Source of the DNA: Candidatus Daviesbacteria bacterium
Lineage (GTDB): Bacteria; Patescibacteriota; Microgenomatia; Daviesbacterales; UBA10151
DNA: 64,000 bases
Assembly: GCA_016186955.1 (NCBI GenBank)
Contig: JACPKP010000003.1
Location: 2,290-66,289, forward strand
Direction of reading: 5' to 3'
The notes under the pieces: generated by a model
The model's input: the letters and a program-made list of their open reading frames with translations, nothing else
Told to the model about the DNA's origin: nothing
Databases searched by the model: none
Made by a program: the position numbers and the translations under genes
Part shown: piece after piece, positions 1-64,000 of the stretch
Layout: each line of letters starts with the position of its first letter
Numbering within the stretch: position 1 is the first letter of the stretch

Positions 1-425
1 CTGCTATTGTCCCCCAGTATTTAAAAGAATGGCCAACATCACCCTGCGCCCCTAATATAGTTTATGATTGGGAAAGCTGGTTAAGCTGGGGTGAATCTTC
101 AAGTACCTGGACGCCAATTGTCAGAATCAGCCTGAGAAGAGTAAAACTTTCTGACGGTTCACCGGATGACACCACAATCTATTATGCATGTGTACAGCCC
201 AATAAAAACGGTTCCTGTACCTGCAATGATTACACCCCAACATTTCCTGACCAGCATTTTTGCAAGGGATATGCCCCGATTGAAGATGCACCTAAGGATT
301 TAAAATGTGATTATATGATGGATACTACCAGGTTCCCGTCTTACGGCCATTTTTAAACACTTGGTTGTTCGTGTGGTTTGATGTATAATAACCCCATCTT
401 AATAGAAAGTATGAGGTAAACATGC

Positions 426-1541
426 GTGACAAATATGACAATGGCCGAACTTTTGGCCAAACAGGACTTTCAACCTAAATTTTTAAAATACTCAAGAGGA
501 CAGGAAATTGAAGGAAAAGTAGTAGCTTTACTATCCCATGATATCATCCTTGATTTGGGGACCAAATCAGAAGGCGTCCTTCCTAAAAAAGAGCTTGGGC
601 CAAACATCCTTGAATCTATAAAACTTGGTAGCAGGTTGAAGGTGTTTGTCATCCAGACAGAAAATGAATCCGGCCAGGTAGTTTTAAGCTCTGACAAACC
701 AACGCAGCAATCCAGGTTTGACAGAAGTGGCCAAGCGCAAAGCCATGGCGCCAGGAAAAACCTACAGTGGAAAAAATTTGAGGACGCCCTAAAAAGCGGG
801 GTAATTTTGAAAGGGATTGGCATGGAAGTAAATAAAGGAGGTTTAGTAGTTGAGGTAGACAGAACCAGGGGTTTTCTCCCCTCATCCCAGGTAACCCTTT
901 CACAAGCTGCTGACCTGGATAAGCTGATTGGTAGGGAATTGGAATTGACCGTGATAGAGGTTGACCCCAACCAGAACAGGCTTATTTTTTCCCAGAAAAC
1001 AAATATATCAGAAGATATTAAAAGTAAACTTACAACATTAAAGATAGGTGATACCGTAGAAGGGTCAGTAGCTGCGATCTTGCCTTTCGGGATATTTGTC
1101 ACTATTGAAGGGCCGGATTTTAGCGGAGTTGAAGGCCTGGTGCATATCTCAGAGGTTTCCTGGGAAAAACAGGAAGATATCTCGTCTTTATTTAAAGTGG
1201 GCGATAGTATCAAAGCCAAAATTTTATCTGTTGATAATACTCTGGGGAGGGTTAGTTTATCAATAAAACAATTGCTTAATGACCCCTTCGTACAACTTAT
1301 TGAAAAGTTTCAGGCAGATGATATAGTAAAAGGAAAAATCAGCAAAATCAGCGCAATCGGGGTAAATGTAGATTTGGGTGAAGGCATTATAGGATTGATA
1401 CACAGTTCTAAGATGGAAGGGGATACAAAATATCAGGTTGGCCAGGAAATTACCTGTATGGTTGACAGTGTTGACAGTGCAAAACGGAAGATTAACCTGG
1501 CGCCTTTTATTACTACCACCAAGGGACTGATATATAAGTAG
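426..1541 (+). CDS. rpsA: 30S ribosomal protein S1-like RNA-binding protein (four S1 domains, short form)
   Basis: 371-aa ORF with repeated S1-domain signatures (GxxVxGxV...G.L..S...; 'GDTVEGSV','GLVHISEVSW','GKISKISAIGVNVDLGEGIIGLIH'). This is the typical truncated S1 seen in reduced genomes. Confidence 0.65.
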   Translation: MTNMTMAELLAKQDFQPKFLKYSRGQEIEGKVVALLSHDIILDLGTKSEGVLPKKELGPNILESIKLGSRLKVFVIQTENESGQVVLSSDKPTQQSRFDRSGQAQSHGARKNLQWKKFEDALKSGVILKGIGMEVNKGGLVVEVDRTRGFLPSSQVTLSQAADLDKLIGRELELTVIEVDPNQNRLIFSQKTNISEDIKSKLTTLKIGDTVEGSVAAILPFGIFVTIEGPDFSGVEGLVHISEVSWEKQEDISSLFKVGDSIKAKILSVDNTLGRVSLSIKQLLNDPFVQLIEKFQADDIVKGKISKISAIGVNVDLGEGIIGLIHSSKMEGDTKYQVGQEITCMVDSVDSAKRKINLAPFITTTKGLIYK

Positions 1542-1786
1542 CCGGTATTTAAAAAGCCTCGGGATCAAATTCTTTTTTGCCGATTACTTCTGCTACCAGT
1601 TTAGCTTTTTTCTTATCTTTTATTAAAAGACGGGTCCCTATTGAAATTTTGTTTAAATAGTCAGACAAATTATTTCTAAATTCACTTATAGAAACAGTTA
1701 AAGTCAGAAGTACATATTGTACAAATCGTCAAGCTTGCTATTAAAAATTGTTATGTTGTGTAGAGTGGATTCTTCACTGTGCTCAG

Positions 1787-1858
1787 TCGGGGTGGAGAGA
1801 ATTGAACTCTCTGCCTCTCGGACCCGAACCGAGCGGTCTACCGATGACCTACACCCCG
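1787..1858 (-). tRNA. tRNA-Pro (anticodon CGG)
   Basis: Reverse complement folds as a cloverleaf: acceptor CGGGGTG/CACCCCG, D-arm GGTC-ATCGGTA-GACC, anticodon stem CTCGG/CCGAG with loop TTCGGGT (CGG, G37), T-arm GAGAG-TTCAATT-CTCTC, discriminator A. No encoded CCA. Confidence 0.8.
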
Positions 1859-1932
1859 TTAAACAACCATAACAAAACAATCTTAATTATACATTATTGA
1901 CAAAATGATAGACGATCGTACAATGTTTTGGC

Positions 1933-2463
1933 ATGAGAATCAATAAAGGAAGTTTAAGCAGTATTATTTTAAGTATTTTAGAAAAATCTGTGGATGGATA
2001 TGTTAGGTTTGAGGATTTTGCCAGTAATCCCGGCCTTTATGCATATTATGGACGCTGGGAGAAAAATCTGCCAAAAAGTGGTTTTGCTAAAGCGATAGCT
2101 AGGCTTAAGGCAGGTGAACTGGTAGAAAAGGTAAAAGTAGATAACCAGATGATTGTAAAACTTACTAACGTTGGGGAACAGTTTCTTTTTGATAATAATT
2201 TAAAAGATGACGGATGGGATGAGAAATGGAGGATAGTAATTTTTGACATTCCTGAGCAGAAAAGAATTATCAGAAACCTTTTCAGGAGAAATCTTAAGAA
2301 ATGGGGGTTTAAGCCTCTGCAAAAATCAGTCTGGATCAGCAAAAGGGATGTTTTTGAAAAATTAACACGGTATATTAGCGATTTGAAGCTTGAACCCTAT
2401 ATAACTGTGATTGAGTCCAACAAGATTCTTCCTCCCATAATGATGTACGATCGCACAACATAA
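1933..2463 (+). CDS. PaaX-family / Cas2-fold winged-helix regulator-like protein
   Basis: 176 aa. The C-terminal 'WRIVIFDIPEQKRIIRNLFRRNLKKWGFKPLQKSVWIS' matches the PaaX_C/Cas2-like core. It sits between two tRNA genes, with CGATCG-containing palindromes at both ends of the gene (1903-1918, 2445-2459). Confidence 0.45.
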   Translation: MRINKGSLSSIILSILEKSVDGYVRFEDFASNPGLYAYYGRWEKNLPKSGFAKAIARLKAGELVEKVKVDNQMIVKLTNVGEQFLFDNNLKDDGWDEKWRIVIFDIPEQKRIIRNLFRRNLKKWGFKPLQKSVWISKRDVFEKLTRYISDLKLEPYITVIESNKILPPIMMYDRTT

Positions 2464-2602
2464 TGGGAATTTTGTTTTAGAGGTCAGAACTGTTAAAATT
2501 TAAAGTAAGCAGGAACAATGTTACGAGTTTTGCGGTTCGTCTTGCCCTACGAATTCTTGTTGATAGGTTCAGGTGCGAAGCGCGTAAATGTTAATTTTTC
2601 CT

Positions 2603-2678
2603 GCCGTCGTAGCTCAATGGACAGAGCTACCCCGTCCTAAGGGGTAGGTTGGAGGTTCGATTCCTCTCGACGGCGCCA
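2603..2678 (+). tRNA. tRNA-Arg (anticodon CCT)
   Basis: Acceptor GCCGTCG/CGACGGC, D-arm GCTC-AATGGACA-GAGC, anticodon stem ACCCC/GGGGT with loop GTCCTAA (CCT), T-arm GGAGG-TTCGATT-CCTCT, discriminator G, encoded CCA. Confidence 0.8.
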
Positions 2679-2679
2679 A

Positions 2680-3366
2680 ATGAAGACAACGTTTCTAGTT
2701 AGGTTTCTGGCTTATTTTTTTATCATAGTTGGTTTTCTGGCCCTGGTTTTTGAATTTGGGCCGGTTGCTCAAACAGAGTTTACTTACAGGTATAATAAAT
2801 TTTTTCAAGTGAGATATGTTATACAACCTGTTGTTGGTGATATTACCCAAACACAGCCACCCCCATCAGATACCGGTGGAGTTGGTTTTGGGCAATTAGG
2901 CGCACCAACCGAAAAGATAATCCAGCCTGTCAGTACAGAGTATGGGATTGTAATAGAAAAAATTAATGCCAACGCAAAAGTTGTGCCGGATATAGATGTC
3001 GGCAATGAAAAAGAATATGTTAAAGCCCTGCAAACAGGGGTTGCAGAGGCCAAAGGATCAACCAAACCAGGGGAAAACGGCAACCTGTTTATCTTTTCCC
3101 ATTCAGCCGACGCACCATGGAATATAGTGCGTTTTAACGCTATTTTTTATCTGTTGCGTGAGTTAAACCCCGGGGATCGGGTGATAGTTTTTTACCAGGG
3201 AAGAAGATATGATTATGAGGTTTTTGATAAAAATATCACAGACCCGAAAGATATAAGTTATCTAGTTAACCGTTATGATAAACCTGTTTTGACGCTGCAA
3301 ACCTGTGATCCGCCGGGTACGCTGTCCCGCAGGTTAATTGTCCGGGCCAAGCTAATGGGGAGTTGA
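2680..3366 (+). CDS. sortase family transpeptidase
   Basis: N-terminal TM anchor. Catalytic His region ('LFIFSHS') and the signature 'LTLQTCDPPGT' (TLxTC) with the catalytic Cys. A downstream conserved Arg is present ('RLIVRAKL'). The ORF starts 2 nt after tRNA-Arg. Confidence 0.8.
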   Translation: MKTTFLVRFLAYFFIIVGFLALVFEFGPVAQTEFTYRYNKFFQVRYVIQPVVGDITQTQPPPSDTGGVGFGQLGAPTEKIIQPVSTEYGIVIEKINANAKVVPDIDVGNEKEYVKALQTGVAEAKGSTKPGENGNLFIFSHSADAPWNIVRFNAIFYLLRELNPGDRVIVFYQGRRYDYEVFDKNITDPKDISYLVNRYDKPVLTLQTCDPPGTLSRRLIVRAKLMGS

Positions 3367-3421
3367 GCAAATTTTAAATTTCGAATTTTAAATTAAAAAT
3401 TATTGTTGTACAATAAAAGAT

Positions 3422-4606
3422 ATGAGTAAACGTTTTTTGACCACCCTTCTGACGCTGGTTGTTATTGGCCTCTCTGCTGTGGTGGCTATATTCCTGGCTA
3501 AGGGATATCGGCTTTCGCCGGATACAAAAACAGTCTCAGGGACAGGCATATTATCAATCACCTCTATTCCTGACCAGGCATCTGTTTACCTTGACGGGCA
3601 TCTTACCACGGCAACAAATGACAATATCAACTCATTGCCCCCAAAAGTTTATAAAGTAAGAATAGTTAAAGAGGGTTTTATCCCGTGGGAAAAAGACGAA
3701 GAAGTAAAGGCAGGTTTTGTGACTGATGTTAAAGCAACACTTTTCAGGTCAATACCCTCAATTTATCCTTTAACTTATACAGGGGCTGTCAATCCGGTTC
3801 TTTCTCCTGATGGCCAAAAATTAATTTATGAAGTTCCGGTTTTACAAAACGCCAATCCGTTGGAGCTCAAAAGAGCCGGCCTTTGGGTGTGGCAGATGAG
3901 CAGCGAGAGGGCCATCTCTTTAAACAGGGGGGCGGAGCCCCACCAGATTGCCCAAAATATTCCGGGGCTGGATTTTACTAAAGGTCAATTTAAATGGTCA
4001 CCTGATTCTAGCCAGGTGATGGTTACATTTGCTGACAGGGTTTTGCTTCTAGATACCAACCGTTTCAACGATCTGCCCAAAGATATAACAGCCACAGCCG
4101 GGTCTACGAATAAGCAATGGGAGAATGACCAAAAGGCTAAAGATACAGTCAGGCTGGCTTTAATTAAAGATATGGGCATTAGGAAGGAAGCATCATCGGC
4201 AGCTTTCCTGAAATGGGCTCCTGATGACAGTAAGTTTATGTACTCAAAAGATGGTAAAGATAATTTCAAAGTGGTTAATTTAGGGGCAGGTAAAGACGCT
4301 GTATCTGCCAGGCAGGTGGGCTTGCCCCAAAACAAAGGCATTTACAGTTGGCTTGCCGATTCCGACCATCTGATTTTAGTAGAAACACAGAGTGATATAC
4401 CTGAAAATGAAATTAGTTTAGGCGGAATACCCGGCAAGATCTCGATTTTGGAATATGATGGGTTTAATAAGTCAGAGATTTATGCCGGTAACTTTAACCC
4501 TGATGCTGTATTTGCCTGGCCGGATTCGTCAAGGTTGGTGATTTTATCTTCGGTGCCAACCGCGACTGCCTCAGAACCTAATTTATTTGGAATTAACCTC
4601 AAATAA
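3422..4606 (+). CDS. PEGA domain-containing membrane-anchored protein with C-terminal beta-rich domain
   Basis: N-terminal TM helix, then a PEGA-type domain ('ITSIPDQASVYLDGHLTTAT...KVYKVRIVKEGFIPWEKDEEVKAGFVTDVKATLF'). Adjacent to the sortase. Confidence 0.6.
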   Translation: MSKRFLTTLLTLVVIGLSAVVAIFLAKGYRLSPDTKTVSGTGILSITSIPDQASVYLDGHLTTATNDNINSLPPKVYKVRIVKEGFIPWEKDEEVKAGFVTDVKATLFRSIPSIYPLTYTGAVNPVLSPDGQKLIYEVPVLQNANPLELKRAGLWVWQMSSERAISLNRGAEPHQIAQNIPGLDFTKGQFKWSPDSSQVMVTFADRVLLLDTNRFNDLPKDITATAGSTNKQWENDQKAKDTVRLALIKDMGIRKEASSAAFLKWAPDDSKFMYSKDGKDNFKVVNLGAGKDAVSARQVGLPQNKGIYSWLADSDHLILVETQSDIPENEISLGGIPGKISILEYDGFNKSEIYAGNFNPDAVFAWPDSSRLVILSSVPTATASEPNLFGINLK

Positions 4607-4609
4607 CGT

Positions 4610-5620
4610 ATGTTTTTTAAAAAAAGGGAAAGATCAACCAGAGGAGGGGTGCTGGGTATATTTAGGCTATTTTTGAGCCTGGTGATAATGTTTATCCTGG
4701 GGTTGGGCCTGCTGCAGGCCTACAGGTCATTTTCAGGGATTGACCCTTTGACAATAAACCCGAAATCCCTTGTGAAAAATATTTTCACCAGTGATTCCAT
4801 ATATAAGCTCGTCACGAGTCTACTTTCGGTAAATCCTACCCTGCAAATTTCTGATGCAAAAAAAATCCTGGGTCCCTCAAAAGACAAGGTTGCTGTCAAA
4901 ACTAATACATTATTCAAGTTTGCAGTTATAACAGACTCACACACAGACTATCAAAATCTATCAAAAGCACTACAACAGGCAAAACTTTCAGGTGCAAAGT
5001 TTGTTGTCGGGTTGGGTGATTTTTCTGATGTAGGTACGCTAAGCGAATTACAGGAAACAAAAAGCGCCTTCGATCTTGCAGGGCTGCCTTATTATATAAC
5101 TGCTGGAGACCATGACCTATGGGACTCAAGGGACAAAAAATCCCCGCCGGAGGAAAATTTTAAAAAAGTTTTTGGCTCACCCTACCAGTCTTTTGCATTT
5201 GAAAATACCAGGATAATTTTGGTCTACGACAGTGATAATTATTTTGGGCTTGATTTAATGCAGCTTAACTGGCTTGAACAGGAGCTGGAAACAATGAAAC
5301 TTCAGCCCTACAAACAGCAGTTTATTTTTACCTCTATACCTTTGTACCATCCATCATCAGACCATATCATAGGCAAAACAAACCCTAAATTAAAAGATCA
5401 GGCAGACCACCTGATCAGTATTTTTCAAAAAAACGGTATAGAAGAAGTTATTGCCGGAGACACCCATCTCTTTTCCAGGTATACTGAACCCAATACCGGT
5501 ATGAAGATGACCACAGTAGGCGCAGTAACCTCAAGCAGGAATCCACAGGCGCCCAGGTTTGCCATAGTTGATATTTTTGATGACGGCAGCTACAATATTG
5601 AAGATGTGGAGATTAAATGA
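4610..5620 (+). CDS. calcineurin-like metallophosphoesterase
   Basis: Motifs 'ITDSHTD','GLGDFSD','TAGDHDLW','AGDTHLF' match the MPE signature (D-x-H...GD...GNH[DE]). N-terminal TM segment. Confidence 0.7.
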   Translation: MFFKKRERSTRGGVLGIFRLFLSLVIMFILGLGLLQAYRSFSGIDPLTINPKSLVKNIFTSDSIYKLVTSLLSVNPTLQISDAKKILGPSKDKVAVKTNTLFKFAVITDSHTDYQNLSKALQQAKLSGAKFVVGLGDFSDVGTLSELQETKSAFDLAGLPYYITAGDHDLWDSRDKKSPPEENFKKVFGSPYQSFAFENTRIILVYDSDNYFGLDLMQLNWLEQELETMKLQPYKQQFIFTSIPLYHPSSDHIIGKTNPKLKDQADHLISIFQKNGIEEVIAGDTHLFSRYTEPNTGMKMTTVGAVTSSRNPQAPRFAIVDIFDDGSYNIEDVEIK

Positions 5621-6123
5621 TTGAACAAACATTAGTATTGATAAAACCTGATGGTGTAAAACGCAGTTTGATCGGTGAGATCATTAAAAGATATGAAAGC
5701 GCTAGTTTGATCGTGGTTGACCTTAAATTGTTGCGGGCTGAAAAAGATATTGTTGGCCAGCACTATCCCGAGGAAGATGAATATATGATCTCATTAGGTA
5801 AAAAAAGCGCTGCTGCCGGGGATGAGGTTGGTGATTTTAAAGAGCACGGTAGGATGATAGTAAGGGCTTTGAGGGAGTATATTACATCCGGTCCTATTGC
5901 CGCGGTAGTGTTAGAAGGGGATGATGCTATAGCCAGAGTCCGCAAAATTACAGGCTACACAGACCCCAAATCTGCAGACAAAGGGACAATAAGGGGAGAT
6001 TTAGGGGAGGACTCAATACTGGAAGCAAACCGTGAGAAAAGACCGGTGAAAAACCTTATTCACGCATCCGGTACGATGGAGGAAGCTAAAAGGGAAATTA
6101 AGCTTTGGTTCCCGGACGCGTAA
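5617..6123 (+). CDS. ndk: nucleoside diphosphate kinase
   Basis: 'TLVLIKPDGVKRSLIGEIIKRYE' and the active-site region '...IHASGTMEEAKREIKLWFP' (N-x-x-H[AG]SD-type). Carries a lineage-typical internal insertion. Overlaps the upstream gene by 4 nt. Confidence 0.75.
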   Translation: MIEQTLVLIKPDGVKRSLIGEIIKRYESASLIVVDLKLLRAEKDIVGQHYPEEDEYMISLGKKSAAAGDEVGDFKEHGRMIVRALREYITSGPIAAVVLEGDDAIARVRKITGYTDPKSADKGTIRGDLGEDSILEANREKRPVKNLIHASGTMEEAKREIKLWFPDA

Positions 6124-6161
6124 TTAGTATTTCCCGCAACATCGTTTGATACAATACTCAT

Positions 6162-7550
6162 ATGGCTCGGACTTCATCCATCTATGTTTGCCAGCAATGC
6201 GGGTATCAGTCTCCCCAGTTTTTGGGGAAGTGCCCGCAATGCCAAACATGGAATTCACTGGTGGAGGAAGTGGAAGAAAGTAAAAAGTCAAAGGTCAAAG
6301 GTCAAAAGTATGGTAGCTCTGGAAGAGCTTCCGTCATAAATTTAGTTGATGTACAAAAAGAACATTATGATAGGATAAGTACTGATATCGGGGAGTTTGA
6401 TAGGGTATTGGGTGGCGGGATAGTCAGGGGAGCAGTAGTGCTTATCGCAGGAGATCCGGGGATAGGGAAAAGTACTTTATTGACACAGTTAGCGCTAAAT
6501 GTCAACCTCTCCATGCAATCTAAAAAAAAGATTGCCACGTCCTCCGATGGACATCGGAGTCCTCGCAATGACATAGGAGGGGTGCTTTATATTTCAGGCG
6601 AAGAATCTGCCCACCAGATTAAGCTGAGGGTGGAAAGGATCAAAAAAAATGCTGATTTGGCTGTTTTAAATGAAGTTGATGTAGATGTTATCTCTGAGGC
6701 TATCAGCCTCACCAGGCCTGGTCTTGTGATCGTAGATTCAATCCAAACTCTGGTTACAGGGGACCTGGCGTCTGTAGCAGGTTCTGTCGGCCAGGTTAGG
6801 GAATGTGCAAACAGGCTGCAAAGGGTTGCCAAGGCCAACCATATCCCGGTGTTTATAGTTGGTCATGTGACAAAAGAAGGTACGGTAGCAGGCCCCAAGA
6901 CGCTTGAGCATCTGGTTGATGTAGTGTTAAGCCTGGAAGGTGACCCGCAAAGCAGTTACAGGATACTCAGGGGGGTTAAAAACAGGTTTGGTTCAACAGA
7001 TGAGGTTGGCATTTTTGATATGGGCAGTAGCGGGATGACAGGGGTGGAGAACCCATCCAGGATTTTTCTCGAATCAGAAAGCCATAGGGTAAAAGCTCCG
7101 GGGTCGGTTGTGGCGGCTATCATGACAGGGCTGCGGCCAATCTTGGTCGAGATTCAAGCTTTGGTGACTAAAAGCAACTTGGCTATCCCCAGAAGGATTG
7201 CCCAAGGTATAGATAATAACAGGTTGGTGCTGTTGATAGCGGTCTTATCTAAAAGATTGGGTTTACCGCTTTTTGACAAGGACATATTTGTCAATATTAC
7301 CGGCGGGATTAAAGTCTCTGAGCCTGCCTGTGACCTTGGAGTTTGCATGGCTGTTGTGTCTTCTCTCAAAGAGCAGTTGGTCAAACAGGGGACGGTTTTT
7401 ATTGGGGAGGTGGGGCTTTTGGGTGAGCTAAGAAACATCAGGGAGTTAAGCAAAAGGACAAAAGAGGCTAAAAAACTGGGGTATACAAATGTTATTTCAC
7501 CGGAGAATGCTAAGTCCCTTGATGAAGTTTTGAAAAAAGTGCTAGAATAA
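6162..7550 (+). CDS. radA: DNA repair protein RadA/Sms
   Basis: N-terminal C4 zinc ribbon ('YVCQQCGYQSPQFLGKCPQCQTWNS'), Walker A 'GDPGIGKST', KNRFG motif ('GVKNRFGSTDEVG'), and a C-terminal Lon-protease-like domain. Has a ~30-aa insertion after Walker A. Confidence 0.85.
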   Translation: MARTSSIYVCQQCGYQSPQFLGKCPQCQTWNSLVEEVEESKKSKVKGQKYGSSGRASVINLVDVQKEHYDRISTDIGEFDRVLGGGIVRGAVVLIAGDPGIGKSTLLTQLALNVNLSMQSKKKIATSSDGHRSPRNDIGGVLYISGEESAHQIKLRVERIKKNADLAVLNEVDVDVISEAISLTRPGLVIVDSIQTLVTGDLASVAGSVGQVRECANRLQRVAKANHIPVFIVGHVTKEGTVAGPKTLEHLVDVVLSLEGDPQSSYRILRGVKNRFGSTDEVGIFDMGSSGMTGVENPSRIFLESESHRVKAPGSVVAAIMTGLRPILVEIQALVTKSNLAIPRRIAQGIDNNRLVLLIAVLSKRLGLPLFDKDIFVNITGGIKVSEPACDLGVCMAVVSSLKEQLVKQGTVFIGEVGLLGELRNIRELSKRTKEAKKLGYTNVISPENAKSLDEVLKKVLE

Positions 7551-7554
7551 ATAT

Positions 7555-8514
7555 ATGAAAGCAAAAGAGCTGTTGGAAAAAACCCAAGAAGATGCCCGTG
7601 AGGATGAAAGTAAGCTATTTTCCCAAGCAGATGAGCACAAACCATCTTCCCAGGAAGAGAAAGTTGAGGAAGCTTATGAAAACATTACCAGAAAAATTGA
7701 AGCTTTAAGGCATGACGACGATGGATATGAGCAGCAACAACAGGAACAGGAACAGGGACAGGAAGAGGGAGAGGACGAAACAATCCCAACCTATACAGTA
7801 CCTGACCGCTTGGCAGACCCGGAATTCAGTAAGCCAGAAATAACAGATTTAAATTCAAAAGAAGAAGGAATAAAAGAAAAGGGGATAGAAGAAGACCAGA
7901 CTCTGGATGATTTAGCCCGGGAAGAAGAAATGATTTCTGAAACGCCTGTGCGTGAGGAAAACCAGGAAGACAGTTTTTCTATCCCTAATTTGCATTCACC
8001 AAGGCCGACATTGAATTTCCAATACCGGGAGCGTCCGGTCCAACCTGGGAAGAAACCCTCAAGGAACTTTTTATGGTTGGCAATAGTTGGTTTAGGGGTT
8101 ATTGCAGTTGCTGTATACCTGTTGAAAAACCAATCTCTCAGCCCTAAAAACCCCTCTCCCTCTCCTTCAGCTGCTTTGGTTATACCATCCCCCCAACCAA
8201 CCCCGACACCAATACCAACACTCAGCCCGGAGCAGCGGGGTAAATATAAGGTTAGGGTTTTAAACGGTACCTCTAAAACAGGCATGGCTGCCTCTGTATC
8301 CGCCCGTCTCAAAGCGCTGGGTTACCAGACAGGCAGGGCTGCCAACGCGACTAATTCTGCTTTTACTAAAACATTAGTTAGGGTTAAGGCTGAAAACATC
8401 AGTCTGGCTGACCAGCTTATCAAAGACCTTCTCCCTGATTTTGACGCCTCAGCCAGTTTAGATTTAAAGGGGTCAGAGACAGTTGATGGGGAAATTATAC
8501 TTGGAATTAGATAA
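7555..8514 (+). CDS. membrane protein with acidic low-complexity N-terminus, Pro-rich linker and C-terminal LytR_C-like domain
   Basis: E/Q-rich N-terminus, single TM ('FLWLAIVGLGVIAVAVYLL'), 'PSPSPS...PTPTPIPT' linker, and a C-terminal 'KVRVLNGTSKTGMAASVSARLKALGYQ...' LytR/CpsA/Psr C-terminal-type domain. Confidence 0.5.
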   Translation: MKAKELLEKTQEDAREDESKLFSQADEHKPSSQEEKVEEAYENITRKIEALRHDDDGYEQQQQEQEQGQEEGEDETIPTYTVPDRLADPEFSKPEITDLNSKEEGIKEKGIEEDQTLDDLAREEEMISETPVREENQEDSFSIPNLHSPRPTLNFQYRERPVQPGKKPSRNFLWLAIVGLGVIAVAVYLLKNQSLSPKNPSPSPSAALVIPSPQPTPTPIPTLSPEQRGKYKVRVLNGTSKTGMAASVSARLKALGYQTGRAANATNSAFTKTLVRVKAENISLADQLIKDLLPDFDASASLDLKGSETVDGEIILGIR

Positions 8515-8634
8515 TCTCAAATCTTCGATCGCAAATCGCAAAGCTTTACACTTGCCCCGCTTTGTGGCAAAATACCTCTAGCAAGGTTCATACAATCTGG
8601 AATTATCACCCCTTGCTAAAGGAAATTATCTTTA

Positions 8635-9615
8635 ATGCGGATCCGCAGGTTTTCATTCCCAAGGCTGCGCCGCGGGATTGCCAGGACATTTAATGAACCA
8701 AGCTTACTGAAGCTTATTTTAAGGCTTATTTTGGCTTTTACCTTTGCACTGCCTGCTTTTATATTTTCTGAAGTCATCCCTGACCTGCCGCCTATACACC
8801 ACTCCATAATCAGAATTGTAATTACGTTATGGTTTGGTCTATTAGGATATGGTTTGTTTACAGACTTGGCCAGAATTGTTACTGTCAACACCATTGAATT
8901 GATAAACAAATTTGTATCCAGGTTAACAATTGAAGTGATGGACCAGTTTTTAAGGCTGCCGCGCCAAAATACCATTTCAGCGCCTTTCCCTTCCCAGGCC
9001 CCTTTAGGCGGGGTTTCAGTCAACCAGCCGTTGATTTTAGACACTTCAGCAATAATTGACGGTAGGATACTTGATATAGCAAAGAGCGGGTTTTTATATG
9101 GTATGATCCTGTTACCCACCTTTGTATTATCCGAACTACAGCAGGTGGCAGACAGCGCTGATTATTTAAAAAGAAGCAGGGGGAGAAGAGGGTTTGAAAT
9201 TATTGAAGACTTAAAGAAAGTCAAAGGTATCAGGATTGAAGCCTGGGATAAAGAGCCAAGTTACAGCAAGGGAGGGGTTGACGATAAGCTGTTAAAACTT
9301 GCCAAAAGCCTGCATGGCAAGATTATCACGACAGATTATAATTTGAACAGGGTGGCAACTGTGGCTAATGTGCCTGTTTTAAATGTAAACGACCTGGCCA
9401 ATGCAGTAAAAACCCTTTGTATACCAGGGGAAAAGCTGAGTGTTAAGGTAGTCCATGTCGGCAAAGACCCAAAACAGGGGGTAGGGTATTTGCCTGATGG
9501 CACTATGATTGTGGTTGAAAATGGCGCTGATCTGGTTGGTATACAGATACAGACAGAAGTCAGTAGAGTGATACAGGTCCCGGCAGGCAGGATGATCTTT
9601 ACTAAGAAAGTGTAA
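8635..9615 (+). CDS. PIN/TRAM domain-containing protein (YacL-like)
   Basis: N-terminal TM helices, a PIN domain ('LILDTSAIIDGRILDI...ITTDYNLNRVATVANVPVLNVNDLANA') and a C-terminal TRAM-like beta-barrel ('GEKLSVKVVHVGKDPKQGVGYLPDGTMIVVENG'). The start codon is uncertain. Confidence 0.65.
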   Translation: MRIRRFSFPRLRRGIARTFNEPSLLKLILRLILAFTFALPAFIFSEVIPDLPPIHHSIIRIVITLWFGLLGYGLFTDLARIVTVNTIELINKFVSRLTIEVMDQFLRLPRQNTISAPFPSQAPLGGVSVNQPLILDTSAIIDGRILDIAKSGFLYGMILLPTFVLSELQQVADSADYLKRSRGRRGFEIIEDLKKVKGIRIEAWDKEPSYSKGGVDDKLLKLAKSLHGKIITTDYNLNRVATVANVPVLNVNDLANAVKTLCIPGEKLSVKVVHVGKDPKQGVGYLPDGTMIVVENGADLVGIQIQTEVSRVIQVPAGRMIFTKKV

Positions 9616-9817
9616 TTGCATTTTGATTTTGTTTGTGCTATATTCCAACAGACTATAACTTCCTGCTGCTGTCTAATTCAAACTGCTACAAAAACTGTCC
9701 GGAAAGGTATATACATGCTTTTATACTGGGGGATTTTTACTGCAGGATTATATATTGGTATGATACTTTTTTTTATAATTTTTTCAGATAAGGAAGAGTA
9801 GTACAAGCTATTTCAAA

Positions 9818-9970
9818 ACGTCATCGCGAGCGACCGAAGAGAGCGTAGCGATCTTATTGTCTAAACGCAATACCACAACCGTTGAGGTTGTGGATGAAGT
9901 TTTTACGAGCAAAGCGAGTACTCCTTAATTAGATTGCTACGTCGCTCGCTTTGCTCGCTCCTCGCAATGA
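9818..9970. repeat. Intergenic imperfect inverted-repeat (MITE-like / structured RNA) element with GTCAT...ATGAC termini
   Basis: Left arm 'cgtcatcgcgagcgaccgaagagagcgtagcgatc' is ~80% complementary to right arm 'gattgctacgtcgctcgctttgctcgctcctcgcaatgacatcg'. There is a central perfect hairpin 'ccacaacc-gttgagg-ttgtgg'. It lies between convergent genes. Arm-like half copies occur in-frame at 13500-13541 and 23966-24006. Confidence 0.6.
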
Positions 9971-10011
9971 CATCGGGTTTTGGAATAGTCTCTAGTCAGT
10001 AGTCTGATAGC

Positions 10012-10317
10012 TTAGATTAACTGTTTTAGTTCAAAGTCAGGGAAGAGGAGCCTTTTTAGGTCCAACTGATGCTTTTGTCCTATTTGCAGGGCTTCCAGGA
10101 CTGTTTTTACGCCTTGCAGGTTAATGCCCCGCTCATGGGTTAGAAATTTTACAAACTGCAGCTCTTCCAGGTTTTTGATAGAGTACATCCTCCTGTTTGT
10201 CCCTGTCCGAAATGGCTTAAGGAAACCCTCATTTTCATAAAGCATCAGGGTCCTCGGATGCAGTTTTAATAAACTTGAGGCTACAGAGATTGTTAAGATA
10301 GGTTCTTCTGTGCGCAT
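10012..10317 (-). CDS. MerR-family HTH transcriptional regulator
   Basis: 101 aa. The N-terminal 'ILTISVASSLLKLHPRTLMLYENEGFLKPFRTGTNRRMYSIKNLEEL' matches the MerR HTH (..TLR.YE..GL..P.R...g.R.Y). Divergent from the giant gene across a 650-bp AT-rich region. Confidence 0.7.
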   Translation of the reverse strand: MRTEEPILTISVASSLLKLHPRTLMLYENEGFLKPFRTGTNRRMYSIKNLEELQFVKFLTHERGINLQGVKTVLEALQIGQKHQLDLKRLLFPDFELKQLI

Positions 10318-10972
10318 TGTAAAAAATCAATAAACTATTTTGATAAAAAGATTATACCACTATTATCAATACCTTAAAAACCATTATTTTTCTGTCAGCC
10401 AATTTTATGTAATAATTTTATATATTCTCAAGGCAAAAACTTCAATCCCCAAAAAGATTTATCAACCGTTTTAAACAGTAAAATATATATTACCATAACA
10501 GCTGGAAACAAGACTGTCAATTAGTAAGTTAAGCAATAGCCAAACCGAATGCTTTTGGCTTATTTTTTTAAGCGGTTTTTACTGAAAATAGGCTTGTGAA
10601 AAGCATGAAAATGGTTTCAGTCTTTTAGTTTATGTATATAACCCTGAGTTTATATACTTTTTTGGCTGGAAATAAAATTATAAAGATAACAAACAGGGTA
10701 ATAAGTTAGCACAAAAAACAGGATCAAAACAGATCAGTAAATAAAATTGTTATTAAAAAATCTTTATTATTATAAGACCTTTTTTGTATAATCAGTTATA
10801 TCCTATATTTTTTTAAAAAAAATTAGCCTCAAATTAGCCTCAAAACCTCAAATTTACCTTAAAGCTGATACTTTATTCAAAAAAGGATCTATAAAAAAGA
10901 CTATTGACCTCTGTACCCACTTGGTGTTAACATGGAAAATGAAGCTAAAATATACTCAGAAGTGTTTACAAA

Positions 10973-13900
10973 ATGTCTGCCAAATTAACTGCCAAGGAGC
11001 GCACAAAAGTTATTAAAAGGGCCCTGAAGGGGGAAAACATCTCCGGGCTTTGCAGGGAATATAAAATCTCCCGCACCCTGCTTTACCGTTGGATCAACCG
11101 CTGCAAGCTTGCACAAAAAAAACGTGAGGAAAGACAACTTAGGCCCCAGGACAGGCAGGAGATGATTGAAAGGGTCAAACTGGGGGAGAATGTTGCAAAA
11201 GTTTGCTCTTTATATAATGTATCAAGGACTGCCTTTTATAAGTGGCTGGAAAGGTATGAGCAGGCGCCTGAGGGTCATAAACTTGAAGCTTTATGGGATA
11301 AACAACCCAAAGTAGAACGGTATTTTAATCAAGCTTCAGAGGAATATGAAGAAGCAGTCCTGTCTGCAGTCCGGGAGTATCCAGAGCTTTCATCCCACAA
11401 ACTGGTTTGGGCTTTGCCCCAGGTTGGCGGTAAACCTATATTATCCAACCATGGCGTCCAAAATGTCCTGAAAAGGCATAGCTTAAATACTTATGGACTA
11501 CGCTTGGCATATTCAAAAGCCTACTACAAACCAACCGCACTCTCGCGTTTTTTTGCTTTCATCCAATCTGTTTTGGCAGCCGTTACTGCCCAGCCGGCCC
11601 AAAGAAGGAATGTCCTGGTGCGGGGCAGCTTTGTTTTTGCCCTGACAATCTTTTCCCTGGTTACGGTTTACGGATTATTCTCGCTCTCCAGATTGGTTTT
11701 GGGGGCGGGTGGTGTGGCACTTTCGTTAGGCTTAATACTTTCCCTGATAGCCTTGGGTTTTGGCATGTTTTTCTTCCTCTATTCGCTTAAATACTACATT
11801 ACTATAGCAATGGTGCTGTCATTTTCCAGGAGAAGCGATGAAGAAAATCTCAAATCTCAAAACTCAAATCTAAAATCTGCATCTCAAATCTTAAATCCTA
11901 ATCATCAAAGAAAGTCATTTCTGCAAAACATTCAAGGTACAGGCCGGGATGATGTTATCAAATATCAGGGCGGGTTGGGGCTTAAAGCAGATTTATCAGG
12001 TGTAATTTTAGACAGGCAGCCTTTTGTCTCCATCCACTTGGCTACATATAATGAAAAAAGGGTTTTGGAAAGGTTGCTGACAGCAGCAACCGCCCAGGAA
12101 TATGAAAACTACGAAGTAGTCATAGTTGATGATTCAACAGAACAAGAAAGCATAGATATTTTAAATAAATGGAAAAAACACCCCAGGGTTAAAGTCATCC
12201 ACAGGGAGAGCAGGGAAGGGTACAAGGGGGGGGCGCTCAGGGAAGCTTTAAAAATTAGCAGCCCGCGCACGGAGTTTGTCCTGGTATTTGATGCTGATTT
12301 TATACCATACCCGGATACAATTACCTCATTTTTGAAGTACTTCAAGCTCACAGTTGGGAACCTGGAAACAAAACATTCAACCTCTAATGTCGCTGCAGTG
12401 CAGGGCTACCAGTGGCATGTGCTCAATAAATCAGAAAACTGGATTACCAGAGGGGTAAAAAGCGAATATTCCGGTTCTTATGTCATCGAAAGGTCAGGTG
12501 AGGAGCTGTATTCAGGGTTAAAACAGATTGCAGGCTCGGTATATATGATCAGGGCGGATGTGTTAAAGGAATTGGGTTGGGGGACATCAATTACTGAGGA
12601 TTTCCAGCTGACATTAAGGCTTTATGAAAGGGGATATAAGGTAGTCTTTACCCCATACATACAGGCCCCGGCAGAGGCAGTCTCCACCATCAAAAGGCTA
12701 ATCCGCCAGAGGATGAGGTGGGCAGAGGGACATTCACATAACATCAAAAAGATGCTGATCCCGCTGCTAACCTCAAAAAACCTGACTTGGGCTGAGAAAT
12801 TTGAGGTTTTATACTTGACCCCATATTACCTGCAGGCAGCTTTTTTCATCTTCGGTACCCTGTGCTGGTTTCTGGCTGAGGTGGTTTTCAGGGTCACATT
12901 GCCATTTTGGACTTCCACCTGGGGTTGGTCCCTGGTTTTGACCAACCTGTTTGCCCTGCCCCTAATGAACCTGGTGGGGCTGTTTTTGGAAGAGAGTAAT
13001 GAAAAAGACTACCTGGGGCTGCCTGCCTTTATGGCCCTCTCTTATGTGGTTGCGCCTTTCCAGGGCTATGCAGCCATCAAAGGGTTTTTGGAAAAAGAGG
13101 AAGGGCCATGGTTTAGGACCCCCAAAACAGGCAGGATTACAGATGTCTTTACCCCGGGAAAGTTGTACAAGTTTGTATTTGGCTGGTTGGGTAAAACAGT
13201 CAAACATTCTGCCAATCCCGCCATAGGCCAGATCAACAGGATGTATTCCCAGGAGCAGCTGGCCGAGTTTGCTGCCATGTCGGAAGATAATGTCACCCTG
13301 AGTGAAACGAAGGGTATAAATATATCCTTCGCTAACGCTCAGGATGACAGGGGAAGAATATATCAAACCCAACCAAATGTGGTTGTCCTGGCTATATCAA
13401 AGGCAGTCAGCAAATTAACCGTAAACCAATTTTCAATTTTTATTTTTCAATTTTTAATGAATTTTCAATGGTTCAAAAGATTAAATTCAAAATTAAAAAA
13501 GATTGCCGCGTCGCTCGCTTTGCTCGCGCCTCGCAATGACGGAGGGAGGAGTCCTCATCTGGCTGTTTCCTCCTCCTTTAACACCTTTAATTACTTTAAA
13601 TCCCTTAACAGCCTTAACCACCCTGTCCCTGCTCCCAACAGGCTGGTGGGAAAAATAATCCTGGCCTCTTTTGTTATTGTGTTTATCCTGTTAAACCAGG
13701 CAGCGCTGTTTAACCAATACACTGTAGATTTGCGCCATATGAGTATCAAGGCAAAAGAAGGGGGCCCAATCTCCAGGAAACTGGCTGCCGGCGCACCCCT
13801 GCCCATAGACCCCACGATTGAACAGCAGATTAATATCACCACCCAGGAATATTCCACCCAAAGCATAACAGATATGCCCACAGATAACTCCTTAGGCCTG

Positions 13901-16900
13901 GTGCGCTACACTGCAGCCTCATATACCTCACCCACCACTTATTTTGAGGCAGTCATCAAAAACTCCAACTCCTCAACCACCACTGCTTCCTTGTATGATT
14001 CAACAGGGGCTTATGTGGCAGGCTCAGCTGTCACAGCCACAGGAGCAACATATACCAGGGTCAGGAGCGCTGCAATTACCCTGACCACAGGTACTGATTA
14101 TACTGTCAGACTTAGGTCCTCGCCGGGAAACGGCGCCATATCTTCAGGCACAGCCTCAATCATCGCAGCCAGGATTATAGTGGTCCAGGCCACTGATTCC
14201 AATATTACCAACACCGAGACCCAGGTAGAGGTGGGGGATAATGAGACTACCAGCAAAGTAGACCTAACCCCGCTTTCAAACCCCAAGTATTTTAAGTTTG
14301 ACCCCACCAAATATGATGCAGGCTCTATCACAGCATATTTTGAGGCAACTTTAAAGGCAAGTAATAATACACCCGCTGCTACCTCTACCGGCCCCAATAG
14401 TCCATCTTCCTGCGCTGATGACGGGGCAGTTGGGACACTCACTTGGACTAATGATTCAAATGCTACTGCCCAGGACGACCAGACTGCCGTAATGCAAGGT
14501 ACGGATAATGGAACATCAGAATATGAGGAGTGTGTAGGTTTTAGTTTCAACCTGGCACCAACGGACACAGTAGCTGGGGTGCTTTTGGAGGCGGATATCT
14601 ATTCAAGCGGGACATCAACGCGGCCGATCATTGATAATTCTGTCAAATTGTCTCAGGCAGGCACAATTACCGGCAATGATCAGGCTACAACAGACGCCTG
14701 GCCTACCTCAGATACTGACACCTACACCTCATGGGGTTCATCAAGTAACCTTTGGGGGGTAAGCTGGACACCTGCCGATATCAATGACCCAAACTTTGGG
14801 GCAGGTATCTCAGCCCGCAAGACTACTACCGCAGGGAATCCCGGAACCGGCAAAATTGACCATGTCAGGATGACAGTTTATTATACCCCTGCTGCCGCTG
14901 CACAAACAGCCACAGCGGAACTTTACAACAGGACAGACGGCCTGGCTGTAACAGAATCATCAGTTTCCACATCAAACCTTACCTGGACAAGGGCACGTTC
15001 ATCAGCCCTTTCCACCAATTGGGATACCACCAATGCTGATGAGTATGAGGTCAGGGTAAAAACATCAGACACAACAGCCAATGCCTCCATAGCCAATGCC
15101 AAGGTAGTATTGGTGCAAAATGTGGCCGGGGGGATTGGCAATGTAGAACTATACCATAACTATATCAATGCCCCAGAGAGTCAAAACAGCGCATCGGTTG
15201 GTACATTTAGCACTACCAACCAGGGGCAGATACCGTTAGTAAGGATGCAGGGGAGCTCTGTTATAAACACCATTGGTTCTTCCACCTACGTTTATGTTTT
15301 AGGCGGTTGTAATGCAGCTTGCTCCAGCACCACAGACACGTCCACAGTTTATAAATCAACTATCAATAATGTAACCGGGGATGCCGGTGTGTTCAGCACT
15401 ACTTCCCAGGGCCAGTTGGTTACAGAAAATAGTGATAATGCGGTTGTTACATCATCCTTGGGCGGGACTACATATATATATGAAATCGGGGGGGATAACG
15501 GGGCGAGGAAATCTACCGTATACAAAGCAAGTATCAACTCATCAGGTGATATTGGAACTTTTGCTACCACCAGCCAGGGCCAGATGCCAGCGATATTGGG
15601 TTCTATATCATCAAACAGTATAACAGTAGGTCCTTCCTCATATATTTATATATTGGGGGGTGCGCCTGCAACCGGCCAGTCTTCCACTGTCTATAAATCC
15701 ACCCTAAACTCCTCAAATGGTGATGCAGGCGCTTTTGCCACCACCTCCCAGCAACAGTTGCCTATAAAAGTTAGGGACCACACGTCGGTTTCTACAACCG
15801 TCGGCCCATCTACATATATTTATGTGGTTGGCGGGGAAAGCGCTGCTTTCAGTAGCGCGGTTTACAAATCCACAATTGACAGCTCGGGGGATGTCAGCGC
15901 TGTTTTTGCCACCACCTCCCAGGGGCAGTTACCGCAAATAAGCAGCCAACATTATGCAGTCCTTACTGCAGTTGGCCAATCAACTTATTTATATACTATG
16001 GGAGGAAGCCCGGATGGCGGGACTACGGTTGTCTCCACTGTCTATAAATCCACCCTTGACAGCGCCACAGGTGATCTGTCAACTTTTAGCACCACTAACC
16101 AGCAACAACTGGTTCCGCTTACTTTTGGTCTGTCAGCTAATGCTGCGTTGGTAGGCCCCTCCACCTACCTGTATGTTTTAGGGGGGTACAACGGCAGTAG
16201 TGCTCTATCTACTGTCTACAAAGCCCCCCTCTCCAATGATTTTGACTCTTTTGGCTATAACAACCTGTACAATTCTAATGACTGGATAGGGGGGACATTT
16301 ACTTTTTACCAGGAATCAACCCTAAAACAGACTCAGGCAGGCGTGACAGCCAACTCCAGGCTTACCCCGGGGGGGATTGGCAATGTCTCATCAACCCTGA
16401 TGCCCAACGCTGCAAATGGCAATTTCGGGGTTTTTGCCACCACTTCCCAGGGACAGGTGCCAGAAATTAACTCCAACTTATCCAGCAGTACAGCGATGGT
16501 TAACGGGTCAACATATATTTATGTTTTAGGCGGTAATAATGACAGTGCAAACCAATCCACAGTATATAAGTCCACTGTCAATTCTACAACAGGTGATGCA
16601 GGCGCTTTTGCCACTACCTCCCAGGGACAGCTGCCCCAAATCTTGGAAGGTTTACAGACGCGTTCTTTGGCAGTGGGCAGCTCCACTTATATATATACCC
16701 TGGGTGGGTACACAGGGACAGCATATAAATCTACTGTCTATAAATCCACGCTGAAAGCAGCATCAGATAGCACCAATGGTGATGCAGGCGCTTTTGCCAC
16801 CACCTCCCAGGCCCAGTTGCCGCTTACCAATGGCAACTTTGGCAGCACAATCCTGACTTCAGGCGCCTCAACCTATATTTATGTTATAGGCGGTGCCAGT

Positions 16901-19900
16901 ACCGCCTCCGTTTCTTACAGCACTAATTACAAAGCGCTAATAGACCCTACAACCGGTGATATAGGCGCTTTTGCCACCACTTCCCAGGCCCAGTTGCCGG
17001 CAGCAGGACAAAGGCTTGGCGTAACCTCAGCTGTGATCGGGCCGTCTTCTTATTTATACGTAGGGGGGGGTTGCAGCGGTTGCGGCACCCCTGTGTCAAC
17101 TTTTTATAAAGCCACCATCGACCCTACAACCGGTGATATCGGGACATTAGCTACCACTAACCAAGCGCAGCTGCCTACTGCATTGCGCCAGTTCAATATT
17201 ACATCCACCATTGTCGGCCCTTCTACCTACCTGTATGTTTTCGGGGGCTGCACAGGTGGCGTAAGCTGTGGTAACCAATCCACTGTCTATAAATCCACCC
17301 TAAACTCCTCAAATGGTGATGCCGGCACATTTGCCACCACCTCCCAGGGGCAGCTGGCCCAGCCTCTGATTTGGGTTGGCGGGTCAGGGGCAATAGCTTC
17401 AGCCGGGCCGTCAACTTATTTATATGTATTGGGCGGGCTAAATACATCAAGCGTTTCTATATCCACTGTCTATAAATCAGCCCTGCAGCAAAACCCTTAT
17501 GAACGCCAGCGCTCAGGGGATATCACAAGCTATCTTAATGGGTCACTTGCAGCCAATGCCGGCACATTTGACACCACCAACCAGGCCCAGCTGCCAAAAA
17601 TGTTTCGTCAGCATTCAGCAGTTTCAACGCAGATAGGTAACTCAACATATGTTTATGTGTTGGGTGCATTTACGGATCTTTCTAGTGTATTATCCACAGC
17701 CTACAAATCAACTCTGGATAATAATACTGGTAACCTTAGCCTTTTTAATACAAGTAATCAAGCACAATTATTACAAGCTTTCAGGTTGGCAGCAACCACT
17801 TCTTTGTCAGTTGGTGTATCAACCTATGTTTATGTTCTAGGAGGTTTTACATCCTCTGCAAATATATCAACAGTATATAAAAGTACTATCAATAGCGCCA
17901 CGGGGGATTTGGGAACATTTGATACTACTTCCCAAGGACAAGTCCCACAGGCATTGCGGTCACACACCATAAATAGCGCCCAAATAGGCGTCTCAACATA
18001 TATATATGTTTTGGGAGGAGTTAATACAGGAGGAAGTGATATTTCAACAATTTACACCTCTACGGTCAATAGCGCCACGGGGGATTTGGGAACATTTGAT
18101 ACTACTTCCCAGGCACAGTTACCTAGGGTTGGATCAAGCTTTGCCTCAATTACACAGTCAGTTGGCCCATCAACATATCTTTATGTAATTGGAATACAGG
18201 GCAATACTTCTGTCTATAGGTCCGTAATTAACAGTACTTCAGGTTATTTAGGGGTGTTTGATACAACATCTCAAGGTCAGTTAGTGCAAAATACCACTCA
18301 ACATAGTGCAATTGCAACTGTTTTAGGGCCATCAACTTATATTTATGTATTGGGAGGAAGCAGTATGTCGACAATATACAGAGCAGCGTTAAATTCAAGC
18401 ACTGGAAATATCAACACGTTCACTACTACTTCTCAATCACAACTACTGAACATTTCCCGGGAAAATACTGCAATTATTGCGAATACCGGCCCTTCTACTT
18501 ATATATTTCAATTGGGTGGTTTTGATAATGGGAGTTCAACAACATTTTCAACAGTCTATAAATCAGTCCTCACAGAAGACCTGACCCCGGGCAATTTAAA
18601 TGTTATCCAGACCACTTACCAGGGCCAGCTTCCCGCTGCCCTTTCTTCCCATGCCACAGTTGTCGGGCGGGACCAGGGCGTAAATTATATCTATCAGCTG
18701 GGGGATAACCCCGCATCAACTGTCTATAAATCTGCCATAGATGCCAATGGTTACGCCGGCACCTTTGCCACTACCAACCAGGCCCAGCTTACCCAAACCT
18801 TGAAAAACCTCCAGGCAGTCTCTGCCAGTTATGGCGGCACTACCTATATCTATACCATAGGCGGGGACAACGGCAGCGCCATTACCTCAACAGTCTACCG
18901 GGCCAATTCAAATGGCACCAGCGGGAATTTAACTGTAGCTTTTGCAACAACCAGCCAGGCCCAACTGCCCCAGGGCCTGCAAAACCACCAGGCTGTGATA
19001 GGTGCAACCTCAGGTGACAACTATATTTATGCTTTGGGGGGGTGCAACTTAACTGGTTTTTGTGCTGCATCCAGCACCCAATCCACTGTTTATAAAGCAA
19101 ATATTAAAGTCTCTGCAGATGCCCAAACCTTTGCCACTACCAGCCAGAAACAACTGCTTAAAATTAGTGAGGCGCCTGCTTCTGTTACTGCCACAATGGG
19201 GTCTTCCACATACGTTTATGTATTGGGAGGATATGATCAGGGCGGTGTTATAAACTCTACTGTCTACAAAACAACCCTCAATTCCACAACCGGTGATGCA
19301 GGCGCTTTTGCCACTACCAGCCAGGGGCAATTAGTCGTTGGTTTACAGTACCAATCAGCTTTGGTTTCAACAATTGGCTCCTCCACCTACCTTTATGTTT
19401 TAGGGGGGTATAATGGATCTGATCTCTCCACTGTCTATAAAACAACCCTAAATTCCACAACAGGTGATATAGGCGCTTTTGCCACTACCAACCAGGGACA
19501 ATTAGTGCAAATTAATGAGTCGCACGCCTCTGTTACTACCGCAGTAGGCCCCTCAACCTATGTTTATGTATTGGGGGGAACCAGTGATGGTGGCACAACT
19601 ATCTTCTCCACAGTCTATAAATCCACCATAAATTCCACAACAGGGGATATAGGCGCTTTTGCCACTACCAGCCAGCAACAGCTGCCGGCGCTGAGAGAGA
19701 AACTTGCTTCTTTTGTAGCCGCAATGGGCCCCTCAACTTATGTTTATGTACTGGGAGGGGCTGAAGCCAGCGTCAAATCCACAAACTATAAGGCTACTTT
19801 AAATGCCTCAGGGGATATAGGCGCTTTTGCCACTACCAGCCAGGGACAGTTGCCAAATATTATATATATGCATAGCGCGATCACTTCAACTATTGGTTCT

Positions 19901-21937
19901 TCAACGTATGTCTATGTGTTAGGTGGGAATACCGGTAGCGGTGTCATTTCCACAGTCTATAAATCCACCCTAAATTCTACAACAGGTGATTTAGGCGCTT
20001 TCGCCACTACCAATCAGGCACAATTGTCCCAGCCTTTTTGGCGGCATTCCTCTGTTATCTCTGTACTGGGCCCTTCAACTTATTTTTATATTTTGGGTGG
20101 TTGTGATAATAATTCTTGTACTGCTTCGACAGTCCGTTCCACTGTCTATAAATCAGCCCTCAATACTGACCCAATTGTCCAAACCTTTGCCACCACCTCC
20201 CAATCCCAACTGCCCCAGGTAGTTAAAAACTTCTCTGCCAATTTTACAACAATTTTAGGCACAAATTATATTTATGCCATAGGGGGGGACAGTGGGGCCA
20301 GCTCAGGTACAGGTGATGCAGGCACATTTGACACCACTTCCCAGGGGCAACTGCCGCTTGATGTTAATGCCTACAGACCCTTTAGTGTGAATATAGGTGC
20401 ATCTACTTATGTCTATGTAGTTGGTGGATTTTCCGGCAGCCTCAATAATAAATTGTCTACCAACTACAAAGCTACATTAAATAATACAACCGGTGATGCA
20501 GGCACATTTGCCACCACCAGCCAAGCACAACTTCCTACTGCTTTGAGGAATCACGCCTTGATTAGCACAACAGTGGGCATCTCAACTTATGTTTATACAA
20601 TAGGTGGGGAGAACATCTCCACGGTCTATAAATCCACTATTGTTGGGTCCGGCGCTAATGCCGGCGATCTTGGTACATTTGCTACCACTTCTCAGTCTCA
20701 ACTGCCTGAGGCTAGGAAACAATTGCCGGCCGCTTTGGCCGCAATAGGGTCATCTCAGTATGCTTATGTGGTTGGAGGTTATAATGCTAGCGGTACCAAT
20801 AAATCTACAGTATATAAAGTCAGTATAAATAGTTCATCCGGCGATCTTGGTACATTTGATACCACTTCTCAGTCTCAATTACCCCAAGTCTTGGCTGCTC
20901 ACTCACTGATTGTTCAAACTATTGGTTCATCTACTTATCTTTACGCCGTAGGGGGAGAAAATGGCGGTACTAAATACAGCACCAACTACAAAGCTACATT
21001 AAATAATACAACCGGTGATGTAGGCACTTTTGACACCACCAGCCAGGGACAATTACCCCGCTCTCTGACAAGCTCTACCGCTATTAATGTCAGCGTCGGG
21101 AGCTCATCCTATATTTATGTATTAGGAGGGGATCCGGGAGGTCTGGCAGTATCCACTGTTTATAAAACTACTATTAATGGCACAACTGGTGATGCAGGCA
21201 CATTTGCCACCACCAGCCAGGCCCAATTAATCCGTACTAATGCACAAAATACGGTTTTAACATCAACTGTTGGCCCTTCCTCTTATCTCTATTTCATCGG
21301 GGGTTGTTTGTCCACTAATGGTTGTGCAAATAGTGAAGTGCAGTCTACAGTCTACAGATCCATCTTAGGTTCAACCAAAATAGCAGAATCTACTGTTTAC
21401 AAATCTACTGTAGATTCAAGCGCCAATGTGGGGAGTTTTGCCACCACTGCCCAAACCCAGCTCTCCACTGCCCTGCAGTCCCACGGAACTGCTTTTTTCC
21501 AGAACAGCTCACCCTACCTTTATGTTATAGGCGGGTGTGTTTTTGGAGGTACGCCATGTGGCATAGCAGATACCCGGCAGACAATTTATAGGACTTCCAT
21601 TACTTCCTCGACCGGAGATGTGGGGGCATTTTCCTACTCTGCCAACGGGCTGCCCATAGTTTTAAACAAACTTACAACTACAACTGCCACCTTAGGCGCC
21701 ACCACCTACCTGTATATCTCAGGGGGGGCATTGGGGACAACAGACCAGTCCACATTTTACCAGTCCAGGATCTCCAACTCTGAATTTGACACCCAGATCC
21801 AAAATGCCACAGTCGCCAATTCCTGGCTGGTTGTAGATGTATCATCACTCCAGATCCCCGAGAACCTGCTGGGGTTTTTGCCATTAGGATTATTGTTACC
21901 CAAACTGATGAAAAAGTTCCGGAGGCAAAAAGATTAA
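10973..21937 (+). CDS. Giant (3654 aa) multidomain surface protein: IS481-like transposase HTH region, membrane-embedded processive GT2 glycosyltransferase, ~36 tandem Kelch-like beta-propeller repeats, PEP-CTERM-like (PEN-CTERM) sorting tail
   Basis: Single uninterrupted ORF. aa 1-170 contain two transposase-type HTH motifs ('ISRTLLYRWINR','VSRTAFYKWLERY') plus a 'VQNVLKRHSLN' HTH_32-like segment. TM helices follow. The GT2 domain ('VSIHLATYNEKRV...VVIVDDSTEQ...FDADF...RQRMRWAEG...WFRTPKTG') is followed by cellulose-synthase-like C-terminal TMs. An anchor helix 'GKIILASFVIVFILL' precedes a Ser/Thr-rich region and the repeat '...ST(V)YKSTLNSTTGDAGAFATTSQGQLP..(h)SAV(s)T.VGPSTYIYVLGG...'. C-terminus: 'QIPENLLGFLPLGLLLPKLMKKFRRQKD'. 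Confidence 0.75.
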   Translation: MSAKLTAKERTKVIKRALKGENISGLCREYKISRTLLYRWINRCKLAQKKREERQLRPQDRQEMIERVKLGENVAKVCSLYNVSRTAFYKWLERYEQAPEGHKLEALWDKQPKVERYFNQASEEYEEAVLSAVREYPELSSHKLVWALPQVGGKPILSNHGVQNVLKRHSLNTYGLRLAYSKAYYKPTALSRFFAFIQSVLAAVTAQPAQRRNVLVRGSFVFALTIFSLVTVYGLFSLSRLVLGAGGVALSLGLILSLIALGFGMFFFLYSLKYYITIAMVLSFSRRSDEENLKSQNSNLKSASQILNPNHQRKSFLQNIQGTGRDDVIKYQGGLGLKADLSGVILDRQPFVSIHLATYNEKRVLERLLTAATAQEYENYEVVIVDDSTEQESIDILNKWKKHPRVKVIHRESREGYKGGALREALKISSPRTEFVLVFDADFIPYPDTITSFLKYFKLTVGNLETKHSTSNVAAVQGYQWHVLNKSENWITRGVKSEYSGSYVIERSGEELYSGLKQIAGSVYMIRADVLKELGWGTSITEDFQLTLRLYERGYKVVFTPYIQAPAEAVSTIKRLIRQRMRWAEGHSHNIKKMLIPLLTSKNLTWAEKFEVLYLTPYYLQAAFFIFGTLCWFLAEVVFRVTLPFWTSTWGWSLVLTNLFALPLMNLVGLFLEESNEKDYLGLPAFMALSYVVAPFQGYAAIKGFLEKEEGPWFRTPKTGRITDVFTPGKLYKFVFGWLGKTVKHSANPAIGQINRMYSQEQLAEFAAMSEDNVTLSETKGINISFANAQDDRGRIYQTQPNVVVLAISKAVSKLTVNQFSIFIFQFLMNFQWFKRLNSKLKKIAASLALLAPRNDGGRSPHLAVSSSFNTFNYFKSLNSLNHPVPAPNRLVGKIILASFVIVFILLNQAALFNQYTVDLRHMSIKAKEGGPISRKLAAGAPLPIDPTIEQQINITTQEYSTQSITDMPTDNSLGLVRYTAASYTSPTTYFEAVIKNSNSSTTTASLYDSTGAYVAGSAVTATGATYTRVRSAAITLTTGTDYTVRLRSSPGNGAISSGTASIIAARIIVVQATDSNITNTETQVEVGDNETTSKVDLTPLSNPKYFKFDPTKYDAGSITAYFEATLKASNNTPAATSTGPNSPSSCADDGAVGTLTWTNDSNATAQDDQTAVMQGTDNGTSEYEECVGFSFNLAPTDTVAGVLLEADIYSSGTSTRPIIDNSVKLSQAGTITGNDQATTDAWPTSDTDTYTSWGSSSNLWGVSWTPADINDPNFGAGISARKTTTAGNPGTGKIDHVRMTVYYTPAAAAQTATAELYNRTDGLAVTESSVSTSNLTWTRARSSALSTNWDTTNADEYEVRVKTSDTTANASIANAKVVLVQNVAGGIGNVELYHNYINAPESQNSASVGTFSTTNQGQIPLVRMQGSSVINTIGSSTYVYVLGGCNAACSSTTDTSTVYKSTINNVTGDAGVFSTTSQGQLVTENSDNAVVTSSLGGTTYIYEIGGDNGARKSTVYKASINSSGDIGTFATTSQGQMPAILGSISSNSITVGPSSYIYILGGAPATGQSSTVYKSTLNSSNGDAGAFATTSQQQLPIKVRDHTSVSTTVGPSTYIYVVGGESAAFSSAVYKSTIDSSGDVSAVFATTSQGQLPQISSQHYAVLTAVGQSTYLYTMGGSPDGGTTVVSTVYKSTLDSATGDLSTFSTTNQQQLVPLTFGLSANAALVGPSTYLYVLGGYNGSSALSTVYKAPLSNDFDSFGYNNLYNSNDWIGGTFTFYQESTLKQTQAGVTANSRLTPGGIGNVSSTLMPNAANGNFGVFATTSQGQVPEINSNLSSSTAMVNGSTYIYVLGGNNDSANQSTVYKSTVNSTTGDAGAFATTSQGQLPQILEGLQTRSLAVGSSTYIYTLGGYTGTAYKSTVYKSTLKAASDSTNGDAGAFATTSQAQLPLTNGNFGSTILTSGASTYIYVIGGASTASVSYSTNYKALIDPTTGDIGAFATTSQAQLPAAGQRLGVTSAVIGPSSYLYVGGGCSGCGTPVSTFYKATIDPTTGDIGTLATTNQAQLPTALRQFNITSTIVGPSTYLYVFGGCTGGVSCGNQSTVYKSTLNSSNGDAGTFATTSQGQLAQPLIWVGGSGAIASAGPSTYLYVLGGLNTSSVSISTVYKSALQQNPYERQRSGDITSYLNGSLAANAGTFDTTNQAQLPKMFRQHSAVSTQIGNSTYVYVLGAFTDLSSVLSTAYKSTLDNNTGNLSLFNTSNQAQLLQAFRLAATTSLSVGVSTYVYVLGGFTSSANISTVYKSTINSATGDLGTFDTTSQGQVPQALRSHTINSAQIGVSTYIYVLGGVNTGGSDISTIYTSTVNSATGDLGTFDTTSQAQLPRVGSSFASITQSVGPSTYLYVIGIQGNTSVYRSVINSTSGYLGVFDTTSQGQLVQNTTQHSAIATVLGPSTYIYVLGGSSMSTIYRAALNSSTGNINTFTTTSQSQLLNISRENTAIIANTGPSTYIFQLGGFDNGSSTTFSTVYKSVLTEDLTPGNLNVIQTTYQGQLPAALSSHATVVGRDQGVNYIYQLGDNPASTVYKSAIDANGYAGTFATTNQAQLTQTLKNLQAVSASYGGTTYIYTIGGDNGSAITSTVYRANSNGTSGNLTVAFATTSQAQLPQGLQNHQAVIGATSGDNYIYALGGCNLTGFCAASSTQSTVYKANIKVSADAQTFATTSQKQLLKISEAPASVTATMGSSTYVYVLGGYDQGGVINSTVYKTTLNSTTGDAGAFATTSQGQLVVGLQYQSALVSTIGSSTYLYVLGGYNGSDLSTVYKTTLNSTTGDIGAFATTNQGQLVQINESHASVTTAVGPSTYVYVLGGTSDGGTTIFSTVYKSTINSTTGDIGAFATTSQQQLPALREKLASFVAAMGPSTYVYVLGGAEASVKSTNYKATLNASGDIGAFATTSQGQLPNIIYMHSAITSTIGSSTYVYVLGGNTGSGVISTVYKSTLNSTTGDLGAFATTNQAQLSQPFWRHSSVISVLGPSTYFYILGGCDNNSCTASTVRSTVYKSALNTDPIVQTFATTSQSQLPQVVKNFSANFTTILGTNYIYAIGGDSGASSGTGDAGTFDTTSQGQLPLDVNAYRPFSVNIGASTYVYVVGGFSGSLNNKLSTNYKATLNNTTGDAGTFATTSQAQLPTALRNHALISTTVGISTYVYTIGGENISTVYKSTIVGSGANAGDLGTFATTSQSQLPEARKQLPAALAAIGSSQYAYVVGGYNASGTNKSTVYKVSINSSSGDLGTFDTTSQSQLPQVLAAHSLIVQTIGSSTYLYAVGGENGGTKYSTNYKATLNNTTGDVGTFDTTSQGQLPRSLTSSTAINVSVGSSSYIYVLGGDPGGLAVSTVYKTTINGTTGDAGTFATTSQAQLIRTNAQNTVLTSTVGPSSYLYFIGGCLSTNGCANSEVQSTVYRSILGSTKIAESTVYKSTVDSSANVGSFATTAQTQLSTALQSHGTAFFQNSSPYLYVIGGCVFGGTPCGIADTRQTIYRTSITSSTGDVGAFSYSANGLPIVLNKLTTTTATLGATTYLYISGGALGTTDQSTFYQSRISNSEFDTQIQNATVANSWLVVDVSSLQIPENLLGFLPLGLLLPKLMKKFRRQKD
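15190..21790 (+). repeat. Coding tandem array of ~36 Kelch-like ~60-aa repeats (~180 nt period) inside the giant gene
   Basis: Reiterated 'STVYKST(L/I)NSTTGD(A/I/L)G(A/T)FATTSQ(G/A)QLP' plus '...VGPSTY(I/L/V)YVLGG' units, seen directly in the translation. Copies are divergent at the DNA level but some are near-identical (e.g. 19255-19330 vs 19435-19500). Confidence 0.8.
21854..21934 (+). other. C-terminal PEP-CTERM-like sorting signal (PEN motif - TM helix - basic cluster) of the giant protein
   Basis: 'IPEN' + 'LLGFLPLGLLLP' + 'KLMKKFRRQKD' mirrors the tripartite PEP-CTERM architecture (PEP - hydrophobic - Arg/Lys-rich). Confidence 0.6.
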
Positions 21938-21955
21938 ATATGCTAAGATACACGA

Positions 21956-22375
21956 ATGAAAACGAATCAGGAACGAATCAAAACGAATACTTTAGTGTAT
22001 CCAGAGCTCAGTTTTAAAATTATGAACGTCCTTTTTAAGGTACATAATATGTTAGGATCAAAATTGCAGGAAAAATATTACCAGAGAGCAATTGAGATTG
22101 AGTTTCAAAAACAAAATATTCTATTTGAAAGAGAAAAGATGATCCCACTAAACTACGAAGAAAATAGTATCGGTAGATACTTTATAGATTTTGTGATTGA
22201 AGATAAAATTGCGCTTGAAGTAAAAGCTGCAGATTATTTCAAGAGAGGTTTTACTATCCAAGTTTTGGCTTATTTAAACTCGGGTAACTTTAAACTTGGA
22301 ATTATTGCAAACTTCAATTCGAACAAGGTACTGTTTAAAAGACTTATTAATCCGGAATATGATAAAAAGCATTAG
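21956..22375 (+). CDS. GxxExxY family protein (PD-(D/E)XK-like)
   Basis: 139 aa. 'YPELSFKIMNVLFKVHNMLGSKLQEKYYQRAIEIEF...GRYFIDFVIEDKIALEVKA...QVLAYLNSGNFKLGIIANFN' matches the GxxExxY family layout (G.xLxExxYxxAL..EL). Confidence 0.7.
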   Translation: MKTNQERIKTNTLVYPELSFKIMNVLFKVHNMLGSKLQEKYYQRAIEIEFQKQNILFEREKMIPLNYEENSIGRYFIDFVIEDKIALEVKAADYFKRGFTIQVLAYLNSGNFKLGIIANFNSNKVLFKRLINPEYDKKH

Positions 22376-22416
22376 TTTATATTTGTTAAAAAATTCGTTT
22401 ATATTAGTATTATTGT

Positions 22417-23115
22417 ATGAACACAAAACGTGAGACTTTTTCCACCCTTTTTATAATCTTGGTGGCGATGCTGGTTTTTTTACCCTTTATTACTACTTTC
22501 CAGGATATATTAACGCGCATTATTTTACACTTTGATACGTATAAAGCGTTACAGAGCATAGTAGTGCCTTATGAACTGAAAGTCCTGGCAGCTGTTTTAA
22601 ACTTTCTGCACCTGCAGACTGAGGCCGGGCCCTCTTACATCCAGTTTATGCGGGATGGCAAAGTTGAGGTGATATATTTGGCTTGGAATTGCATAGGCTG
22701 GCAATCTTTACTGTTTTTGCTGGTAACCCTGGTCACCGGGCTGTCGGGAAAGTATACTCGGATGAGCAAATTCCAGGCGTTTTTAGTGGGGATATTGGGG
22801 ATTTACCTGATCAATATTTTCAGGATGACGCTGGTGGTGGTTATTTATTACTTTAGCGGGCGGGGGCTTGGCAATGTGTTCCATAATTATTTCTCCAACC
22901 TGCTGTCAATCTCATGGCTGTTTTTATTCTGGTGGATGGCGTATAAGTATATTTTGGAGGAGGTTGGAATTTATCCTAAAGGCAATAAAGCCGTATTTAA
23001 AGGAAGATTTTTAAAGCTGTATGGTAGAATAAGCGCAAAAGTTAAAGCGAAAAGTGCAAAACTAAAGCTGAAAGTTAAAAACTTAAAATTATGGGAAAAA
23101 ATAAAGAAGAATTAA
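22417..23115 (+). CDS. exosortase/archaeosortase-family protein (small CPR-type)
   Basis: 232 aa polytopic membrane protein with the conserved Cys in 'LAWNCIGWQSLLFLL' and Asn/Arg in 'LINIFRMTLVV', as in the exosortase/archaeosortase active-site helices. The lysine-rich tail 'KVKAKSAKLKLKVKNLKL' is encoded by an AT-rich heptamer array. Two genes downstream of a protein with a PEP-CTERM-like tail. Confidence 0.6.
   Translation: MNTKRETFSTLFIILVAMLVFLPFITTFQDILTRIILHFDTYKALQSIVVPYELKVLAAVLNFLHLQTEAGPSYIQFMRDGKVEVIYLAWNCIGWQSLLFLLVTLVTGLSGKYTRMSKFQAFLVGILGIYLINIFRMTLVVVIYYFSGRGLGNVFHNYFSNLLSISWLFLFWWMAYKYILEEVGIYPKGNKAVFKGRFLKLYGRISAKVKAKSAKLKLKVKNLKLWEKIKKN
22990..23095. repeat. AT-rich heptamer array (aaagYNa units), left flank of four-helix-bundle gene
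   Basis: 'gcaaaagttaaagcgaaaagtgcaaaactaaagctgaaagttaaaaacttaaaa'. It is partially complementary to the array at 23440-23505 (e.g. 'ctgaaagttaaaaac' vs 'gttttgaactttcag'). Confidence 0.55.
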
Positions 23116-23456
23116 AATACAGAGCTTACAAATTTTCTATCAAAATCATCAAGTTTTCCGCTACTTTGCCAAACCAAAGAGTTTATTGGATTATGGGTGA
23201 TCAATTACTGAGGTCTGCGACTTCGATTGGAGCAAATATTATCGAGGCGCAAGCTGCATCAAGCAGGAAGGATTTTATTAGATTTTACGAAATAGCGCTC
23301 AAGTCGGCAAATGAGACAGGGTATTGGTTAGCGCTTTTAAGGGACGGAACTGAGATTGATAATGATGAAATAAATCAACTACTGGAGGAAACAAAACAAC
23401 TAGCCAAAATTTTAGGGGCTAGTTTGCTAACTTTAAAAAGTAAAAGAAAGTTTTGA
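23091..23456 (+). CDS. four-helix-bundle protein (23S rRNA intervening-sequence protein / Avd-like family)
   Basis: 121 aa. 'ELKYRAYKFSIKIIKF...LRSATSIGANIIEAQAASSRKDFIRFYEIALKSANETGYWLALL' is the hallmark of the TIGR02436-type four-helix-bundle family. Confidence 0.75.
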   Translation: MGKNKEELKYRAYKFSIKIIKFSATLPNQRVYWIMGDQLLRSATSIGANIIEAQAASSRKDFIRFYEIALKSANETGYWLALLRDGTEIDNDEINQLLEETKQLAKILGASLLTLKSKRKF

Positions 23457-23505
23457 CTTTTGAGTTGTAGCTTTGCGTTTTGAACTTTCAGTTTTACGTT
23501 TGACT
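23440..23505. repeat. AT-rich heptamer array in opposite orientation, right flank of four-helix-bundle gene
   Basis: 'aagtaaaagaaagttttgacttttgagttgtagctttgcgttttgaactttcagttttacgtttgac'. Forms an inverted repeat with the array at 22990-23095. Confidence 0.55.
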
Positions 23506-23506
23506 C

Positions 23507-25561
23507 ATGATACAAACTGTCTTGGCTCTCTCCCAATTCTTTATCAATAACTTCCCTCCGCCAGCTGGCGGATGGTGGTACCCATACTGGTATTTGGGCA
23601 ACCCTTACCATTATCTGATAGGGCCGGTGGTGCCAATAATATTGGCAATTATAAATTTCAAATTTCAAATTTCAAATTTTGGATTTCCAATATATTTAGG
23701 GTTGCTGGGAGTGTCATGGGTGGTTGGAGGAGTGGGGGTGTATCAGCTGGTAGAAAAGCTATCTCAAACCTCAAATCGCAAATCTCAAATCCTTTATGCT
23801 TTACTATTTATGTTCCTGCCCTTCTCGTTGTTTCTTTTGGCTTACTCAAATGGGTTGTATCACTTTGCCTGGGGGTTTTTGCCATGGGTTTTTGTGGTAT
23901 TTTTACGCTTTCTTGTCGGATCTCCCATGTCATTGCGAGACCACAAAGTGGCGAAGCAATCTAATTTAATAAAGATTGCCGCGCTCCCTTCAGTCGCTCG
24001 CAATGACGAAGAAAAAAAGGGCATAAAAATTGCCCTGTTGCTTAGTATTTTGGTATCCTTTGTACTGTTGGTAGATGTTTCGATACTGCTTCCAATGCTG
24101 GTAGGGTTTGTTTGTTTAGGGGTGGTAATCAAGGATATTAAAGGAGTTAAGGGAATTAATGGGGGCGGGGAATATCAGGTTTTTAAAACTTTCTTTGTAT
24201 TATTGTTTGCCCTAAGCCTGGCTACAATCTGGTACACACCCGGGTTTTGGCTGACCCTGTTGCAAAACCCCTCATTTGGTGGGATGCCGCTTGTTAATTT
24301 GGGGAAATTTTTATTCCAGCTGCTTTTGAACCTGGTCCCTATCCTGGCAGCGGTTTGGGTGGTCAAGCTGAGAATGAAAAATTTGTCCCGGACAGCATAC
24401 TTCGGGCTGCTTTTTTTGTCATCATTTCTTTTTCTTACTATAATAAGGTATTTATCTGATCCTGATTTTGTGCAGGACTGGATCGGGTTTTTTATAGAGA
24501 TCCAGTTTGGGTTGGCGATTTTGCTGGGCTCTTTTTTGTCATCCTCGCGTATGCGGGGATCTTTTAGAAGATTGATTCCCGCTTTCGCGGGAATGACAGT
24601 ACTATTGGTATTTATTGTAAAAGGTTGGATGGGTGGCGAAAATGTAAAATATCAATCCAAGATTGTATCCATGCTGAAAAATGTGCCCAAAGACGAGCGG
24701 GTGTTTCTTTCAGGCACAAGCGTTTTTTGGGCTAACCAATACCTTGATATTATACAGGTGAGGGGAGGGGTAGACCAGGCATCAATCCATCCTTACTGGG
24801 CTGATGGGGCATACCAGATTAGGGAAGGGGAAAATAGTGAGTTATCTTTAAACTGGCTTAGGGCTTTAGGCGTAAGCTGGATTTTAGTGCATAGTGGAGG
24901 GTCAGATGAGCCTTACAGGGATTTTAAGCGCCCTGAGAAGTTTACCCAAATTTGTCATCCCCGACTTGATCGGGGATCCATTTTGGAAAAGGATCCTCGC
25001 ATTCGCGAGGATGACACAATATGTAAGATTGTTAAGGGAATTAAGGGGGATACTCTATATAAGGTAGGCGGGGCAAGCATTGCCAGGGTGGCTGATAAAT
25101 CAATATTGGAGGTTAAAAAACCAAAAAACGGCGCAGATGCCCAAACATTGGCAAAATATGTCAACACCTTCAAAATACACCCCGGGGGTTCACCCCCGGG
25201 GTGGGAAAACAGGCCTGGCTTTACGAACGTAATTGAGGTAGATGCTGATTTGGGAAAGGATGAGGTGATCTCTTTGGCGATTGCCTATGACAGGGGATGG
25301 CAAGTTCAACAGTTCCACCCGGGGGGTGGAACTGGAGGAGTGAGGCTGGTCAAAGATAATCTGGGTAATATAGTTTTGATACCTGGTGCAGTCGGCCGGA
25401 TCAGCTTGAGCTTGGTTTATCAGACCCCGGTTTGGGAGAGGGCAGCGCCTGTTTTGATATCTTTGGTGCTTCTTTTTATATTGGTAAATTATGATAAATC
25501 CTATCCCGGGATGTCCCGAATCCTGGCTAAGGTGGGGCATGGATTAGGGGAGGAAGAATAA
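23507..25561 (+). CDS. large polytopic membrane protein (possible GT-C-like) carrying multiple in-frame mini-element insertions
   Basis: 684 aa, many TM helices ('WWYPYWYLGNPYHY' N-terminal region). In-frame copies of heptamer repeats (ISNFKFQISNFGF at 23640-23700), a GTCAT-family half element (23966-24006), two hairpin MITEs (24537-24597, 24954-25015) and caccccgggggtg palindromes (25178-25204, ~25318-25335). Confidence 0.5.
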   Translation: MIQTVLALSQFFINNFPPPAGGWWYPYWYLGNPYHYLIGPVVPIILAIINFKFQISNFGFPIYLGLLGVSWVVGGVGVYQLVEKLSQTSNRKSQILYALLFMFLPFSLFLLAYSNGLYHFAWGFLPWVFVVFLRFLVGSPMSLRDHKVAKQSNLIKIAALPSVARNDEEKKGIKIALLLSILVSFVLLVDVSILLPMLVGFVCLGVVIKDIKGVKGINGGGEYQVFKTFFVLLFALSLATIWYTPGFWLTLLQNPSFGGMPLVNLGKFLFQLLLNLVPILAAVWVVKLRMKNLSRTAYFGLLFLSSFLFLTIIRYLSDPDFVQDWIGFFIEIQFGLAILLGSFLSSSRMRGSFRRLIPAFAGMTVLLVFIVKGWMGGENVKYQSKIVSMLKNVPKDERVFLSGTSVFWANQYLDIIQVRGGVDQASIHPYWADGAYQIREGENSELSLNWLRALGVSWILVHSGGSDEPYRDFKRPEKFTQICHPRLDRGSILEKDPRIREDDTICKIVKGIKGDTLYKVGGASIARVADKSILEVKKPKNGADAQTLAKYVNTFKIHPGGSPPGWENRPGFTNVIEVDADLGKDEVISLAIAYDRGWQVQQFHPGGGTGGVRLVKDNLGNIVLIPGAVGRISLSLVYQTPVWERAAPVLISLVLLFILVNYDKSYPGMSRILAKVGHGLGEEE
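24537..24597. repeat. Hairpin MITE, GTCAT...ATGAC family (in-frame in CDS)
   Basis: 'gtcatcctcgcgtatgcggggatc-ttttagaa-gattgattcccgctttcgcgggaatgac'. Terminal inverted repeats plus the internal hairpin cccgc-tttc-gcggg. Encodes 'SSRMRGSFRRLIPAFAGMT'. Confidence 0.6.
24954..25015. repeat. Hairpin MITE, GTCAT...ATGAC family (in-frame in CDS)
   Basis: 'gtcatccccgacttgatcggggatcc-attttggaaaa-ggatcctcgcattcgcgaggatgac'. TIR gtcatcc/ggatgac and two internal hairpins. Confidence 0.6.
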
Positions 25562-25879
25562 ATTTTCAATTTTAAATTTACAATTTTCAATCAAAGTTTA
25601 ATGATTTAATTTTCAAATTCATGGAGAGAACTGAACTCATACACCTCTGTATCCGCAGCCTCAAAAGGGGACGCCTTTTGATCGTATAATCAACCAACCG
25701 CCCCTTACATGCTCATAGCTAGCAGCCTATTTAACTCAACTGAATACTACCATAAAGAGTAGGTGTCAACGTAACCCACCCTCCAGGTGTATTAGCTTGG
25801 TACCCTATCTTTTTTAACAATTTTGGCCACTTGAAAGGTTTCGCTGCTGGCAAGAACTGAATAGTTACAAATCGAGGTA

Positions 25880-25908
25880 TTGACAAAAACCAGAGAATTG
25901 CTTACAGT
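25880..25908 (+). promoter_or_regulatory. sigma70-like promoter candidate (TTGACA-N17-TACAGT), transcript probably leaderless or near-leaderless
   Basis: TTGACA at 25880-25885, 17-nt spacer, TACAGT at 25903-25908. The ATG of the downstream secreted protein is at 25919. Confidence 0.3.
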
Positions 25909-25918
25909 AAAAATGTAG

Positions 25919-28372
25919 ATGTATAGTAAGTTGACAGCGGTTTTGGCAATATTTTTCAGCTTTCTGGCTTTTATCCCCAAACCTGTATTTGCAGCTCCCG
26001 GGACCTTGGACTTAAGCTTTGGGACAAATGGCATAGTCAGTACAGAATTTAGTGCGGACCCGGATGCAACTGACGGTACTTTTGCACTGGCCGCAAGTCT
26101 TCAGCCTGATGGGAAAATAGTGGCAGGCGGGTTTGGTTTTACAGGTACAGACTGGGATTTTGCTGTAGCCAGATATAATCCTGATGGTTCGTTGGACACC
26201 ACATTTGATAATGACGGTAAGGTTATGACTTCGTTTGGTTCCACAAGTGAGATTTTAGCTTTAAAAATTCAAGAAGATGGAAAAATAGTGGCTACAGGGG
26301 ATGTTTCCAGTACCACAACCACTTCTGATTTTGGTTTGGTCAGGTACAACAGTGACGGTTCTCTAGATTCTACCTTCGGAATGTCAGGTAAAGTAACAAC
26401 TGATTTTGGTGGCAGCGAGTCCCCTCAGGGTTTAGTTATTCTGAATGATGGCAAAATAATGGTGGCAGGAAACAAAGATGAGAATTTTATGTTAGTAAGA
26501 TATAACTCTAATGGGACTTTGGATACTACCTTCGGTACAAATGGATATGTTGTAACTGATTTTGGTGGTGTTGATGGTGCAACCAGTCTGCTTTTGCAAT
26601 CCGACGGTAAGTTGGTCGCAGGGGGATACAACGGTACAGATTTTGCTTCAACCAGATTTGCTGCAGCCAGGTATAATTCTGACGGTTCTTTAGATACTTC
26701 TTTTGGCACAGGTGGTAAGGTGACCACTGATTTTGGTGCAACATCTATTGCATTCTCCTCGGTTTTACAAAACGATGGTAAAATTATTCTAGCGGGTGAT
26801 GTACGTTTGGCAAATCTTGATTTTGCTTTAGTAAGGTATAATACCGACGGTTCGCTTGATACTGGGTTTGGGAATGGAGGTAAGGTAATAACTGATTTTA
26901 ACAATACCGATGAAGAACTTTTTGCAATAGGGATTCAGACAGACGGTAAAATCCTTGGAACCGGTATGAATAATGGTTTGAATGGGACTGTGTTTGCTTT
27001 GGTCAGATACAATATGAATGGAATGCTGGACACTGATTTCGGGACAGCAGGGAAAGTTACTGCAGAGCTTGGAACTGGTGATAATGCCCAGGCTTTCGCA
27101 TTAGCCATCCAGACTGATGGGCAAGTAGTAGTTAGCGGAATTATATTTAATGGCCCTAAAGCTACTTTTGGGTTAGCTCGGTTTAATACCTCAACTTTAG
27201 AAAATGTTATCCAAACCGTTTCTGCAGGAGGCAGTTTAACCTCTGATTCAGAAAATGATGGTGCAACCAGTGTTGACCCTATTGAAACTACTGTTACCAG
27301 CCCCACCGGTGGAGAAGTTTCTATCAGCGAAATCACCCCCAGCCTACAGCCCCCTTCAGGCTATTCCTTCCTGGGTTCTCAGGTCAATATTACCGCCCCT
27401 GCTGCAACAGCGGAAAACCCGCTGCAGCTGGTGTTCGTTTTAGATTCTACAGTAGTAGCCGGGGCTGATGTCAGTACCATACAAGTATTAAAAAATACTG
27501 TGCCGGTTCCGCCTTGTTTAGGTAGCCCGGGTGTAGCGTCCCCGGATCCGTGTGTATCTTCCAGGACGCTGCTTGCCGATGGGGATGCGCAGATAACAGC
27601 ATTAACTTCAACTGCCAGCAGTTGGAATTTAGCCCTGCAAACTAATTCCGCTCCGCAGCTTTCTCTTACCTCACCTTCCGTCGGGCAGCTGTATGCTTTG
27701 GGAGATGTTGTCAACCTGCAGGCTTCCTTTACTGACTCAAACAGCAGTGATACCCATACATGTGATATTAACTGGGATGACGGCAGCAACAGCCAGGGTG
27801 TAGTGGTTGAATCAAAAAGTTCTTGCGGGGCAAGCCACAGCTTTGGTAGCGCCGGGGTTTACACCATAAATACCACCTTAACAGACAGCCAAGGGGCAGC
27901 TGATGCTAAAAGCGTGATGGTAGTTGTGTACGACCCGAGCGCAGGGTTTGTGACAGGAGGGGGATGGTTGAACTCACCTGCGGGTGCATATACTGCTGAC
28001 CTGGGTCTTGCCGGTGTAGCCAATTTTGGTTTTGTTGCCAAGTACCAAAAAGGAACCAATCTGCCAACAGGGCAAACCGAGTTCCAATTTAAAGTTGCCG
28101 GTTTTAACTTTCACAGCGACAGTTACGAGTGGTTGGTGGTGGCAGGAAGCAAAGCACAATATAAAGGCTCAGGTTCAGTAAACGGGGTTTCAGGTTATAA
28201 CTTTCTTTTAACCGCAACAGATGGTGAGACAAAAGATAATCCGGATAAGTTCAGGATTAAAATTACCAAAGGCAGCCAAGTTGTTTATGATAATGCCTTA
28301 GGCGCCTCAGATGATATTGACTCAGCCAACCCGCAAGAGCTTGGCGGAGGGTCCATTATCATCCACAAGTGA
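25919..28372 (+). CDS. secreted delta-60-repeat (beta-propeller) protein with PKD domain
   Basis: Signal peptide 'MYSKLTAVLAIFFSFLAFIPKPVFA'. At least 8 repeats of 'DGSLDT(T/S)FG.NGKV.TDFGG' (delta-60 repeat pattern). The PKD-like segment has 'CDINWDDGS'. Confidence 0.7.
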   Translation: MYSKLTAVLAIFFSFLAFIPKPVFAAPGTLDLSFGTNGIVSTEFSADPDATDGTFALAASLQPDGKIVAGGFGFTGTDWDFAVARYNPDGSLDTTFDNDGKVMTSFGSTSEILALKIQEDGKIVATGDVSSTTTTSDFGLVRYNSDGSLDSTFGMSGKVTTDFGGSESPQGLVILNDGKIMVAGNKDENFMLVRYNSNGTLDTTFGTNGYVVTDFGGVDGATSLLLQSDGKLVAGGYNGTDFASTRFAAARYNSDGSLDTSFGTGGKVTTDFGATSIAFSSVLQNDGKIILAGDVRLANLDFALVRYNTDGSLDTGFGNGGKVITDFNNTDEELFAIGIQTDGKILGTGMNNGLNGTVFALVRYNMNGMLDTDFGTAGKVTAELGTGDNAQAFALAIQTDGQVVVSGIIFNGPKATFGLARFNTSTLENVIQTVSAGGSLTSDSENDGATSVDPIETTVTSPTGGEVSISEITPSLQPPSGYSFLGSQVNITAPAATAENPLQLVFVLDSTVVAGADVSTIQVLKNTVPVPPCLGSPGVASPDPCVSSRTLLADGDAQITALTSTASSWNLALQTNSAPQLSLTSPSVGQLYALGDVVNLQASFTDSNSSDTHTCDINWDDGSNSQGVVVESKSSCGASHSFGSAGVYTINTTLTDSQGAADAKSVMVVVYDPSAGFVTGGGWLNSPAGAYTADLGLAGVANFGFVAKYQKGTNLPTGQTEFQFKVAGFNFHSDSYEWLVVAGSKAQYKGSGSVNGVSGYNFLLTATDGETKDNPDKFRIKITKGSQVVYDNALGASDDIDSANPQELGGGSIIIHK

Positions 28373-28437
28373 CATCTTCAGTTTAGGTCTTTTTCTGTGA
28401 TAAACTCGGAGTTAGCATCTCAAATCTTAAATCTCAA

Positions 28438-30549
28438 ATGTCAAATCTATTCAAATCACTTAAAGATACCAAAATTCAACTGCTTATCATCCTCGCTCTG
28501 ACTTTTTTGGTTTATGCCAATTCATTGCCAAATAAGCTGCTTTGGGATGACCATTTATTTTTAGAACAGTGGCCGCAGGTACAAAGTTTTAAGAACCTGG
28601 GAGAGGTCCTTAAAGGCTCTGCGCCTCCTTCACAAGGCAAGATCTACAGGCCCTTGCGGGGGGTGTTTTATATGATTGATTACCGGCTCTTTGGGGCAAA
28701 CCCATTTGGGTATAGGGTCCAGGCTGTTTTAATCCACCTTATCAGCACACTTTTAGTCTATTTTATAGTTAGAGAAATTTTGACAAAACATTTCACCCCG
28801 GGGGTGAAAAATTTGAGATTACACCCCCGGGGTGGGGGATATTTACCTTTCATCACAGCCCTTCTCTTTGGCCTGCATCCCATCCACACCGAAACCATTG
28901 ATTATATCTCAACCAGTATGGAAAGTTTTGGGACGGTGTTTTTCTTTTTGAGCTTCTGGCTGTATTTATTGGCTCAAAAGTACACCCTGAAAGTACAAAA
29001 CCGGAGTGAGAATGCATGGTTGTATTTAGCTTCCGTAACCAGCGCTGCCCTGGCTTTTTTTACCTATGAGATGACGCTGACTTTGCCCATCCTGATAGTG
29101 CTGTATGAGCTAACCTTGGGTCAATTTCAAATTTCTAATTTCAAATTTCTAATTAAGATATTGCCTTACTTTGTGGCAGCTATAATCTTTGTGGTTATCA
29201 GGTTCAGCGTGCTTGGTTTAATCTCTAGGACAGATTACCTGGGTTATAGCTTTTACCTGACCCAGCTTACCATGGTGAAGGTTTTTGTGCGCTACATTGG
29301 GCTTTTACTTTTTCCGATTAACCAGACTGCCATCCACAACCTGGTGGGGGATTTTCCCTCCTCAATGATCCCTTATGATAAACTTGAACCTGTTTTAAAC
29401 CAGACCATCTTTGATAAAGATGTCTTGCTTGCTATATCAGTGGTACTGGGGCTGATTTTGGCAGCAGTTAAATATATCAGAAAATATCCAATTGTATCAT
29501 TTTCAATTTTATGGTTTTTCATAAGCCTGTTGCCTGTCTCTTATATCATTCCGCACGGCGGAGCCATGGCAGAAAAGTACCTGTATATCCCATCATTTGG
29601 ATTTGTACTAATAATCGGCTTCCTTATAGTTCAAAGTGCAAAACTTAAAGTGCAAAATTATAATTTAAAGCTAAAAAGTTCTAAGTTTTACACTATAGTT
29701 TTTACCTTTACACTTTTACTTCTAATTTCCTACTCCGTACTAACCATTCAAAGAAATACTGTTTGGAAGGATGACATTTCGCTTTTTTCCGACGTAGTTA
29801 AAAAATCACCGGAAAACCTGTTGGCAAACTACAATTTGGGCATCTGGTTTGGCAACTTTAACAAGCTTGAGGAAGCCGCAGCCCATTACCAGATAGCAAT
29901 TGATAAAGCCCCTGATTTTTTGGAGGCAAGGTATAACCTTGGGAATATTTACGCACGGGTTGCGCAATTTGAAAATGCTACAGCGCAGTACACGTATATT
30001 TTAAATATTAACCCCGGCCATAAACAAAGCCAAAATATTTTAAATAACATGGTTCTTTTAAAAACAGCATCTCCTTCAGCCCTGCTTAATTCCCCAAACC
30101 TGATGGTAGGTTTTACAACTAAAAATGGGTTGCAGTTTTCTTTCCCTGCCTTCTGGTCTAAGGGTGAGTTAAGGAAGGCAGTTTCAGAAAAAGAGACCAA
30201 AACAGGAAAAACTACACCTGTTAGCGATGAGGCTGTCGGCACCAGCCTTGAGTCTCCTGACGGGTTCAAAATCCAAATTATTGAAGACAGTTTGGGGAAA
30301 AAGAATATGGAGGAATATATAAATGGCCAAAAAGAGACCCATGGTAAGCTGGTAAACCAGGGGTTGGCCCAAATCCCGAATGCAGAGGGTGCTTTTGTTA
30401 AGGTTTGGGAAGGGGATGGTGTAACAAAACTCCAGTTCTTTCTTTTTATAAAGAAAAAAGTAATCCAGATAATAGCCTATCCGGCCGGTTTACCTTCAAT
30501 GCCGATTTTTGATGCCTTTTTAGGGTCTTTGAAGCTACATGACACATAA
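28438..30549 (+). CDS. TMTC-like (DUF1736) GT-C glycosyltransferase with C-terminal TPR repeats and conserved C-terminal 'YPA' module (paralog A)
   Basis: N-terminal 'LLIILALTFLVYANSLPNKLLWDDHLFLEQW' (loop-1 acidic motif of GT-C O-mannosyltransferase-like enzymes) and ~11 TM helices. TPRs ('YNLGIWFGNFNKLEEAAAHYQIAIDKAPDF...'). C-terminal 'KLQFFLFIKKKVIQIIAYPAGLPSM'. In-frame palindromic element at 28794-28834 and heptamer repeat at 29118-29150. Confidence 0.65.
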   Translation: MSNLFKSLKDTKIQLLIILALTFLVYANSLPNKLLWDDHLFLEQWPQVQSFKNLGEVLKGSAPPSQGKIYRPLRGVFYMIDYRLFGANPFGYRVQAVLIHLISTLLVYFIVREILTKHFTPGVKNLRLHPRGGGYLPFITALLFGLHPIHTETIDYISTSMESFGTVFFFLSFWLYLLAQKYTLKVQNRSENAWLYLASVTSAALAFFTYEMTLTLPILIVLYELTLGQFQISNFKFLIKILPYFVAAIIFVVIRFSVLGLISRTDYLGYSFYLTQLTMVKVFVRYIGLLLFPINQTAIHNLVGDFPSSMIPYDKLEPVLNQTIFDKDVLLAISVVLGLILAAVKYIRKYPIVSFSILWFFISLLPVSYIIPHGGAMAEKYLYIPSFGFVLIIGFLIVQSAKLKVQNYNLKLKSSKFYTIVFTFTLLLLISYSVLTIQRNTVWKDDISLFSDVVKKSPENLLANYNLGIWFGNFNKLEEAAAHYQIAIDKAPDFLEARYNLGNIYARVAQFENATAQYTYILNINPGHKQSQNILNNMVLLKTASPSALLNSPNLMVGFTTKNGLQFSFPAFWSKGELRKAVSEKETKTGKTTPVSDEAVGTSLESPDGFKIQIIEDSLGKKNMEEYINGQKETHGKLVNQGLAQIPNAEGAFVKVWEGDGVTKLQFFLFIKKKVIQIIAYPAGLPSMPIFDAFLGSLKLHDT
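28794..28834. repeat. GC-rich palindromic mini-element (caccccgggggtg - N15 - cacccccggggtg), in-frame
   Basis: Encodes 'TPGVKNLRLHPRGG'. Homologous copies at 44436-44476 and 53125-53165, with partial copies at 39030-39050 and 25178-25204. Confidence 0.65.
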
Positions 30550-32662
30550 AATATTCAAGTTTTATCCGATGGTTATACTTTTGACCCTGCTGGTTATCTT
30601 TTTTGGAAAAGCCTTAACAGGCCAGGAAATTTTTGTCACACCGGATATTGGCGGGAGTGATATTTTGCACTATGAGTATGCGACAAAATACTTTTTATCG
30701 GAGTCGTTGAAAAAACACCAATTACCTTTGTGGAACCCGTATATCGCAACAGGTTTCCCGCAAATGGGTACGATAACAGGGGATTTTAACCCGGTTAACT
30801 TATTACTTTTTTATTTTTTGCCAATGCCTTTGGTGTTTAACCTTTACTTAGCTTTGACCTTCTTTTTGACAGGGTTTTTTACTTACCTTTTTGCCAGGTC
30901 TTTAAAAATTTCCCGGTTGGGCAGCCTGCTTTGCTCAATTTCCATCACATTCTCCGGCATTTTGGTTACAAAAATTGTCCATTCAATCATGTTACAAACT
31001 TTTACTTTTTTCCCGCTTGAGCTTTATTTTGTTGAAAAGTATTTACAAAAAAAAAGATTATTCTTCATTTTATGCCTATCTTTGGCAATCGGGCTCCAAA
31101 TCTTATCAGGCTATTTACAGATAGTACTTTACTGCCTGATCATTCTTCTGCTGTATTTTGGTTTAAGGTTGTACTTGGAACAAGCGCTCCGCTTAAAGAG
31201 TATGTGTATTATTTTTGCTGCAATCATAATAGGTTTTATCATTGCTTCTGTCCAGCTTCTGCCCAACCTGGAGTTCACAGGGCTTTCTACCCGCTCCGGC
31301 GGAGTGGACATAGAAGTTGTTGAAAAACTTCCTTACCCGCTGCAGCACCTGGTTACGTTTATATGGCCGTATCTTTTAGGTGATCCGCGCAGCGGGACAT
31401 ACCCCTGGTATTCAGAGAATTGGGGAATTTTTTGGGAAAACACCGGTTATATTGGTATTTTACCTTTGATCCTGGCTTTTTTGGCTGTATTTTGGGGCTT
31501 GAAAAAGAATTCCAATGTGGTGATTTTTTTTCTGATTATCACATTTACTTTTTTCTTAATGCTTGGTAAATATTCCCCTGTTTTTTTCCTCTATAACATC
31601 CCGCCCCTGTCTTTTTTTAGGGTCCCGGCCAGATGGATAATATTTTTTACATTCGGGTTGGTCATTCTCGCCGGTTTTGGTTTTGACCAATTTTTTAAAA
31701 AATCCGCCATCGGAAAACACCGCAAGAGCATAATACCAATGGTTATTTTAGCCTTAATAGTGTTAAATTTATTTGCTTTTTCATTCTTTTATAATCCCAG
31801 AGGCGATGCTTTAACCTGGCTTAATGAACCTGAAACAGTAAAGTTTTTAAAAACGGATCTATCGGATTATAGGATTATATCTTTTGGGACTCCTGTCTTA
31901 TGGAACAAACAATTACAGAGTAAGGGTTGGGATACCAAAGCCGATGGATTTAAAGCCTTTTTACAAGGTCTGGAGCCAAACTGGAATGTTGTATATAGGA
32001 TTAACCATGCCGGTCTTTATGCTGTTATCCAGACCCAGAGGGGGAGTACCTTAAATTCAGCTTTAAAACGGAATATTGGCGGACAGGCAAGGGATTTGCT
32101 GGATTTGGAAAATGTTAAATACATAATTTCTCCCCTGCCTGTTGACGGCAGGGATTTAGAGTTGGTATTTACATCAAGCAGCCAGCCTAAATATTATATA
32201 TACCAAAATAAAACAGTGTCAGCCAGGGTTTTTTTAGTTTCAAATTGGGTGCTTATCCCTGACCAGACAGGGCAGTACCAGGCTTTAATGGCAGGGGATG
32301 TTAATTTCAAGAAAACTGCAATCGTTGAGCAGGAAATTCCAAATTTAGGATTTAAGAATGGAGAAGCAAAAATACTTAAGCACGGTAACAATAACGTAGA
32401 GGTTGCAGCCAACTTAGACGGTGACGGGTTGCTGGTTTTGGCAGATTCCTATTATCCGGGATGGAGAGCAACAGTGGACGGTGTTGAAACAAAAATACTG
32501 CCGGTCAATATCAACCAAAGAGGGGTATTATTAAGAACAGGGGAGCATATTGTTAAATTTAAGTTTCAGCCTGAAAGCCTTAAGTGGGGAATTATAATAA
32601 GTGCCCTGTCTTTACTGATAGTTACATCTTTAGTCGTGTTTTTTAAGAAAAAAGATTTATAA
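30539..32662 (+). CDS. YfhO-family polytopic membrane protein (GT-C-type glycosyltransferase family)
   Basis: 707 aa, many TM helices. The C-terminal 'LVLADSYYPGWRATVDGVETKILPVNINQRGVLLRTGEHIVKFKFQP' matches the characteristic YfhO C-terminal beta-region (Y.GW.A.V.G......N..F.G). Confidence 0.6.
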   Translation: MTHKIFKFYPMVILLTLLVIFFGKALTGQEIFVTPDIGGSDILHYEYATKYFLSESLKKHQLPLWNPYIATGFPQMGTITGDFNPVNLLLFYFLPMPLVFNLYLALTFFLTGFFTYLFARSLKISRLGSLLCSISITFSGILVTKIVHSIMLQTFTFFPLELYFVEKYLQKKRLFFILCLSLAIGLQILSGYLQIVLYCLIILLLYFGLRLYLEQALRLKSMCIIFAAIIIGFIIASVQLLPNLEFTGLSTRSGGVDIEVVEKLPYPLQHLVTFIWPYLLGDPRSGTYPWYSENWGIFWENTGYIGILPLILAFLAVFWGLKKNSNVVIFFLIITFTFFLMLGKYSPVFFLYNIPPLSFFRVPARWIIFFTFGLVILAGFGFDQFFKKSAIGKHRKSIIPMVILALIVLNLFAFSFFYNPRGDALTWLNEPETVKFLKTDLSDYRIISFGTPVLWNKQLQSKGWDTKADGFKAFLQGLEPNWNVVYRINHAGLYAVIQTQRGSTLNSALKRNIGGQARDLLDLENVKYIISPLPVDGRDLELVFTSSSQPKYYIYQNKTVSARVFLVSNWVLIPDQTGQYQALMAGDVNFKKTAIVEQEIPNLGFKNGEAKILKHGNNNVEVAANLDGDGLLVLADSYYPGWRATVDGVETKILPVNINQRGVLLRTGEHIVKFKFQPESLKWGIIISALSLLIVTSLVVFFKKKDL

Positions 32663-32664
32663 CC

Positions 32665-34813
32665 ATGAAGTATTTTCGGTCGACGAAAGTTCAGATATTA
32701 ATAATAATTTTAGCTACTTTTTTAGCTTATTTAAACATCTTCCAAAATGGGTTTGTGGTAGATGATGAGGATTTCATAGTTAACTGGAAAGAAAAGCAGG
32801 AGATCACAAACGTTCCCCTGATGTTGAAGGGTAATAATCCACCTAAGTTTGGAGGGATATATAGGCCTATTAGAGGAGTATTGTACACATTTTATGATCA
32901 AATATTCGGTGCTAACCCTTTTGGTTACCACCTCCACTCAATCCTGGTCCACCTAGGGGTAACTGTTTTGGTTTACTTTATAACCAGGCAGCTTATACAG
33001 GGTTTAGGGTCTAGGGGTTGGGGTTTAGGGTTGGAAGTTAAAACTAAAAAAAATTCAACTATACCCTATACCCTACCCCAAAGGGGTAAGCTCCGCTTAT
33101 ACCCTATACCCTTTATTTCTGCCCTGCTTTTTGGCCTGCACCCTATCCATACTGACCGGGGTCTTTTTTATGCTTGCAGCGCTCCATCTTTATTTAATTG
33201 AGAAAAAAATGTATTCATATATTTTTGCAATTCTTGCCTTCTTTAGCTATGAACCTGCGTTAGTTTTAATACCCCTGCTGGTTACTTACGACGTGTTAAT
33301 TAAAAAAATACCATTAAGGGAAACGCTTAGTAACATTAAAAAATATTTGCCGTATCTGCTGGCAGGGTTAAGCTTTATTTTTATCAGGCTGGTATTAATT
33401 GGGCGGAACCCTGCGCATTTTAAATATTTAGCAGACAGCTTTTACCATACCCAGCTTATAATGACGAAGGTTTTTGTCAAATATTTAAGCCTGCTTATAG
33501 CCCCGTTTAATTTATCCTTAAACCACATCATAGACCCTGACTTTGAAACTTTTAACCCGCCTGTTAATGATTTTAAGTCATTTACCTCCCAGTCAATCCT
33601 TGACCCCTGGGTTATTACCTCAATTTTAATCATAGCCACCCTGATATTTATAACAATAAAATTTAGAAATAAGCTGCCTCTGGTTTCATTTGGGCTGGCC
33701 TGGATTTTTATATCTTTCCTGCCTTATGCCAATTTAGTTCCACAGCCTACCCCGCTTGCAGAAAGATACCTATATATAGCATCATTTGGCTTTTGTTTAT
33801 TACTGGGATACCTTTTAGTGGAAATTTCAAATTTCAAATTTCAAATTTCAAATTATTTTCTTTTTACTCTTTTCTTTTTACTCTTTTCTTTTTACTTCTA
33901 CCAGACTTACCAAAGGAACAAAGACTGGAAGGAGAAAGGCAGCCTTTGGCAGAGAGCTTTAGTTTATTACCCAAACAGCGCTTTCGCAAGTTATATTATG
34001 GCTAGGGTGAACCAGGAAAAAGGCAACCTGCCGGAAGCTATAAAATTTTACAACCAGACTGCAAATCTCCAACCAGGCTATGTAACTGCATATCTGGAAT
34101 TGGGTAGGCTTTACCACAAAAACAACCAGCTGGATAAGGCGTTAGAGGTACTAGTCAAAGCTACACAGCTTGAGCTTGAGCCGATAGATGAAAACAGGTT
34201 GGATGCATCTATCGGAGAGCTGGCAAAAGTTTACACTGAGATAGGATTTATCTACCGGGAGAAAAAAAAGTTTAAAGAGGCCTACACTAACTTTGAACAG
34301 GCGCTATCGTTATATTCAGGATACTTGCCTGCAAAGGTAAGCATTGAAACTCTGTTAAAAGATCATCCTGAGCTAAACGAACTGGCTAAAATTTACTCAA
34401 TGGAGAATTGGACAGAATATCATTCAAAATCCGGGCTGTCTTTTCAGTACCCCAAAATATGGGATATTAGTGAAAATGATGGGCAAATTCATATTTTTAC
34501 AAAAGATAAAAGCGCTAATATTGAGATAATTGTTGATGGGTTTTCTACATCAAAAGAAGAATATCTTAAAAATCAGACAGATATGCATGGAATGTTGGTA
34601 AACCAACGGTATACCAGGCTGCCTAATGCTGATAATGTTTATGCCAAGATTTGGAACGATCCTACGCCGGAAAGCACCGGAAGTGGAGTCCCGAAGCTGC
34701 AATTTTATGTTTTCAAACCCAAAAATGTCATTAAGTTATTCGTTTACCCAGCTGAAATTTCCTTGAAGGTAGTTTTAGACAGTCTAATGCGGAGCTTAAA
34801 GTTAACAATTTAA
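32665..34813 (+). pseudogene. TMTC-like GT-C/TPR glycosyltransferase paralog split by +1 frameshift next to a ~170-bp palindromic element (fragments 32665-33201 and 33131-34813)
   Basis: The N-terminal fragment ends right after the element-encoded '...LYPIPFISALLFGLHPIHT'. The C-terminal fragment resumes at 'TGVFFMLAALHLYL', so ~15 aa of the conserved core (ETIDYISTSMESFG in paralog A) are missing and the frame changes. The C-terminal part retains TPRs and the 'KLQFYVFKPKNVIKLFVYPAE' module. Confidence 0.5.
32985..33152. repeat. ~170-bp G/T-rich palindromic insertion element (copy 1)
   Basis: 'cagcttatacagggtttagggtctaggggttggggtttagggttggaagttaaaactaaaaaaaattcaactataccctataccctaccccaaaggggtaagctccgcttataccctataccc...ccatact'. 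Nearly identical to 35163-35330. Arms 'ggggttggggtttagggt' / 'accctataccctacccc' are partly complementary. Confidence 0.7.
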
Positions 34814-34829
34814 TCTTAAAAATAAAGTT

Positions 34830-36912
34830 ATGGAGACAAAATTCAAATTTCTGAAACAAACCAAAATTCAGGTTTTAATCATTGTTTTGCTAACCCTTTT
34901 GGCTTACTCCAACATCTTTCAGAATGAATTTGCTGTTGATGACCTTTATCTGATCGTCAAATGGGAGAGGATACATAACTTATCAATTATCCCGGAGCTT
35001 TTTGTAAAGGATACGTTGGAAACAGGCTATACAGGTTACAGGCCTCTGCGTACAACAATCATCGCTATTCTTTACAATATTTTCAGGGAAAATACATTCG
35101 GCTATCATTTGTATTCAATTCTGGTGCATCTTAGTTCAACTCTTTTAGTCTATTTTTTAGCCAGACAGCTTATACAGGGTTTAGGGTTTAGGGGTTGGGG
35201 TTTAGGGTTGGAAGTTAAAACTAAAAAAAATTCAACTATACCCTATACCCTACCCCAAAGGGGTAAGCTCCGCTTATACCCTATACCCTTTATTTCTGCC
35301 CTGCTTTTTGGCCTGCACCCTATCCATACTTAAGCCAAAACTGATGCTTTTGTCCTCAATCCTTCTCGGGGTATTGGCATATTTGACTTTTGAGATCACC
35401 TACATCCTACCGCTGTTGATTTTTGCCGCTGAAATAATTTTATTCCCCGGCAAAATTAAATCCCGGTTAATCAAAGCTTTCAAAATAACACTTCCTTTTA
35501 CCCTGATTGTAGCAATAATTTTTCTCATCAGGTATCAGGTATTATCGCTAGGGGAATTTAAGGTAAATTATTTGGCGGGCAGTTTTTACTTAACTCAGGT
35601 ATTGATGCTGAAAGTACTACTCAAATATCTTCTTCTGCTGATTTATCCTGTGAATTTATCGTTAAACCACGTTATCTCCGGGAATTTTGAAACTTTTCGG
35701 GTGAACATCAATAGTTTTGATTGGTTTATTCATCAATCTATCCTAGAACCACAACCAATACTTGCATTGTTAATTGTTATATCACTAACGCTTTTGGTAT
35801 TTTGGTGCAGAAAGAAAAATCCCCTGGTATCGTTTTCAATAGCATGGTTGTTTATCAGCTTTTTACCTTTTTTTAACCTCATACCCCAGGCAACCGCTCT
35901 TTCGGAAAGGTATCTATATGTTGCCTCGTTTGGGTTCATACTTTTTTTATGCTGCGTATTATTTTATTTACCGAAAAAGTTGGGCTTTTTAATATTGATA
36001 TTGCTGGTAATTTCTTATGGAACCTTAACTTACCGTAGAAATTTTGATTGGAAATATGCATCATCGATTTGGGAGGCGATGTTGAGGGCCTATCCTAAAA
36101 GCGCCCTGGCAAATTATTTCGTAGGAACAATCTTTGAAGAGCGCCGTGAAAATGACGAAGCTATTTACTACTACCAGAGATCTTTAGAACTAAATCCCAA
36201 TATGGATTATGCCTATAATAGCCTGGCCTACCTTTATTTTAAACAAGGCAATTCGGCTCTGGCAAAAAATTTACTTCTACAAGAGTTGAAGATCCAAAAT
36301 AAGATATTAGATCGGAATCAAACGGATGTATTGTTAAATTTATCTGAAAGTTATGCCTTGTTAAGCAAAATAGCGCTAAAAGAAAAAAAATTTGATGAGG
36401 CTTTTGAATATTCTCAAAAAGCAATAACAGTAGATGCCGATAACCAAGATGCCTTTTTAGCGCAGGATTTGATATTGGCTGAGAAGCCGGAGTTCAAAAA
36501 AAATGCAGCCCTTTTCGACCCTAAAGGATGGCAACAGTTTACAAATAAAAATTATGCCTTTGCTTATCCTATAAATTGGTCAGCTGAAGAGAAAGAGGGC
36601 AAAATAGTTTTACATCCGTTTAAAAGACAATATGAAATAACTATAGAGAAAATAGATGGTTTTACAAATTCAGACAAAGATTTGTTTTTGAAATCACAAA
36701 ATCAATCTTTTGGAACCTTGGTTAAAGAAGAATCTGCCAAAGTGCCTGATACGGAGTGGGCATATGCCAGGATATGGAATGACCACGAACAACCCAGGCT
36801 TGAGTTTTATATCAGTAAAAAGGGGATAATCTTCAGGGTAATCGCCTTTCCCTCAACGTTCGCTTTAAAAGAAATATTTGATAAGGTCATACAATCCATA
36901 CAGGTATTTTGA
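34830..36912 (+). pseudogene. TMTC-like GT-C/TPR glycosyltransferase paralog split at the same element (fragments 34830-35333 and 35308-36912)
   Basis: The N-fragment terminates with a TAA immediately after the element ('HPIHT*'). The C-fragment resumes ~50 aa further into the conserved membrane core ('LSSILLGVLAYLTFEITYILPL'). It retains TPRs and the 'RLEFYISKKGIIFRVIAFPST' C-terminal module. Confidence 0.5.
35163..35330. repeat. ~170-bp G/T-rich palindromic insertion element (copy 2)
   Basis: Near-identical to 32985-33152 (single-nucleotide differences only). Confidence 0.7.
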
Positions 36913-36918
36913 GTTTTT

Positions 36919-38676
36919 ATGAAAATTTTAGGGATTAATCCCAATCTGCTTCATGACAGCGGGGCAGCTTTAGTTTTAAACGATTGTTTGGCTGCAGCTG
37001 TAAACGAAGAAAGATTTACCAGAGTAAAGCAGCAGCAAGGAGTGCCGGAAAGGTCTGTTTTTGAAGTGTTAAAGATCGCAAATCTGACCCCGGCCCAGAT
37101 TGACCGCATCCATATTGCCGGATACCCGCCTGTAAAAAAACTCTTAGCGCTCGGTAAAACTTTCTTTAGGCTTTTGCTGTTTTTGAAATTCGATCTGGTT
37201 AAAATTTCTTTTTCAAAAGACAAATTCCAGTCTGTTATTTCAAGAAGGATGGCGAAAGGGAAAGGGGAGAGTATGAATATGTTTGTTGAAGCTTTCAAAG
37301 ACATCTGGGACATGGAAAGATTGCTAAATAGGTTAAGAAAGGAAGGGTTTTCGGGAAAGATTTGTTATATCCCGCACCATCTTTGCCACCTCTACGCAGC
37401 TTATTCAGCGTCAGGCTTTTGGGATAAATGCCTGGTGGTGAATATTGAGGGTAGTTCATTTGAATACACAGCTAATGCGTATATAGGGGACAAGGGTATT
37501 TTAAAGGAGGTTGTTTCCACCCCTGACCCTAACAGCGCCGGCCATTTTTATGCAGCTTTTACCGAGCTTTTGGGTTTACGCCCAGGTTTCGACGAGGGTA
37601 AAGTTACAGGATTGTCGGCTTGGGGAAGGGTGGGGAATCTCGGAGAGGAATTTAAAAATCTTTATGAGGTTGCAGTGAAAATGCTCAAACTGGAGAATTT
37701 GAAGCTTAAAATATCGCCAGATGTGTTTTTATACCCATTCTTTTATAGTAGTACCGGCCGGTTGCCAAAATTACTGGAAGGTTTTAAAAAGGAAGAGATA
37801 GCTTGGGTTGCCCAAAAAAGGCTTGAAGATGTAATATGTCCGTTTGTTAAACAACTTTTGGACCAAACCGGCTGCAAACAAATAATACTGACGGGTGGAG
37901 TTGCTGCCAACGTCAGGCTTAACCAGCAGGTAGCGGAGTTGCCAGGGGTTAATGAGATATTTGTATATCCTGGAATGGGCGATTTTGGAAACGCCCACGG
38001 CGCAGCCATTGCCCCGAAAAAAAACGGCCGCATTAAACAGACTAAATTAAATGACCTCTATCTAGGCCCCGAATTTTCTGAAGAGGAAATGGAAAACCTG
38101 CTTTTTGCGAATAAATTAAAATTTAAGAAAATTACAAACGGCCTTGAAGATATAATAGCTATGGAACTTGCGCAGGGGAAAATAATTTGCATATTCAGGG
38201 GCAGGATGGAATACGGGCCAAGGGCATTAGGCAACCGTTCCATCATAGCAGCAACCGAGATCCGGCTCGCCGGAAAATTGAATAAAGCCCTCAACAGGGA
38301 TGAGTTTATGCCGTTTGCCCCTTTAGTGGTTTACCACCTGGGTAAAAAATGTTTTGAAAATATCAACAAAGCAGGATATTGTGCGCAGTTTATGACGATC
38401 AGTTTTAGGGCAAAAGACTATTTTAAAAAATTATGCCCTGCTGCCGTGCACATAGACAATACTTCGAGGCCGCAGCTGCTGCAGAAAAAAACAAACCCGT
38501 TTCTTTACAGAGTCCTTACGCAATACTATAAGCGTACAAAAATTCCCGGCGTTATAAATACTTCTTTTAATATGCACAATGAACCGATCGTCTGTTCACC
38601 GCAAGATGCGATAGGTACATTCCTAAAGTCAAAACTTGATATATTGGTTATGGGAAATTTCCTTGTGCGTAAATGA
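36919..38676 (+). CDS. NodU/CmcH-family carbamoyltransferase
   Basis: 'MKILGINPNLLHDSGAALV...EERFTRVK' (Carbam_trans_N) and a C-terminal domain with 'GRMEYGPRALGNRSI' (Carbam_trans_C signature). Confidence 0.75.
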   Translation: MKILGINPNLLHDSGAALVLNDCLAAAVNEERFTRVKQQQGVPERSVFEVLKIANLTPAQIDRIHIAGYPPVKKLLALGKTFFRLLLFLKFDLVKISFSKDKFQSVISRRMAKGKGESMNMFVEAFKDIWDMERLLNRLRKEGFSGKICYIPHHLCHLYAAYSASGFWDKCLVVNIEGSSFEYTANAYIGDKGILKEVVSTPDPNSAGHFYAAFTELLGLRPGFDEGKVTGLSAWGRVGNLGEEFKNLYEVAVKMLKLENLKLKISPDVFLYPFFYSSTGRLPKLLEGFKKEEIAWVAQKRLEDVICPFVKQLLDQTGCKQIILTGGVAANVRLNQQVAELPGVNEIFVYPGMGDFGNAHGAAIAPKKNGRIKQTKLNDLYLGPEFSEEEMENLLFANKLKFKKITNGLEDIIAMELAQGKIICIFRGRMEYGPRALGNRSIIAATEIRLAGKLNKALNRDEFMPFAPLVVYHLGKKCFENINKAGYCAQFMTISFRAKDYFKKLCPAAVHIDNTSRPQLLQKKTNPFLYRVLTQYYKRTKIPGVINTSFNMHNEPIVCSPQDAIGTFLKSKLDILVMGNFLVRK

Positions 38677-40484
38677 AAAAATTAAATTCTTTAAAATTAC
38701 AACTTTTAATTTTCGGGGTGCTTATTGCAGTTTTTTACGGCAACACCCTGTTTAACGACTTTGTCCATGATGATATCTGGCAGGTGGCTGAAAATAAATA
38801 TGTCAAAAACGTCTCCAACATCCCGGCAATTTTTACCAGCTGTATAGCAGAGGATATTTTGGGGGGATGCAGGAACAAGGGTTTTTATTACCGTCCGTTG
38901 CAGTCAGTGGTTTATGCAATTGTTTATCAGGTATCCTCTAAGCCTTGGTTGTTCCACCTTGCAAACCTTGTTTATCTGCTGATCATTAGCCTGCTTGTCT
39001 TCCATCTTTTCAGCCTCATTATTTCCAAGACCACCCCCGGGGTGGTCTTGGGTTTGGTTGGGACGGTTTTGTTTTTAGCCCATCCCATTAATTCAGAAGT
39101 AATAAATTGGGTATCAGCCACTCCTGAGCTTTTGACAACAATTTTTATGATGTTGGCAATCATCCTTTATGACAAATTCAGAAAAAAAAGCAAAATTTAT
39201 TATTTACTCTTTTCCGCCCTGTCCTATTTTTTGGCCCTTCTGGCTAAAGAAACAGCCCTTTTTCTGCTGCCTTTACTGCCTCTTTATGAATTTCTTTTCA
39301 GTAAACCTCAAAAAGGACAGGGTTCGTTTAAAAGGTTTTCTTTTATATCCTGGCATCTGGGGGCAGTGGGGCTTTATTTAAGCTTGCGGGAAGAGGCCTT
39401 GGGCAGGGTCATATATAAATATGCAGGTTATTATTCAATGGATACATACACACAGGTTATCAATGCGCTGACACTTTTACCTAAATACCTGTGGAAGCTT
39501 ATCTATCCATTGCCTTTGAGTTTTCAACCCCAGATTTTACCTGTTTCTTCATTTGGGTTGATGGGTTGGTTGGGAGTTTTTATTTGTGCAGCAGCGGTTT
39601 TGGCATCATTCTTTTTATGGAAGAAAAAGAAAAAAGGGATGCTTTTTGGACTGGCTCTGATATTACTGCCCCTTTTCCCGATCCTTGTCTTTATTAATAA
39701 ACTAGGCGAGAACCTGTTTTCAGAAAGATACCTGTTTTTATCAAGTATTGGATTCAGTTTAATAGCAGTGGAGATATGTAGAAGGTTGCTGTCCCATACA
39801 AGTGGACGATCGTCTCATGTTTTGTCCAAAATACCGGTAGCGGTATTGCTGGTATTCTTAGGGGTTGGTTGGTGGGTGGTTTTTAACAGGAATAAAGATT
39901 GGAAAGACAATAGTACTTCATATCAGAGTATGATCAGGGTTAACCCAAACCATACCAAGGCCCATTTCCAACTTGGAGAATATTATCTGGGCATTGGTGA
40001 ATTTAGTAAGGCGCAAGAGGAGCTCAAAAGGGTATTAAGCCTAGATCCCAACTATCCGGGAGCCCAAAAAAGGTTGGATATGAGTGTGCAAAGGTACAAT
40101 GCGAAAACCGGTTTGTCATTTTACCAGCCGGCAGGTTTTAAGGTGGTGGAAGATGAGCATGAGTTAAGTCTTTATGAGGCACAAAATAGATTAAACATTA
40201 GGATAAGTTTGGAAAAAGTAAAGGGATCAAAAGAGGAATATTTATCAGGACAAACTGAAAAATTTGGTGTTTTGAATAAAGAAGGTTTGGGGTCTGTCCC
40301 AAATTTTGATCAAACCGTTGTAAGGGTCTGGCAAGATCCCGCACCAGACGGTGCAGGACAAGTTGCCAAACTTCAATTCTTTCTTTTCAAAGGTGATCAG
40401 GTAGTAAAAATTTTAGTTTATCCGGCAGACTCACCTTTGATGGAACAGTTTAATCTGGTTTTAGGATCAATCAGAATCCACTAA
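38673..40484 (+). CDS. TMTC-like GT-C glycosyltransferase with TPRs and conserved C-terminal module (paralog F, canonical 'FVHDD' type)
   Basis: 'LLIFGVLIAVFYGNTLFNDFVHDDIWQVAENKYV', many TMs, TPRs ('AHFQLGEYYLGIGEFSKAQEELKRVLSLDPNYPGA'). C-terminal 'KLQFFLFKGDQVVKILVYPADSPLMEQF'. Partial caccccgggggtg element at ~39030-39050 ('TPGVV'). Confidence 0.65.
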   Translation: MKKLNSLKLQLLIFGVLIAVFYGNTLFNDFVHDDIWQVAENKYVKNVSNIPAIFTSCIAEDILGGCRNKGFYYRPLQSVVYAIVYQVSSKPWLFHLANLVYLLIISLLVFHLFSLIISKTTPGVVLGLVGTVLFLAHPINSEVINWVSATPELLTTIFMMLAIILYDKFRKKSKIYYLLFSALSYFLALLAKETALFLLPLLPLYEFLFSKPQKGQGSFKRFSFISWHLGAVGLYLSLREEALGRVIYKYAGYYSMDTYTQVINALTLLPKYLWKLIYPLPLSFQPQILPVSSFGLMGWLGVFICAAAVLASFFLWKKKKKGMLFGLALILLPLFPILVFINKLGENLFSERYLFLSSIGFSLIAVEICRRLLSHTSGRSSHVLSKIPVAVLLVFLGVGWWVVFNRNKDWKDNSTSYQSMIRVNPNHTKAHFQLGEYYLGIGEFSKAQEELKRVLSLDPNYPGAQKRLDMSVQRYNAKTGLSFYQPAGFKVVEDEHELSLYEAQNRLNIRISLEKVKGSKEEYLSGQTEKFGVLNKEGLGSVPNFDQTVVRVWQDPAPDGAGQVAKLQFFLFKGDQVVKILVYPADSPLMEQFNLVLGSIRIH

Positions 40485-40488
40485 ATCG

Positions 40489-42468
40489 ATGAGAAATATT
40501 ATGGCTAATCTCGGATCAATTAAGATGCAGCTTCTTATTATCAGCGTGGTAACAGTTCTTGCCTATTCCAATACTTTTCAGAATGGGTTTACAATAGATG
40601 ATCATTTATTCGTGGTGGATTGGCAGATCACTAAGGATTTAGCCAATATTCCCAAAATGTTCACCTCTGAATTTGCTCCTGGATTGGGAGAGCATAACGG
40701 AATTTATAGGCCGGTGAGAACTGTTTTTTATGCTCTCTCATATAAAATTTGGGGTATAAATCCGTTTGGATATCACCTTCAGGCTGTTTTGGTTCATTTG
40801 GCCTCAACGTTGCTAGTTTATTTTATAATCAGGGAATTATTGTTTGTTGCTCGGGGTTCTGCCGCGGCAGTTTCCCGTCGGGTGTCCTCAGTCGTTTTAC
40901 TCCCTGCGGGTACGCGCCGGGACCCCTCTGCCGCGTCACCCCTCGCAACTTATTTGCCTTTTGTCACCGCTTTGCTTTTTGCTCTCCACCCCATCCATAC
41001 TGAACCGGTCAACTATATCACCGCCAGCTTTGACATGATCGGGGAGATGTTTTTTTTTCTGGCATTTTGGCTGTATCTTAAGTCAGCAGGAAACAGTAAA
41101 GTTGCCTGGAGAAAACCTTTTTACTTTCTATCTCTTTTTTCCGCAGTTATTGCTTTTTTTACAGACGAAATTACCTTGACTCTGCCTTTTTTGCTGATTC
41201 TTTATGATCTCTGTTTCCGGAAAGAAATATTTAAAAAGCGGTATGAATCTACCCACGACCTAACGGTCGAGGTATCTTCTCTCGATCGGACTTCGTCCGA
41301 CTCTGGAAAACCCGCGACTTTACAGTCGGGGTTTTATCGAGATAAATTACTTAAAAATTACTTCCCATATTTTTTGGTGGGGATTGTTTACATATTCATT
41401 AGGGTTGGGGTATTTCATATAACTGCAAGAAGCCAGTATTTAGGGGGGAGTTTTTATCTGACCATGCTGACAATGGCAAAGGCGCTACTGCGGTATATTG
41501 AACTGTTAATCTGGCCCCTAAATTTATCCATAAACCCTCAGGTTGCCGATGGGATATATTCATGGGTTGGACCGTTAGTGAAAATGGATAAAATCCTCTC
41601 GCAAAAAATTACTGATCCGCCAATACTTTTGTCAGCATTAATAAACTTTATTTTGGTTGTGGTTGCAGTTAAAGCATATAGAAAAATTCCGCTTTTGAGC
41701 TTCAGCATAGGCTGGTTTTTTATATCACTACTTCCGGTTTCGTATTTAATTGCCCAGGGCCCGATTATGCAGGAGAGATATGTTTATATAGCTTCTTTTG
41801 GGTTTTGTCTGTTGTTAGGATGGCTTTTTTGTGTCATCCCGGACTTGATCCGGGATCCATTTTCTAAAGCTATTAAAATAGATTCCCGCTTTCGCGGGAA
41901 TGACAAAAAGGTTTTGAAATTTTTACTCGTTACTTGTTTCTTATTACTTATATCTTTCTATGGGTACAGAACTTATACCAGAAATTTTGACTGGAAAAAT
42001 GGGGAAACTGTATGGTTGAAATTAGTGGAACAGACTCCTGATGATGCATATGCCAATCTGATTGCAGGCAATGTCTTTAAATTCAGAAATGATTTGGATA
42101 CTGCCAGAAACTATTATCTGAAAACCCTTAGCCTGGCTCCTGATCTGCTAAACACAAAAGATATCTTCGGTGATTTATATGCAGTTGAGGGTACTGCCCC
42201 GTCTGAGTTTATCCGCAAGGATGGGGTTTGGGTAAAATATTTCAAACAGGGCAAAAAAATAGATTCTGGAATAATGTTTTTTTACCCTGAGCATTGGAAG
42301 GTGCAAGAGACTTTTGAGGGTTTTACTCTGCGGGGAGCTGTTTTGCAAGCACAGATAATTTATGGAAAGGAGCTGGGATTAGGGCAGGTGCAGGTTAAGA
42401 TAGATAAAAGCAGTCCGGAGGAGCTCAAACAACTGGAAGGGTTACTTAGCTCTTTGAGGGTTTTCTGA
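40489..42468 (+). CDS. TMTC-like GT-C glycosyltransferase with TPRs (paralog G) carrying GC-rich MITE and hairpin-element insertions
   Basis: 'LLIISVVTVLAYSNTFQNGFTIDDHLFVVDW'. 104-bp GC-rich element at 40846-40949 (encodes 'VARGSAAAVSRRVSSVVLLPAGTRRDPSAASPLAT'). Another GC-rich segment (41270-41340, 'TSSDSGKPATLQSGFYRD'). Hairpin MITE at 41833-41904. Diverged C-terminal module. Confidence 0.6.
   Translation: MRNIMANLGSIKMQLLIISVVTVLAYSNTFQNGFTIDDHLFVVDWQITKDLANIPKMFTSEFAPGLGEHNGIYRPVRTVFYALSYKIWGINPFGYHLQAVLVHLASTLLVYFIIRELLFVARGSAAAVSRRVSSVVLLPAGTRRDPSAASPLATYLPFVTALLFALHPIHTEPVNYITASFDMIGEMFFFLAFWLYLKSAGNSKVAWRKPFYFLSLFSAVIAFFTDEITLTLPFLLILYDLCFRKEIFKKRYESTHDLTVEVSSLDRTSSDSGKPATLQSGFYRDKLLKNYFPYFLVGIVYIFIRVGVFHITARSQYLGGSFYLTMLTMAKALLRYIELLIWPLNLSINPQVADGIYSWVGPLVKMDKILSQKITDPPILLSALINFILVVVAVKAYRKIPLLSFSIGWFFISLLPVSYLIAQGPIMQERYVYIASFGFCLLLGWLFCVIPDLIRDPFSKAIKIDSRFRGNDKKVLKFLLVTCFLLLISFYGYRTYTRNFDWKNGETVWLKLVEQTPDDAYANLIAGNVFKFRNDLDTARNYYLKTLSLAPDLLNTKDIFGDLYAVEGTAPSEFIRKDGVWVKYFKQGKKIDSGIMFFYPEHWKVQETFEGFTLRGAVLQAQIIYGKELGLGQVQVKIDKSSPEELKQLEGLLSSLRVF
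40846..40949. repeat. 104-bp GC-rich MITE with terminal inverted repeats GTTGCTCGGGG...CCCCTCGCAAC (copy 1)
   Basis: ~70% GC in a <40% GC context. Internal perfect palindrome 'ctgccgcggcag'. Three near-identical copies at equivalent positions of three paralogs. Confidence 0.8.
41833..41904. repeat. Hairpin MITE, GTCAT...ATGAC family (in-frame)
   Basis: 'gtcatcccggacttgatccgggatcc...gattcccgctttcgcgggaatgac'. Encodes 'VIPDLIRDPFSKAIKIDSRFRGNDKK'. Confidence 0.6.
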
Positions 42469-43827
42469 AATGGCTTTTTTAAATTCTGATGTTGCTTGCA
42501 GCAGTAAACCTACTGAGGTGAAATATTCACCCATCCTTTGGTGAAAAGGGGGAAACTGTGAAAAAACATATGCATAGATCCTAATCTGCGGGTATTGAAA
42601 GAGATTTTTATACCCTTTAGTCTGTATTTCAATAAATTCTTCGGTTACGGCAAAGATATTGCCATAAGGTCCGCTAATTAATCTTTTCTGTCCAAGAAAA
42701 GAATAGAAAGATGCCAAAAAAATTAAATTAGAGATGACCAGACACGAAAATATAAGTAAAAATACCATCTTTACTTTTTGGGTGAGGAATTTTAAAAACA
42801 AGACATAAAGAAGGACTATAAATGGCAACACAACCATAAAATAATGCATGGAAAACCTAGTCCGGGTTATGATGTAAAAAGGTATTAACAAAATAGTGAT
42901 TAAGACCAGAAAAAAATATTTTTTTCGTTTTTTGTAGATGAAATATGCAGAAAATATCGGGAAGAAGAAGGTGATCATCATTACTGTGTTAGTTAAATTT
43001 ACAATAGGGTAATTTAATAAAAATAACCGGTAATCTGGCCCCAATTCGTTTTTATGGTATAAACCATTTACAGCCTGGAAAGGTAAGATTATGTGACGGA
43101 GGTCGAAAGGTAAATTGGAGGCTGTTTGATTTTCCAGCAGCAGGATACAATCAGGGCAGGGTGGATCAGAAGATATCTGGCGGTAAAAAAAAGGTAGGGC
43201 AAAAATTGTACCGATTAAAAATCCCGCAGCTGCTTTTTTCCAGTTAACCCTAACTTTTTGATACAGTAAAGTTATGAGTGTGGCCATCATCAGGAATAAT
43301 CCCGTAGGGTGCAACTGAATTAAGAGGGAAAATGTTAAAAACAGTCCAAAACAAGCTTTGGTGTTTTTTTTCAGGATTACTTCATGTATAAAATAAAAAT
43401 ATGGCAGCACCAGCGGTAAAATCACATCTGTGCTCCAGATCTTTCTTGAGAAAAGTACTGCAATCGGAGATAAGGCGAGCAGCAGGGAGGACAACCGGGC
43501 AATAGATTCCGGGTAATACCTGCGGGTTATCAGATAAAAAATTGCCACAGAAAAGGTGTTTAATATAGCTATGATGAAACTAATGCTTTGTGGATGTCTT
43601 GACGGGATGGAGATGATAGCTATCAGATAGTTGTATAAAGGCGGGCTGAAAAATCCGACACTTTGCCTGGTGCCTACCTGGAATAAATAGGGGTGGTCAA
43701 AAAACTGTTGCATATCATAAACAGTTGATGCTTCATCTCCTTTAAACTCAATTAGGTCTAAAAAGAAGATCCTGAAAATGGCAGCTGCTATCAATAAAAA
43801 TATTACCCAAACTATTGTTCGCATCAT
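42442..43827 (-). CDS. PMT_2/ArnT-like (GT39/GT83-type) GT-C glycosyltransferase
   Basis: 461 aa polytopic membrane protein. The N-terminal 'FRIFFLDLIEFKGDEASTVYDMQQF...' matches the Dol-P-Man/undecaprenyl-P-sugar dependent glycosyltransferase family layout. Short C-terminal TPR-like tail. Confidence 0.55.
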   Translation of the reverse strand: MMRTIVWVIFLLIAAAIFRIFFLDLIEFKGDEASTVYDMQQFFDHPYLFQVGTRQSVGFFSPPLYNYLIAIISIPSRHPQSISFIIAILNTFSVAIFYLITRRYYPESIARLSSLLLALSPIAVLFSRKIWSTDVILPLVLPYFYFIHEVILKKNTKACFGLFLTFSLLIQLHPTGLFLMMATLITLLYQKVRVNWKKAAAGFLIGTIFALPFFYRQISSDPPCPDCILLLENQTASNLPFDLRHIILPFQAVNGLYHKNELGPDYRLFLLNYPIVNLTNTVMMITFFFPIFSAYFIYKKRKKYFFLVLITILLIPFYIITRTRFSMHYFMVVLPFIVLLYVLFLKFLTQKVKMVFLLIFSCLVISNLIFLASFYSFLGQKRLISGPYGNIFAVTEEFIEIQTKGYKNLFQYPQIRIYAYVFSQFPPFHQRMGEYFTSVGLLLQATSEFKKAISENPQRAK

Positions 43828-43851
43828 GGTAAAATTTATGTTTTAATTCTG

Positions 43852-45822
43852 ATGCAGCATTGTTATGCTGGTCATAGATTAATGGTAACCTGTTTCAAGA
43901 ACACTAAATTGCAACTTCTCATAGTCTGTGTTTTAACCCTTCTTGCTTACTCTAACATCTTCGCAAATGAATTTGCCACAGATGACATTGGATATTTTTA
44001 TAACTGGGATATCCCCAGGCATATAGAAAATATCGCAAAGATTTTTACTACAGATTCTGTACCCAAAGATGAGCAGGGGGTTTACAGGCCGGGGAAGGCT
44101 CTTCTGATAATGCTCTCTTACAAGCTTTGGGGGTTAAACTTAACAGGATACCACCTTTTCTCACTTTTTGTACACCTTGGCTCCACAGTTTTAGTCTATT
44201 TTATAACCAGGAAAATAGTATCAAGTATGGAGTATGAAGTATTAAGGATTAAAAAGTTGAATACAAAATACTCAATACTAAATACTGTATACTCTATACC
44301 TTTCATCACTGCTCTGCTTTTTGGCTTGCATCCAATCCATACAGAAGCCATAACTTTTATATTGGCAAGTTATGACAGCGCAGGCCTGCTTTTTTATCTG
44401 CTGGCATTTTGGCTTTACTTATTGGTTCTCAAGGACACCCCGGGGGTGGAAAAAATGCAGTTACACCCCCGGGGTGAGTATGCATGGTTATATTTCGCTT
44501 CCATATTAAGCGCCGCCGCAGCATTTTTGACCTATGAGATGACTTTTACCTTACCGTTGGTGATTATGTTGTACCATTTTTGTTTCAGAAAGAAGTTGGC
44601 AGCCAGGATTATCCCGTATTGGTTAATCCTGGCAGGTGTAATCTTATTGCGGGTGTTCATGCTGCATATCCCCTCCCGGGGGGAATATTTAGGCGGGGAT
44701 TTTTACCTGACCATGCTGCTTATGACAAAGGTTTTTATACAGTATATACAGCTTCTTATTTTGCCTTTAAATTTGAGCCTGGACCATCAGGTTGCTCCGG
44801 GGATTTACTCTGTTGTCTATCCGGCTTATGTAAATTTAGAGACACTCCGTGCACAGTCAATTTTTGAACCGGCTATTTTGGCAAACGCAGGTATTATTAC
44901 CGGGGTTTTTGTATTTGTCCTGAAATGGTATAAAAAATTACCTTTGGCAGCTTTTGCAATAGGCTGGTTTTTTATAACACTTTTGCCTGTTTCAAATATC
45001 ATCCCCCAGGGCCAGATTATGGCAGAAAGGTATCTTTATCTGCCGTCATTCGGTTTCTGCCTGATAGCAGGATATTCCATTAGTAAAATTTTCAATTCGA
45101 AATTTTCAATTTTCAATAAATTTTCAATGTTTAAATTTTTAAAACATTTAAATTTCAATTCAAATTTTAAATCATACACCCGTCCTCTGGACGTAAAAAC
45201 TAAAAATTATGTTTTTTTTACTCTTTTCTTTTTACTCTTTTCTTTTTACTTCTACCAGACTTACCAGCGCAACAAAGACTGGAAGGATACCCCAACTGTT
45301 TGGCAAACACTTGTCCGGCAAAACCCCGCCCATCCGGTTGCCAACCTCACTTTGGCCAGGATTTATAAAGAAAAAGGACAAAATACCCAAGCTGCTTTTT
45401 ATTTTAATAAAGCGCTTGATCTGGACCCTAATTTAAAAGATGCAAGACTATCCTCTAATTTTTATCAGAATAAAAATCTCTCATTTTTTTATCCCAAAGG
45501 CTGGAATATAAAAGAAGAAGCAGGGATAAAAGTATCTAAAAAGAATTTTGAGATTCAAATTGAATCAGAGATGTTGGGGGATAATTCTATTGAAGACTAT
45601 CTTTTAAAACAAAAAGAATCATTGGGTGTTTTGAAAAGCCAGGGATTAGTTAAACTTCCGCATTTTACAACAGCTTATCTTAGGCTATACACCTTGCCTT
45701 TTAAAGCTGATATATATCAGTTCTTCCTTTTTAAAGCAGGGAATGTTATCAAAGTAACTGCCAACCCTGTGGATATTGAAGAAAAAAGTAGTTTGGATTC
45801 TATATTAGAATCAATGGATTAG
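43852..45822 (+). CDS. TMTC-like GT-C glycosyltransferase with TPRs and conserved C-terminal module (paralog I)
   Basis: 'LQLLIVCVLTLLAYSNIFANEFATDDIGYFYNW'. AT-rich inverted-repeat insert at the hotspot loop (44215-44300). Palindromic element at 44436-44476 ('TPGVEKMQLHPRG'). Heptamer array at 45085-45175. C-terminal 'IYQFFLFKAGNVIKVTANP'. The true start may be the internal Met at ~43882. Confidence 0.6.
   Translation: MQHCYAGHRLMVTCFKNTKLQLLIVCVLTLLAYSNIFANEFATDDIGYFYNWDIPRHIENIAKIFTTDSVPKDEQGVYRPGKALLIMLSYKLWGLNLTGYHLFSLFVHLGSTVLVYFITRKIVSSMEYEVLRIKKLNTKYSILNTVYSIPFITALLFGLHPIHTEAITFILASYDSAGLLFYLLAFWLYLLVLKDTPGVEKMQLHPRGEYAWLYFASILSAAAAFLTYEMTFTLPLVIMLYHFCFRKKLAARIIPYWLILAGVILLRVFMLHIPSRGEYLGGDFYLTMLLMTKVFIQYIQLLILPLNLSLDHQVAPGIYSVVYPAYVNLETLRAQSIFEPAILANAGIITGVFVFVLKWYKKLPLAAFAIGWFFITLLPVSNIIPQGQIMAERYLYLPSFGFCLIAGYSISKIFNSKFSIFNKFSMFKFLKHLNFNSNFKSYTRPLDVKTKNYVFFTLFFLLFSFYFYQTYQRNKDWKDTPTVWQTLVRQNPAHPVANLTLARIYKEKGQNTQAAFYFNKALDLDPNLKDARLSSNFYQNKNLSFFYPKGWNIKEEAGIKVSKKNFEIQIESEMLGDNSIEDYLLKQKESLGVLKSQGLVKLPHFTTAYLRLYTLPFKADIYQFFLFKAGNVIKVTANPVDIEEKSSLDSILESMD
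44436..44476. repeat. GC-rich palindromic mini-element (caccccgggggtg-N15-cacccccggggtg), in-frame
   Basis: Same family as 28794-28834 and 53125-53165. Confidence 0.65.
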
Positions 45823-45833
45823 GGGATATTTAT

Positions 45834-47471
45834 ATGTTTATACTAGATATCTTAAAATCAACTACAGCTCAGATTCTACTTATTATTTTTTTAACAGTCC
45901 TAGCTTATTCCAATATCTTTCAAAACTCATTTGTAGGCGATGATTATGTCTTTATTATCAACTGGGACAAGGCCCATAAGATAGACTTTATCCCAAAAAT
46001 GTTTATGGGAGAGTCAGCGCCTGAAGGTCATCAAGCTGTATACAGACCAATCAGATCTTCAATCCTGACCCTCTTATATCAAATTTGGGGGTTAAATCCC
46101 TGGGGTTATCATCTTTATTCGTTGTTTGTAATAATATTTTCAACAGTTTTGGTCTATTTTATAACTAGGCAAATAGTGTATGTTGCTCGGGGTCCTGCCG
46201 CGGCAGTTTCCCGTCGGGTGTCCTCAGTCGTTCCACTCCCTGCGGGCACGCGCCGGGACCCCTCTGCCGCGTCACCCCTCGCAACTTCTTTTATACCTTT
46301 CATCACAGCTCTGCTTTTTGGCTTGCATCCGATCCATGTGGAGTCCATCACCTTTATGTTGGGAGCAATGGATTCTACAGGGGCGCTTTTTTTCCTTTTG
46401 TCATTTTATTTTTGGATAATACGCTCTGATAAAATTATATTTTTCTATTTTTCGCTATTTTTTGCTGGAGCAGCATATTTTACAAATGAAATCACAATCA
46501 CTTTGCCATTGGTAATTTTAGCTTATGAATATTTTTTTAACTTTGATAATCGGAAAAAACCTTTCAAACTTAAAAATTTTAATCTATTTTTAACGCATGT
46601 AACAGCTTGGTTTTTTTATTTAATCTTTAGAATATTCATTTTGGGGGTTCATTTTAAAGGAGAATATTTAGGTGGGAGTTTTTATCTGACCATGCTGACG
46701 ATGGTTAAAGCTCTTATTAAATATATACAAATTTTTATCTGGCCGAATAATCTATCTACTTATCCAACTATTGCTCCGGGGATAGAGTCATACACAGGTT
46801 TGTACGCTCCTATGGGAAAAATTATGACACAATCTATTTTTGATCCGGACATACTGGTATACCTTGTGTTTTTTGGGGCGCTGTTTTTTGCCACCTTCCA
46901 TTTTAGGAAAAAGTTTCCATTATTGTCTTTCTCCATAGCCTGGTTTTTTATCAGCCTTTTGCCTGTATCGGGAATATTTCCCCTGGATACTTTAGTGCAG
47001 GAAAGGTATGCATATCTATCTTCGTTTGGATATTGTCTCTTTTTAGGCTGGGCCTTTTTAAAAATATTTAATATTAAACATCAAAATTTTTATGTGAAAT
47101 ACTTTGCCCTGTTTATTTTTTTAGTGTTGATTTCCAGTTATTTTTATTTCATTTACGGACGCAACCAGGATTTTAGAAACCAGATAACATTTTGGGGGAA
47201 ATTAGCATCACAAGCGCCCAACAATCCTTTGATAAATTATTATCTGGCAGCAGAATATCAATATGCAGGTAGGGATATGGAAGCAATTAGATATTTTGAA
47301 AAAGTTCTGCAGGTTGCCCCTAATGCTCCCGATGTTTATTTTAGGTTAGGTCAGATTGACCAAAAAAAAGGTAATCTGGAAGAAGCTATAATTAATTATC
47401 AAAAAGCGCTAAGATTTGACCCAGGCTATTTGCCTGCGCAACAAGCCTTAGGTGATCAGGTAAAAAAGTAG
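45834..47471 (+). CDS. TMTC-like GT-C glycosyltransferase with TPRs (paralog J, lacks the C-terminal 'YPA' module)
   Basis: 'ILLIIFLTVLAYSNIFQNSFVGDDYVFIINW'. 104-bp GC-rich MITE at 46182-46285. TPRs at the C-terminus ('YFRLGQIDQKKGNLEEAIINYQKALRFDPGY'). Confidence 0.6.
   Translation: MFILDILKSTTAQILLIIFLTVLAYSNIFQNSFVGDDYVFIINWDKAHKIDFIPKMFMGESAPEGHQAVYRPIRSSILTLLYQIWGLNPWGYHLYSLFVIIFSTVLVYFITRQIVYVARGPAAAVSRRVSSVVPLPAGTRRDPSAASPLATSFIPFITALLFGLHPIHVESITFMLGAMDSTGALFFLLSFYFWIIRSDKIIFFYFSLFFAGAAYFTNEITITLPLVILAYEYFFNFDNRKKPFKLKNFNLFLTHVTAWFFYLIFRIFILGVHFKGEYLGGSFYLTMLTMVKALIKYIQIFIWPNNLSTYPTIAPGIESYTGLYAPMGKIMTQSIFDPDILVYLVFFGALFFATFHFRKKFPLLSFSIAWFFISLLPVSGIFPLDTLVQERYAYLSSFGYCLFLGWAFLKIFNIKHQNFYVKYFALFIFLVLISSYFYFIYGRNQDFRNQITFWGKLASQAPNNPLINYYLAAEYQYAGRDMEAIRYFEKVLQVAPNAPDVYFRLGQIDQKKGNLEEAIINYQKALRFDPGYLPAQQALGDQVKK
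46182..46285. repeat. 104-bp GC-rich MITE (copy 2)
   Basis: Near-identical to 40846-40949 and 52876-52979. Confidence 0.8.
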
Positions 47472-47494
47472 TTGTCCAGTAATTTTTACAAGTT

Positions 47495-48733
47495 ATGAAT
47501 CTTGCCAAAAAGATTAATGTTTGCAGAATATGTAAAAGTAAAAAACTTTATCATTTTTTGGATTTAGGAAAACAACCAATTCCAAACGGGTTTTTAAAAA
47601 AAGAGCAATTAATATTAAAAGAGAATTTTTTTAAGTTAGCATGTTTTTTTTGTCGCAGCTGCGGGCTTGTTCAACTGACTCATGTTGTTTCTCCTGCCCT
47701 TATGTTTAAAAATTATGCCTATATCCCATCCGGCGCTAAGATGATGTTAAACAACTTTTCAAATTTGGCATACCAGGCAAACCACCAGATTAAACTTTCA
47801 AAATCTTCCCTCTGCGTGGATATCGGTTCAAATGATGGGAGTTTACTCAAATTTTTCAAAGCTTTTGAAGCAAAAGTTTTAGGGATTGACCCGGCGCAGA
47901 ATCTGGCGGATGTTGCAATAAAAGCAGGCATCCCTACCGAAGTAATGATGTTTAATGAAAAAACAGCAGACAGAATTATTAAAAGTCACGGCAAAGCAGA
48001 CATCATTACCGCAACGAATGTAGTGGCGCATATAGATAACCTGCACAGTCTCCTCAAAGGCATACTCAAGCTTTTGAAAAATGGAGGGATATTTATTACT
48101 GAGTTCCCTTATCTTTTAGATCTGGTTGCAAAAAACCAATTTGACACCATTTATCACGAACATCTTTCATATTTCTCACTGAAACCATGGTTGAAACTGA
48201 TAAGCGGGTATGGTTTTGAGATCGCCGCAGCGCAAAGGTTACAGATTCATGGCGGGTCTATTAGGTTGACCCACCGGAGGAGACGGCTGAAACACATTTC
48301 CCGGGTGGTAAAATACCTGGTGGATCTGGAGGCAAGACAAGGTTTGCACAGCGCCCAGGGGTTTGAAGATTTTTCAAAACGTATTTTTAACCTGAAAGAT
48401 CAATTGCGTGCAGCGCTTAAAAATTTAAAAGATCAAGGTAAAAGGGTAGTGGGTTTGGGTGCGCCGGCCAAAGGCAATGTCCTGACTAGTTTTTTCAATA
48501 TCGGAGTTGAGACACTGGATTATATTGTAGATTCAACGCCGTTGAAACACGGTTTGTTTAGTCCGGGTAAACATATTCCGATTTTTCCTGAATCCAGGTT
48601 GTTGGAGGATAGACCTGACTACGGCCTTATTTTGGCCTGGAATTTTTCTGATGAGATTATTAAAAAGCACGAGAAGTTTAAAAAAATCGGGGGTAAGTTT
48701 ATAATTCCAATACCTGAGGTTAGGATAATATAA
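47495..48733 (+). CDS. SAM-dependent NDP-sugar C-methyltransferase-like protein (zinc-ribbon N-domain + Methyltransf + C-methyltransferase C-domain; TylC3/TcaB9-like)
   Basis: 'CRICKSKKL...CRSCGLVQL' zinc ribbon, a 'VDIGSNDGSLL' SAM motif, and 'YHEHLSYFS', which is characteristic of the sugar C-methyltransferase family. Confidence 0.65.
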   Translation: MNLAKKINVCRICKSKKLYHFLDLGKQPIPNGFLKKEQLILKENFFKLACFFCRSCGLVQLTHVVSPALMFKNYAYIPSGAKMMLNNFSNLAYQANHQIKLSKSSLCVDIGSNDGSLLKFFKAFEAKVLGIDPAQNLADVAIKAGIPTEVMMFNEKTADRIIKSHGKADIITATNVVAHIDNLHSLLKGILKLLKNGGIFITEFPYLLDLVAKNQFDTIYHEHLSYFSLKPWLKLISGYGFEIAAAQRLQIHGGSIRLTHRRRRLKHISRVVKYLVDLEARQGLHSAQGFEDFSKRIFNLKDQLRAALKNLKDQGKRVVGLGAPAKGNVLTSFFNIGVETLDYIVDSTPLKHGLFSPGKHIPIFPESRLLEDRPDYGLILAWNFSDEIIKKHEKFKKIGGKFIIPIPEVRII

Positions 48734-48840
48734 ATCTCAAATGTTAAATGTCAAATCTACAACTTAAAGCTAAAATCTTGAAAAAATAGGATATTTGAGA
48801 TAAAGTTTTGAGATTTTCGATTTGAGTTTTGAGATTTTCC
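48725..48840. repeat. Inverted arrays of AT-rich heptamers (aaatNtc ... gagattt) forming a long imperfect hairpin between genes
   Basis: 'tctcaaatgttaaatgtcaaatctacaac...gatatttgagataaagttttgagattttcgatttgagttttgagattttc'. The left arm heptamers are on the + strand and the right arm is their complement. Confidence 0.6.
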
Positions 48841-48844
48841 GAAC

Positions 48845-49570
48845 ATGTGGCATAGAAAAACTGTTGCTGTTATTTTTCCTACATACAGAGAAAAAGATTC
48901 AATCAAGGATGCTATTTTAGAGTTTGATTCAACAGGCTTTGTTGATGAGATTATTGTGGTGGATAATAATGCCCAGGAAGGGACAGGGCTTGAGGTTAAA
49001 AAAACCCGCGCAAGGCTGATAAAAGATAACAGGCAAGGTTATGGTAGGGCTATAAAAACCGGAATAAAAAATACCAAGGCAGATCTGCTGATAATTGCGG
49101 AACCAGACGGCGCCTTTGAAGGAAAGGATGTCGTTAAACTTTTAGCATATAGTGATGATTTTGATACTGTTTTTGGCTCAAGGACACATGTACCGCTGAT
49201 TCATTCAGGTGCAGGAATGCATTTTTTAAGAAGAATCCTGGATGTGCTTTTGGGTAAAATGATTAGTATTCTTTTTATGTCTACAACGCTGACTGATGTG
49301 GGGTGTGTTTTACGGCTTACTAACAGGCGGGGTTGGAAAAAAGTATCTTCAGAATGTAAGGCAGACAATGCCATGTTTGCTACAGAGTGGCTTCTACTGG
49401 CCTGTAAAAATAATGTGAAATTTATTGAGATTCCGGTTAACTTCCGGTCAAGGGTTGGCAGGCCGCAGTTTAACGCAACATTTTTTGGCCAGGCAATATG
49501 GGGTGTTAGGATATTTATCTATATCTGGAAGGTTTGGTTTTATGCAAAACTGGACAGAAAACTTCGCTAG
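48845..49570 (+). CDS. GT2 glycosyltransferase, DPM1/polyprenyl-phosphate sugar synthase-like
   Basis: 'VAVIFPTYREKDSIKDAI...IIVVDNNAQEGTG...IIAEPDG' (GT-A fold with DxD-like 'EPD'). Confidence 0.65.
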   Translation: MWHRKTVAVIFPTYREKDSIKDAILEFDSTGFVDEIIVVDNNAQEGTGLEVKKTRARLIKDNRQGYGRAIKTGIKNTKADLLIIAEPDGAFEGKDVVKLLAYSDDFDTVFGSRTHVPLIHSGAGMHFLRRILDVLLGKMISILFMSTTLTDVGCVLRLTNRRGWKKVSSECKADNAMFATEWLLLACKNNVKFIEIPVNFRSRVGRPQFNATFFGQAIWGVRIFIYIWKVWFYAKLDRKLR

Positions 49571-50411
49571 AATGATTAAATGCCCAAATTGTCAGGACAG
49601 TCCAACAATCGAACTGAAAGCCGATGGAAAATTTCAGGTTTTTTTCTGCACCGGGTGTTTGAACGGTTTTACATATCCGGTACCTGCCGGTTTGGCTAAA
49701 TATTATCCTGGAGGGTATTGGATACCGCAAGGGTGGAAAGGGTTCGTCAAAGAGCAAGTTTATAAGTTAACCCAAAAACGCAGACAAAGATGGATTAAAA
49801 AATACCTGTCTTCCGGCAAGATCCTGGATGTGGGTGCAGGTGAAGGAGTTTTCATAGAAACCATGAAGAAGCAGTTTTCCGTAGTCGGTATTGAACCGCC
49901 TTTTTCCAAAATAAAAAATCAACATATAATTAAAATTGATTTTTTAAAATGGCAAACAAAACAAAAATTTGATGCAGTAGTTTTTTGGGAAAGCCTGGAA
50001 CATACAAGAGTCCCTCAAAAATATCTTGAAAAAGCATATAATCTGTTGAAAAAAGGAGGCCTGGTTTTTATAGAATATCCTGTCCTTGATTGTTTGGAAT
50101 CAAAAATTTTTGGCAGGTTTTGGTACCATCTTGATTTGCCAAGGCACCTTGCCCATCTTACAGAAAAAGGGTTGGGGATAATAACTGCAAAGGCAGGTTT
50201 TAAAAAAATTGACAGCAAAGATGTATTTGCCCTTGAATATACTTTGCCTGGGTTTTTAGCAAGCCTTTTGAATATCAGTAAAGTTAAGTTACCAAAAACG
50301 AATCTTTTACTCCTTGCAGTACCGCTTTTCATACCAGTTTTAGCCGTAGAACTGCTTTTTTATGTATTGCACCAGGCGCCTATAGGAATTATGATTGCCA
50401 GGAAAGTTTAA
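49542..50411 (+). CDS. class I SAM-dependent methyltransferase with N-terminal zinc ribbon
   Basis: 'MIKCPNCQDS...CTGCLNG' followed by 'ILDVGAGEGVFIE' (motif I). Start chosen at an internal Met to avoid a long overlap with the upstream GT2; 49572 is an alternative. Confidence 0.55.
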   Translation: MQNWTENFARMIKCPNCQDSPTIELKADGKFQVFFCTGCLNGFTYPVPAGLAKYYPGGYWIPQGWKGFVKEQVYKLTQKRRQRWIKKYLSSGKILDVGAGEGVFIETMKKQFSVVGIEPPFSKIKNQHIIKIDFLKWQTKQKFDAVVFWESLEHTRVPQKYLEKAYNLLKKGGLVFIEYPVLDCLESKIFGRFWYHLDLPRHLAHLTEKGLGIITAKAGFKKIDSKDVFALEYTLPGFLASLLNISKVKLPKTNLLLLAVPLFIPVLAVELLFYVLHQAPIGIMIARKV

Positions 50412-51101
50412 ATGTTTAAAAAGTTGAAGGTAGTAGCAATTTTACCAGCCTATCAAGCTGAAAAAACACTGTTGCCATTTTTTAAAACCCTGCCAAAAGG
50501 GGTTTTTGATGAAGTTATTTTAGTTGATGATTGCTCATCGGATAAAACTTATGAGATTGCCAAAAAACACCGTGGGATAAAGGCATACCAGAATCCAAAA
50601 AATTTAGGTTATGGGGGGAATGTCAAACAATGTTTGAAAACCGCTTTGAAACATGGGGCGGATGTTATGATTGAAATCCATCCTGATGGTGAATACGGGG
50701 CAGATGGGATTATTCCGGCGCTTTTGGAAATAAAACAAGGGGCAAAATTTGTGCTTGGTAACCGTTTTGCCAAAAACCCCGTATCTTCGGGTATGTTTTT
50801 ATGGAAGTATGTTTTTATAAGGGTGTTAAATTTAATCCATAATTTGATTTTGCGGACAAATATTCCCGATTTACATCAGGGTTTTCGGGTTTATACCCGG
50901 CAGCAATTAAGCAAAGTAAATTTTAAAAAGATGAGTGATGGTTATATTTTTAGTTTTGAAATTATCGTAGAGACAATTTTTAAAAAAATGCATATTTCGA
51001 GCGTTCCTGTCAGTACAAAATACCAGGGCGCCAAAAGAGGGGCTTACTTTAAAAACAGTTTGGTCTATGGTTTACAAACCCTTGCAATTTGCTTAAAATG
51101 A
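50412..51101 (+). CDS. GT2 glycosyltransferase, DPM1-like
   Basis: 'VVAILPAYQAEKTL...VILVDDCSSDKT...IEIHPDGEY'. Confidence 0.65.
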   Translation: MFKKLKVVAILPAYQAEKTLLPFFKTLPKGVFDEVILVDDCSSDKTYEIAKKHRGIKAYQNPKNLGYGGNVKQCLKTALKHGADVMIEIHPDGEYGADGIIPALLEIKQGAKFVLGNRFAKNPVSSGMFLWKYVFIRVLNLIHNLILRTNIPDLHQGFRVYTRQQLSKVNFKKMSDGYIFSFEIIVETIFKKMHISSVPVSTKYQGAKRGAYFKNSLVYGLQTLAICLK

Positions 51102-52528
51102 GGGGAAACAGCTATTTTTTAATTCCAATATTTTTAATAGTTGTTCAGGGGATATATTCAATTTCATCAATAGGCGAACTGAGGCTTGAGGAAGCGATTG
51201 AATCTATAAGAAGTGTTTACTGGTTTCAAAACCATCTGGTCTGGAATGGTGGATATACAAATTTAGGATGGTATACGGTTTTGGCGGTTGTCTATAATCT
51301 CTTTGGTTTTAGCGTTTATAGCGCTAAGTTTGTTAAACTTTTTGTTTACATTTTAGCACTTTTATGTCTTGCAGCTCTTTTAAAAAAATACTTAGGTGAA
51401 AAATTAGCTATCGTTCCTCTTTTAATGATTGGATTCTCACCAACCCTCATATATTTAAACAGTTTACAGATATCGCATGGCATAGAGGTAAGTTATTTTT
51501 TAATTTGCGCTTACTTAATTTCCAACTTAAATTTTAAAAAAAGAGCTGAATGGATGTTGCAAACAATTCTTGGAATTGTAGCTGCAATTGCCGTTCTTTC
51601 ATATCCGGCGTTTATTTACTATTTACCGATTATTAGCTTTTATTATTTATATCAATTAAAAAATCAGTGTAAAAAGGCATCAATAAGCTTAATTGTATTT
51701 TGTACGTATCTTTTACTTAGTATTTTATATATTAAGAATAGACAAATTCTTATATATGATACAAACAGCAATCTAGGATTATTCAGAGGAGGAGGCAGAT
51801 TGGAATTTGATTTGGATCTTTTGATAAGTAACTTTAGAATAATGTTTTCAGATTTGTTTCAAATTCCAGTTAGTTATTATTTTGAACCATTAAAAACAGA
51901 GTTTTCAGATTTTTATCCAATGTTTGTTGTAATTTTTGTTATGGTTATTAGTTTAGCGCTTTTCCTCAAAATACAGAGACTACGGTTTTTTATTGGATTT
52001 GTTTGGACTTGTTTTTTAGGTTATTCAATTGTTTTAAACTTATTTGGACCTATTGGGTTAGGAGGGATAAGAAGGGAAACAATTATCCTCACATTATTTT
52101 ATTTACTTTTTGTAATTGTTTGGAAATTTATCTCGAACATAAAGAAATCTTCTTTCGGCCGGAATTTAGTTTTAGTAGTTCTTGGTTTGTTACTTATACA
52201 TCACATCTTTGTTTACCCCCAAAATTTGGGACAATTGAATAAGCAGAGTAAATTCGGTAATTGGTTTGCTCCAAATGCGGAGCTTAGTTTTAGAAGTCAA
52301 ATCAAAACTATTGAAGCAGAAGACCTATGGGTCAATTGCGAGGAAAATGTTAATCCCTATGCGCATTCAAGATGTGCAGGTTTAAGTATCAACTATGCCC
52401 TGATAGCAGGTGAGTGTTTATGGAACAGACGGCTTTGTCATAAAGTCATAGCTTTTGATGCAAAAAACCAAAAACATTTTTTGATTAATTTAAATTTTTG
52501 GGGGGAAGGATCACATGCCGAACCATGA
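51089..52528 (+). CDS. polytopic membrane protein of unknown function (possible GT-C glycosyltransferase or polymerase)
   Basis: 479 aa with ~12 predicted TM helices, embedded in a glycosyltransferase cluster. No diagnostic motif recognised. Confidence 0.4.
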   Translation: MLKMRGNSYFLIPIFLIVVQGIYSISSIGELRLEEAIESIRSVYWFQNHLVWNGGYTNLGWYTVLAVVYNLFGFSVYSAKFVKLFVYILALLCLAALLKKYLGEKLAIVPLLMIGFSPTLIYLNSLQISHGIEVSYFLICAYLISNLNFKKRAEWMLQTILGIVAAIAVLSYPAFIYYLPIISFYYLYQLKNQCKKASISLIVFCTYLLLSILYIKNRQILIYDTNSNLGLFRGGGRLEFDLDLLISNFRIMFSDLFQIPVSYYFEPLKTEFSDFYPMFVVIFVMVISLALFLKIQRLRFFIGFVWTCFLGYSIVLNLFGPIGLGGIRRETIILTLFYLLFVIVWKFISNIKKSSFGRNLVLVVLGLLLIHHIFVYPQNLGQLNKQSKFGNWFAPNAELSFRSQIKTIEAEDLWVNCEENVNPYAHSRCAGLSINYALIAGECLWNRRLCHKVIAFDAKNQKHFLINLNFWGEGSHAEP

Positions 52529-54783
52529 AAGATAAAGTCAAAACTATAATTCAAAATTCAAACTTTCAGATTATAACATTAGTCTTATTAACAATTTTAG
52601 CTTATTCCAATATTTTCTCAAACGGTTTTGTCATTGATGATAAAAGTTTTATTGGGGGTTGGGAGGGGACTAAAAGCTTAGCAAACATCCCGCAATTTTT
52701 TGCAGGCGCTGTCCCGCCGGGCCATGAAGGGGTTTACCGGCCTTTAAGAAGCGTACTTTATGCAATCTATTATCAGGTATTCGGGACTAATATTTTTTGG
52801 TACCATCTCCATTCAATTCTGGTTCATTTAGGGTCAACAATTTTGGTCTATTTTATAACCAGGGAATTAGTATATGTTGCTCGGGGTCCTTCCGCGGCAG
52901 TTTCCCGTCGGGTGTCCTCAGTCGTTTCACTCCCTGCGGGTACGCGCCGGGACCCCTCTGCCACGTCACCCCTCGCAACTTCTTTCATACCTTTCATCAC
53001 AGCCCTACTTTTTGGCCTCCAACCCATCCATACAGAAACCATTACCTATATTGCATCCAGTATGGATGCGGTAGGGATGATGTTTATGTTTTTATCCTTC
53101 TATCTTTACCTTCGGGCACAACTCACCCCGGGGGTGAAGAAAATGCAGTTACACCCCCGGGGTGTAATCCTGGGAGCCTCAGTAGTTTCTGCATTGGCAG
53201 CCTATTTTACCAATGAAACTACACTTATCTTGCCGCTACTGTTGATACTGTACAATATCTGCTTTAGAAAATTAGGATTTGTTTCGAATTTCGGTATCCG
53301 ATATTCGAATTTATTGCTTTATTTGCCTTATTTTGCAGGAGTTTTGATTTACTTCATGGTTCGCTTTTTTGCTCTTCAAATCACTTCAAGAGGGCCATAT
53401 CTGGCGGACAGCATTTATTTTACCTTTCTCACCATGACTAAGGTGTTTGTAAAGTATATCTCCCTTATATTGTTGCCTTTAAACCAGGCAAACAACCACA
53501 CCATCTCAAAAGGGATAGAAGCATTTGTTTACAGGGGTTACAGCCCTGATGCAATCAAAGCGCAAACATTGTTTGATGCAGAGGTATTACTATGTATTGT
53601 TGTTATTATTGCATTGTTTTTATTAGCCTGGAAGATGAAGAAGAAACTACCCATTGTAACATTCGGGATAGGGTGGTTTTTTATTTCTCTTTTGCCGGTT
53701 TCTGAAATTATCCCGCAAGGCTCTATGTTGGGCGAGAGGTTTTTGTATATACCGTCATTTGGGGCGATACTGATTATCGGGTATTGCCTGGGCATAATTT
53801 TTAATTTTAAATTTTTAATTTTCAATAAAAATTTCAAACTTCAAATTTCAAATTCATTAAAGAATATAGTACTGACTACATTTATTGCAATCATTTGTGG
53901 ATATTTTTACCTCACATACACTAGAAACAAAGACTGGCATGATGAAACTTCCCTCTGGTCTAAAGATATTAAAGTTTATCCCGATTCCAATGCTTATGCA
54001 TATTTTCAACTGGGGAATGTCTATTTGGGAAATAACCAGCTGGATAAGGCGCTTTCCAACTATAACCGTTCTTTTGAAATCAATCCTCATTTTGCAGTAG
54101 CCATAGCCAGCGCCGGCAGGGCTGATGAGCGGCAAGGCAATAAAGATGAGGCGGTAAAAAACTACCAAAAGGCCATAAATACAGACCCTAATTTTTGGGA
54201 AGGCTATATTATTTTAGGGGCTATAAATATTGAAGATGGTAACTTTGATTTTGCAAGTAAATATTACCAAAAACTTTCTACAATTTATCCGCAGTATACA
54301 GTTGCTAAAGATATCTTAGACCAGCTTTCCAGGATAGAGCCAGGCGCCAAAAACCTCAAGGTACAAAACGGGGGTATCTTTAAAGCTTTCAGTAACCGGG
54401 TTATAACGTTTTCATATCCTGCAGACTGGAGGTTTGAAGACGGCAAAACTGAATTTAAGCTTACCAGCAGCGGCGAAAAACTTAAAATTGATATTAAAAA
54501 AATTGCAACGAAAGAGAATTCTATTGAAGATTATCTTAAATCAAAAAAAGCTACTTTTGGGTTACTGAAAAACCAGGGGCCGGCTAAAATACCGCAATTT
54601 GACGATTCTTTTGTAAAAGTTTGGCAGGATCCTCAAGATGGGGATATTTTAAAACTGCAGTTTCTTCTTCTGAAAGGAGAAGATATTTTAGAAGTCTTAG
54701 TTTATCCTGCAGACTCACCTTTGATGCGGCAGTTTGATGAGATATTAGCAAGTATTAAAATAGTAACACCATCCAAAAGATGA
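52525..54783 (+). CDS. TMTC-like GT-C glycosyltransferase with TPRs and conserved C-terminal module (paralog P)
   Basis: 'QIITLVLLTILAYSNIFSNGFVIDDKSFIGGW'. GC-rich MITE at 52876-52979, palindromic element at 53125-53165, heptamer array at 53800-53860 ('FNFKFLIFNKNFKLQISN'). TPRs. C-terminal 'KLQFLLLKGEDILEVLVYPADSPLMRQF'. Start set at the internal Met that overlaps the upstream stop by 4 nt. Confidence 0.65.
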   Translation: MKDKVKTIIQNSNFQIITLVLLTILAYSNIFSNGFVIDDKSFIGGWEGTKSLANIPQFFAGAVPPGHEGVYRPLRSVLYAIYYQVFGTNIFWYHLHSILVHLGSTILVYFITRELVYVARGPSAAVSRRVSSVVSLPAGTRRDPSATSPLATSFIPFITALLFGLQPIHTETITYIASSMDAVGMMFMFLSFYLYLRAQLTPGVKKMQLHPRGVILGASVVSALAAYFTNETTLILPLLLILYNICFRKLGFVSNFGIRYSNLLLYLPYFAGVLIYFMVRFFALQITSRGPYLADSIYFTFLTMTKVFVKYISLILLPLNQANNHTISKGIEAFVYRGYSPDAIKAQTLFDAEVLLCIVVIIALFLLAWKMKKKLPIVTFGIGWFFISLLPVSEIIPQGSMLGERFLYIPSFGAILIIGYCLGIIFNFKFLIFNKNFKLQISNSLKNIVLTTFIAIICGYFYLTYTRNKDWHDETSLWSKDIKVYPDSNAYAYFQLGNVYLGNNQLDKALSNYNRSFEINPHFAVAIASAGRADERQGNKDEAVKNYQKAINTDPNFWEGYIILGAINIEDGNFDFASKYYQKLSTIYPQYTVAKDILDQLSRIEPGAKNLKVQNGGIFKAFSNRVITFSYPADWRFEDGKTEFKLTSSGEKLKIDIKKIATKENSIEDYLKSKKATFGLLKNQGPAKIPQFDDSFVKVWQDPQDGDILKLQFLLLKGEDILEVLVYPADSPLMRQFDEILASIKIVTPSKR
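52876..52979. repeat. 104-bp GC-rich MITE (copy 3)
   Basis: Near-identical to copies 1 and 2. Confidence 0.8.
53125..53165. repeat. GC-rich palindromic mini-element (caccccgggggtg-N15-cacccccggggtg), in-frame
   Basis: Encodes 'TPGVKKMQLHPRG'. Confidence 0.65.
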
Positions 54784-56627
54784 TTGTCCTTACATTATCA
54801 AGAGTTTATCAGTATTTGTTGATTCTTACGGTAATATTTCTTTTTTACGGAAATACTTTAGGCAATGGATTTGTTTACGATGATCCGGCATTTATTACGA
54901 ATAATGACTTAGTTCATAGTTTATCAAATATCCCAAAAATACTTGCAGGCTGTTTGATGGGTTTTTCGGGTGCAACCTGCCAGGAGGCAGGAGTCTATTA
55001 TCATCCGTTTTTATTTCTACAGTTTTTGTTTACCTACCAGATTTCGCCTGATCCATTTTTATTCCATGCAGTAAATTTATTAATTTTATCAGGAACAATC
55101 ATGCTAGTAATCATTTTTTTTGAAAAGATTTTTGGAAAAGGATTGTTACCTATTCTGGCGGCGCTACTGGTACTGATAAACCCTATCAATTCTGAGATTG
55201 GTAACTTTGTTTCCGCAGTAAATGATCAATACCTGGTGATATTTTTTATTTTAAGCTTTTTAAGCCTGATAAAATTTTCAAAAACAGGAACGAAAAAATA
55301 TCTTTATCTATCCCTGGTTTTCTATTTTTTGGATTTAGTAGCCAAAGAATCAGCAGTATTTTTATTTATTCCCGGTCTGTTTTACTACATATTTCTTACA
55401 AAACCAAAAAGCAAGCTGCCGTTGTATAAATTAGTCATGTTATATTTTATTCCGCTCCTGTTCTATTTGGGTTTGAGAACTGTTGTACTGGGGAAGTTGA
55501 TCCATAATTTAACCGGTTATCATGATATGAGTTTTCTAACCCAAATTTTAACCGGCATCTCAATTTATCCGCTATATTTATCAAAACTTATCTACCCTTT
55601 GCCCCTTAATGCCCAACATGATCCTCCGGTAATAAGCGGTATAGACTTAAGGTTTTATCTGTCCTTAGGGTTTTGGATTGTAAATGGTTGGTTGGTTTAT
55701 CTTCTGGTCAGGAAAAAGCTGTATAAAATATTATTTGGTTTCAGTTTAATTTTTTTATCGCTTGCGCCGATTCTTGTTTTAATCAATAAAATTGGGCGGT
55801 TTATCTTAGCAGAGAGATATTTATTTATGGCTTCGATTGGATTTTCACTAATTATATTAATTATCTATTCTTGTATAAGTTGGTGGGTTATTTTTCAAAG
55901 AAACAAGGATTGGCATGACGAGTTTACCTTTAACAAAAGCATTGCATTCCTGACGCATGAAAACTTTGGAGTGTTATATAACTTAGGTGTAAATTATACA
56001 AATATAAATCAATTTGAATTTGCAGTTGATTCCTACAAAAAATCATTATTAATTAATCCTGATTTTTGGCAATCTCATAACAATTTAGCAAATGCTTATT
56101 TAAATTTGGGACGAATTGATGAGGCAAAGAATGAGTTTATGATTGTTCAAAAACTAAATCCTGAACTAATCGCTGCAAGTACAAGTATAGATAATTTGAA
56201 TTTAATTAAATCAGGTACAAAATCTGGAATTCTTAAATTGAATAAAAATTTACTTGAATATTCTAAAGATAATTTATCTTTTAGTTTTCCATTGTATTTA
56301 AATTTGAAGGATCAAAAAAATAAAAAAATAATTTCTTCTCCAGATAATTCTTTTGCTATAGAAATTATTCAAGATATTTCGGGAGGATTGGAACTTGAAG
56401 ATTACTTAAAAACCCAAAAAGAAAATTACGGAGTATTGGTAAACCAGGGATTGGCTCAAATTCCCAGCTTTGAAAAAGCTTATGTTAAAGCATGGAATAA
56501 AGACGGAAAAGTTTCTCTTCAGTTCTTTCTGTTTAATAGTAGTAAGGTTATAAAAATATTTGTTACTCCTGCAGATTCGCCACTCATGAAACAATTTGAT
56601 TTAATAATAGGATCAATGCGTATATGA
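54780..56627 (+). CDS. TMTC-like GT-C glycosyltransferase with TPRs and conserved C-terminal module (paralog Q, 'FVYDD' type)
   Basis: 'LLILTVIFLFYGNTLGNGFVYDDPAFITNNDLV'. TPRs ('WQSHNNLANAYLNLGRIDEAKNEF'). C-terminal 'SLQFFLFNSSKVIKIFVTPADSPLMKQF'. Confidence 0.65.
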   Translation: MIVLTLSRVYQYLLILTVIFLFYGNTLGNGFVYDDPAFITNNDLVHSLSNIPKILAGCLMGFSGATCQEAGVYYHPFLFLQFLFTYQISPDPFLFHAVNLLILSGTIMLVIIFFEKIFGKGLLPILAALLVLINPINSEIGNFVSAVNDQYLVIFFILSFLSLIKFSKTGTKKYLYLSLVFYFLDLVAKESAVFLFIPGLFYYIFLTKPKSKLPLYKLVMLYFIPLLFYLGLRTVVLGKLIHNLTGYHDMSFLTQILTGISIYPLYLSKLIYPLPLNAQHDPPVISGIDLRFYLSLGFWIVNGWLVYLLVRKKLYKILFGFSLIFLSLAPILVLINKIGRFILAERYLFMASIGFSLIILIIYSCISWWVIFQRNKDWHDEFTFNKSIAFLTHENFGVLYNLGVNYTNINQFEFAVDSYKKSLLINPDFWQSHNNLANAYLNLGRIDEAKNEFMIVQKLNPELIAASTSIDNLNLIKSGTKSGILKLNKNLLEYSKDNLSFSFPLYLNLKDQKNKKIISSPDNSFAIEIIQDISGGLELEDYLKTQKENYGVLVNQGLAQIPSFEKAYVKAWNKDGKVSLQFFLFNSSKVIKIFVTPADSPLMKQFDLIIGSMRI

Positions 56628-57313
56628 AGAAGATTTCTATAATAATTCCAGCTTTTAATGAAGAAGCGACTATTGAAAATTTATTGCTTAAGGTAATGAA
56701 AGTTGATTTTGGGAAATGGAAAAGTGAAATAATTGTTGTTGATGATGGATCAACTGACAAAACTTCAAAAGTTTTGTCAGAGAGTAAAAGGAAAAGAGAA
56801 AAATTCAAAGTAATAAGGCACAAAAAAAACAGGGGTAAAGGTGCAGCTATACAAACAGGTTTAAAGCATATAAAAGGGGATGCAGTCATAGTCCAGGATG
56901 CAGATTTAGAGTATGACCCAAAAGAAATAAAAAAACTTTTAAAGGAATTAGAAAAAGGAAAGACAGAGATAATTTTTGGGGCAAGGAATGTTAATGTCAG
57001 TAAAAAAGACCAGTTTTTGTATGTTTGGGGAATCAACTTATCCACATTCCTGCTGAATATTTTTTACGGGTCAAACATCACAGATCTTTATACCTGCTAT
57101 AAATTGTATAGGGCAGACCTTTTCCAGGAATACTCAGCCAAAAAAACCGGTTTTGAATGGGATATTGAAATGATAACCGGGCTTTTAAAAAAAGGGTATA
57201 AAATAAGTGAAGTACCCATAAAATACAAACCAAGAAAATTTTCCGAAGGTAAAAAAATCAGGCCCTGGGATGGGATAATCGGGCTTTGGGTGATTATTAA
57301 AAATAGGTTTTAA
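56624..57313 (+). CDS. GT2 glycosyltransferase, DPM1-like
   Basis: 'KISIIIPAFNEEATI...IIVVDDGSTDKT...VIVQDADLEYDP' (DxD = DAD). Confidence 0.7.
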   Translation: MKKISIIIPAFNEEATIENLLLKVMKVDFGKWKSEIIVVDDGSTDKTSKVLSESKRKREKFKVIRHKKNRGKGAAIQTGLKHIKGDAVIVQDADLEYDPKEIKKLLKELEKGKTEIIFGARNVNVSKKDQFLYVWGINLSTFLLNIFYGSNITDLYTCYKLYRADLFQEYSAKKTGFEWDIEMITGLLKKGYKISEVPIKYKPRKFSEGKKIRPWDGIIGLWVIIKNRF

Positions 57314-57319
57314 AAGGGT

Positions 57320-57709
57320 TCAAACATCAAATTTATCCCCGGGGGCAGATGGGGTTTTGACAACAAAAACTTTAGTTCCGGGTGCATTCTCAGGATTTTG
57401 CAGCACAGTTCCGGGTGGAATAACCAGGAACTCATTTTCCTCAAGATTTATTTCCTCTTTTTGGTCAACAATGAGCCTTAATCTGCCGGATAAAACAAAA
57501 GTTACCTCATACATTAGTTTATGATAGTGAGGTTTAGACTCATCAATAACAGGTAATTCCATTATTGCACACTCCAGATCCTCCCTTTGGAGCAGTGGAT
57601 CTTTTAAAAAAGCGCCAATAAAATAACCTTTATTTTTGTCAAAATCCTTTATGTTGCCTTTAAAAAACCTGGGACTTTCCTGCTCTCTTTCCAAATTCTC
57701 AATTGACAT
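57320..57709 (-). CDS. cupin-fold protein (possible NDP-sugar 3,4-ketoisomerase/epimerase, FdtA/WxcM-like)
   Basis: 'KPHYHKLMYEVTFVLSGRLRL...EFLVIPPGTVLQNPEN' is a two-motif cupin signature. Start set at 'MSIENLEREQ' (internal Met), giving divergent spacing to the next gene. The functional assignment is by context. Confidence 0.45.
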   Translation of the reverse strand: MSIENLEREQESPRFFKGNIKDFDKNKGYFIGAFLKDPLLQREDLECAIMELPVIDESKPHYHKLMYEVTFVLSGRLRLIVDQKEEINLEENEFLVIPPGTVLQNPENAPGTKVFVVKTPSAPGDKFDV

Positions 57710-57740
57710 GGCAGGATTATAACATATTATATTATTTGAA

Positions 57741-58547
57741 ATGACAAGTGATGTAAAAGTTTGTGTTATCCCTGCTGCAGGCAAAGGGTCAAGGTGGGCT
57801 CCTGTTTCCGGGTACCTTCCCAAAGAGATGTTGCCTCTTGTAGAGAGGCCGGTTATAGAATGGGTCGTGAGTGAAGCAGCAGCTGGAGGTTTCAAAGAGG
57901 TTATTATTGTGTTGAATAAACAGAAAAATGCGATAAAAAAATATCTGCAAAAAAATGTTGAGGTTAATAAAAAAGTTAAGCTAAGCTTTGTTTATCAGGA
58001 AAAACCTCTGGGGATAGCACATGCGCTGTTTATCTTAAGGCATATAATTGGGGACAGGCCATTTGGGATGGCTTTACCGGATCTGCCAACAATCTCAAGG
58101 AAACCTGTCATTGGGCAACTGGTAAAAGCTTTCCAATCTCTGGGGGGGAAAGCACACATCACATCTTTCAATATTTTTCCGGAAAACTGCAGACATTTTT
58201 ACAGCGAATGTTTGCTGGAGAAATATGAAAAAAAGCAGTTACTAAAATTGATTCATTTTTGTCCGAAAACAAAAAATTCTCAAAAACCCCACCATCCTTT
58301 AAATAAACTCAGGATGTCAGGAAGGTATGTATTTAACCCATCAATTTTCAAAAGTTTAGAAAATTTAATGGAAAATGCGGTAAATAGTGAAATTACTGAT
58401 GTTGACGGGTTAAAGGCTGTCATGAAAGACAACCAGGAGGTGGTTGGTTTTGCCATTGAGGGGCATACCTATGATACCGGCAATCCGGCTAGCTATATCA
58501 GGGCGAATACAGCTTTTTTTAAAAAGAGGCTCGCCAAAAACAGTTGA
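57741..58547 (+). CDS. sugar-1-phosphate nucleotidyltransferase, GalU-like (UTP-glucose-1-phosphate uridylyltransferase family)
   Basis: 'VCVIPAAGKGSRWAPVSGYLPKEMLPLVERPVIEWVVSEAAAGG' closely matches the GalU signature (IPAAGLGTR.LPATK..PKEMLP.VDKP.IQY). Confidence 0.65.
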   Translation: MTSDVKVCVIPAAGKGSRWAPVSGYLPKEMLPLVERPVIEWVVSEAAAGGFKEVIIVLNKQKNAIKKYLQKNVEVNKKVKLSFVYQEKPLGIAHALFILRHIIGDRPFGMALPDLPTISRKPVIGQLVKAFQSLGGKAHITSFNIFPENCRHFYSECLLEKYEKKQLLKLIHFCPKTKNSQKPHHPLNKLRMSGRYVFNPSIFKSLENLMENAVNSEITDVDGLKAVMKDNQEVVGFAIEGHTYDTGNPASYIRANTAFFKKRLAKNS

Positions 58548-58660
58548 TGCTGTTTGGTACCTTTAATCCCTCTTGACCCTTCATTGGCATAAAAGCTATA
58601 AGTAAATTACTGTAAATTTTTTGTGCCAGTAACAAAATTTTCAGCCTCGATTATTTTACA

Positions 58661-60178
58661 ATGGAAAAGATCCATGATATTCCGGTGTGTTTCATCATCC
58701 CCCCTTCAACATTCCTGGCTGATGAGCGGGTTTTTCCATTCCTGGGCCCTTTGAAAGTTGCGGCTGAGCTCAAAAAAAACGGCAACAAGGTAGAGGTGTT
58801 GGATTTGTCAGGTTATGGCAACTTTGAGGAGATTGTTGAACAATACGTTAAAGAAACAGATATTAAAAACTTTGCCCTTACTGCCACTACGCCTCAAATC
58901 CCTGCTGCTGCAAAAATAGTCAATAAGTTAAGAGAGGGTGCCCCTGAAGGGAAAATTATTTTAGGCGGGCCGCATACAACCTTAACCTATACAGGCATGA
59001 CGGAAGATCTTAAAGCAGGGAGGCTTTCCAGGGGAACCCTTGCTTACAGGCAGCTTGAGGGTCTTTTTGATAAGTTGGTGGTAGGCGATGGGGAGTTGGC
59101 TATTTTCCGGGCGCTTGATCCAGAATGTAAACTTAAGACCATAGATGCCGGGAATTTAAAATCACCCCTATTCATGCAAAAAGGGACGCTGGAAAATTTT
59201 GAGTTTCCTGCCAGGGATTTGATTGACTTGGATAGTTACCATTATTATATTGACGGCCACAGGGCTTTTTCAGTAATTGCCCAACTCGGTTGTCCTTTTG
59301 AATGTGGCTTTTGCGGTGGTAGGGATTCCCAGGTTTTCCGGGTTGCCCGTTCCAGAAGCATAAACCATGTGATTTCAGAGATAGAGTATGAGGTTGGTAA
59401 ATCCAGGGAGAGAGGAAACCCATATTCAGCAGCCATGTTTTATGATGATGAGTTAAACATCTCGCCAAAAAATCTTGAAAACCTCTGCCAAGAGTTGATT
59501 TTGATGCAAGAACGGCTTGGGGTGGAGATGAGGTTTAGGGGGTTTGTCAAAGCTGAACTTTTTACACCTACCCAGGCAAAACTGATGTATGATGCAGGCT
59601 TCAGGATGCTTTTATCAGGGGTAGAATCAGGGTCAGATGAGATGTTAAAAACTATGAAGAAGCACACTACCTCTTTGATCAACAGCATCTGTTTAAATTA
59701 TGCAAAAGATGCAGGACTTAAATTCAAAGCATTGATGTCTATCGGCCACCCGGGGGAATCCGAAAAAACCGTCCGGGAATCTGTTGATTGGGTCCTAAAA
59801 AATAAACCCGATGATGTGGACTGGACCATCATTACCCAATACCCGGGGTCCCCTTATTTTGATAAGTCTATTTATGATGATCAAGAGCAGGCTTGGGTGT
59901 ATGTTGAAACCAAAACCGGTCATAAACTTTGGAGCAGGGCGATTGACTATACTGTTGAAGCTGAATATTATAAAGGTGTGCCCGGGGATTATACCTCTTA
60001 TGTCTGGACAAAATATTTGAGTTCGGAAAGATTGGTGGAGCTTCGTGATGGGGCAGAACAGGTCACCAGAAATGCCCTCAAACTGCCCCCAATCACTGAA
60101 GCTGCAGTCCTCCAATTTGAGCACTCTATGGGTCAAAATTTACCAAGAAATATTTTGAGAGTGTCAAGTATAGTCTGA
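58661..60178 (+). CDS. B12-binding domain / radical SAM protein (class B radical SAM, putative sugar C-methyltransferase)
   Basis: N-terminal cobalamin-binding Rossmann-like region, then 'AQLGCPFECGFCGG' (CxxxCxxC). Confidence 0.65.
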   Translation: MEKIHDIPVCFIIPPSTFLADERVFPFLGPLKVAAELKKNGNKVEVLDLSGYGNFEEIVEQYVKETDIKNFALTATTPQIPAAAKIVNKLREGAPEGKIILGGPHTTLTYTGMTEDLKAGRLSRGTLAYRQLEGLFDKLVVGDGELAIFRALDPECKLKTIDAGNLKSPLFMQKGTLENFEFPARDLIDLDSYHYYIDGHRAFSVIAQLGCPFECGFCGGRDSQVFRVARSRSINHVISEIEYEVGKSRERGNPYSAAMFYDDELNISPKNLENLCQELILMQERLGVEMRFRGFVKAELFTPTQAKLMYDAGFRMLLSGVESGSDEMLKTMKKHTTSLINSICLNYAKDAGLKFKALMSIGHPGESEKTVRESVDWVLKNKPDDVDWTIITQYPGSPYFDKSIYDDQEQAWVYVETKTGHKLWSRAIDYTVEAEYYKGVPGDYTSYVWTKYLSSERLVELRDGAEQVTRNALKLPPITEAAVLQFEHSMGQNLPRNILRVSSIV

Positions 60179-60313
60179 ATATTCTTCAAATTCAGGATTA
60201 GGTCAATCTTTAAAAAGCATTTCCAATTTAAGAATACTATGGTAAATTAGCAACAAGAAGATACCACGCCACGGTGCGTAAGCCCGCGGAGTTGCATATA
60301 GAATATTCTGAAC

Positions 60314-61687
60314 ATGTTTACCAGCCCACGGTTTTCGCAAAGTTTGGATAAAACAGGCTTATCCTTAATATTGCCCTGTTTTAATGAAGCAGGATATCTA
60401 TGGGATTCTTATAAAAAGATAGTTGCAGAATTTCAGAAATATAAAATAGACTACGAAATAATTTTTATTGATGACCAAAGTCAAGACAATACAGTGGAAA
60501 TTATTAAAAAAATTCAAGCCGGAGATAATCGAGTAAAATACAAAATGCATCATAAAAATCAGGGAAGAGGGCAGACTGTTATGGATGGAATCAGGATTGC
60601 AAAAAATGATACGATAGGTTTTTTGGATGCTGATTTGGAGATTTCTGAAAAATATATTAAAATATTCGTTAAAAAATTAGAGGAAGGGTATGACCTTGCA
60701 ATTGCTAAGAGATCATACACAATAAGCGTGCTTGCTTTACATCGGTTGATATTAAGCAAAGGCTACCACTGTTTAGAAAAAATATTGTTAGGGTTACCAT
60801 TTAACGATACACAATCCGGGTATAAATTTTTTATAAGATCTAAAATTAATCCCATACTTACAAAAATTGTTGACAAAAATTGGTTTTGGGATACTGAAAT
60901 AGTAGCCAGAAGTTACTATAATGATTTAAAAATTGTTCAAATACCAGTAATTTTCAAAAGAAGGTTGGATAAAAAATCCACAGTAAAAATTTTTAGCGAT
61001 TCTTGGACAAGTTTTAAAAGTTTATGGCAATTTGGGAAGGAATACAAGTTTCCAGGATTTGTTACTACCAAATTGGTGCTTAGTGTCAAAAATGATATTA
61101 AGGCACTGATAATGACTGTATTAAAGATTATTCTTTTCCCGTTTGCCCAGATGGAAAAACTTACACCCAAAAAAGGCAAGATCTTGGATCTTGGCTGCGG
61201 AGAAGGTACGTTTACTAAATATTTAGCAGAAACTTCTCAAAACAGGCAGGTTATTGGTATAGATTATTCAATAGGTCGTATCAGTAAAGCTAAAATAGGC
61301 GTTATGAATAAGCAAAATATTAAATTTATTCTTGGAGATATACTCAAAATTAGCTACCCAAAATGCGATGCAGTTGTTTTATCCGACACGCTCCACCATT
61401 TTAATCATAAAAACCAGAAATTTATTTTAACAAAATGTTACAAAGCGCTCAGGACAGATGGTATGATTTTAATTCGGGATGTTAACCCTGATGGTAGTCT
61501 AAAGCACCGTTTAAGTAAGTTTTGGGATGATATACTATATCCTGATGCTGAACCTGTTTCTTATTTACCACCCAAAATATGGGTTAATATATTAACTAAA
61601 ATAGGTTTTAATACCTGCTCAACGATCAATGCGAGATCATGGCCCATTATTTCTACAGTTCTGATTACAGCCAAAAAGAGTATTTAA
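60314..61687 (+). CDS. bifunctional GT2 glycosyltransferase / class I SAM methyltransferase fusion
   Basis: N-terminal 'LSLILPCFNEAGYL...IIFIDDQSQDNT...FLDADLE' (GT2). C-terminal 'ILDLGCGEGTFTKYLAE...VVLSDTLHHF' (methyltransferase motifs I and post-I). Confidence 0.65.
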   Translation: MFTSPRFSQSLDKTGLSLILPCFNEAGYLWDSYKKIVAEFQKYKIDYEIIFIDDQSQDNTVEIIKKIQAGDNRVKYKMHHKNQGRGQTVMDGIRIAKNDTIGFLDADLEISEKYIKIFVKKLEEGYDLAIAKRSYTISVLALHRLILSKGYHCLEKILLGLPFNDTQSGYKFFIRSKINPILTKIVDKNWFWDTEIVARSYYNDLKIVQIPVIFKRRLDKKSTVKIFSDSWTSFKSLWQFGKEYKFPGFVTTKLVLSVKNDIKALIMTVLKIILFPFAQMEKLTPKKGKILDLGCGEGTFTKYLAETSQNRQVIGIDYSIGRISKAKIGVMNKQNIKFILGDILKISYPKCDAVVLSDTLHHFNHKNQKFILTKCYKALRTDGMILIRDVNPDGSLKHRLSKFWDDILYPDAEPVSYLPPKIWVNILTKIGFNTCSTINARSWPIISTVLITAKKSI

Positions 61688-61714
61688 AATAATCAAATCT
61701 ATTATAATAACGCC

Positions 61715-62260
61715 ATGAAAGCTTTACGGGAAATTGGCATAAAAAAAGCTGTCTATTATTTATTTTTTAAGATATTTGATCTGCTGGTTGATTTATCGCC
61801 TATACCTCAGGTGAGATCTATTTTACTGCAGTTGGCTGGTGTCAAAATAGGCAAGGAAAATGTTATACATGATGTTAGCTTCTTTAACTATTATAAAAAG
61901 GGTTTTTCAACTTTAAAAATTGGGAGCTATTGTTTTATAGGCGACGGAGTGATGATAGACCTGTCAGGAGGTGTAGTATTAGAGAACCATGTGACTTTAT
62001 CAAACAGAGTTTTAGTTTTAACCCATACAAATGTTGGGTATAAAAATCATCCGTTACAAAAGTTTTTTCCAAAATTTACTAAAAAAGTCTTATTTAAAGA
62101 GGGTTGTTATGTAGGAGCAGGAGCCCAGATTATGCCGGGGGTTGTAATTGGCGAGTGTGCTGTTGTAGGGGCAGGAGCTGTAGTAATCAAAAATGTTCAG
62201 TCATGGACTGTGGTAGGTGGCATACCAGCCAAAAAAATTCGGAAAATAATTCGAGCATGA
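61715..62260 (+). CDS. hexapeptide-repeat (left-handed beta-helix) acetyltransferase
   Basis: 'GCYVGAGAQIMPGVVIGECAVVGAGAVVIKNV' hexapeptide repeats. WbbJ/FdtC-like context. Confidence 0.65.
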   Translation: MKALREIGIKKAVYYLFFKIFDLLVDLSPIPQVRSILLQLAGVKIGKENVIHDVSFFNYYKKGFSTLKIGSYCFIGDGVMIDLSGGVVLENHVTLSNRVLVLTHTNVGYKNHPLQKFFPKFTKKVLFKEGCYVGAGAQIMPGVVIGECAVVGAGAVVIKNVQSWTVVGGIPAKKIRKIIRA

Positions 62261-63429
62261 ATAGAAAGGATACATTTCTGGTATTTGGTAAACCTCACTT
62301 CAACCAGGATGAAATTGATGAAATCATAGATACTATAAAATCCGGGTGGTGGGGTACCGGACCTAAAACAGAAAAATTTGAATGGTTATTTAAAGAGTAT
62401 ATTGGTAGTAAATATTCATTGGCAGTAAATTCAGCAACTTCAGGCTTATTTTTAGCGCTTAAGGTATTAGGAATTTCAGAAGGTGATGAGGTTATTACTA
62501 CACCTTTGACTTTTTGTTCAACAGCCAACGTTATTCTCCATCTGGGAGCAAAACCGGTGTTTGCAGATATTGAAAGCGATTCATGGAATATAGATCCTAT
62601 CCAAATTGAAAAAAAAATAACTAAAAAAACCAAAGCCATATTACCAGTTCACTTGCATGGCAGGCCCTGTAAAATGGACCAGATCCGGGCAATTGCAAAA
62701 AAGCATAAGCTATATGTGGTTGAAGATGCTGCGCATGCTACTGAAGCCTGGTTTAAAAAAAAGAAGATTGGTAATATTTCCGATATTACGGTTTTTTCCT
62801 TCTATGTAACTAAAAATATCGCCACGGGAGAGGGAGGGATGGTAACAACGAACAATCGCAAATGGATAGAAAAAATGAGAGTTTTAAGCCTTCATGGTTT
62901 ATCCAGAGATGCTTATAAAAGATATTCAGTTAAGGAGTACGTAAATTATGAATGTATGTATCCTGGCTATAAGTTTAATATGACTGATTTAACCGCCTCA
63001 CTTGGTATACATCAACTGAGCAGGGTTAAAAAAAATTTTAAAATAAGAGGTCAGTTATGGGATTTGTATAATAAAGAGTTTGAGGATTGCCCTCTATTGA
63101 GTGTTCCGAAAAATGAAGATAATGATACTGTGCATGCGCGTCATATATATGCTATTTTATTAAAACTTGAGCTGATAAAAGTGAGTAGGGATAAATGTAT
63201 TAGTTTGTTAATTAGGGAAAAAATCGGAAGCGGTGTGCATTTTACACCCGTACACCTACACCACTATTACAAAAAAACTTTTGGGTATAGAAAGGGAGAT
63301 TATCCCAATGCAGAATTTATTGGCGAAAGGGTCATATCACTTCCGTTTGGAGCTAACTTAAAAGTTAAAGACATAAAGAGGGTTGCAGAAACTGTTAAAA
63401 AATTGCTTCATCAAAACTCAATACAATAA
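62257..63429 (+). CDS. DegT/DnrJ/EryC1/StrS-family PLP-dependent sugar aminotransferase
   Basis: 'FLVFGKPHFNQDEIDEIIDTIKSGWWGTGPKTEKFEWLFKEYIGSKYSLAVNSATSGLFLAL...' and 'SFYVTKNIATGEGGMV' (PLP-Lys region). Start at the internal Met, 4-nt overlap with the acetyltransferase. Confidence 0.75.
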   Translation: MNRKDTFLVFGKPHFNQDEIDEIIDTIKSGWWGTGPKTEKFEWLFKEYIGSKYSLAVNSATSGLFLALKVLGISEGDEVITTPLTFCSTANVILHLGAKPVFADIESDSWNIDPIQIEKKITKKTKAILPVHLHGRPCKMDQIRAIAKKHKLYVVEDAAHATEAWFKKKKIGNISDITVFSFYVTKNIATGEGGMVTTNNRKWIEKMRVLSLHGLSRDAYKRYSVKEYVNYECMYPGYKFNMTDLTASLGIHQLSRVKKNFKIRGQLWDLYNKEFEDCPLLSVPKNEDNDTVHARHIYAILLKLELIKVSRDKCISLLIREKIGSGVHFTPVHLHHYYKKTFGYRKGDYPNAEFIGERVISLPFGANLKVKDIKRVAETVKKLLHQNSIQ

Positions 63430-63431
63430 TA

Positions 63432-64000
63432 ATGATAAAATCGGGAAACTTCATTTTTAGTACAAAACTACAGCTACTCCTTATTGCTTTTTTAACAACT
63501 TTAGCTTATTCCAGTTTTTTCCAAAACGGGTTTATCGGGGATGATGAGAAATTTATGATGATTTGGGCGGAGATTAGGCATATTGAAAATATTCCCAGGT
63601 TTTTTTTAGGGTTTGGGTATGGAGGAGATGAGGCCAATAACACCCGCTACCTGCCTGTTGGGAATACATATTTGGCTATTATGTACCAGCTTTGGGGTAC
63701 TAATCCTTTGGGGTACCATTTTGCTAACCTGTTGGTTCATATAATGAGTGCTGTAGCTGTATACTTCATAGCCAGAGAAATAGTGATGAGTGTATGGTTT
63801 AAGACAAAAAACAATTTAGGTATAAATCTGGTGCCCTTTCTTACATCCCTTCTTTTTGCAATCCATCCCGTACAAACAGAAACAGTCAATTTTGTTTTTT
63901 TATCAAGAATTATTTTAGGTTTTATGTTTTATTTTTTTTCTTTTTTATTTTTTTTAAAAATTAATACAAAATTTAACCTAAATCTCTATCTTCTATCATT
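63432..64000 (+). CDS. TMTC-like GT-C glycosyltransferase paralog (5' partial, runs off window)
   Basis: 'LQLLLIAFLTTLAYSSFFQNGFIGDDEKFMMIW...YLPVGNTYLAIMYQLWGTNPLGYHFANLLVHIMSAVAVYFIAREI...' matches the paralog family. No stop codon before the window end. Confidence 0.55.
   Translation, partial: MIKSGNFIFSTKLQLLLIAFLTTLAYSSFFQNGFIGDDEKFMMIWAEIRHIENIPRFFLGFGYGGDEANNTRYLPVGNTYLAIMYQLWGTNPLGYHFANLLVHIMSAVAVYFIAREIVMSVWFKTKNNLGINLVPFLTSLLFAIHPVQTETVNFVFLSRIILGFMFYFFSFLFFLKINTKFNLNLYLLS

Follow-up and report, generated by a model that had tools for sequence, protein, structure and literature searches.

The window analysed here, 64,000 nt of Candidatus Daviesbacteria DNA (GCA_016186955.1, contig JACPKP010000003.1, positions 2,290 to 66,289 of the forward strand), carries eight plus-strand paralogs in which a GT-C membrane domain and a TPR region are followed by a common C-terminal module, present as seven full copies and one remnant (Table 1). 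Scanning the entire window in six frames with the family profile detected the seven full copies, all on the plus strand, plus a partial match at 42253-42339. A non-circular profile of 90 homologues from outside the window, every window-derived sequence having been taken out, recovered the same eight places and nothing else, the full copies scoring E 1e-31 to 1e-44 and the remnant 5e-4. The original prediction of a shared module at exactly these eight places was therefore correct; in addition, its consensus motif was reproduced by our alignments, and the conservation survived proper alignment of the paralogs. The places that it gave hold, but several of its starts lay 7-16 aa too far downstream and omitted the opening strand, 'LSFxYPxxW', which marks the beginning of the module. 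The corrected starts are 40083 (not 40130), 45448 (not 45470), 54373 (not 54400) and 56244 (not 56290).

Table 1. Module copies and associated host genes in the window (window positions)
Feature	Positions	Strand	Length (aa)	E (external-only profile)	Scan match	Remarks
Module copy A	30100-30546	+	149	4.8e-35	30112-30537	C-terminus of paralog A (28438-30549)
Paralog C gene	32665-33201 and 33131-34813	+				Split gene
Module copy C	34406-34810	+	135	2.2e-34	34403-34804	C-terminus of paralog C
Paralog D gene	34830-35333 and 35308-36912	+				Split gene
Module copy D	36523-36909	+	129	4.7e-31	36523-36906	C-terminus of paralog D
Paralog E host part	38673-40082	+				GT-C membrane domain (~11 long helices), then about two TPR repeats (residues 413-470)
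Module copy E	40083-40481	+	133		40083-40478	C-terminus of paralog E (38673-40484; NCBI MBI2595281.1)
Remnant F	42241-42465	+	75	5e-4		C-terminus of paralog F (40489-42468)
Module copy G	45448-45819	+	124	2.7e-31	45454-45816	C-terminus of paralog G (43852-45822)
Paralog J	45834-47471	+				Same GT-C + TPR architecture; ends after TPR region
Module copy K	54373-54780	+	136	2.6e-40	54376-54762	C-terminus of paralog K (52498-54783)
Module copy L	56244-56624	+	127	7.7e-44	56244-56624	C-terminus of paralog L (54780-56627; NCBI MBI2595292.1)

The full modules are 124-136 aa long, or 149 aa in paralog A, whose copy is lengthened behind the second strand by an insertion of about 21 aa, and they share 24-45% pairwise identity, copy D being the most divergent (24-30% to the other copies). 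In paralog F, where a degenerate copy had been anticipated, what is left are the first strands ('IMFFYPEHWKV') and the terminal helix ('LKQLEGLLSSLRVF'); the match covers no more than profile positions 9-36, and the central sheet of about 60 aa is gone. Paralog J, also as anticipated, has no match to the module profile in any frame, nor a module in the alignment. The absence from J and the loss of most of the module from F indicate that some paralogs can do without it. The host genes of C and D, two of the eight, are broken into two ORFs within the membrane domain. The paralog island holds three DPM1-like GT2 genes and adjoins a gene (25919-28372) for a secreted protein with a DUF5122 beta-propeller and PKD domain, which, like the product of the ORF at 23507-25561, is a candidate acceptor. 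Following the co-variation check proposed with the original prediction, a tblastn search with this 817-aa DUF5122/PKD neighbour against six related loci, which lie on short contigs, gave no match.

The host proteins have a multi-TM GT-C fold whose first outward loop carries an acidic motif, and thus belong to the GT-C class. In paralog E, on which the structure models of both module and host were built, this motif reads 'HDD', and its D33/D34 pair is nearly invariant across 72 homologues. In the AF2 full-length model (pLDDT 94.1, pTM 0.91) the TPR region is preceded by about 11 long helices, and Foldseek matched the membrane domain to PglB, Pmt4, STT3, EmbA/B, AftA and PimE, with a Pmt4 homodimer entry among the host matches. 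Among the module-bearing paralogs of the window, PMT_2 was found in L alone, weakly (E 0.004, below the cut-off). Pfam TPR models matched eight of the nine paralogs scanned, the exception being F, and the length of the TPR arm ranges from about one to five repeats. The helix 'LLFGLHPIHTE' occurs in A, C, D, F, G, J and K, while E and L carry 'HPINSE' / 'NPINSE'. A GT-C domain followed by C-terminal TPRs, together with the 'HPIHT' helix, is a TMTC-type layout, although none of the nine paralogs matched DUF1736 at E <= 0.1. The linker blocks at residues 461-480 of the full-length model have pLDDT values of 89-92, so that a rigid junction between the TPR arm and the module is predicted.

The K/R-rich loops of the host (FRKKSK near residue 170, WKKKKKG near 318 and RRLLSHTSGR near 375) alternate with the other loops so as to lie, every one of them, on the side of the K-rich N-terminus. 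TMTCs have 11 TMs, a cytoplasmic N-terminus and lumenal TPRs (PMC7801869). From this homology, the count of about 11 helices and the charge pattern of the loops, we infer that the module probably lies outside the cytoplasmic membrane; the topology of GT-C families would place the TPR arm and the module on the outer side, together with the catalytic loop.

The module is real, rare and embedded in a conserved architecture. A search of protein databases, of the kind proposed along with the original prediction and carried out here with exhaustive HMMER against 1.84 billion representatives (clusters at 50% identity), returned a small family of 133 clusters, 112 of them at E <= 1e-10 with the module profile. 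In about 100 of the 133 matches the module ends a multi-TM protein of 450-880 aa, and in nearly every case it forms the very C-terminal end of a GT-C + TPR protein of PMT_2-, TMTC- or TMEM260-like type: among 72 full-length members, TPRs were matched in 60, PMT_2 in 22 (best 8e-10) and TMEM260-like in three. Tandem paralogs with two or three module copies also occur on other contigs. The organism names seen are exclusively from Patescibacteria, save for one doubtful MAG label, 'uncultured Gammaproteobacteria', on the one locus located by a scan of a genome collection with a narrow alignment. Word-indexed protein searches are too insensitive for this family, the 7-copy alignment having found just two relatives in this way and the PsbP_2-positive domain of P0130 none. 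In NCBI the hosts are annotated as 'hypothetical' or 'tetratricopeptide repeat protein', and the combination of a PsbP/Mog1-type domain with GT-C was described in no annotation or paper that we searched.

The family shares the motifs G.L.NQGLAxIPNxDxAYVKxW, LQFFLFK and VxPxDSPxMxxFD. In an alignment of 93 sequences, conservation falls on Gly, Pro and core hydrophobics, together with a small number of polar loop residues (NQG, IPNxD, PxDSP). An enzymatic role for the module was considered and is unlikely, as a conserved set of catalytic-type residues is absent.

The AF2 model of the module (pLDDT 91.3, pTM 0.86) was assigned by DSSP to strands at residues 3-6, 11-15, 19-23, 28-32 and 38-45, a helix at 50-55, strands at 63-70, 77-86, 93-103 and 106-113, and a helix at 120-129; the same pattern recurs inside the full-length model. 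This order of N-terminal strands, short helix, four long strands and C-terminal helix is that of the Mog1/PsbP-like proteins, and the antiparallel beta-sheet packed by helices can be superposed on solved members of that fold. Foldseek, suggested earlier as a check and run here with the full-length model, independently matched the module to the structures of PsbP (2xb3; E 1.7e-4, prob 1.00), Tsi3, spinach PsbP, CyanoP, BT_1490 and Mog1, and DUF1795/Eag-type proteins (PA0094, SciW) are also relatives. The claim that most paralogs end in a non-TPR domain is upheld, and this domain is a discrete one. The earlier statement that no known family could be recognised holds insofar as the module stays below threshold for every Pfam and NCBIfam model (the NCBIfam matches were to TPRs, likewise below threshold, and none fell on the module), but not for the fold, which is of a divergent PsbP/Mog1 type.

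Sequence comparison points to the same kinship. Among the eight window copies, Pfam PsbP_2 matched copy C best (E 0.014, 15.8 bits against a gathering score of 27) and copy K at E 0.15; the other six had no match, and none of the eight attained the gathering score. The Pfam PsbP model (PF01789) gave at best 12.5 bits (E 0.15, copy C) against a cut-off of 23.5, and the DcrB model did not match the window copies. Across 54 diverse family members, however, PsbP_2 was matched by 19 (E <= 1, best 1.3e-6; sub-threshold) and PsbP by seven, while no other family was matched by more than one. In the 1.84-billion-protein search, the module profile retrieved P0133, P0123 and P0130 at E 1e-3 to 3e-7, all of which pass the PsbP_2 cut-off (35.8, 33.2 and 45.0 bits, respectively; P0130 also matches DcrB at 35.1). 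An hhalign comparison of 93 modules from multi-TM proteins with eight PsbP_2-positive domains gave a probability of 98% and E 3e-13 over 122 columns, the targets having been retrieved with the module profile itself and hence being the PsbP_2 members nearest to the module. Against PDB sequences, module profiles made from 7 and from 54 sequences yielded nothing beyond chance matches (E about 1), and the full-length profile found TPR proteins only. As no window copy attains the PsbP_2 score and the PDB sequence search was empty, the case for homology is made by the fold and by profile-profile and transitive evidence. Taken together, these results place the module in the Mog1/PsbP-like superfamily as a divergent member and show it to be homologous to PsbP_2-type domains, with Pfam PsbP_2 as its nearest sequence family.

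The divergence of the modules does not follow that of their hosts. The GT-C domains of the window fall into two subfamilies that are 21-28% identical, whereas modules across this split share 38-45%, and the cross-subfamily pairs A-L (45%) and A-E (41%) are among the most similar. Recent gene conversion was considered as a source of this similarity and rejected, since DNA identity between the copies is just 61-72%. In 2556 pairs from 72 homologues, module identity stays at about 31% whatever the GT-C identity (r = 0.08), and the TPR region is the least conserved part (25%). This independence from GT-C divergence suggests that the module recognises something common to all paralogs, although the flat value of about 31% could also reflect saturation or domain shuffling between backbones rather than a shared ligand.

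On balance, we consider it reasonably probable that the module is a PsbP_2-like, C-terminal, extracytoplasmic and non-catalytic binding domain of Patescibacteria GT-C enzymes, with a target common to all paralogs. The hosts would be polyprenyl-phosphate-sugar-dependent GT-C glycosyltransferases of PMT_2-, TMTC- or TMEM260-like type, each continuing into TPRs. The module, devoid of conserved catalytic-type residues and predicted to sit rigidly on the TPR arm, may help to form an acceptor or partner site above the active site, and its common target might be one partner in the envelope, a feature that all the acceptors have, or the outer loops of the enzyme itself. Selectivity specific to each paralog would then be carried by the variable TPR arm and the membrane domain. 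Bacterial Mog1/PsbP-fold proteins have been described as associated with membrane-anchored complexes (PMC7716261), and LpqN interacts with the MmpL3 and MmpL11 transporters, its structure having been studied with a lipid mimic (PMC7458404). A bolder version, which we regard as possible but doubtful, is that the PsbP-like tail forms a new class of acceptor- or glycan-reading domain in bacterial protein or envelope-polymer glycosylation, which, MIR-like, would dock a common surface-protein feature over the active sites of the GT-C battery and mark a Patescibacteria-specific system.

An alternative hypothesis is that each module picks the substrate, protein or glycan, for the enzyme that carries it, the expansion representing a diversification of specificity. 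Extracytoplasmic accessory domains of GT-C enzymes, such as the PglB periplasmic domain, the PMT MIR domain and the TMTC TPRs, often bind acceptors, and this favours the hypothesis, as do the many paralogs in an island beside the secreted DUF5122/PKD protein and the variation between module copies (24-45% identity). However, the lack of any link between module identity and catalytic-domain kinship argues against it, with A-L and A-E pairing across the subfamilies, as do the family-wide retention of the loop motifs NQGLAxIPN and PADSPLM, a TPR arm far more variable in sequence and length, and a paralog J that functions, if at all, without the module. The suggestion of a substrate-recognition domain in the original prediction is thus weakened in its paralog-specific form, the module being equally similar between and within GT-C subfamilies while the TPR region varies, and we now regard that form as unlikely.

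It is quite improbable that the module instead handles lipid or donor, which would require it to bind the polyprenyl-phosphate-sugar donor or an envelope lipid and to feed it to, or retain it at, the active site. DUF1795/Eag-type proteins bind hydrophobic helices, and these relatives (PA0094, SciW), like the analogy with LpqN, would fit such a role; if all paralogs used one donor, conservation regardless of subfamily would be accounted for, and the three DPM1-like GT2 genes of the island could make such donors. In solved GT-C enzymes, however, the donor is held by the membrane domain and its loops, and long TPR arms would place the module far from the membrane. Donor binding in TMTCs has been assigned to the TM7-TM8 loop (PMC7801869).

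We give a similarly small chance to a purely structural role, in which the module caps the last TPR helix or mediates dimerisation without a ligand of its own. The predicted rigidity of the TPR junction, with a whole-protein pTM of 0.91, and the prevalence of core hydrophobics, Gly and Pro among the conserved positions would suit a cap; PMT-family enzymes, which act as dimers (PMC7759382), offer a precedent for dimerisation, and the module-less J and degenerate F could pair with module-bearing partners. A 130-aa domain retained at the end of proteins in about 100 distinct clusters, with the conserved polar loops NQG, IPNxD and DSP, nevertheless exceeds what a TPR cap needs, and many GT-C + TPR proteins, J and presumably the TMTCs included, end without it. 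Finally, chance similarity or a low-complexity tail, in favour of which we found no point, is refuted by the external-only E-values, the confident compact fold and the 112 database clusters.

If the module is a PsbP/Mog1-type binding domain, proteins annotated as 'hypothetical' or 'TPR protein' become a testable three-part architecture of GT-C catalytic domain, TPR arm and binding domain, and the module, as a soluble domain of 130 aa, could be expressed for pull-downs of acceptors or partners. What is new here is the fusion of a PsbP/Mog1-type domain to GT-C + TPR enzymes; the fold itself is already known, and the module is neither a new fold nor a new kind of system. The genomes of Patescibacteria (CPR) are tiny, yet about 30 kb of the present one are given to paralogous membrane glycosyltransferases and sugar-modifying enzymes, and surface glycosylation is thus presumably central to the episymbiotic lifestyle.

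Compared with Pfam PsbP_2 (PF18933), the module has the same fold, the same opening strand 'SFxYPxxW' and the same closing helix and strand, but the family has motifs of its own and the window copies score below the gathering threshold. In addition, PsbP_2 proteins are soluble or anchored and stand alone or in tandem, whereas the module is nearly always the C-terminus of a GT-C + TPR protein. This is a new fusion context for a fold otherwise known from separate accessories of membrane machines (PsbP, LpqN, DcrB). LpqN (PDB 6e5d) and DcrB (6e8a) are Mog1/PsbP-fold envelope lipoproteins that work alongside membrane machines; they lie outside the cytoplasm beside an integral membrane protein, as proposed for the module, and their roles are non-enzymatic and of a binding type (PMC7458404, PMC7716261). 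They are, however, separate lipoproteins with their own lipid anchor, while the module is covalently fused, and at 8-11% sequence identity the similarity is one of fold only. PsbP, CyanoP and PnsL are subunits of membrane complexes (photosystem II, NDH) and sit on their outer (lumenal) side, a location comparable to that proposed for the module, which is not their orthologue. Its PsbP score is far below the cut-off, and the Patescibacteria host is non-photosynthetic in context, no photosystem genes having been seen in the window.

With the O-mannosyltransferases TMTC1-4 and TMEM260, the hosts share a GT-C domain followed by C-terminal TPRs and an acidic pair in the first outward loop; the host helix 'LLFGLHPIHTE' corresponds to 'LLFAVHPIHT' in human TMTC3 (PMC7801869), and some module-bearing homologues match Pfam TMEM260-like at 1e-16. 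TMTCs carry the DUF1736 loop, which lies between TM7 and TM8 and is found at E < 1e-30 in the human proteins (PMC7801869), whereas the window paralogs do not match it. Eukaryotic TMTCs are described as an N-terminal 11-TM domain with the C-terminal TPRs at the end (PMC7801869); the absence of the module from them, stated in the original prediction, is presumed from this general architecture. A Mog1/PsbP-fold domain as a GT-C accessory was not described in the papers searched. The accessory domains known from GT-C enzymes (the PMT MIR beta-trefoil, the TPR arm of TMTC1-4 and the periplasmic domain of PglB/STT3) are soluble, lie on the catalytic side and are presumed to help hold the acceptor (PMC7759382, PMC7801869); their folds differ from that of the module, which follows the TPR arm and does not replace it.

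Nine paralogous genes, each encoding a multi-pass membrane protein followed by TPR repeats, lie on the + strand at 28.4-56.6 kb (see table). Alignment of their last 170 residues revealed a non-TPR C-terminal domain (hereafter the module) common to seven paralogs, truncated in F and absent in J, and the family profile, scanned against all six reading frames of the window, found eight module places only. A non-circular profile, for which 90 homologues of other samples served as input and every window-derived sequence was left out, recovered the F remnant at E 5e-4 and the seven full copies at 1e-31 to 1e-44. The scan and this recovery confirm the conserved module proposed in the original prediction, and its absence from J and degeneration in F were the same in the alignment and the scan. 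The module starts with a conserved strand, LSFxYPxxW, and spans 124-136 aa, except in A, where an insertion brings it to 149 aa; the predicted places were correct, but several predicted starts were not, as this strand lies 7-16 residues farther upstream. The host belongs to the Microgenomates group of the Patescibacteria group, and the proteins of A (MBI2595274.1), E (MBI2595281.1, HYW46_00925) and L (MBI2595292.1) go under the names 'hypothetical protein' or 'tetratricopeptide repeat protein'. The module is real and conserved, and is missed by current annotation.

No copy in the window gave a significant Pfam match; the only weak ones were PsbP_2 (E 0.014 for copy C, 0.15 for copy K) and PsbP (0.15), and NCBIfam has no model for the module. 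An AlphaFold2 model of copy E, with the seven window copies only as input alignment, reached a pLDDT of 91.3 and a pTM of 0.86; in it, five strands at the N-terminus are followed by a short helix, four long strands and, last, a C-terminal helix. Listed with this model were BT_1490 (3hlz; 12.9), 3lyd (11.5), LpqN (11.4), Tsi3 (11.3), cyanobacterial PsbP (17% identity; 11.3), PA0094 (11.2), human and yeast Mog1 (11.0 and 10.8), plant PsbP (about 10), MTC28 (10.0), TplEi (9.9), Apa (9.8), PnsL1 (9.4) and SciW (8.5). Independently, a Foldseek search with the full-length E model matched its C-terminal part to PsbP, Tsi3, CyanoP, BT_1490 and Mog1 with a probability of 1.00. At the sequence level, HMMER, run exhaustively against 1.84 billion cluster representatives, returned 133 module matches at E <= 1e-3, in whose weak tail lie proteins above Pfam's own PsbP_2 cut-off, one of them also above that of DcrB. 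Among 54 diverse members of the family, PsbP_2 was matched by 19 and PsbP by 7, and no other Pfam family by more than one. Furthermore, hhalign aligned 93 modules (from multi-TM proteins only) with eight PsbP_2-positive domains, themselves retrieved with the module profile, over 122 columns (probability 98%, E 3e-13), with the SFxYPxxW strand and the terminal helix in register.

Modelling and sequence comparison therefore place the module, by prediction, as a divergent family within the Mog1/PsbP superfamily, nearest to PsbP_2, and we regard both the fold and this relation as highly probable. The Mog1/PsbP-type model, the structural matches to PsbP, Tsi3 and Mog1 and the PsbP_2 link rule out an unknown fold; the original prediction had not recognised the motif as that of a known family. 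Membership in PsbP_2 itself falls below the Pfam threshold, and orthology with PsbP was rejected. The fold superfamily being already known, what is new is the subfamily and its fusion architecture; a literature search found no description of GT-C enzymes with a PsbP-like domain.

The full-length model of E (pLDDT 94.1, pTM 0.91) shows about eleven long helices, four TPR-type helices (413-470) and then the module (473-603), which is predicted to be rigidly attached because its linker has a pLDDT of 89-92. Foldseek matched the membrane part to the GT-C enzymes PglB, Pmt4, STT3, EmbA/B, AftA and PimE, and the acidic pair of the first loop (D33, D34) is nearly invariant. The helix LLFGLHPIHTE is present in A, C, D, F, G, J and K, its human TMTC3 counterpart being quoted as LLFAVHPIHT (PMC7801869), whereas the DUF1736 loop model matched no window paralog; the term 'TMTC-like' is thus correct for the architecture and unproven for the family. 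TMTCs span the membrane 11 times, with the N-terminus in the cytoplasm and the TPRs in the lumen (PMC7801869). In E, a K/R-rich N-terminus and K/R-rich loops near residues 170, 318 and 375 share one side, with the DD loop, a long loop (244-295) and the TPR arm opposite. From the TMTC topology and this charge pattern, the module is likely to lie outside the cytoplasmic membrane.

About 100 of the 133 clusters carry the module at the very C-terminus of a 450-880 aa protein rich in hydrophobic segments; most shorter matches start within the last TM segment or the TPR region and thus look like short-contig fragments. TPR repeats were found in 60 of 72 full-length members, PMT_2 in 22 (best 8e-10) and a TMEM260-like domain in three (best 1e-16), the last hosts being confirmed by gene contexts in other samples, where two or three module-bearing paralogs adjoin on short contigs. 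The taxonomic distribution is based on three source names. One homologue bears the name 'glycosyltransferase family 39 protein [Patescibacteria group bacterium]', and a 9.4-kb contig (CAYWKL010000032.1) with two tandem module-bearing genes comes from a MAG labelled 'uncultured Gammaproteobacteria'. This label is doubtful: either it reflects a binning or labelling error, or the family extends beyond Patescibacteria. In a related genome (GCA_034680565.1, JAXOUH010052426.1), module-bearing TMEM260-like genes lie between an S1 protein gene and radA / a LytR_C gene; the window has the same S1, radA and LytR_C-like genes with no GT-C genes among them, and the island position therefore differs between relatives.

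The gene region is a surface-glycosylation island, which also encodes a YfhO-like protein, a further PMT_2 membrane protein, three small GT2 enzymes of the type making polyprenyl-phosphate sugars, a carbamoyltransferase, a sugar C-methyltransferase and a B12-radical SAM enzyme. Directly upstream of the array, a DUF5122 beta-propeller and PKD protein is a candidate acceptor or partner; none of six related loci, all short contigs, contained a homologue. An unusual giant protein adjoins the island.

Several sequence peculiarities were also observed in the paralogs. In C and D the reading frame breaks into two overlapping ORFs directly after the HPIHT motif, with loss of the following helix or helices, and both genes probably are pseudogenes or stem from recent recombination; their modules are intact. 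The GC-rich palindrome CACCCC(G/C)GGGGTG (10 copies, against 0.06 expected by chance) occurs mostly in pairs ~28 nt apart within the coding sequences of A, G and K, where it is translated in frame as TPGVKxxxLHPRG, and resembles a small repeat element that loop regions tolerate. An in-frame GC-rich insert of about 105 nt, VARG(S/P)AAAVSRRVSSVVxLPAGTRRDPSAxSPLAT, separates the second TM helix from the HPIHTE helix in F, J and K, is missing from the other paralogs, and may be a second inserted repeat element. AT-rich short tandem-like repeats of the AAATTTCAAATTTCAAATT type (KFQISNFKFQ / KVQNYNLKLK) occupy the loop before the last TM helix in several paralogs.

Coordinates (window positions) of the paralogs, inserted repeats and neighbouring features
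Feature	Position	Strand	Remark
S1, radA, LytR_C-like genes	426-8514		no intervening GT-C genes
Giant ORF	10973-21937		3654 aa; N-terminal transposase-like HTH domains, GT2 domain (residues about 350-660), Kelch-like motif
Palindrome, three copies	25178-25328		in ORF 23507-25561
DUF5122/PKD protein	25919-28372		secreted, 817 aa, six DUF5122 repeats
Paralog A	28438-30549	+	
Paralog C	32665-33201 + 33131-34813	+	split, two ORFs
Paralog D	34830-35333 + 35308-36912	+	split, two ORFs
C/D segment	32902-33153 (C), 35079-35330 (D)		252 nt, 87% identical
Paralog E	38673-40484	+	
Paralog F	40489-42468	+	module degenerate
Paralog G	43852-45822	+	
Paralog J	45834-47471	+	without module
Paralog K	52498-54783	+	
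Paralog L	54780-56627	+	
Palindrome	28794-28834 (A), 44436-44476 (G), 53124-53164 (K)		
Palindrome, single copy	39032-39044 (E)		
GC-rich insert	c. 40845-40950 (F), c. 46180-46290 (J), c. 52875-52985 (K)		
AT-rich repeats	29626-29676, 33808-33858, c. 45100-45200		
Similar AT-rich stretch	48725-48775		intergenic

The window membrane domains form two subfamilies, {A,C,D,F,G,J,K} and {E,L}, between which membrane domains are 21-28% and modules 38-45% identical; the TPR region, with about one to five repeats, is the least conserved (mean 23%). Across 72 homologues (2556 pairs), module identity was about 31% at a membrane-domain identity of either 21% or 43% (r = 0.08). Recent gene conversion is ruled out as the cause of the cross-subfamily likeness, since the DNA identity between module copies is 61-72%. 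Conservation in the module falls on Gly, Pro, core hydrophobics and a small number of polar loop residues (NQG, IPNxD, PxDSP), with no catalytic-type residue set among them.

On the simplest reading, the module would do the same job on every backbone, as a non-catalytic binding domain that, with the TPR arm, would build a binding site above the active site. All paralogs would have its target in common, be it one partner, one feature of the acceptors or the enzyme's own outer loops, and selectivity, if any, would reside in the TPR arm and membrane domain. Paralog-specific acceptor recognition by the module is one rival; lipid or donor binding, as in LpqN, is another, and a third takes the module, predicted to be rigidly attached, as a purely structural or dimerisation element. 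We give even chances to a binding domain for a common partner, and a role as an ordinary accessory binding domain is plausible. Relatives of this fold play such a part as stand-alone proteins: LpqN works together with MmpL3 and MmpL11 (PMC7458404), DcrB-type proteins with membrane-anchored complexes (PMC7716261), and PsbP, according to database entries, acts on photosystem II.

Follow-up and report, generated by a model that had tools for sequence, protein, structure and literature searches.

Why should one short turn in the membrane domain of a tandemly repeated protein family be occupied, in paralog after paralog, by different hairpin-forming repeats that leave the reading frame open? The question is raised by a 64-kb window (by which we mean the whole stretch of 64,000 nucleotides analyzed) that holds a cluster of glycosylation genes from a Microgenomates (Ca. 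Daviesbacteria) genome, the source being a metagenome-assembled genome (MAG). The original prediction left two answers standing, namely that the loop is an exceptionally permissive target or that the elements contribute a selected function. The permissive loop fits better, because these repeat families are not confined to the one loop or to this gene family and there is no native hairpin in insert-free homologs, and some constraint on the inserts is possible.

The window contains at least 10 tandem paralogs of a membrane glycosyltransferase of the GT-C type that bears TPRs. They are referred to here by letter, for example:

28438..30549, + strand: paralog A, a TPR-containing GT-C glycosyltransferase (ORF with TPR Pfam matches)

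The host protein has what is expected of a GT-C fold with TPRs (PMT_2/ArnT/TMTC-like): a multi-span membrane domain, an acidic motif (the DD motif of the first external loop, which is invariant), and C-terminal TPRs with Pfam matches. A PDB sequence search with it found no relatives, and a fold search was needed to find the likeness; the Foldseek matches for the membrane domain are ArnT (5F15; E 5.6e-4, TM 0.39), PglB, and STT3. In addition, PF13231 (PMT_2) is annotated in several homologs. Paralog A has 302 homologs, most of them from Microgenomates, and its protein recurs on an independent Logan contig; an A locus identical to this one is present in SRR12113424. Some other features of these clusters should be mentioned. 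Paralogs C and I share a near-identical block of ∼75 nt in the last TM helix, two adjacent paralogs on L085 have an identical insert in the loop region, and Avd-like 23S_rRNA_IVP genes are present on L084.

The inserts are found in the turn between TM2 (…LVYFI.R..) and TM3 (PFITALLFGLHPIHTE). Hairpin-forming inserts occur there in seven paralogs (A, C, D, G, I, J, and P), in every case at the predicted coordinates, and an eighth (F) has a single palindrome. Overall, 8 of 10 paralogs have a hairpin at the turn; paralog Q is without one.

28794..28834, + strand: A, 41-nt doublet in which a 13-nt palindrome occurs twice, translated as TPGVKNLRLHPRG (MFE -31 kcal/mol, z -5.1)
32985..33152, + strand: C, block common to D, consisting of an (AGGGTTT)n, A-rich center, (ATACCCT)n hairpin and native TM3 codons
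35163..35330, + strand: D, same block as in C, with a stop codon after it (35331-35333)
39024..39052, + strand: F, single A-family palindrome, lengthened into a hairpin with a 13-bp stem, TTPGVV (z -3.5)
40846..40949, + strand: G, 104-nt GC-rich hairpin element
44215..44299, + strand: I, AT-rich heptamer-array hairpin, (AGTATGA)n, AAAAAGTTG, (AATACTN)n (z -3.9)
46182..46285, + strand: J, 104-nt GC-rich hairpin element, disordered in the predicted structure at residues ∼120-150 (MFE -57, z -5.6)
52876..52979, + strand: P, 104-nt GC-rich hairpin element, absent from ortholog P0122

The hairpin inserts exceed chance expectation, with RNA folding z-scores of -3.5 to -5.6 for A, F, G, I, J, and P. 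They had been described as four unrelated elements; we count three classes (the A doublet, the GC-rich element, and the heptamer arrays), because I and C/D share an architecture of tandem-heptamer arms. No Rfam family accounts for the inserts: at the gathering threshold only two tRNAs were found, and at an E-value threshold nothing relevant to the J element.

The claim that all of these inserts are in the same loop is borne out by protein and HMM alignments, which put every one of them between the same two profile positions, that is, at homologous positions. Nor did the insert-free paralogs lose an ancestral segment. The insert-free turn is ancestral, because relatives outside the lineage have an 11-residue turn; the loop has exactly 11 residues in 59 of 109 homologs, and large inserts are nearly confined to the source lineage. 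Among 126 homologs, membrane-domain inserts of at least 10 residues are restricted to four K/R-rich turns (core positions 116, 29 sequences; 169, 10; 211/214, 15; and 385, 16), and the TM2-TM3 turn takes inserts about twice as often as the others. Given the GT-C topology and the positive-inside rule, this turn is probably cytoplasmic. The different element classes begin 4-20 nt past the conserved Arg codon. The host ORFs stay open through every element (the breaks in C and D come 48 nt after the insert), and the inserts would be translated as an extra loop. A native mini-hairpin, either as target or as functional requirement, is unsupported in 66 insert-free homolog loops (z of -0.27 versus -0.12 for controls, p = 0.33).

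The turn has acquired inserts repeatedly. This follows from the GC-rich copies in G, J, and P, every pair of which is identical at 100 of 104 positions (96%) within 150-nt flanks that are 59-66% identical, from hosts that are mutually non-sister paralogs (41-44% amino-acid identity), and from P0122, an ortholog of P at 82% nucleotide identity that is without the GC-rich element and has the palindrome doublet of the next loop (see below). Between J and P there are four differences in the 16 nt to the left of the element and four in the 104-nt element itself. The ends of the element are complementary (GTTGC…GCAAC), identity falls sharply at these ends, and the insert has 60% GC in a context of 33-40%. 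All three copies are at the same nucleotide position, in the same orientation and the same frame. Diverged relatives occur in the same turn in L002 and in o3 of L084, so that the element and its relatives are found in the same loop in three assemblies (five copies are known in total), and in the L002 copy three compensatory pairs keep the hairpin. Copies at the same nucleotide, along with relatives in two assemblies, amount to more site fidelity than random insertion followed by filtering predicts. The identical insertion point and the compensatory changes may leave room for targeting or for a constraint on the nucleic acid. The label “MITE” originally given to this element has not been established: no direct repeats flanking the three copies (target-site duplications) were seen by eye, and no parent insertion sequence (IS) was found in the window. 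The GC-rich core had one match, unrelated and archaeal, in a genome-contig collection that lacks the source genome. Four reading frames of the element, combined as a single query against a large protein database, gave no scoring match, for which composition filtering is the probable reason.

The AlphaFold model of J is of high overall confidence (pLDDT 93, pTM 0.92), and its largest low-confidence stretch is the insert (residues ∼120-150, 10-residue block means 49-67); there is a second dip (75-80) at another loop (residues ∼231-250). The insert is thus predicted to be disordered and to sit in an exposed, dispensable part of the protein. The insert peptide itself seems to be of little importance, as two frames are used (see the doublet, below) and it is the lowest-confidence part of the model.

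The repeat families of the TM2-TM3 turn are also present elsewhere, both in unrelated genes and in three further cytoplasmic loops:

23925..25330, + strand: unrelated membrane protein (ORF 23507-25561) with at least five in-frame hairpin repeats
41832..41905, + strand: G, GTCATCC…GGGAATGAC hairpin in the fourth cytoplasmic loop (…RFRGNDK)
44436..44476, + strand: I, palindrome doublet in the next cytoplasmic loop, after TM4
53124..53164, + strand: P, palindrome doublet in the next cytoplasmic loop, 41/41 identical in the L087 ortholog

The second element of G shows that other loops take up repeats too. In the unrelated membrane protein the repeats are at 23931, 24521, and 24941, palindromes occupy 25178-25203, and a further one is at 25316-25328. 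This ORF and the giant ORF both contain hairpins whose z is -5 or lower. In RadA there is a half-element that belongs to the GATTGC…CTCGCAATGAC family, without significant folding of its own. Hairpins with GTCAT…ATGAC ends occur in at least five copies, and the folding z-scores of the repeats range from -3.5 to -8. At the protein level, several K/R-rich turns have repeat-derived peptides in common (IPAKAGIQ, ARNDK, SLRGAKRRSNL, FKFQI, and TPGV..HPRG), and insert types differ between close orthologs, or a short loop with no hairpin takes the place of the insert. Repeat abundance was judged from the 64 kb and a few related contigs.

The A doublet is laid out as CACCCCGGGGGTG-N15-CACCCCCGGGGTG (13-nt arms, 15-nt spacer) and, being built of the palindrome CACCCCSGGGGTG, is a doublet of REPIN-like type. 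There are 10 copies of this palindrome in the window versus 0.1 expected, all of them inside ORFs. Compared with the I/P/o1 consensus, the A doublet has 0 of 26 positions changed in the palindromes and 4 of 15 in the spacer, and the spacer variants follow the loop: KNLRL in loop 1 (A, P0025) and the KKMQL type in loop 2 (I, P, P0122). Both open frames of the doublet are in use (TPGV…HPRG and HLGGEKNAVTPPRW). Paralog A and its ortholog o1 have doublets of different subtypes (C/G versus T/A) in different reading frames, with flanks that cannot be aligned, and four coordinated substitutions in the o1 doublet keep the hairpin. We withdrew the idea of a genome-specific palindrome variant, as the T/A and C/G types occur together in GCA_964522265.1, and speak only of two subfamilies. 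No target-site duplication was seen by eye at the doublets. The loop-2 doublet of P is kept 41/41 in P0122 against a background of 82% nucleotide identity, and this complete conservation points to a nucleic-acid constraint beyond mere tolerance. Of the terminator-like sites in 19 kb, the hairpin in F ranks first, and such sites as a whole are not in significant excess (24 versus 17.1 ± 3.6), which led us to reject intragenic terminators as a general explanation.

The heptamer-array inserts involve complications of their own. The C and D blocks are ∼99% identical (one mismatch in a 115-nt BLAST comparison). The element of ∼170 bp originally reported for them is in fact an insert of ∼120 nt together with 48 nt that natively encode part of TM3 (IPFISALLFGLHPIHT), and the full C element folds with a z of -1.6, the 80-nt C/D core with a z of about -5. 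The right end of the block is precisely where both genes are disrupted, C by a 35-nt deletion with a frameshift and D by a stop and a missing helix. Therefore, the predicted preservation of the frame holds across every insert, but the C and D genes are not themselves intact. The source is a MAG, and misassembly at the C/D junction is possible; a misassembly swap was rejected, as exchange of the 3′ parts restores neither reading frame. Intact genes syntenic with C are present in L084, and the counterparts of C and D by synteny hold other inserts. The I hairpin grades into native ATA-CCT-TTC (IPF) codons, and the I and C/D inserts are each read in the sole stop-free frame of six. Heptamer arrays occur at 32999, 44217, 44260, 29123, 33822, and 53795, as well as elsewhere, and heptamer units make up 32 of 82 TRF rows compared with 0-1 in shuffles. 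The frame breaks of C and D are outside the arrays. These hairpins probably grew in situ by slippage and inverted duplication. The Avd-like genes on L084 also suggested DGR involvement, which we do not favor: no template/variable-repeat relationship was seen, and the inserts have the form of hairpins, not of mutagenised repeats.

We think that abundant hairpin repeats, selfish or slippage-born and filtered by tolerance, are the probable explanation. Several short families would arise or land throughout the DNA, presumably spreading either as selfish elements or by slippage, and copies in coding sequence would survive only where they leave the reading frame open and the region is dispensable. 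For this glycosyltransferase family, the dispensable regions would be the four short, K/R-rich cytoplasmic turns, of which the TM2-TM3 turn may be the most tolerant or the one most often hit. With at least 10 paralogs offering the same turn, different repeats could occupy it independently and recurrently, after which they would be translated as a disordered extra loop.

Targeted insertion predicts something more specific, namely that a mobile hairpin (at least the GC-rich element, and perhaps the doublet as well) recognizes a sequence or structure in the conserved coding DNA of the turn (…TTTATAAC.AGG.AAT.AGT.TAT, with the insertion point at its end) and homes to it in successive paralogs. The shared position, orientation, and frame of the G, J, and P copies, their sharp ends, their non-sister hosts, the empty ortholog of P, the diverged relatives in the same turn of L002 and L084 o3, and the way in which doublet sub-variants track loop position all argue for it. 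However, there is no site common to the element classes, given their scattered starts past the Arg codon, the junctions have neither target-site duplication nor conserved target word, the window ORFs scanned against Pfam include no transposase, the doublet is also in other loops and another gene, and just five GC-rich copies are known. We therefore regard targeting as unlikely, if possible. Somewhat more doubtful still is the proposal of a homing element under nucleic-acid selection on its hairpin or, alternatively, of heptamer hairpins acting as slippage switches. In the homing version, GC-rich hairpins, possibly together with doublets, may recognize conserved coding DNA and copy themselves in frame from paralog to paralog; in the switch version, heptamer-array hairpins could diversify the surface-glycosylation repertoire of the CPR cell.

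A selected function of the hairpin, or of an extra cytoplasmic loop after TM2, would require that unrelated hairpins were recruited convergently, and candidates could include pausing of translation to allow membrane insertion, a signal for mRNA stability or attenuation, a palindrome bound by protein, and a heptamer phase-variation switch of surface glycosylation genes. Insert-free homologs, which are the majority, have no hairpin signal at the turn, paralog Q does without a hairpin, the same repeats are in three other loops, RadA, and other genes, close orthologs swap insert types or have the short non-hairpin loop, terminator-like sites are not significantly enriched, and the C and D frame breaks are not inside the arrays. 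These observations make a selected function improbable in our view, even with a hairpin at the turn in most paralogs, stems kept by compensatory changes (the o1 doublet and the L002 copy), unchanged palindromes in A next to a changed spacer, the fully conserved loop-2 doublet, the terminator-like hairpin of F, and the enrichment of heptamer units, which are not multiples of three. It could also be argued that a single insertion predates the paralog duplications and was then lost or replaced, with gene conversion confined to the element keeping the survivors alike. Gene conversion among the paralogs is evident, as the 168-nt C/D block includes native flank, and the C/I block and the paired L085 inserts indicate it as well; furthermore, GC-rich relatives are in the same loop in three assemblies. 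Yet the 11-residue loop is the rule outside the lineage, ortholog pairs differ in presence (P versus P0122, P0036 versus P0034), so GC-rich an insert in this context should have decayed if old, and one insertion cannot explain three element classes in one loop. We consider this very improbable.

Filtered hairpin repeats have precedents. The likeness to the Rickettsia palindromic elements (RPE), reportedly described by Ogata and colleagues in 2000, was part of the original prediction and holds as an analogy of mechanism (short palindromic repeats, in frame, in a permissive loop). RPE are multicopy short palindromic repeats that are in frame in open genes, with several families per small genome (PMC3733652). 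The inserts described here are likewise multicopy, in frame in open genes, in non-critical or surface parts of proteins, and of several families, the likeness being one of description. By this analogy they would be a CPR counterpart of RPE and not a new kind of system. The differences are that the host lineage is CPR/Microgenomates, that one turn of a tandem paralog family is occupied many times, and that some of the inserts are heptamer-array hairpins, apparently growing in place. Neither the doublet nor the GC-rich element has a terminal CGTC, the tag of RPE-4/6; GTCATTGCGAG-type repeats have CGTCAT at the end of one strand, only a lead in that direction.

REP/REPIN doublets are said to be mobilised by RAYT transposases (the work of Bertels and Rainey in 2011). 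The definition of REPs includes a conserved GTAG (or CGTC) terminal tag, and intragenic REPs are documented (PMC3733652). The A-type element resembles a REPIN in having two inverted short palindromes with a short spacer that form one hairpin, and in having sub-variants (the C/G and T/A types) with coordinated changes at several loci. Unlike REP/REPINs, which are extragenic, the copies here are intragenic, and the palindrome is only 13 nt. There is no GTAG or CGTC tag in CACCCCSGGGGTG or its flanks, and no RAYT (IS200/IS605-type Y1 transposase) gene among the window ORFs scanned against Pfam. The GC clusters of yeast mitochondria are GC-rich hairpins of an AT-rich organellar genome. Palindromic repeats occur in Volvox organelles (PMC2670323), and the mitochondria of Nematomorpha have coding palindromes in which both arms encode conserved protein segments (PMC6649704). 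What these have in common with our inserts is GC-rich hairpins in an AT-rich genome, in-frame coding positions, and inverted repeats tolerated in membrane-protein genes, but they are in organelle genomes and of other sequence and scale, and, in contrast to Nematomorpha, the insert here is an extra, disordered loop. Bacterial MITEs in genes (Nezha, Correia/NEMIS, and RUP; reviewed in PMC10969869) are also small, non-autonomous hairpin repeats able to extend or interrupt ORFs, but here terminal inverted repeats with target-site duplications were not seen and no parent insertion sequence was identified. Simple-sequence contingency loci are found in glycosyltransferase genes of Neisseria, Haemophilus, and Campylobacter. 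As in those, the tandem repeats here have a unit length not divisible by three and are in multi-paralog surface-glycosylation genes, but the arrays are paired into hairpins and the C and D frame breaks are outside them. Full-text literature searches on the repeat peptide strings, in-frame palindromic repeats in CPR, and MITEs in Patescibacteria found no description of such repeats.

CPR genomes are tiny, yet this one tolerates dozens of hairpin repeats within genes. The locus provides a clear and well-replicated case of selfish or slippage-born DNA turned into protein sequence, in which the paralogs serve as internal replicates and the ortholog pair brackets the time of insertion. It also maps where a GT-C glycosyltransferase tolerates 10-60 extra residues: cytoplasmic turns only. 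Many odd repeat-derived peptides of CPR proteins in public databases (…ARNDK, IPAKAGIQ, SFPRKRESR, and FKFQISNF…) are accounted for in this way, and they should serve as a warning for annotators and structure predictors. If the GC-rich element truly targets the turn, it would be a new kind of mobile element, specific to a gene family and tolerated by its protein.

In the window, a family of long membrane proteins is encoded in tandem. Its homologs carry TPR-protein annotations and come from Ca. Daviesbacteria, Curtissbacteria, and other Microgenomates, and several of the window paralogs are identical to proteins encoded on a Daviesbacteria contig of 322,873 bp. The AlphaFold model of paralog J (83 sequences) is confident (pLDDT 93, pTM 0.92), and in it the membrane domain resembles the GT-C glycosyltransferases ArnT, PglB, and STT3, and the tail resembles TPR proteins. 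An invariant DD motif marks the loop that follows TM1. This loop is extracytoplasmic in solved GT-C enzymes (ArnT, PglB, PMT), so the turn after TM2 is probably cytoplasmic; its K/R-rich consensus agrees with that side and with the positive-inside rule.

Both protein and profile-HMM alignments place every reported insert between the same two profile positions, in the turn from the helix ending LVYFI.R.. to the helix PFITALLFGLHPIHTE, as originally proposed, and the coordinates first given for A, G/J/P, C/D, and I were exact. Paralog F carries a further insert in the same turn. The paralogs and their inserts are as follows:

28438-30549, paralog A; palindrome pair at 28794-28834
32665-34813, paralog C; block common to C and D at 32985-33152
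34830-36912, paralog D; common block at 35163-35330
38673-40484, paralog F; single palindrome of the A family at 39024-39052
40489-42468, paralog G; 104-nt GC-rich element at 40846-40949
43852-45822, paralog I; AT-rich inverted repeat at 44215-44299
45834-47471, paralog J; 104-nt GC-rich element at 46182-46285
52498-54783, paralog P; 104-nt GC-rich element at 52876-52979
54780-56627, paralog Q; no insert in the turn
start near 63440, paralog R; short extension in the turn, without a hairpin

The insert of J (residues about 120-150) is the largest low-confidence part of its model. The insert hairpins fold better than shuffled sequence (z of -3.5 to -5.6; -1.6 for the full C element and about -5 for its core), and the 13-nt palindrome occurs 10 times in the 64 kb, where 0.1 copies are expected.

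Distinct elements do share the turn, but they form three classes rather than the four unrelated elements of the original prediction, because the inserts of I and of C/D are both heptamer-array hairpins. Class 1 is a 41-nt doublet, CACCCCGGGGGTG-N15-CACCCCCGGGGTG, whose two palindromes are mutual reverse complements; it is carried by A (in the turn), by I and P (in the next cytoplasmic loop, loop 2), and by one unrelated membrane protein. Class 2, in G, J, and P, is a 104-nt hairpin with a GC content of 60%, against 33-40% in its surroundings. In class 3, three to five tandem heptamers form the 5' arm, followed by an A-rich center and complementary heptamers as the 3' arm:

paralog I, AGTATGA / AATACTN
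C/D, AGGGTTT / ATACCCT
relative on contig L085, AGTATAC / ATACTNA
relative on contig L086, GGTTCAC / GTGAACN
relative on contig L087, TAAGTAT / ATACATA

These arrays merge gradually into native flanking codons (GAA-TTA-GTA-T, ATA-CCY-TT), which suggests local growth of the hairpins through slippage and inverted duplication, and not transposition; they are possibly a new sub-type. Among the microsatellites of the window, heptamer arrays predominate (32 of 82 TRF rows, versus 0-1 in shuffles). Those between 22000 and 64000 (AAATTTC, ATCTCAA/AAATSTC, and others) include:

23653-23679, heptamer array
28417-28448, heptamer array
29123-29154, heptamer array
33822-33854, heptamer array
48732-48837, heptamer array
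53795-53854, heptamer array

They lie both in coding loops (translated FKFQISNFKF) and in spacers, and one overlaps the start codon of paralog A.

The expectation that inserts preserve the reading frame holds across the inserts themselves. Of six frames, the one used in the I and C/D inserts is the sole stop-free frame, which fits read-through rather than removal from the mRNA. However, the C and D genes are both broken exactly at the right edge of their common block, by a 35-nt deletion and frameshift in C and by a stop codon in D, where one helix is missing. In each, two overlapping ORFs replace a single frame, with the split directly behind HPIHT, where the 168-nt block ends; the block itself comprises about 120 nt of insert and 48 nt of ordinary TM3 coding sequence:

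33131-33201, split in C
35308-35333, split in D

Because their syntenic counterparts are intact in the related assembly L084, C and D could have become pseudogenes recently, could be split genes, or could reflect an error of assembly (the source being a metagenome-assembled genome). Exchange of their 3' halves was rejected as a repair, as the swap restores neither gene. The independent Logan contig L001 terminates within the C/D repeat. Different proteins read the doublet in one or the other of its two open frames, so the peptide it encodes is itself unlikely to be under selection.

Paralogs C and I have in common a near-identical block of ~75 nt:

33856-33935, block in C
45215-45290, block in I

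It holds a perfect 14-nt tandem repeat (TTTTCTTTTTACTC x2.9) encoding the last transmembrane helix, FTLFFLLFSFYFYQTYQRNKDWK; this helix is built from a tandem repeat and was spread by conversion. In parallel to C/D, adjacent paralogs on L085 (GCA_964608755.1; 1270-3360 and 3394-3918) carry an identical heptamer-hairpin insert with flanks also identical over at least 70 codons.

Comparison of orthologs and paralogs indicates that inserts were acquired independently and that gain, replacement, and decay at the turn are frequent relative to protein divergence. The GC-rich copies are pairwise identical at 100 of 104 positions, identity falls off within a few bases of their ends, and the 150 nt on either side are only 59-66% identical; G, J, and P are not mutual closest relatives (41-44% amino-acid identity). 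P0122, the ortholog of P on L087 (82% nucleotide identity), lacks the element and has an unrelated 33-nt sequence in its place. The homolog P0036 has a diverged relative of the element in its turn, and P0034, closest to it in the window's genome (66% identity), has an ordinary turn. Paralog A and its syntenic ortholog o1 in L084 (overall identity 60%, rising to 76% in the core columns of the membrane domain) each have a doublet in the turn, of different subtypes (CACCCCSGGGGTG versus CACCTCSGAGGTG) that differ by four coordinated, pair-preserving substitutions, lie at unequal distances from the flanking codons, and are read in different frames. In the syntenic L084 counterparts of C and D, the C/D hairpin is replaced by a decayed palindrome remnant (o2) or by a GC-rich element plus (ACTACTC)3 (o3).

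About a quarter of the 120 closest proteins have an enlarged turn, in many cases consisting of translated recognizable repeats or further heptamer hairpins (peptides SFPRKRESR, IPAKAGIQ, ARSDSDEAI…FARNDK…LAMT, RNL…RDFS…QNDK, and NFKFQI). A DNA-level comparison covered 109 homolog loops, drawn from metagenome contigs, from related loci, and from the window itself and belonging mostly to more distant relatives. In 59 of them the turn is exactly 11 residues, and hardly any large insert lies outside the window and its close relatives. The insert-free turn is therefore ancestral, and insert-free paralogs do not look like deletions of an ancestral segment. In an alignment of 126 proteins over the membrane domain, inserts of at least 10 residues occur at just four places, all K/R-rich turns, in 29 (the TM2-TM3 turn), 10, 15, and 16 sequences (roughly 27, 9, 14, and 14 without duplicated entries). 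By these counts, four turns are permissive, and the TM2-TM3 turn is a hotspot among them, hit about twice as often as the others. In the membrane domain, the conserved external loops are free of inserts of this size apart from three isolated sequences at core positions 62 and 83 (first external loop) and a single sequence at position 329.

The repeats also occur outside this turn. A folding scan of the window found its strongest hairpins in a giant ORF (13291) and in ORF 23507-25561, and also in the fourth loop of G (41832-41905), in the loop-2 doublets, and in the spacer between a methyltransferase gene and the next gene (about 48720-48840). The last is a heptamer hairpin, (AAATSTC)n … (TTTGAGA)n, so this type is not restricted to coding loops. 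ORF 23507-25561 encodes a 684-aa membrane protein without a Pfam hit, also with an AAATTTC array, and holds at least five in-frame hairpins; RadA has an in-frame insert near 6530-6575, a half-element with no significant folding of its own:

23931-24010, repeat in ORF 23507-25561
24537-24600, repeat in ORF 23507-25561
24950-25020, repeat in ORF 23507-25561
25178-25203, palindromes in ORF 23507-25561
25316-25328, repeat in ORF 23507-25561
6162-7550, radA, a housekeeping gene; repeat region at 6504-6600

The RadA insert (about 24 residues, …KKKIATSSDGHRSPRNDIGG…, past the Walker A region) corresponds to half of the GATTGC…CTCGCAATGAC repeat, which recurs at 13501 and 23975. The giant ORF (10973-21937, 3654 aa) is composite. 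HTH domains of IS630/IS3-type transposases occupy residues 1-170; the other two parts are one that, by eye from the translation, resembles a family-2 glycosyltransferase and some 40 copies of a repeat of ~58 residues (period 171-180 nt). The ORF's two in-frame hairpin repeats are at 13291 and 13501. Upstream of the syntenic cluster, L084 has two 23S_rRNA_IVP (Avd-like) genes (862-2391), which may be a diversity-generating retroelement accessory and have no counterpart in the window. Between two tRNA genes, the window has a 176-aa ORF (1933-2463) with a PaaX central/Cas2-like domain, near which no CRISPR array was seen.

We consider it fairly probable that these are hairpin repeats filtered by selection. 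They would be abundant and arise throughout the genome, partly mobile (REPIN- or RPE-like) and partly grown in situ through heptamer slippage; gene-breaking copies would be purged, and survivors in the glycosyltransferase family would be limited to cytoplasmic turns, the TM2-TM3 turn being the most accommodating. Many tandem paralogs would offer more chances of insertion, and occasional gene conversion would spread inserts among them (examples of conversion are the C/D block, the ~75-nt C/I block, and the insert that neighboring L085 paralogs have in common). An ancestral insert followed by differential loss is very improbable, as both the ortholog pairs and the 11-residue norm contradict it.

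Selection-filtered repeats explain poorly why three non-sister paralogs have the GC-rich element at one identical nucleotide, in one orientation and one frame, and why its relatives occupy the same turn in two other assemblies. Targeted insertion into the turn would account for this, although we regard it as unlikely. The preservation of stems by compensatory changes and the perfect conservation of the loop-2 doublet between genomes (41 of 41 nt in P and P0122) keep alive both targeting and a selected nucleic-acid function of the inserts. The latter is doubtful: no structure signal appears at this site in insert-free homologs, terminator-like sites show no enrichment, and close orthologs swap one insert for another or none, all of which speak against a required hairpin.

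The closest parallels are the palindromic elements of Rickettsia and the intragenic REPs listed in PMC3733652. The originally suggested likeness to the former is apt in functional terms (the palindrome is multi-copy, in frame, and placed in a dispensable region). The palindromes depart from REP/RAYT systems in lacking both an extragenic location and the GTAG/CGTC tag, and the GC-rich element shows, by eye, no target-site duplication of the kind that its first label, MITE, implies. Mitochondria offer further analogies in the GC clusters of yeast and the coding palindromes of Nematomorpha (PMC6649704). Full-text literature searches on the diagnostic peptide strings, CPR palindromic in-frame repeats, and Patescibacteria MITEs turned up nothing relevant. 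Overall, the phenomenon is real and well replicated, known in kind, and new for this lineage, and it is unusual in being concentrated in a single turn within a family of paralogs.

Follow-up and report, generated by a model that had tools for sequence, protein, structure and literature searches.

The Locus and the 104-nt Unit

The window analyzed here is 64 kb of a 322,873-bp contig from an uncultivated bacterium of the Daviesbacteria (CPR), and all searches of the host genome for copies and enzymes cover this window only. Three of its membrane glycosyltransferase paralogs, ORFs A, C, and D, carry a GC-rich hairpin element of 104 nt, and the element and the conserved DNA on either side of it are located as follows.

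40489–42468, + strand: ORF A (P0002, HYW46_00930), GT-C-type membrane glycosyltransferase paralog
45834–47471, + strand: ORF C (P0001), GT-C membrane domain with TPR repeats at the C terminus
52498–54783, + strand: ORF D (P0003), GT-C/TPR paralog
40846–40949, + strand: copy A of the element, within ORF A and in its frame, encoding VARGSAAAVSRRVSSVVLLPAGTRRDPSAASPLAT
46182–46285, + strand: copy C of the element, within ORF C (residues 117–151) and in its frame
52876–52979, + strand: copy D of the element, within ORF D and in its frame
40804–40845 (equivalents 46140–46181 and 52834–52875), + strand: conserved 5′ flank, coding LVYFI(I/T)Rxxx
40950–41000 (equivalents 46286–46340 and 52980–53034), + strand: conserved 3′ flank, coding (I/L)PF(I/V)TALLF(G/A)LHPIHTE

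The original prediction described three near-identical in-frame copies of about 104 bp, GC-rich within low-GC surroundings and coding for one shared 35-residue peptide, and each of these points is borne out. Any two copies differ at 4 of 104 positions (96.2% identity); the six variable sites, which are T/C, G/T, and G/A differences, fall as exactly two private changes per copy, a star relationship. The GC contents of the three copies are 68.3, 72.1, and 68.3%, as compared with 33–49% in 2-kb bins of the window and ∼40% in the window as a whole. A 33-nt core occurs three times in the window and not once in 100 shuffles. Every copy starts in frame 0 of its host ORF, where translation yields the common peptide. 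Since 104 is not divisible by 3, one flanking T must be counted in, which gives an in-frame unit of 105 nt. Five of the six reading frames of the unit are open, and the short spurious ORFs that had been predicted do exist; the unit contains no transposase gene and no other coding capacity. Five of the six variable sites are non-synonymous, and the encoded peptide shows no sign of selection.

The unit begins with GTTG, and its ends are arranged GTT...AAC. The termini, GTTGCTCGGGG and CCCCTCGCAAC, are complementary at 9 of 11 positions, and these inverted repeats merely form the foot of a hairpin made by the entire element. An internal 12-nt palindrome, CTGCCGCGGCAG, had been described as perfect, which is the case in copies A and C; copy D has one mismatch (CTTCCGCGGCAG). 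RNA folding, which had been proposed as a check, turns each copy into one long hairpin, with energies of −50.9 kcal/mol for copy A (z −4.5), −55.8 kcal/mol for copy C (z −5.5), and −45.1 kcal/mol for copy D (z −3.3). Two of the six substitutions among the copies break stem pairs. A T-rich tail, TTCTTTT, follows the hairpin.

Host Proteins and the Insertion Site

The host proteins A, C, and D are 43–46% identical and the host DNA is ∼50–60% identical, so that the 96% identity of the element requires recent copying, as the original prediction had deduced from the near-identity of the copies; recent is meant here relative to the divergence of the host genes. The hosts are not sisters. Of the bootstraps, 93% unite ORF A with P0005 and P0012, 95% make ORF C the sister of the insert-free P0004, and 98.5% split ORF D from A and C; A, C, and D together are monophyletic in 0 of 200.

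The AlphaFold model of ORF C has a pLDDT of 93.6 and a fold that matches ArnT, PglB, and STT3. Confidence is low only across the insert, where the 10-residue blocks of residues 121–150 have means of 53, 57, and 77 and the values at residues 127–132 are <50; the insert stretch is largely coil. AlphaFold predicts the insert site to be the sole disordered loop of the protein, and, judged by this model, the insert is located in a place that the protein structure tolerates.

Copies A, C, and D share one homologous codon position, one orientation, and one frame. The flanks of the site are the most conserved DNA of the host genes, the 5′ flank being 73–93% identical across all paralogs, including those with other inserts. 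Exact matches in the flanks reach 10–11 nt at most for A versus C or D and 17–19 nt for C versus D, and identity falls off 2–3 nt from the hairpin ends in the former comparison and about 7 nt from them in the latter. A search for target-site duplications, also proposed beforehand, finds a single T on each side of all three copies and nothing longer. Neither a target-site duplication nor an empty-site allele fixes the ends of the unit, which are therefore approximate. The single site, orientation, and frame of every known copy are also the expected product of gene conversion, and with exact flank matches of 17–19 nt a transfer by conversion is possible between C and D.

Other Hairpin Inserts at the Same Codon Position

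At least four unrelated insert sequence families occupy this codon position among the paralogs of the window, and three of them are significant hairpins. Apart from the 104-nt unit, the inserts are the following.

28784–28841, + strand: unrelated hairpin insert, CACCCCGGGGGTG..CACCCCCGGGGTG, same loop of paralog P1 (−31.1 kcal/mol, z −4.2)
32999–33104, + strand: unrelated 106-nt insert, partly palindromic, same loop of paralog P2, with a twin in P3 at 35176–35281
44222–44294, + strand: unrelated 73-nt AT-rich hairpin insert, same loop of paralog B (z −3.7)

The reading frame is kept open in every insert family, and the segment lengths are all equal to 1 modulo 3. The fold of the P2 insert is not above shuffles (z −1.4), and the identity tract shared by P2 and P3 runs on into the flank for ∼50 nt, as is expected of gene conversion. 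An apparent 8-nt direct repeat, GCTTATAC, surrounds the P2/P3 insert; it was rejected as a simple target duplication, since removal of the unit breaks the frame. In the P1 ortholog, a 41-nt element retains its stem through compensatory changes while its reading frame differs. Hairpin families of the window other than that of the 104-nt unit are clearly dispersed to non-homologous sites and other frames, one at 41833–41906 and 24537–24599 and another at 28794, 44436, and 53124.

Relatives among Homologs

An insert is absent from the majority of homologs. From the YH motif to the HPxH motif the modal spacing is 39 residues (31 of 93 homologs) versus 72–73 residues in the hosts of the 104-nt unit, and the loop of the modal homolog is ∼34 residues shorter than the insert-bearing loop. 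Many CPR homologs carry inserts at the same codon position. A related insert is found among ∼140 homologs only in P0005 and possibly in P0012, and a second homolog search with ORF A as the seed added no element-bearing proteins. The presence of the insert is patchy even within the clade of ORF A. It is missing from P0004, the sister of C, and from P0028, which is the sister of P0005 and comes from the same genome as the window. Because these sister lineages are insert-free, C and D probably had no old copy to convert.

The P0005 insert (locus L002), from another organism, is a relative with 69–71% identity to the element, whose site and reading frame it shares. Like the unit of the window, it is GC-enriched, in its case within a CPR-like contig of 42% GC, so that the GC richness belongs to the element itself and does not point to a donor. 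The original prediction had read the GC content as a sign of horizontal origin, which is not supported; no GC-rich source appears in the collections searched. Among 31 stem pairs that can be compared with this relative, 19 are unchanged, 4 are changed on both sides and still pair, 5 are G-U, and 3 are broken. Each of the five one-sided changes yields a G-U pair when the sense strand is folded, and not one does so for the antisense strand (p ∼ 0.03, in a single comparison), and the antisense fold of the relative is 10 kcal/mol weaker. The hairpin of the relative is itself no better than shuffles (z −1.2), and the covariation evidence comes from this single outgroup. Its terminal stem keeps the pairing and not the sequence. 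A further insert, at L003, has only the left 15 nt in common with the element and is not a significant hairpin; on this match it is a possible remnant.

Judging from these homologs, the element is old at its site in the clade that contains ORF A, and the segment is, by the same comparison, not ancestral to the GT-C/TPR protein family. An ancestral family segment had been named at the outset as the finding that would count against a mobile element. The shorter loop of the modal homolog speaks against such a segment, and the apparent age of the insert in the clade of ORF A goes part of the way toward it.

Searches for Copies, a Donor, and Machinery

The 64-kb window has no further copies of the 104-nt unit. 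Pfam scans of 29 of its 46 ORFs of ≥150 aa gave no match to a transposase, IS, or parent element, nor to a Y1 transposase, a RAYT, or a reverse transcriptase. An exact 21-mer core had 0 matches in 185,579 species genomes and one in metagenome contigs (L001), which we rejected as a true copy; it is a chance match lying in an ORF of 56–63% GC with unrelated flanks. A degenerate core pattern fitting both the element and its P0005 relative had 0 matches in species genomes and 0 in viral contigs, and a pattern of the two termini plus a gap had 0 matches in viral contigs. The autonomous parent element that had been anticipated was thus found neither in the window nor in the collections searched. With the 35-residue peptide as the query against 1.84 billion representative proteins, only P0001 was recovered; a concatenated five-frame peptide query returned nothing and is unreliable, having missed P0001–P0003 (phmmer E 1e-8 to 1e-6).

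An Rfam gathering scan of the window reported two tRNAs only and no known ribozyme, riboswitch, or sRNA, and when the element was scanned by E-value, the sole Rfam match was to ncS16 and due to chance (E = 2). A terminator scan did not report the element, a result that is uninformative as the rule of the scan admits loops of 3–8 nt only.

Several other kinds of element were considered and rejected. A diversity-generating retroelement (VR/TR pair) does not fit the lack of a reverse transcriptase in the window or differences that are not confined to adenines and fall as two private changes per copy. An intein or intron is at odds with the lack of an endonuclease or reverse transcriptase and with a frame that is kept open in all copies, and translational bypass with the in-frame, open state of all copies and all insert families. 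The GTT...AAC ends are arranged opposite to those of an integron attC site. An assembly or vector artifact is contradicted by a relative at the same site in independent datasets.

Interpretation

With somewhat less than even confidence, we favor the reading that the unit is a non-autonomous, translated-through palindromic repeat, comparable to the Rickettsia palindromic elements or the GC clusters of yeast mitochondria, and that it was recently copied as a discrete piece from one homologous site to another. The hairpin repeat would reside, stop-free, in coding DNA for a disordered loop between two transmembrane helices, where it would be read through in translation as a 35-residue linker, presumably devoid of any host function. 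After long residence at the site in the ORF A lineage, the discrete unit, with the hairpin base as its ends, would have been copied recently into the homologous site of the non-sister paralogs C and D, A to C and D being the presumed direction of transfer. A trans-acting, structure- or strand-specific activity would make the copy, with a preference for an AT-rich site between two T residues within the conserved YFITR...IPFITALLF DNA motif. Such an event would be homing-like and of the transposition type, without target duplication, and the survival of the copies would then be restricted to the permissive loop.

Concerted evolution by itself is possible and, on balance, doubtful. An old inherited loop insert would have been homogenized among the paralogs by short-patch gene conversion, guided by the conserved flanks or begun inside the palindrome (e.g., after hairpin cleavage), and no transposition machinery would be involved. 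Consistent with this are the identical site, orientation, and frame of all copies, flanks that are the most conserved DNA in the host genes, relatives in other organisms that occupy the same site, and the lack of dispersed copies in the window or the collections searched. A clear conversion tract covers the insert that the neighbors P2 and P3 have at the site, polar gene conversion spreads the var1 GC clusters of yeast (PMC8811140), and GC-biased conversion could account for the high GC. The identity tract between A and C/D, however, stops 2–3 nt from the hairpin ends, and the insert-free state of P0004 and P0028 makes it probable that C and D lacked an old copy. RecA-dependent exchange usually needs an exact match longer than 11 nt, which is the most that the flanks of A share with C or D. 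The hairpin might instead be a selected structure of the mRNA or of one DNA strand at a fixed position in the gene, with the peptide incidental; it could then pause translation once a transmembrane segment has been made, act like an attenuator or terminator, be a target for an RNase, or signal recombination by which the paralogs diversify. We consider this improbable, even with three significant hairpins among at least four unrelated families at one codon position, inserts in many CPR homologs, pairing that is kept relative to the P0005 insert, the weaker antisense fold of that insert, the compensated stem of the P1 ortholog, and the T-rich tail. The insert is absent from most homologs (39 versus 72–73 residues) and patchy even in the clade of A, two of the six substitutions break stem pairs, neither Rfam nor the terminator scan with its 3–8-nt loop rule reports the element, and the five of five sense-strand G-U changes reach only p ∼ 0.03 in one comparison.

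The original prediction labeled the element a MITE, and this stands in so far as it is a small, discrete inverted-repeat element that lacks coding capacity of its own. A classical IS-derived MITE of foreign, GC-rich origin, one that duplicates its target site on transposing and whose autonomous parent lies elsewhere, is very unlikely. Its small size, inverted termini, near-identical copies, and GC richness in a low-GC genome fit that origin. Against it, there is no target-site duplication beyond the T, no IS or transposase was identified among the ORFs scanned in the window, the copies are not dispersed, and neither exact nor degenerate patterns match in 185,579 species genomes or viral contigs, the one metagenome match being due to chance. 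Moreover, a terminal stem that keeps its pairing and not its sequence in the P0005 relative misfits an inverted repeat bound by a transposase. A broader reading, which we hold to be unlikely, is that GT-C genes of the CPR possess a site-specific cassette slot, a single codon position at which different hairpins are installed and exchanged and of which the 104-nt unit is one allele. A homing-like process may then act on structure and on one DNA strand, and the hairpin, as sense-strand RNA or single-stranded DNA, may be the selected entity and not a passive passenger; it could be a signal within the gene, for regulation or recombination, by which a large family of surface-glycosylation paralogs is controlled or diversified.

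Rickettsia and yeast mitochondria provide the best-known examples of palindromic repeats within coding sequence, and the present case would extend them to the CPR. What is unusual here is the occurrence of several unrelated hairpin families at one codon position across paralogs and orthologs, together with the copying of one such family as a discrete unit between non-sister genes. Inserts of this kind create spurious ORFs, inflate the apparent divergence of the proteins, and mark a permissive loop of GT-C enzymes. The site specificity, if real, would point to an uncharacterized CPR activity that mobilizes hairpins or recombines at them.

Comparison with Known Systems

REPs are 20–40 nt long, extragenic, and high in copy number, and one of their ends bears a GTAG or CGTC tag. 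The element described here is 104 nt, intragenic, and present in three copies; it starts with GTTG, and no RAYT was identified in the window. REP hairpins are regarded as single-stranded, strand-specific substrates, as would be the case here, and target duplication is absent in both. REPs are associated with RAYT transposases (PMC3733652). Prokaryotic MITEs (PMC10969869), like the element, are <500 bp with inverted termini and no encoded transposase, and both have a stable stem-loop transcript and possible in-frame fusions. The terminal inverted repeats of MITEs (∼4–30 bp) have their counterpart in GTTGCTCGGGG/CCCCTCGCAAC. MITEs are typically AT-rich (PMC10969869), whereas the element is GC-rich. 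It also differs from them in having no direct repeats, no parent IS that could be found, and no dispersal.

GC clusters of yeast mitochondria are shorter, about 30–60 nt. They too are GC-rich palindromes in AT-rich DNA and, as in var1, may be inserted in frame into a coding gene as optional sequence (PMC8811140). The likeness extends to unidirectional gene conversion into the same site of insert-free alleles and to recombination hotspots (PMC8811140). Unlike the element, they have AG/TAG repeat flanks and are mostly intergenic and organellar, and they spread between alleles, whereas the element spread between paralogs of one genome.

Rickettsia palindromic elements, of which R. conorii has 44 insertions (Ogata et al. 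2000 and 2002, summarised in PMC10969869), differ in phylum from this CPR host, are probably unrelated in sequence to the present element, which is GC-rich and matches no Rfam family, and are scattered over dozens of unrelated genes as well as intergenic DNA, whereas the 104-nt unit is found only in three paralogs at one homologous site. The other hairpin families of the window, unlike the unit, share with the Rickettsia elements the insertion into unrelated genes. In both systems, nevertheless, a palindrome of ∼100–150 nt with multiple open frames lies in frame in protein genes, is translated through, and is located where the protein fold tolerates an insertion, in the small genome of a host-dependent bacterium. 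By analogy, the element appears to be closer to the selfish coding palindromes of Rickettsia than to a jumping MITE of the classical type.

Results and Discussion

The 104-nt GC-rich unit occurs three times in the window, each copy being read in frame within a long ORF for a GT-C/TPR membrane glycosyltransferase paralog (ORFs A, C, and D, after which the copies are named).

40846-40949, + strand: copy A, 104 nt, frame 0 of ORF A (40489-42468)
46182-46285, + strand: copy C, 104 nt, frame 0 of ORF C (45834-47471)
52876-52979, + strand: copy D, 104 nt, frame 0 of ORF D (52498-54783)

As originally predicted, the copies are nearly identical and all encode the same 35-aa peptide. Four positions differ in each pair and six sites vary overall, with exactly two private changes per copy, which makes their relationship star-like. 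The expected difference in composition is also borne out, as the units are 68–72% GC vs 33–49% in the window's 2-kb bins. The 33-nt core, found three times in the window, is absent from 100 shuffles. The short, overlapping extra ORFs noted at the units are real and are explained by the element having stops in just one of its six frames. An insertion of 104 nt, not a multiple of 3, would shift the frame, so the unit must take in one flanking T and measure 105 nt. The 12-nt palindrome described as perfect is so in copies A and C, with one mismatch in D. The entire unit is a single long imperfect hairpin, more than paired inverted termini, with RNA folds of −45 to −56 kcal/mol (z −3.3 to −5.5) that are equal on both strands and also hold under DNA parameters. 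No match to the element is found in Rfam.

Exact and degenerate core patterns gave no match in 185,579 species (one genome each), nor did pattern searches of viral contigs. The lone metagenome match to the exact core (contig L001) was rejected as a 21-mer shared by chance with an unrelated ORF of high GC content. The 35-aa peptide has no other carrier in a set of 1.84 billion representative proteins; a five-frame peptide search was also empty but is unreliable, as the word-index search missed exact 35-aa matches (phmmer E~1e-8). Searching again for homologs, with ORF A as the seed, returned no further carriers of the element. Two homologs have something related at the same site. The unit in P0005 (contig L002, Logan assembly) is 69–71% identical to the element over the alignable part, with the same reading frame, an identical 13-nt block (CTCGGGGTTCTGC) near the left end, and 30 nt extra inside; P0012 (contig L003) has only the left 15 nt in common, and its hairpin is not significant. 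The P0005 unit is 55% GC vs 42% for its contig. The high GC belongs to the lineage of the element itself and is not evidence of a foreign donor, and the horizontal origin earlier read from it is not supported.

Of the six substitutions that distinguish the copies, five are non-synonymous, and no constraint on the peptide is therefore visible. Relative to the L002 unit, identity is alike at paired (70%) and unpaired (68%) positions, yet pairing persists in 28 of the 31 stem pairs that can be compared (19 unchanged, 4 changed on both sides, 5 on one side). Each of the five one-sided changes leaves a G-U pair on the sense strand, and none does so on the antisense strand, a bias of p~0.03 in a small sample with one outgroup. 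The L002 hairpin forms on the sense strand only (−45.5 vs −35.6 kcal/mol) and is no better than shuffles. A 41-nt element in P1, a further paralog, behaves alike: in its ortholog on contig L004, the stem changes are compensatory and the unit is read in a different frame. The substitution pattern points to a constraint acting at the nucleic-acid level, on one strand, which could be a mobilisation requirement or a transcript function.

The genes of the window make up a cell-envelope glycosylation cluster, with GT2 and PMT_2 enzymes, methyltransferases, and a carbamoyltransferase. The product of ORF C exactly matches a Candidatus Daviesbacteria (CPR/Microgenomates) protein encoded on a contig of 322,873 bp, and the neighbors of ORF C carry HYW46 locus tags. 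About eight paralogs form a common membrane-protein family with C-terminal TPR repeats. For ORF C, AlphaFold gives a confident model (pLDDT 93.6, pTM 0.93) that matches the GT-C enzymes ArnT, PglB, and STT3 in its membrane domain. The sole low-confidence stretch of the model (approximately residues 121–150), mainly coil flanked by two long helices, falls inside the insert (117–151), which places the element in a permissive loop. Elsewhere in the window, a giant ORF (10973-21937, 3654 aa) is composed of a ∼174-nt (58-aa) unit repeated dozens of times, in which motifs including GD.G.F.TTSQ.QLP and STY.YV.GG are conserved, and is probably a surface repeat protein.

An ancestral segment of the protein family would have argued against a mobile unit. 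The spacing between the YH and HPxH motifs has its mode at 39 residues (31 of 93 homologs with both anchor motifs) vs 72–73 residues in element-bearing proteins, which indicates that the element is not ancestral. Unrelated inserts occupy the same codon position in other paralogs of the window.

28784-28841: 58-nt GC hairpin in P1
32999-33104 and 35176-35281: 106-nt element in P2 and P3, fold no better than shuffles (z −1.4)
44222-44294: 73-nt AT-rich hairpin in B

These lengths are all 1 mod 3, and the frame is therefore always kept. Inserts are present here in many CPR homologs of other samples as well, and the two examined at the DNA level are strong hairpins (L004, z −4.4; L005, z −3.2). 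Because 30 of 93 homologs, roughly one in three, carry at least 16 extra residues in this loop, including P0033 (L005:2164-2286), P0037/P0061, P0039, P0019, and P0042, the loop is a general insert hotspot of the family. Several inserts translate to hairpin-repeat signatures (ARSDSDEAI..LRFARNDK, SFPRKRESR..IRSGMT). Of all these data, the recurrence of several hairpin families at one codon position is of greatest interest and has the least explanation.

Other hairpin repeats are seen in the window. The 41-nt hairpin CACCCCGGGGGTG-N15-CACCCCCGGGGTG (28794-28834, 44436-44476, 53124-53164) is in frame in three paralogs, with two different loops and the peptide TPGVK..LHPRG; in the P1 ortholog of GCA_964522265.1 (L004:3346-3417), the changed stem is CACCTCGGAGGTG..CACCTCCGAGGTG and the other frame reads THLGGEKNAVTPPRW. 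A two-hairpin element (GTCATCC...GGGATC...GATTCCCGCTTTCGCGGGAATGAC) is in frame in ORF A at 41833-41906 (VIPDLIRDP..SRFRGNDK) and in a different frame at 24537-24599 in an unrelated ORF, 23507-25561 (..RLIPAFAGMT); it is a dispersed coding palindrome family. AT-rich AATTTCAAATTTC-type repeats are intergenic at 3370 and in frame within several ORFs at 13428, 23647, 25554, 29123, 33823, 45087, and 53803, yielding peptides like FKFLIFNKNFKLQISNS in a second loop of the GT-C paralogs.

In a neighbor-joining tree (422 trimmed columns, 200 bootstraps), ORFs A, C, and D are monophyletic in none of the replicates. ORF A clusters with P0005 and P0012 (93%), ORF C with the insert-free P0004 (95%), and ORF D is set apart from the other two (98.5%). 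The insert is likewise absent from P0028, a protein of the window's own genome that shares 65% identity with P0005. Copies A and C are 96% identical while their host proteins are 44% identical, and for A and L002, the values are ∼70% and 50%. Element identity does not follow host-gene divergence, so the element cannot simply have been inherited vertically with its constraint unchanged. As the near-identity had suggested, these comparisons require recent copying within the genome. Most economically, the element would have resided long in the A lineage and been transferred recently to C and D.

Gene conversion between paralogs is the main rival to insertion of a discrete unit. A sliding identity profile shows a sharp 93–100% island over a ∼50–60% background. 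The adjoining flanks are conserved in all paralogs, and since these include B with its different insert, this reflects coding constraint rather than co-conversion. A differs from C/D already 2–3 nt from the hairpin ends on both sides, with exact flank matches of at most 9–11 nt. For C and D, the exact flank matches are 17–19 nt, and conversion may account for this pair. What conversion predicts is seen in P2 and P3, where the identical tract reaches ∼50 nt past the insert. That tract (∼165 nt, one base different), which spans the 106-nt insert and a further ∼50 nt of coding sequence on its 3′ side, lies between genes otherwise ∼45% identical and looks like gene conversion between neighbors. 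Both P2 (32665-34813) and P3 (34830-36912) are broken up into a pair of overlapping ORFs, with a TAA stop directly after HPIHT in P3, and are possibly decaying. Given the sharp A vs C/D edges, unlike the P2/P3 tract, we favor insertion of a discrete unit, with ends that would be set by the element and without target duplication. The proposed check for target-site duplications gave no direct repeat longer than a single T at the three copies, and no transposase was matched among 29 window ORFs scanned.

The element is a genuine hairpin repeat of a CPR genome, discrete and translated through, and was copied recently among homologous loops of three non-sister paralogs. REP, DGR repeat, intron/intein, and attC identities were each rejected. 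With regard to the predicted MITE, the small size and inverted termini agree with the criteria for this class (PMC10969869), but the element lacks direct repeats, and neither dispersed copies nor a parent IS was found in the window and the collections searched. Among known systems, it comes closest to the Rickettsia palindromic elements, which are palindromes of ∼150 nt inserted in frame into many genes (PMC10969869). Also close are palindromic clusters of high GC in yeast mitochondria, among them optional clusters read in frame in var1, which spread through unidirectional gene conversion and are recombination hotspots (PMC8811140). The element is of the "coding palindrome" kind in a novel form, rather than a classical MITE.
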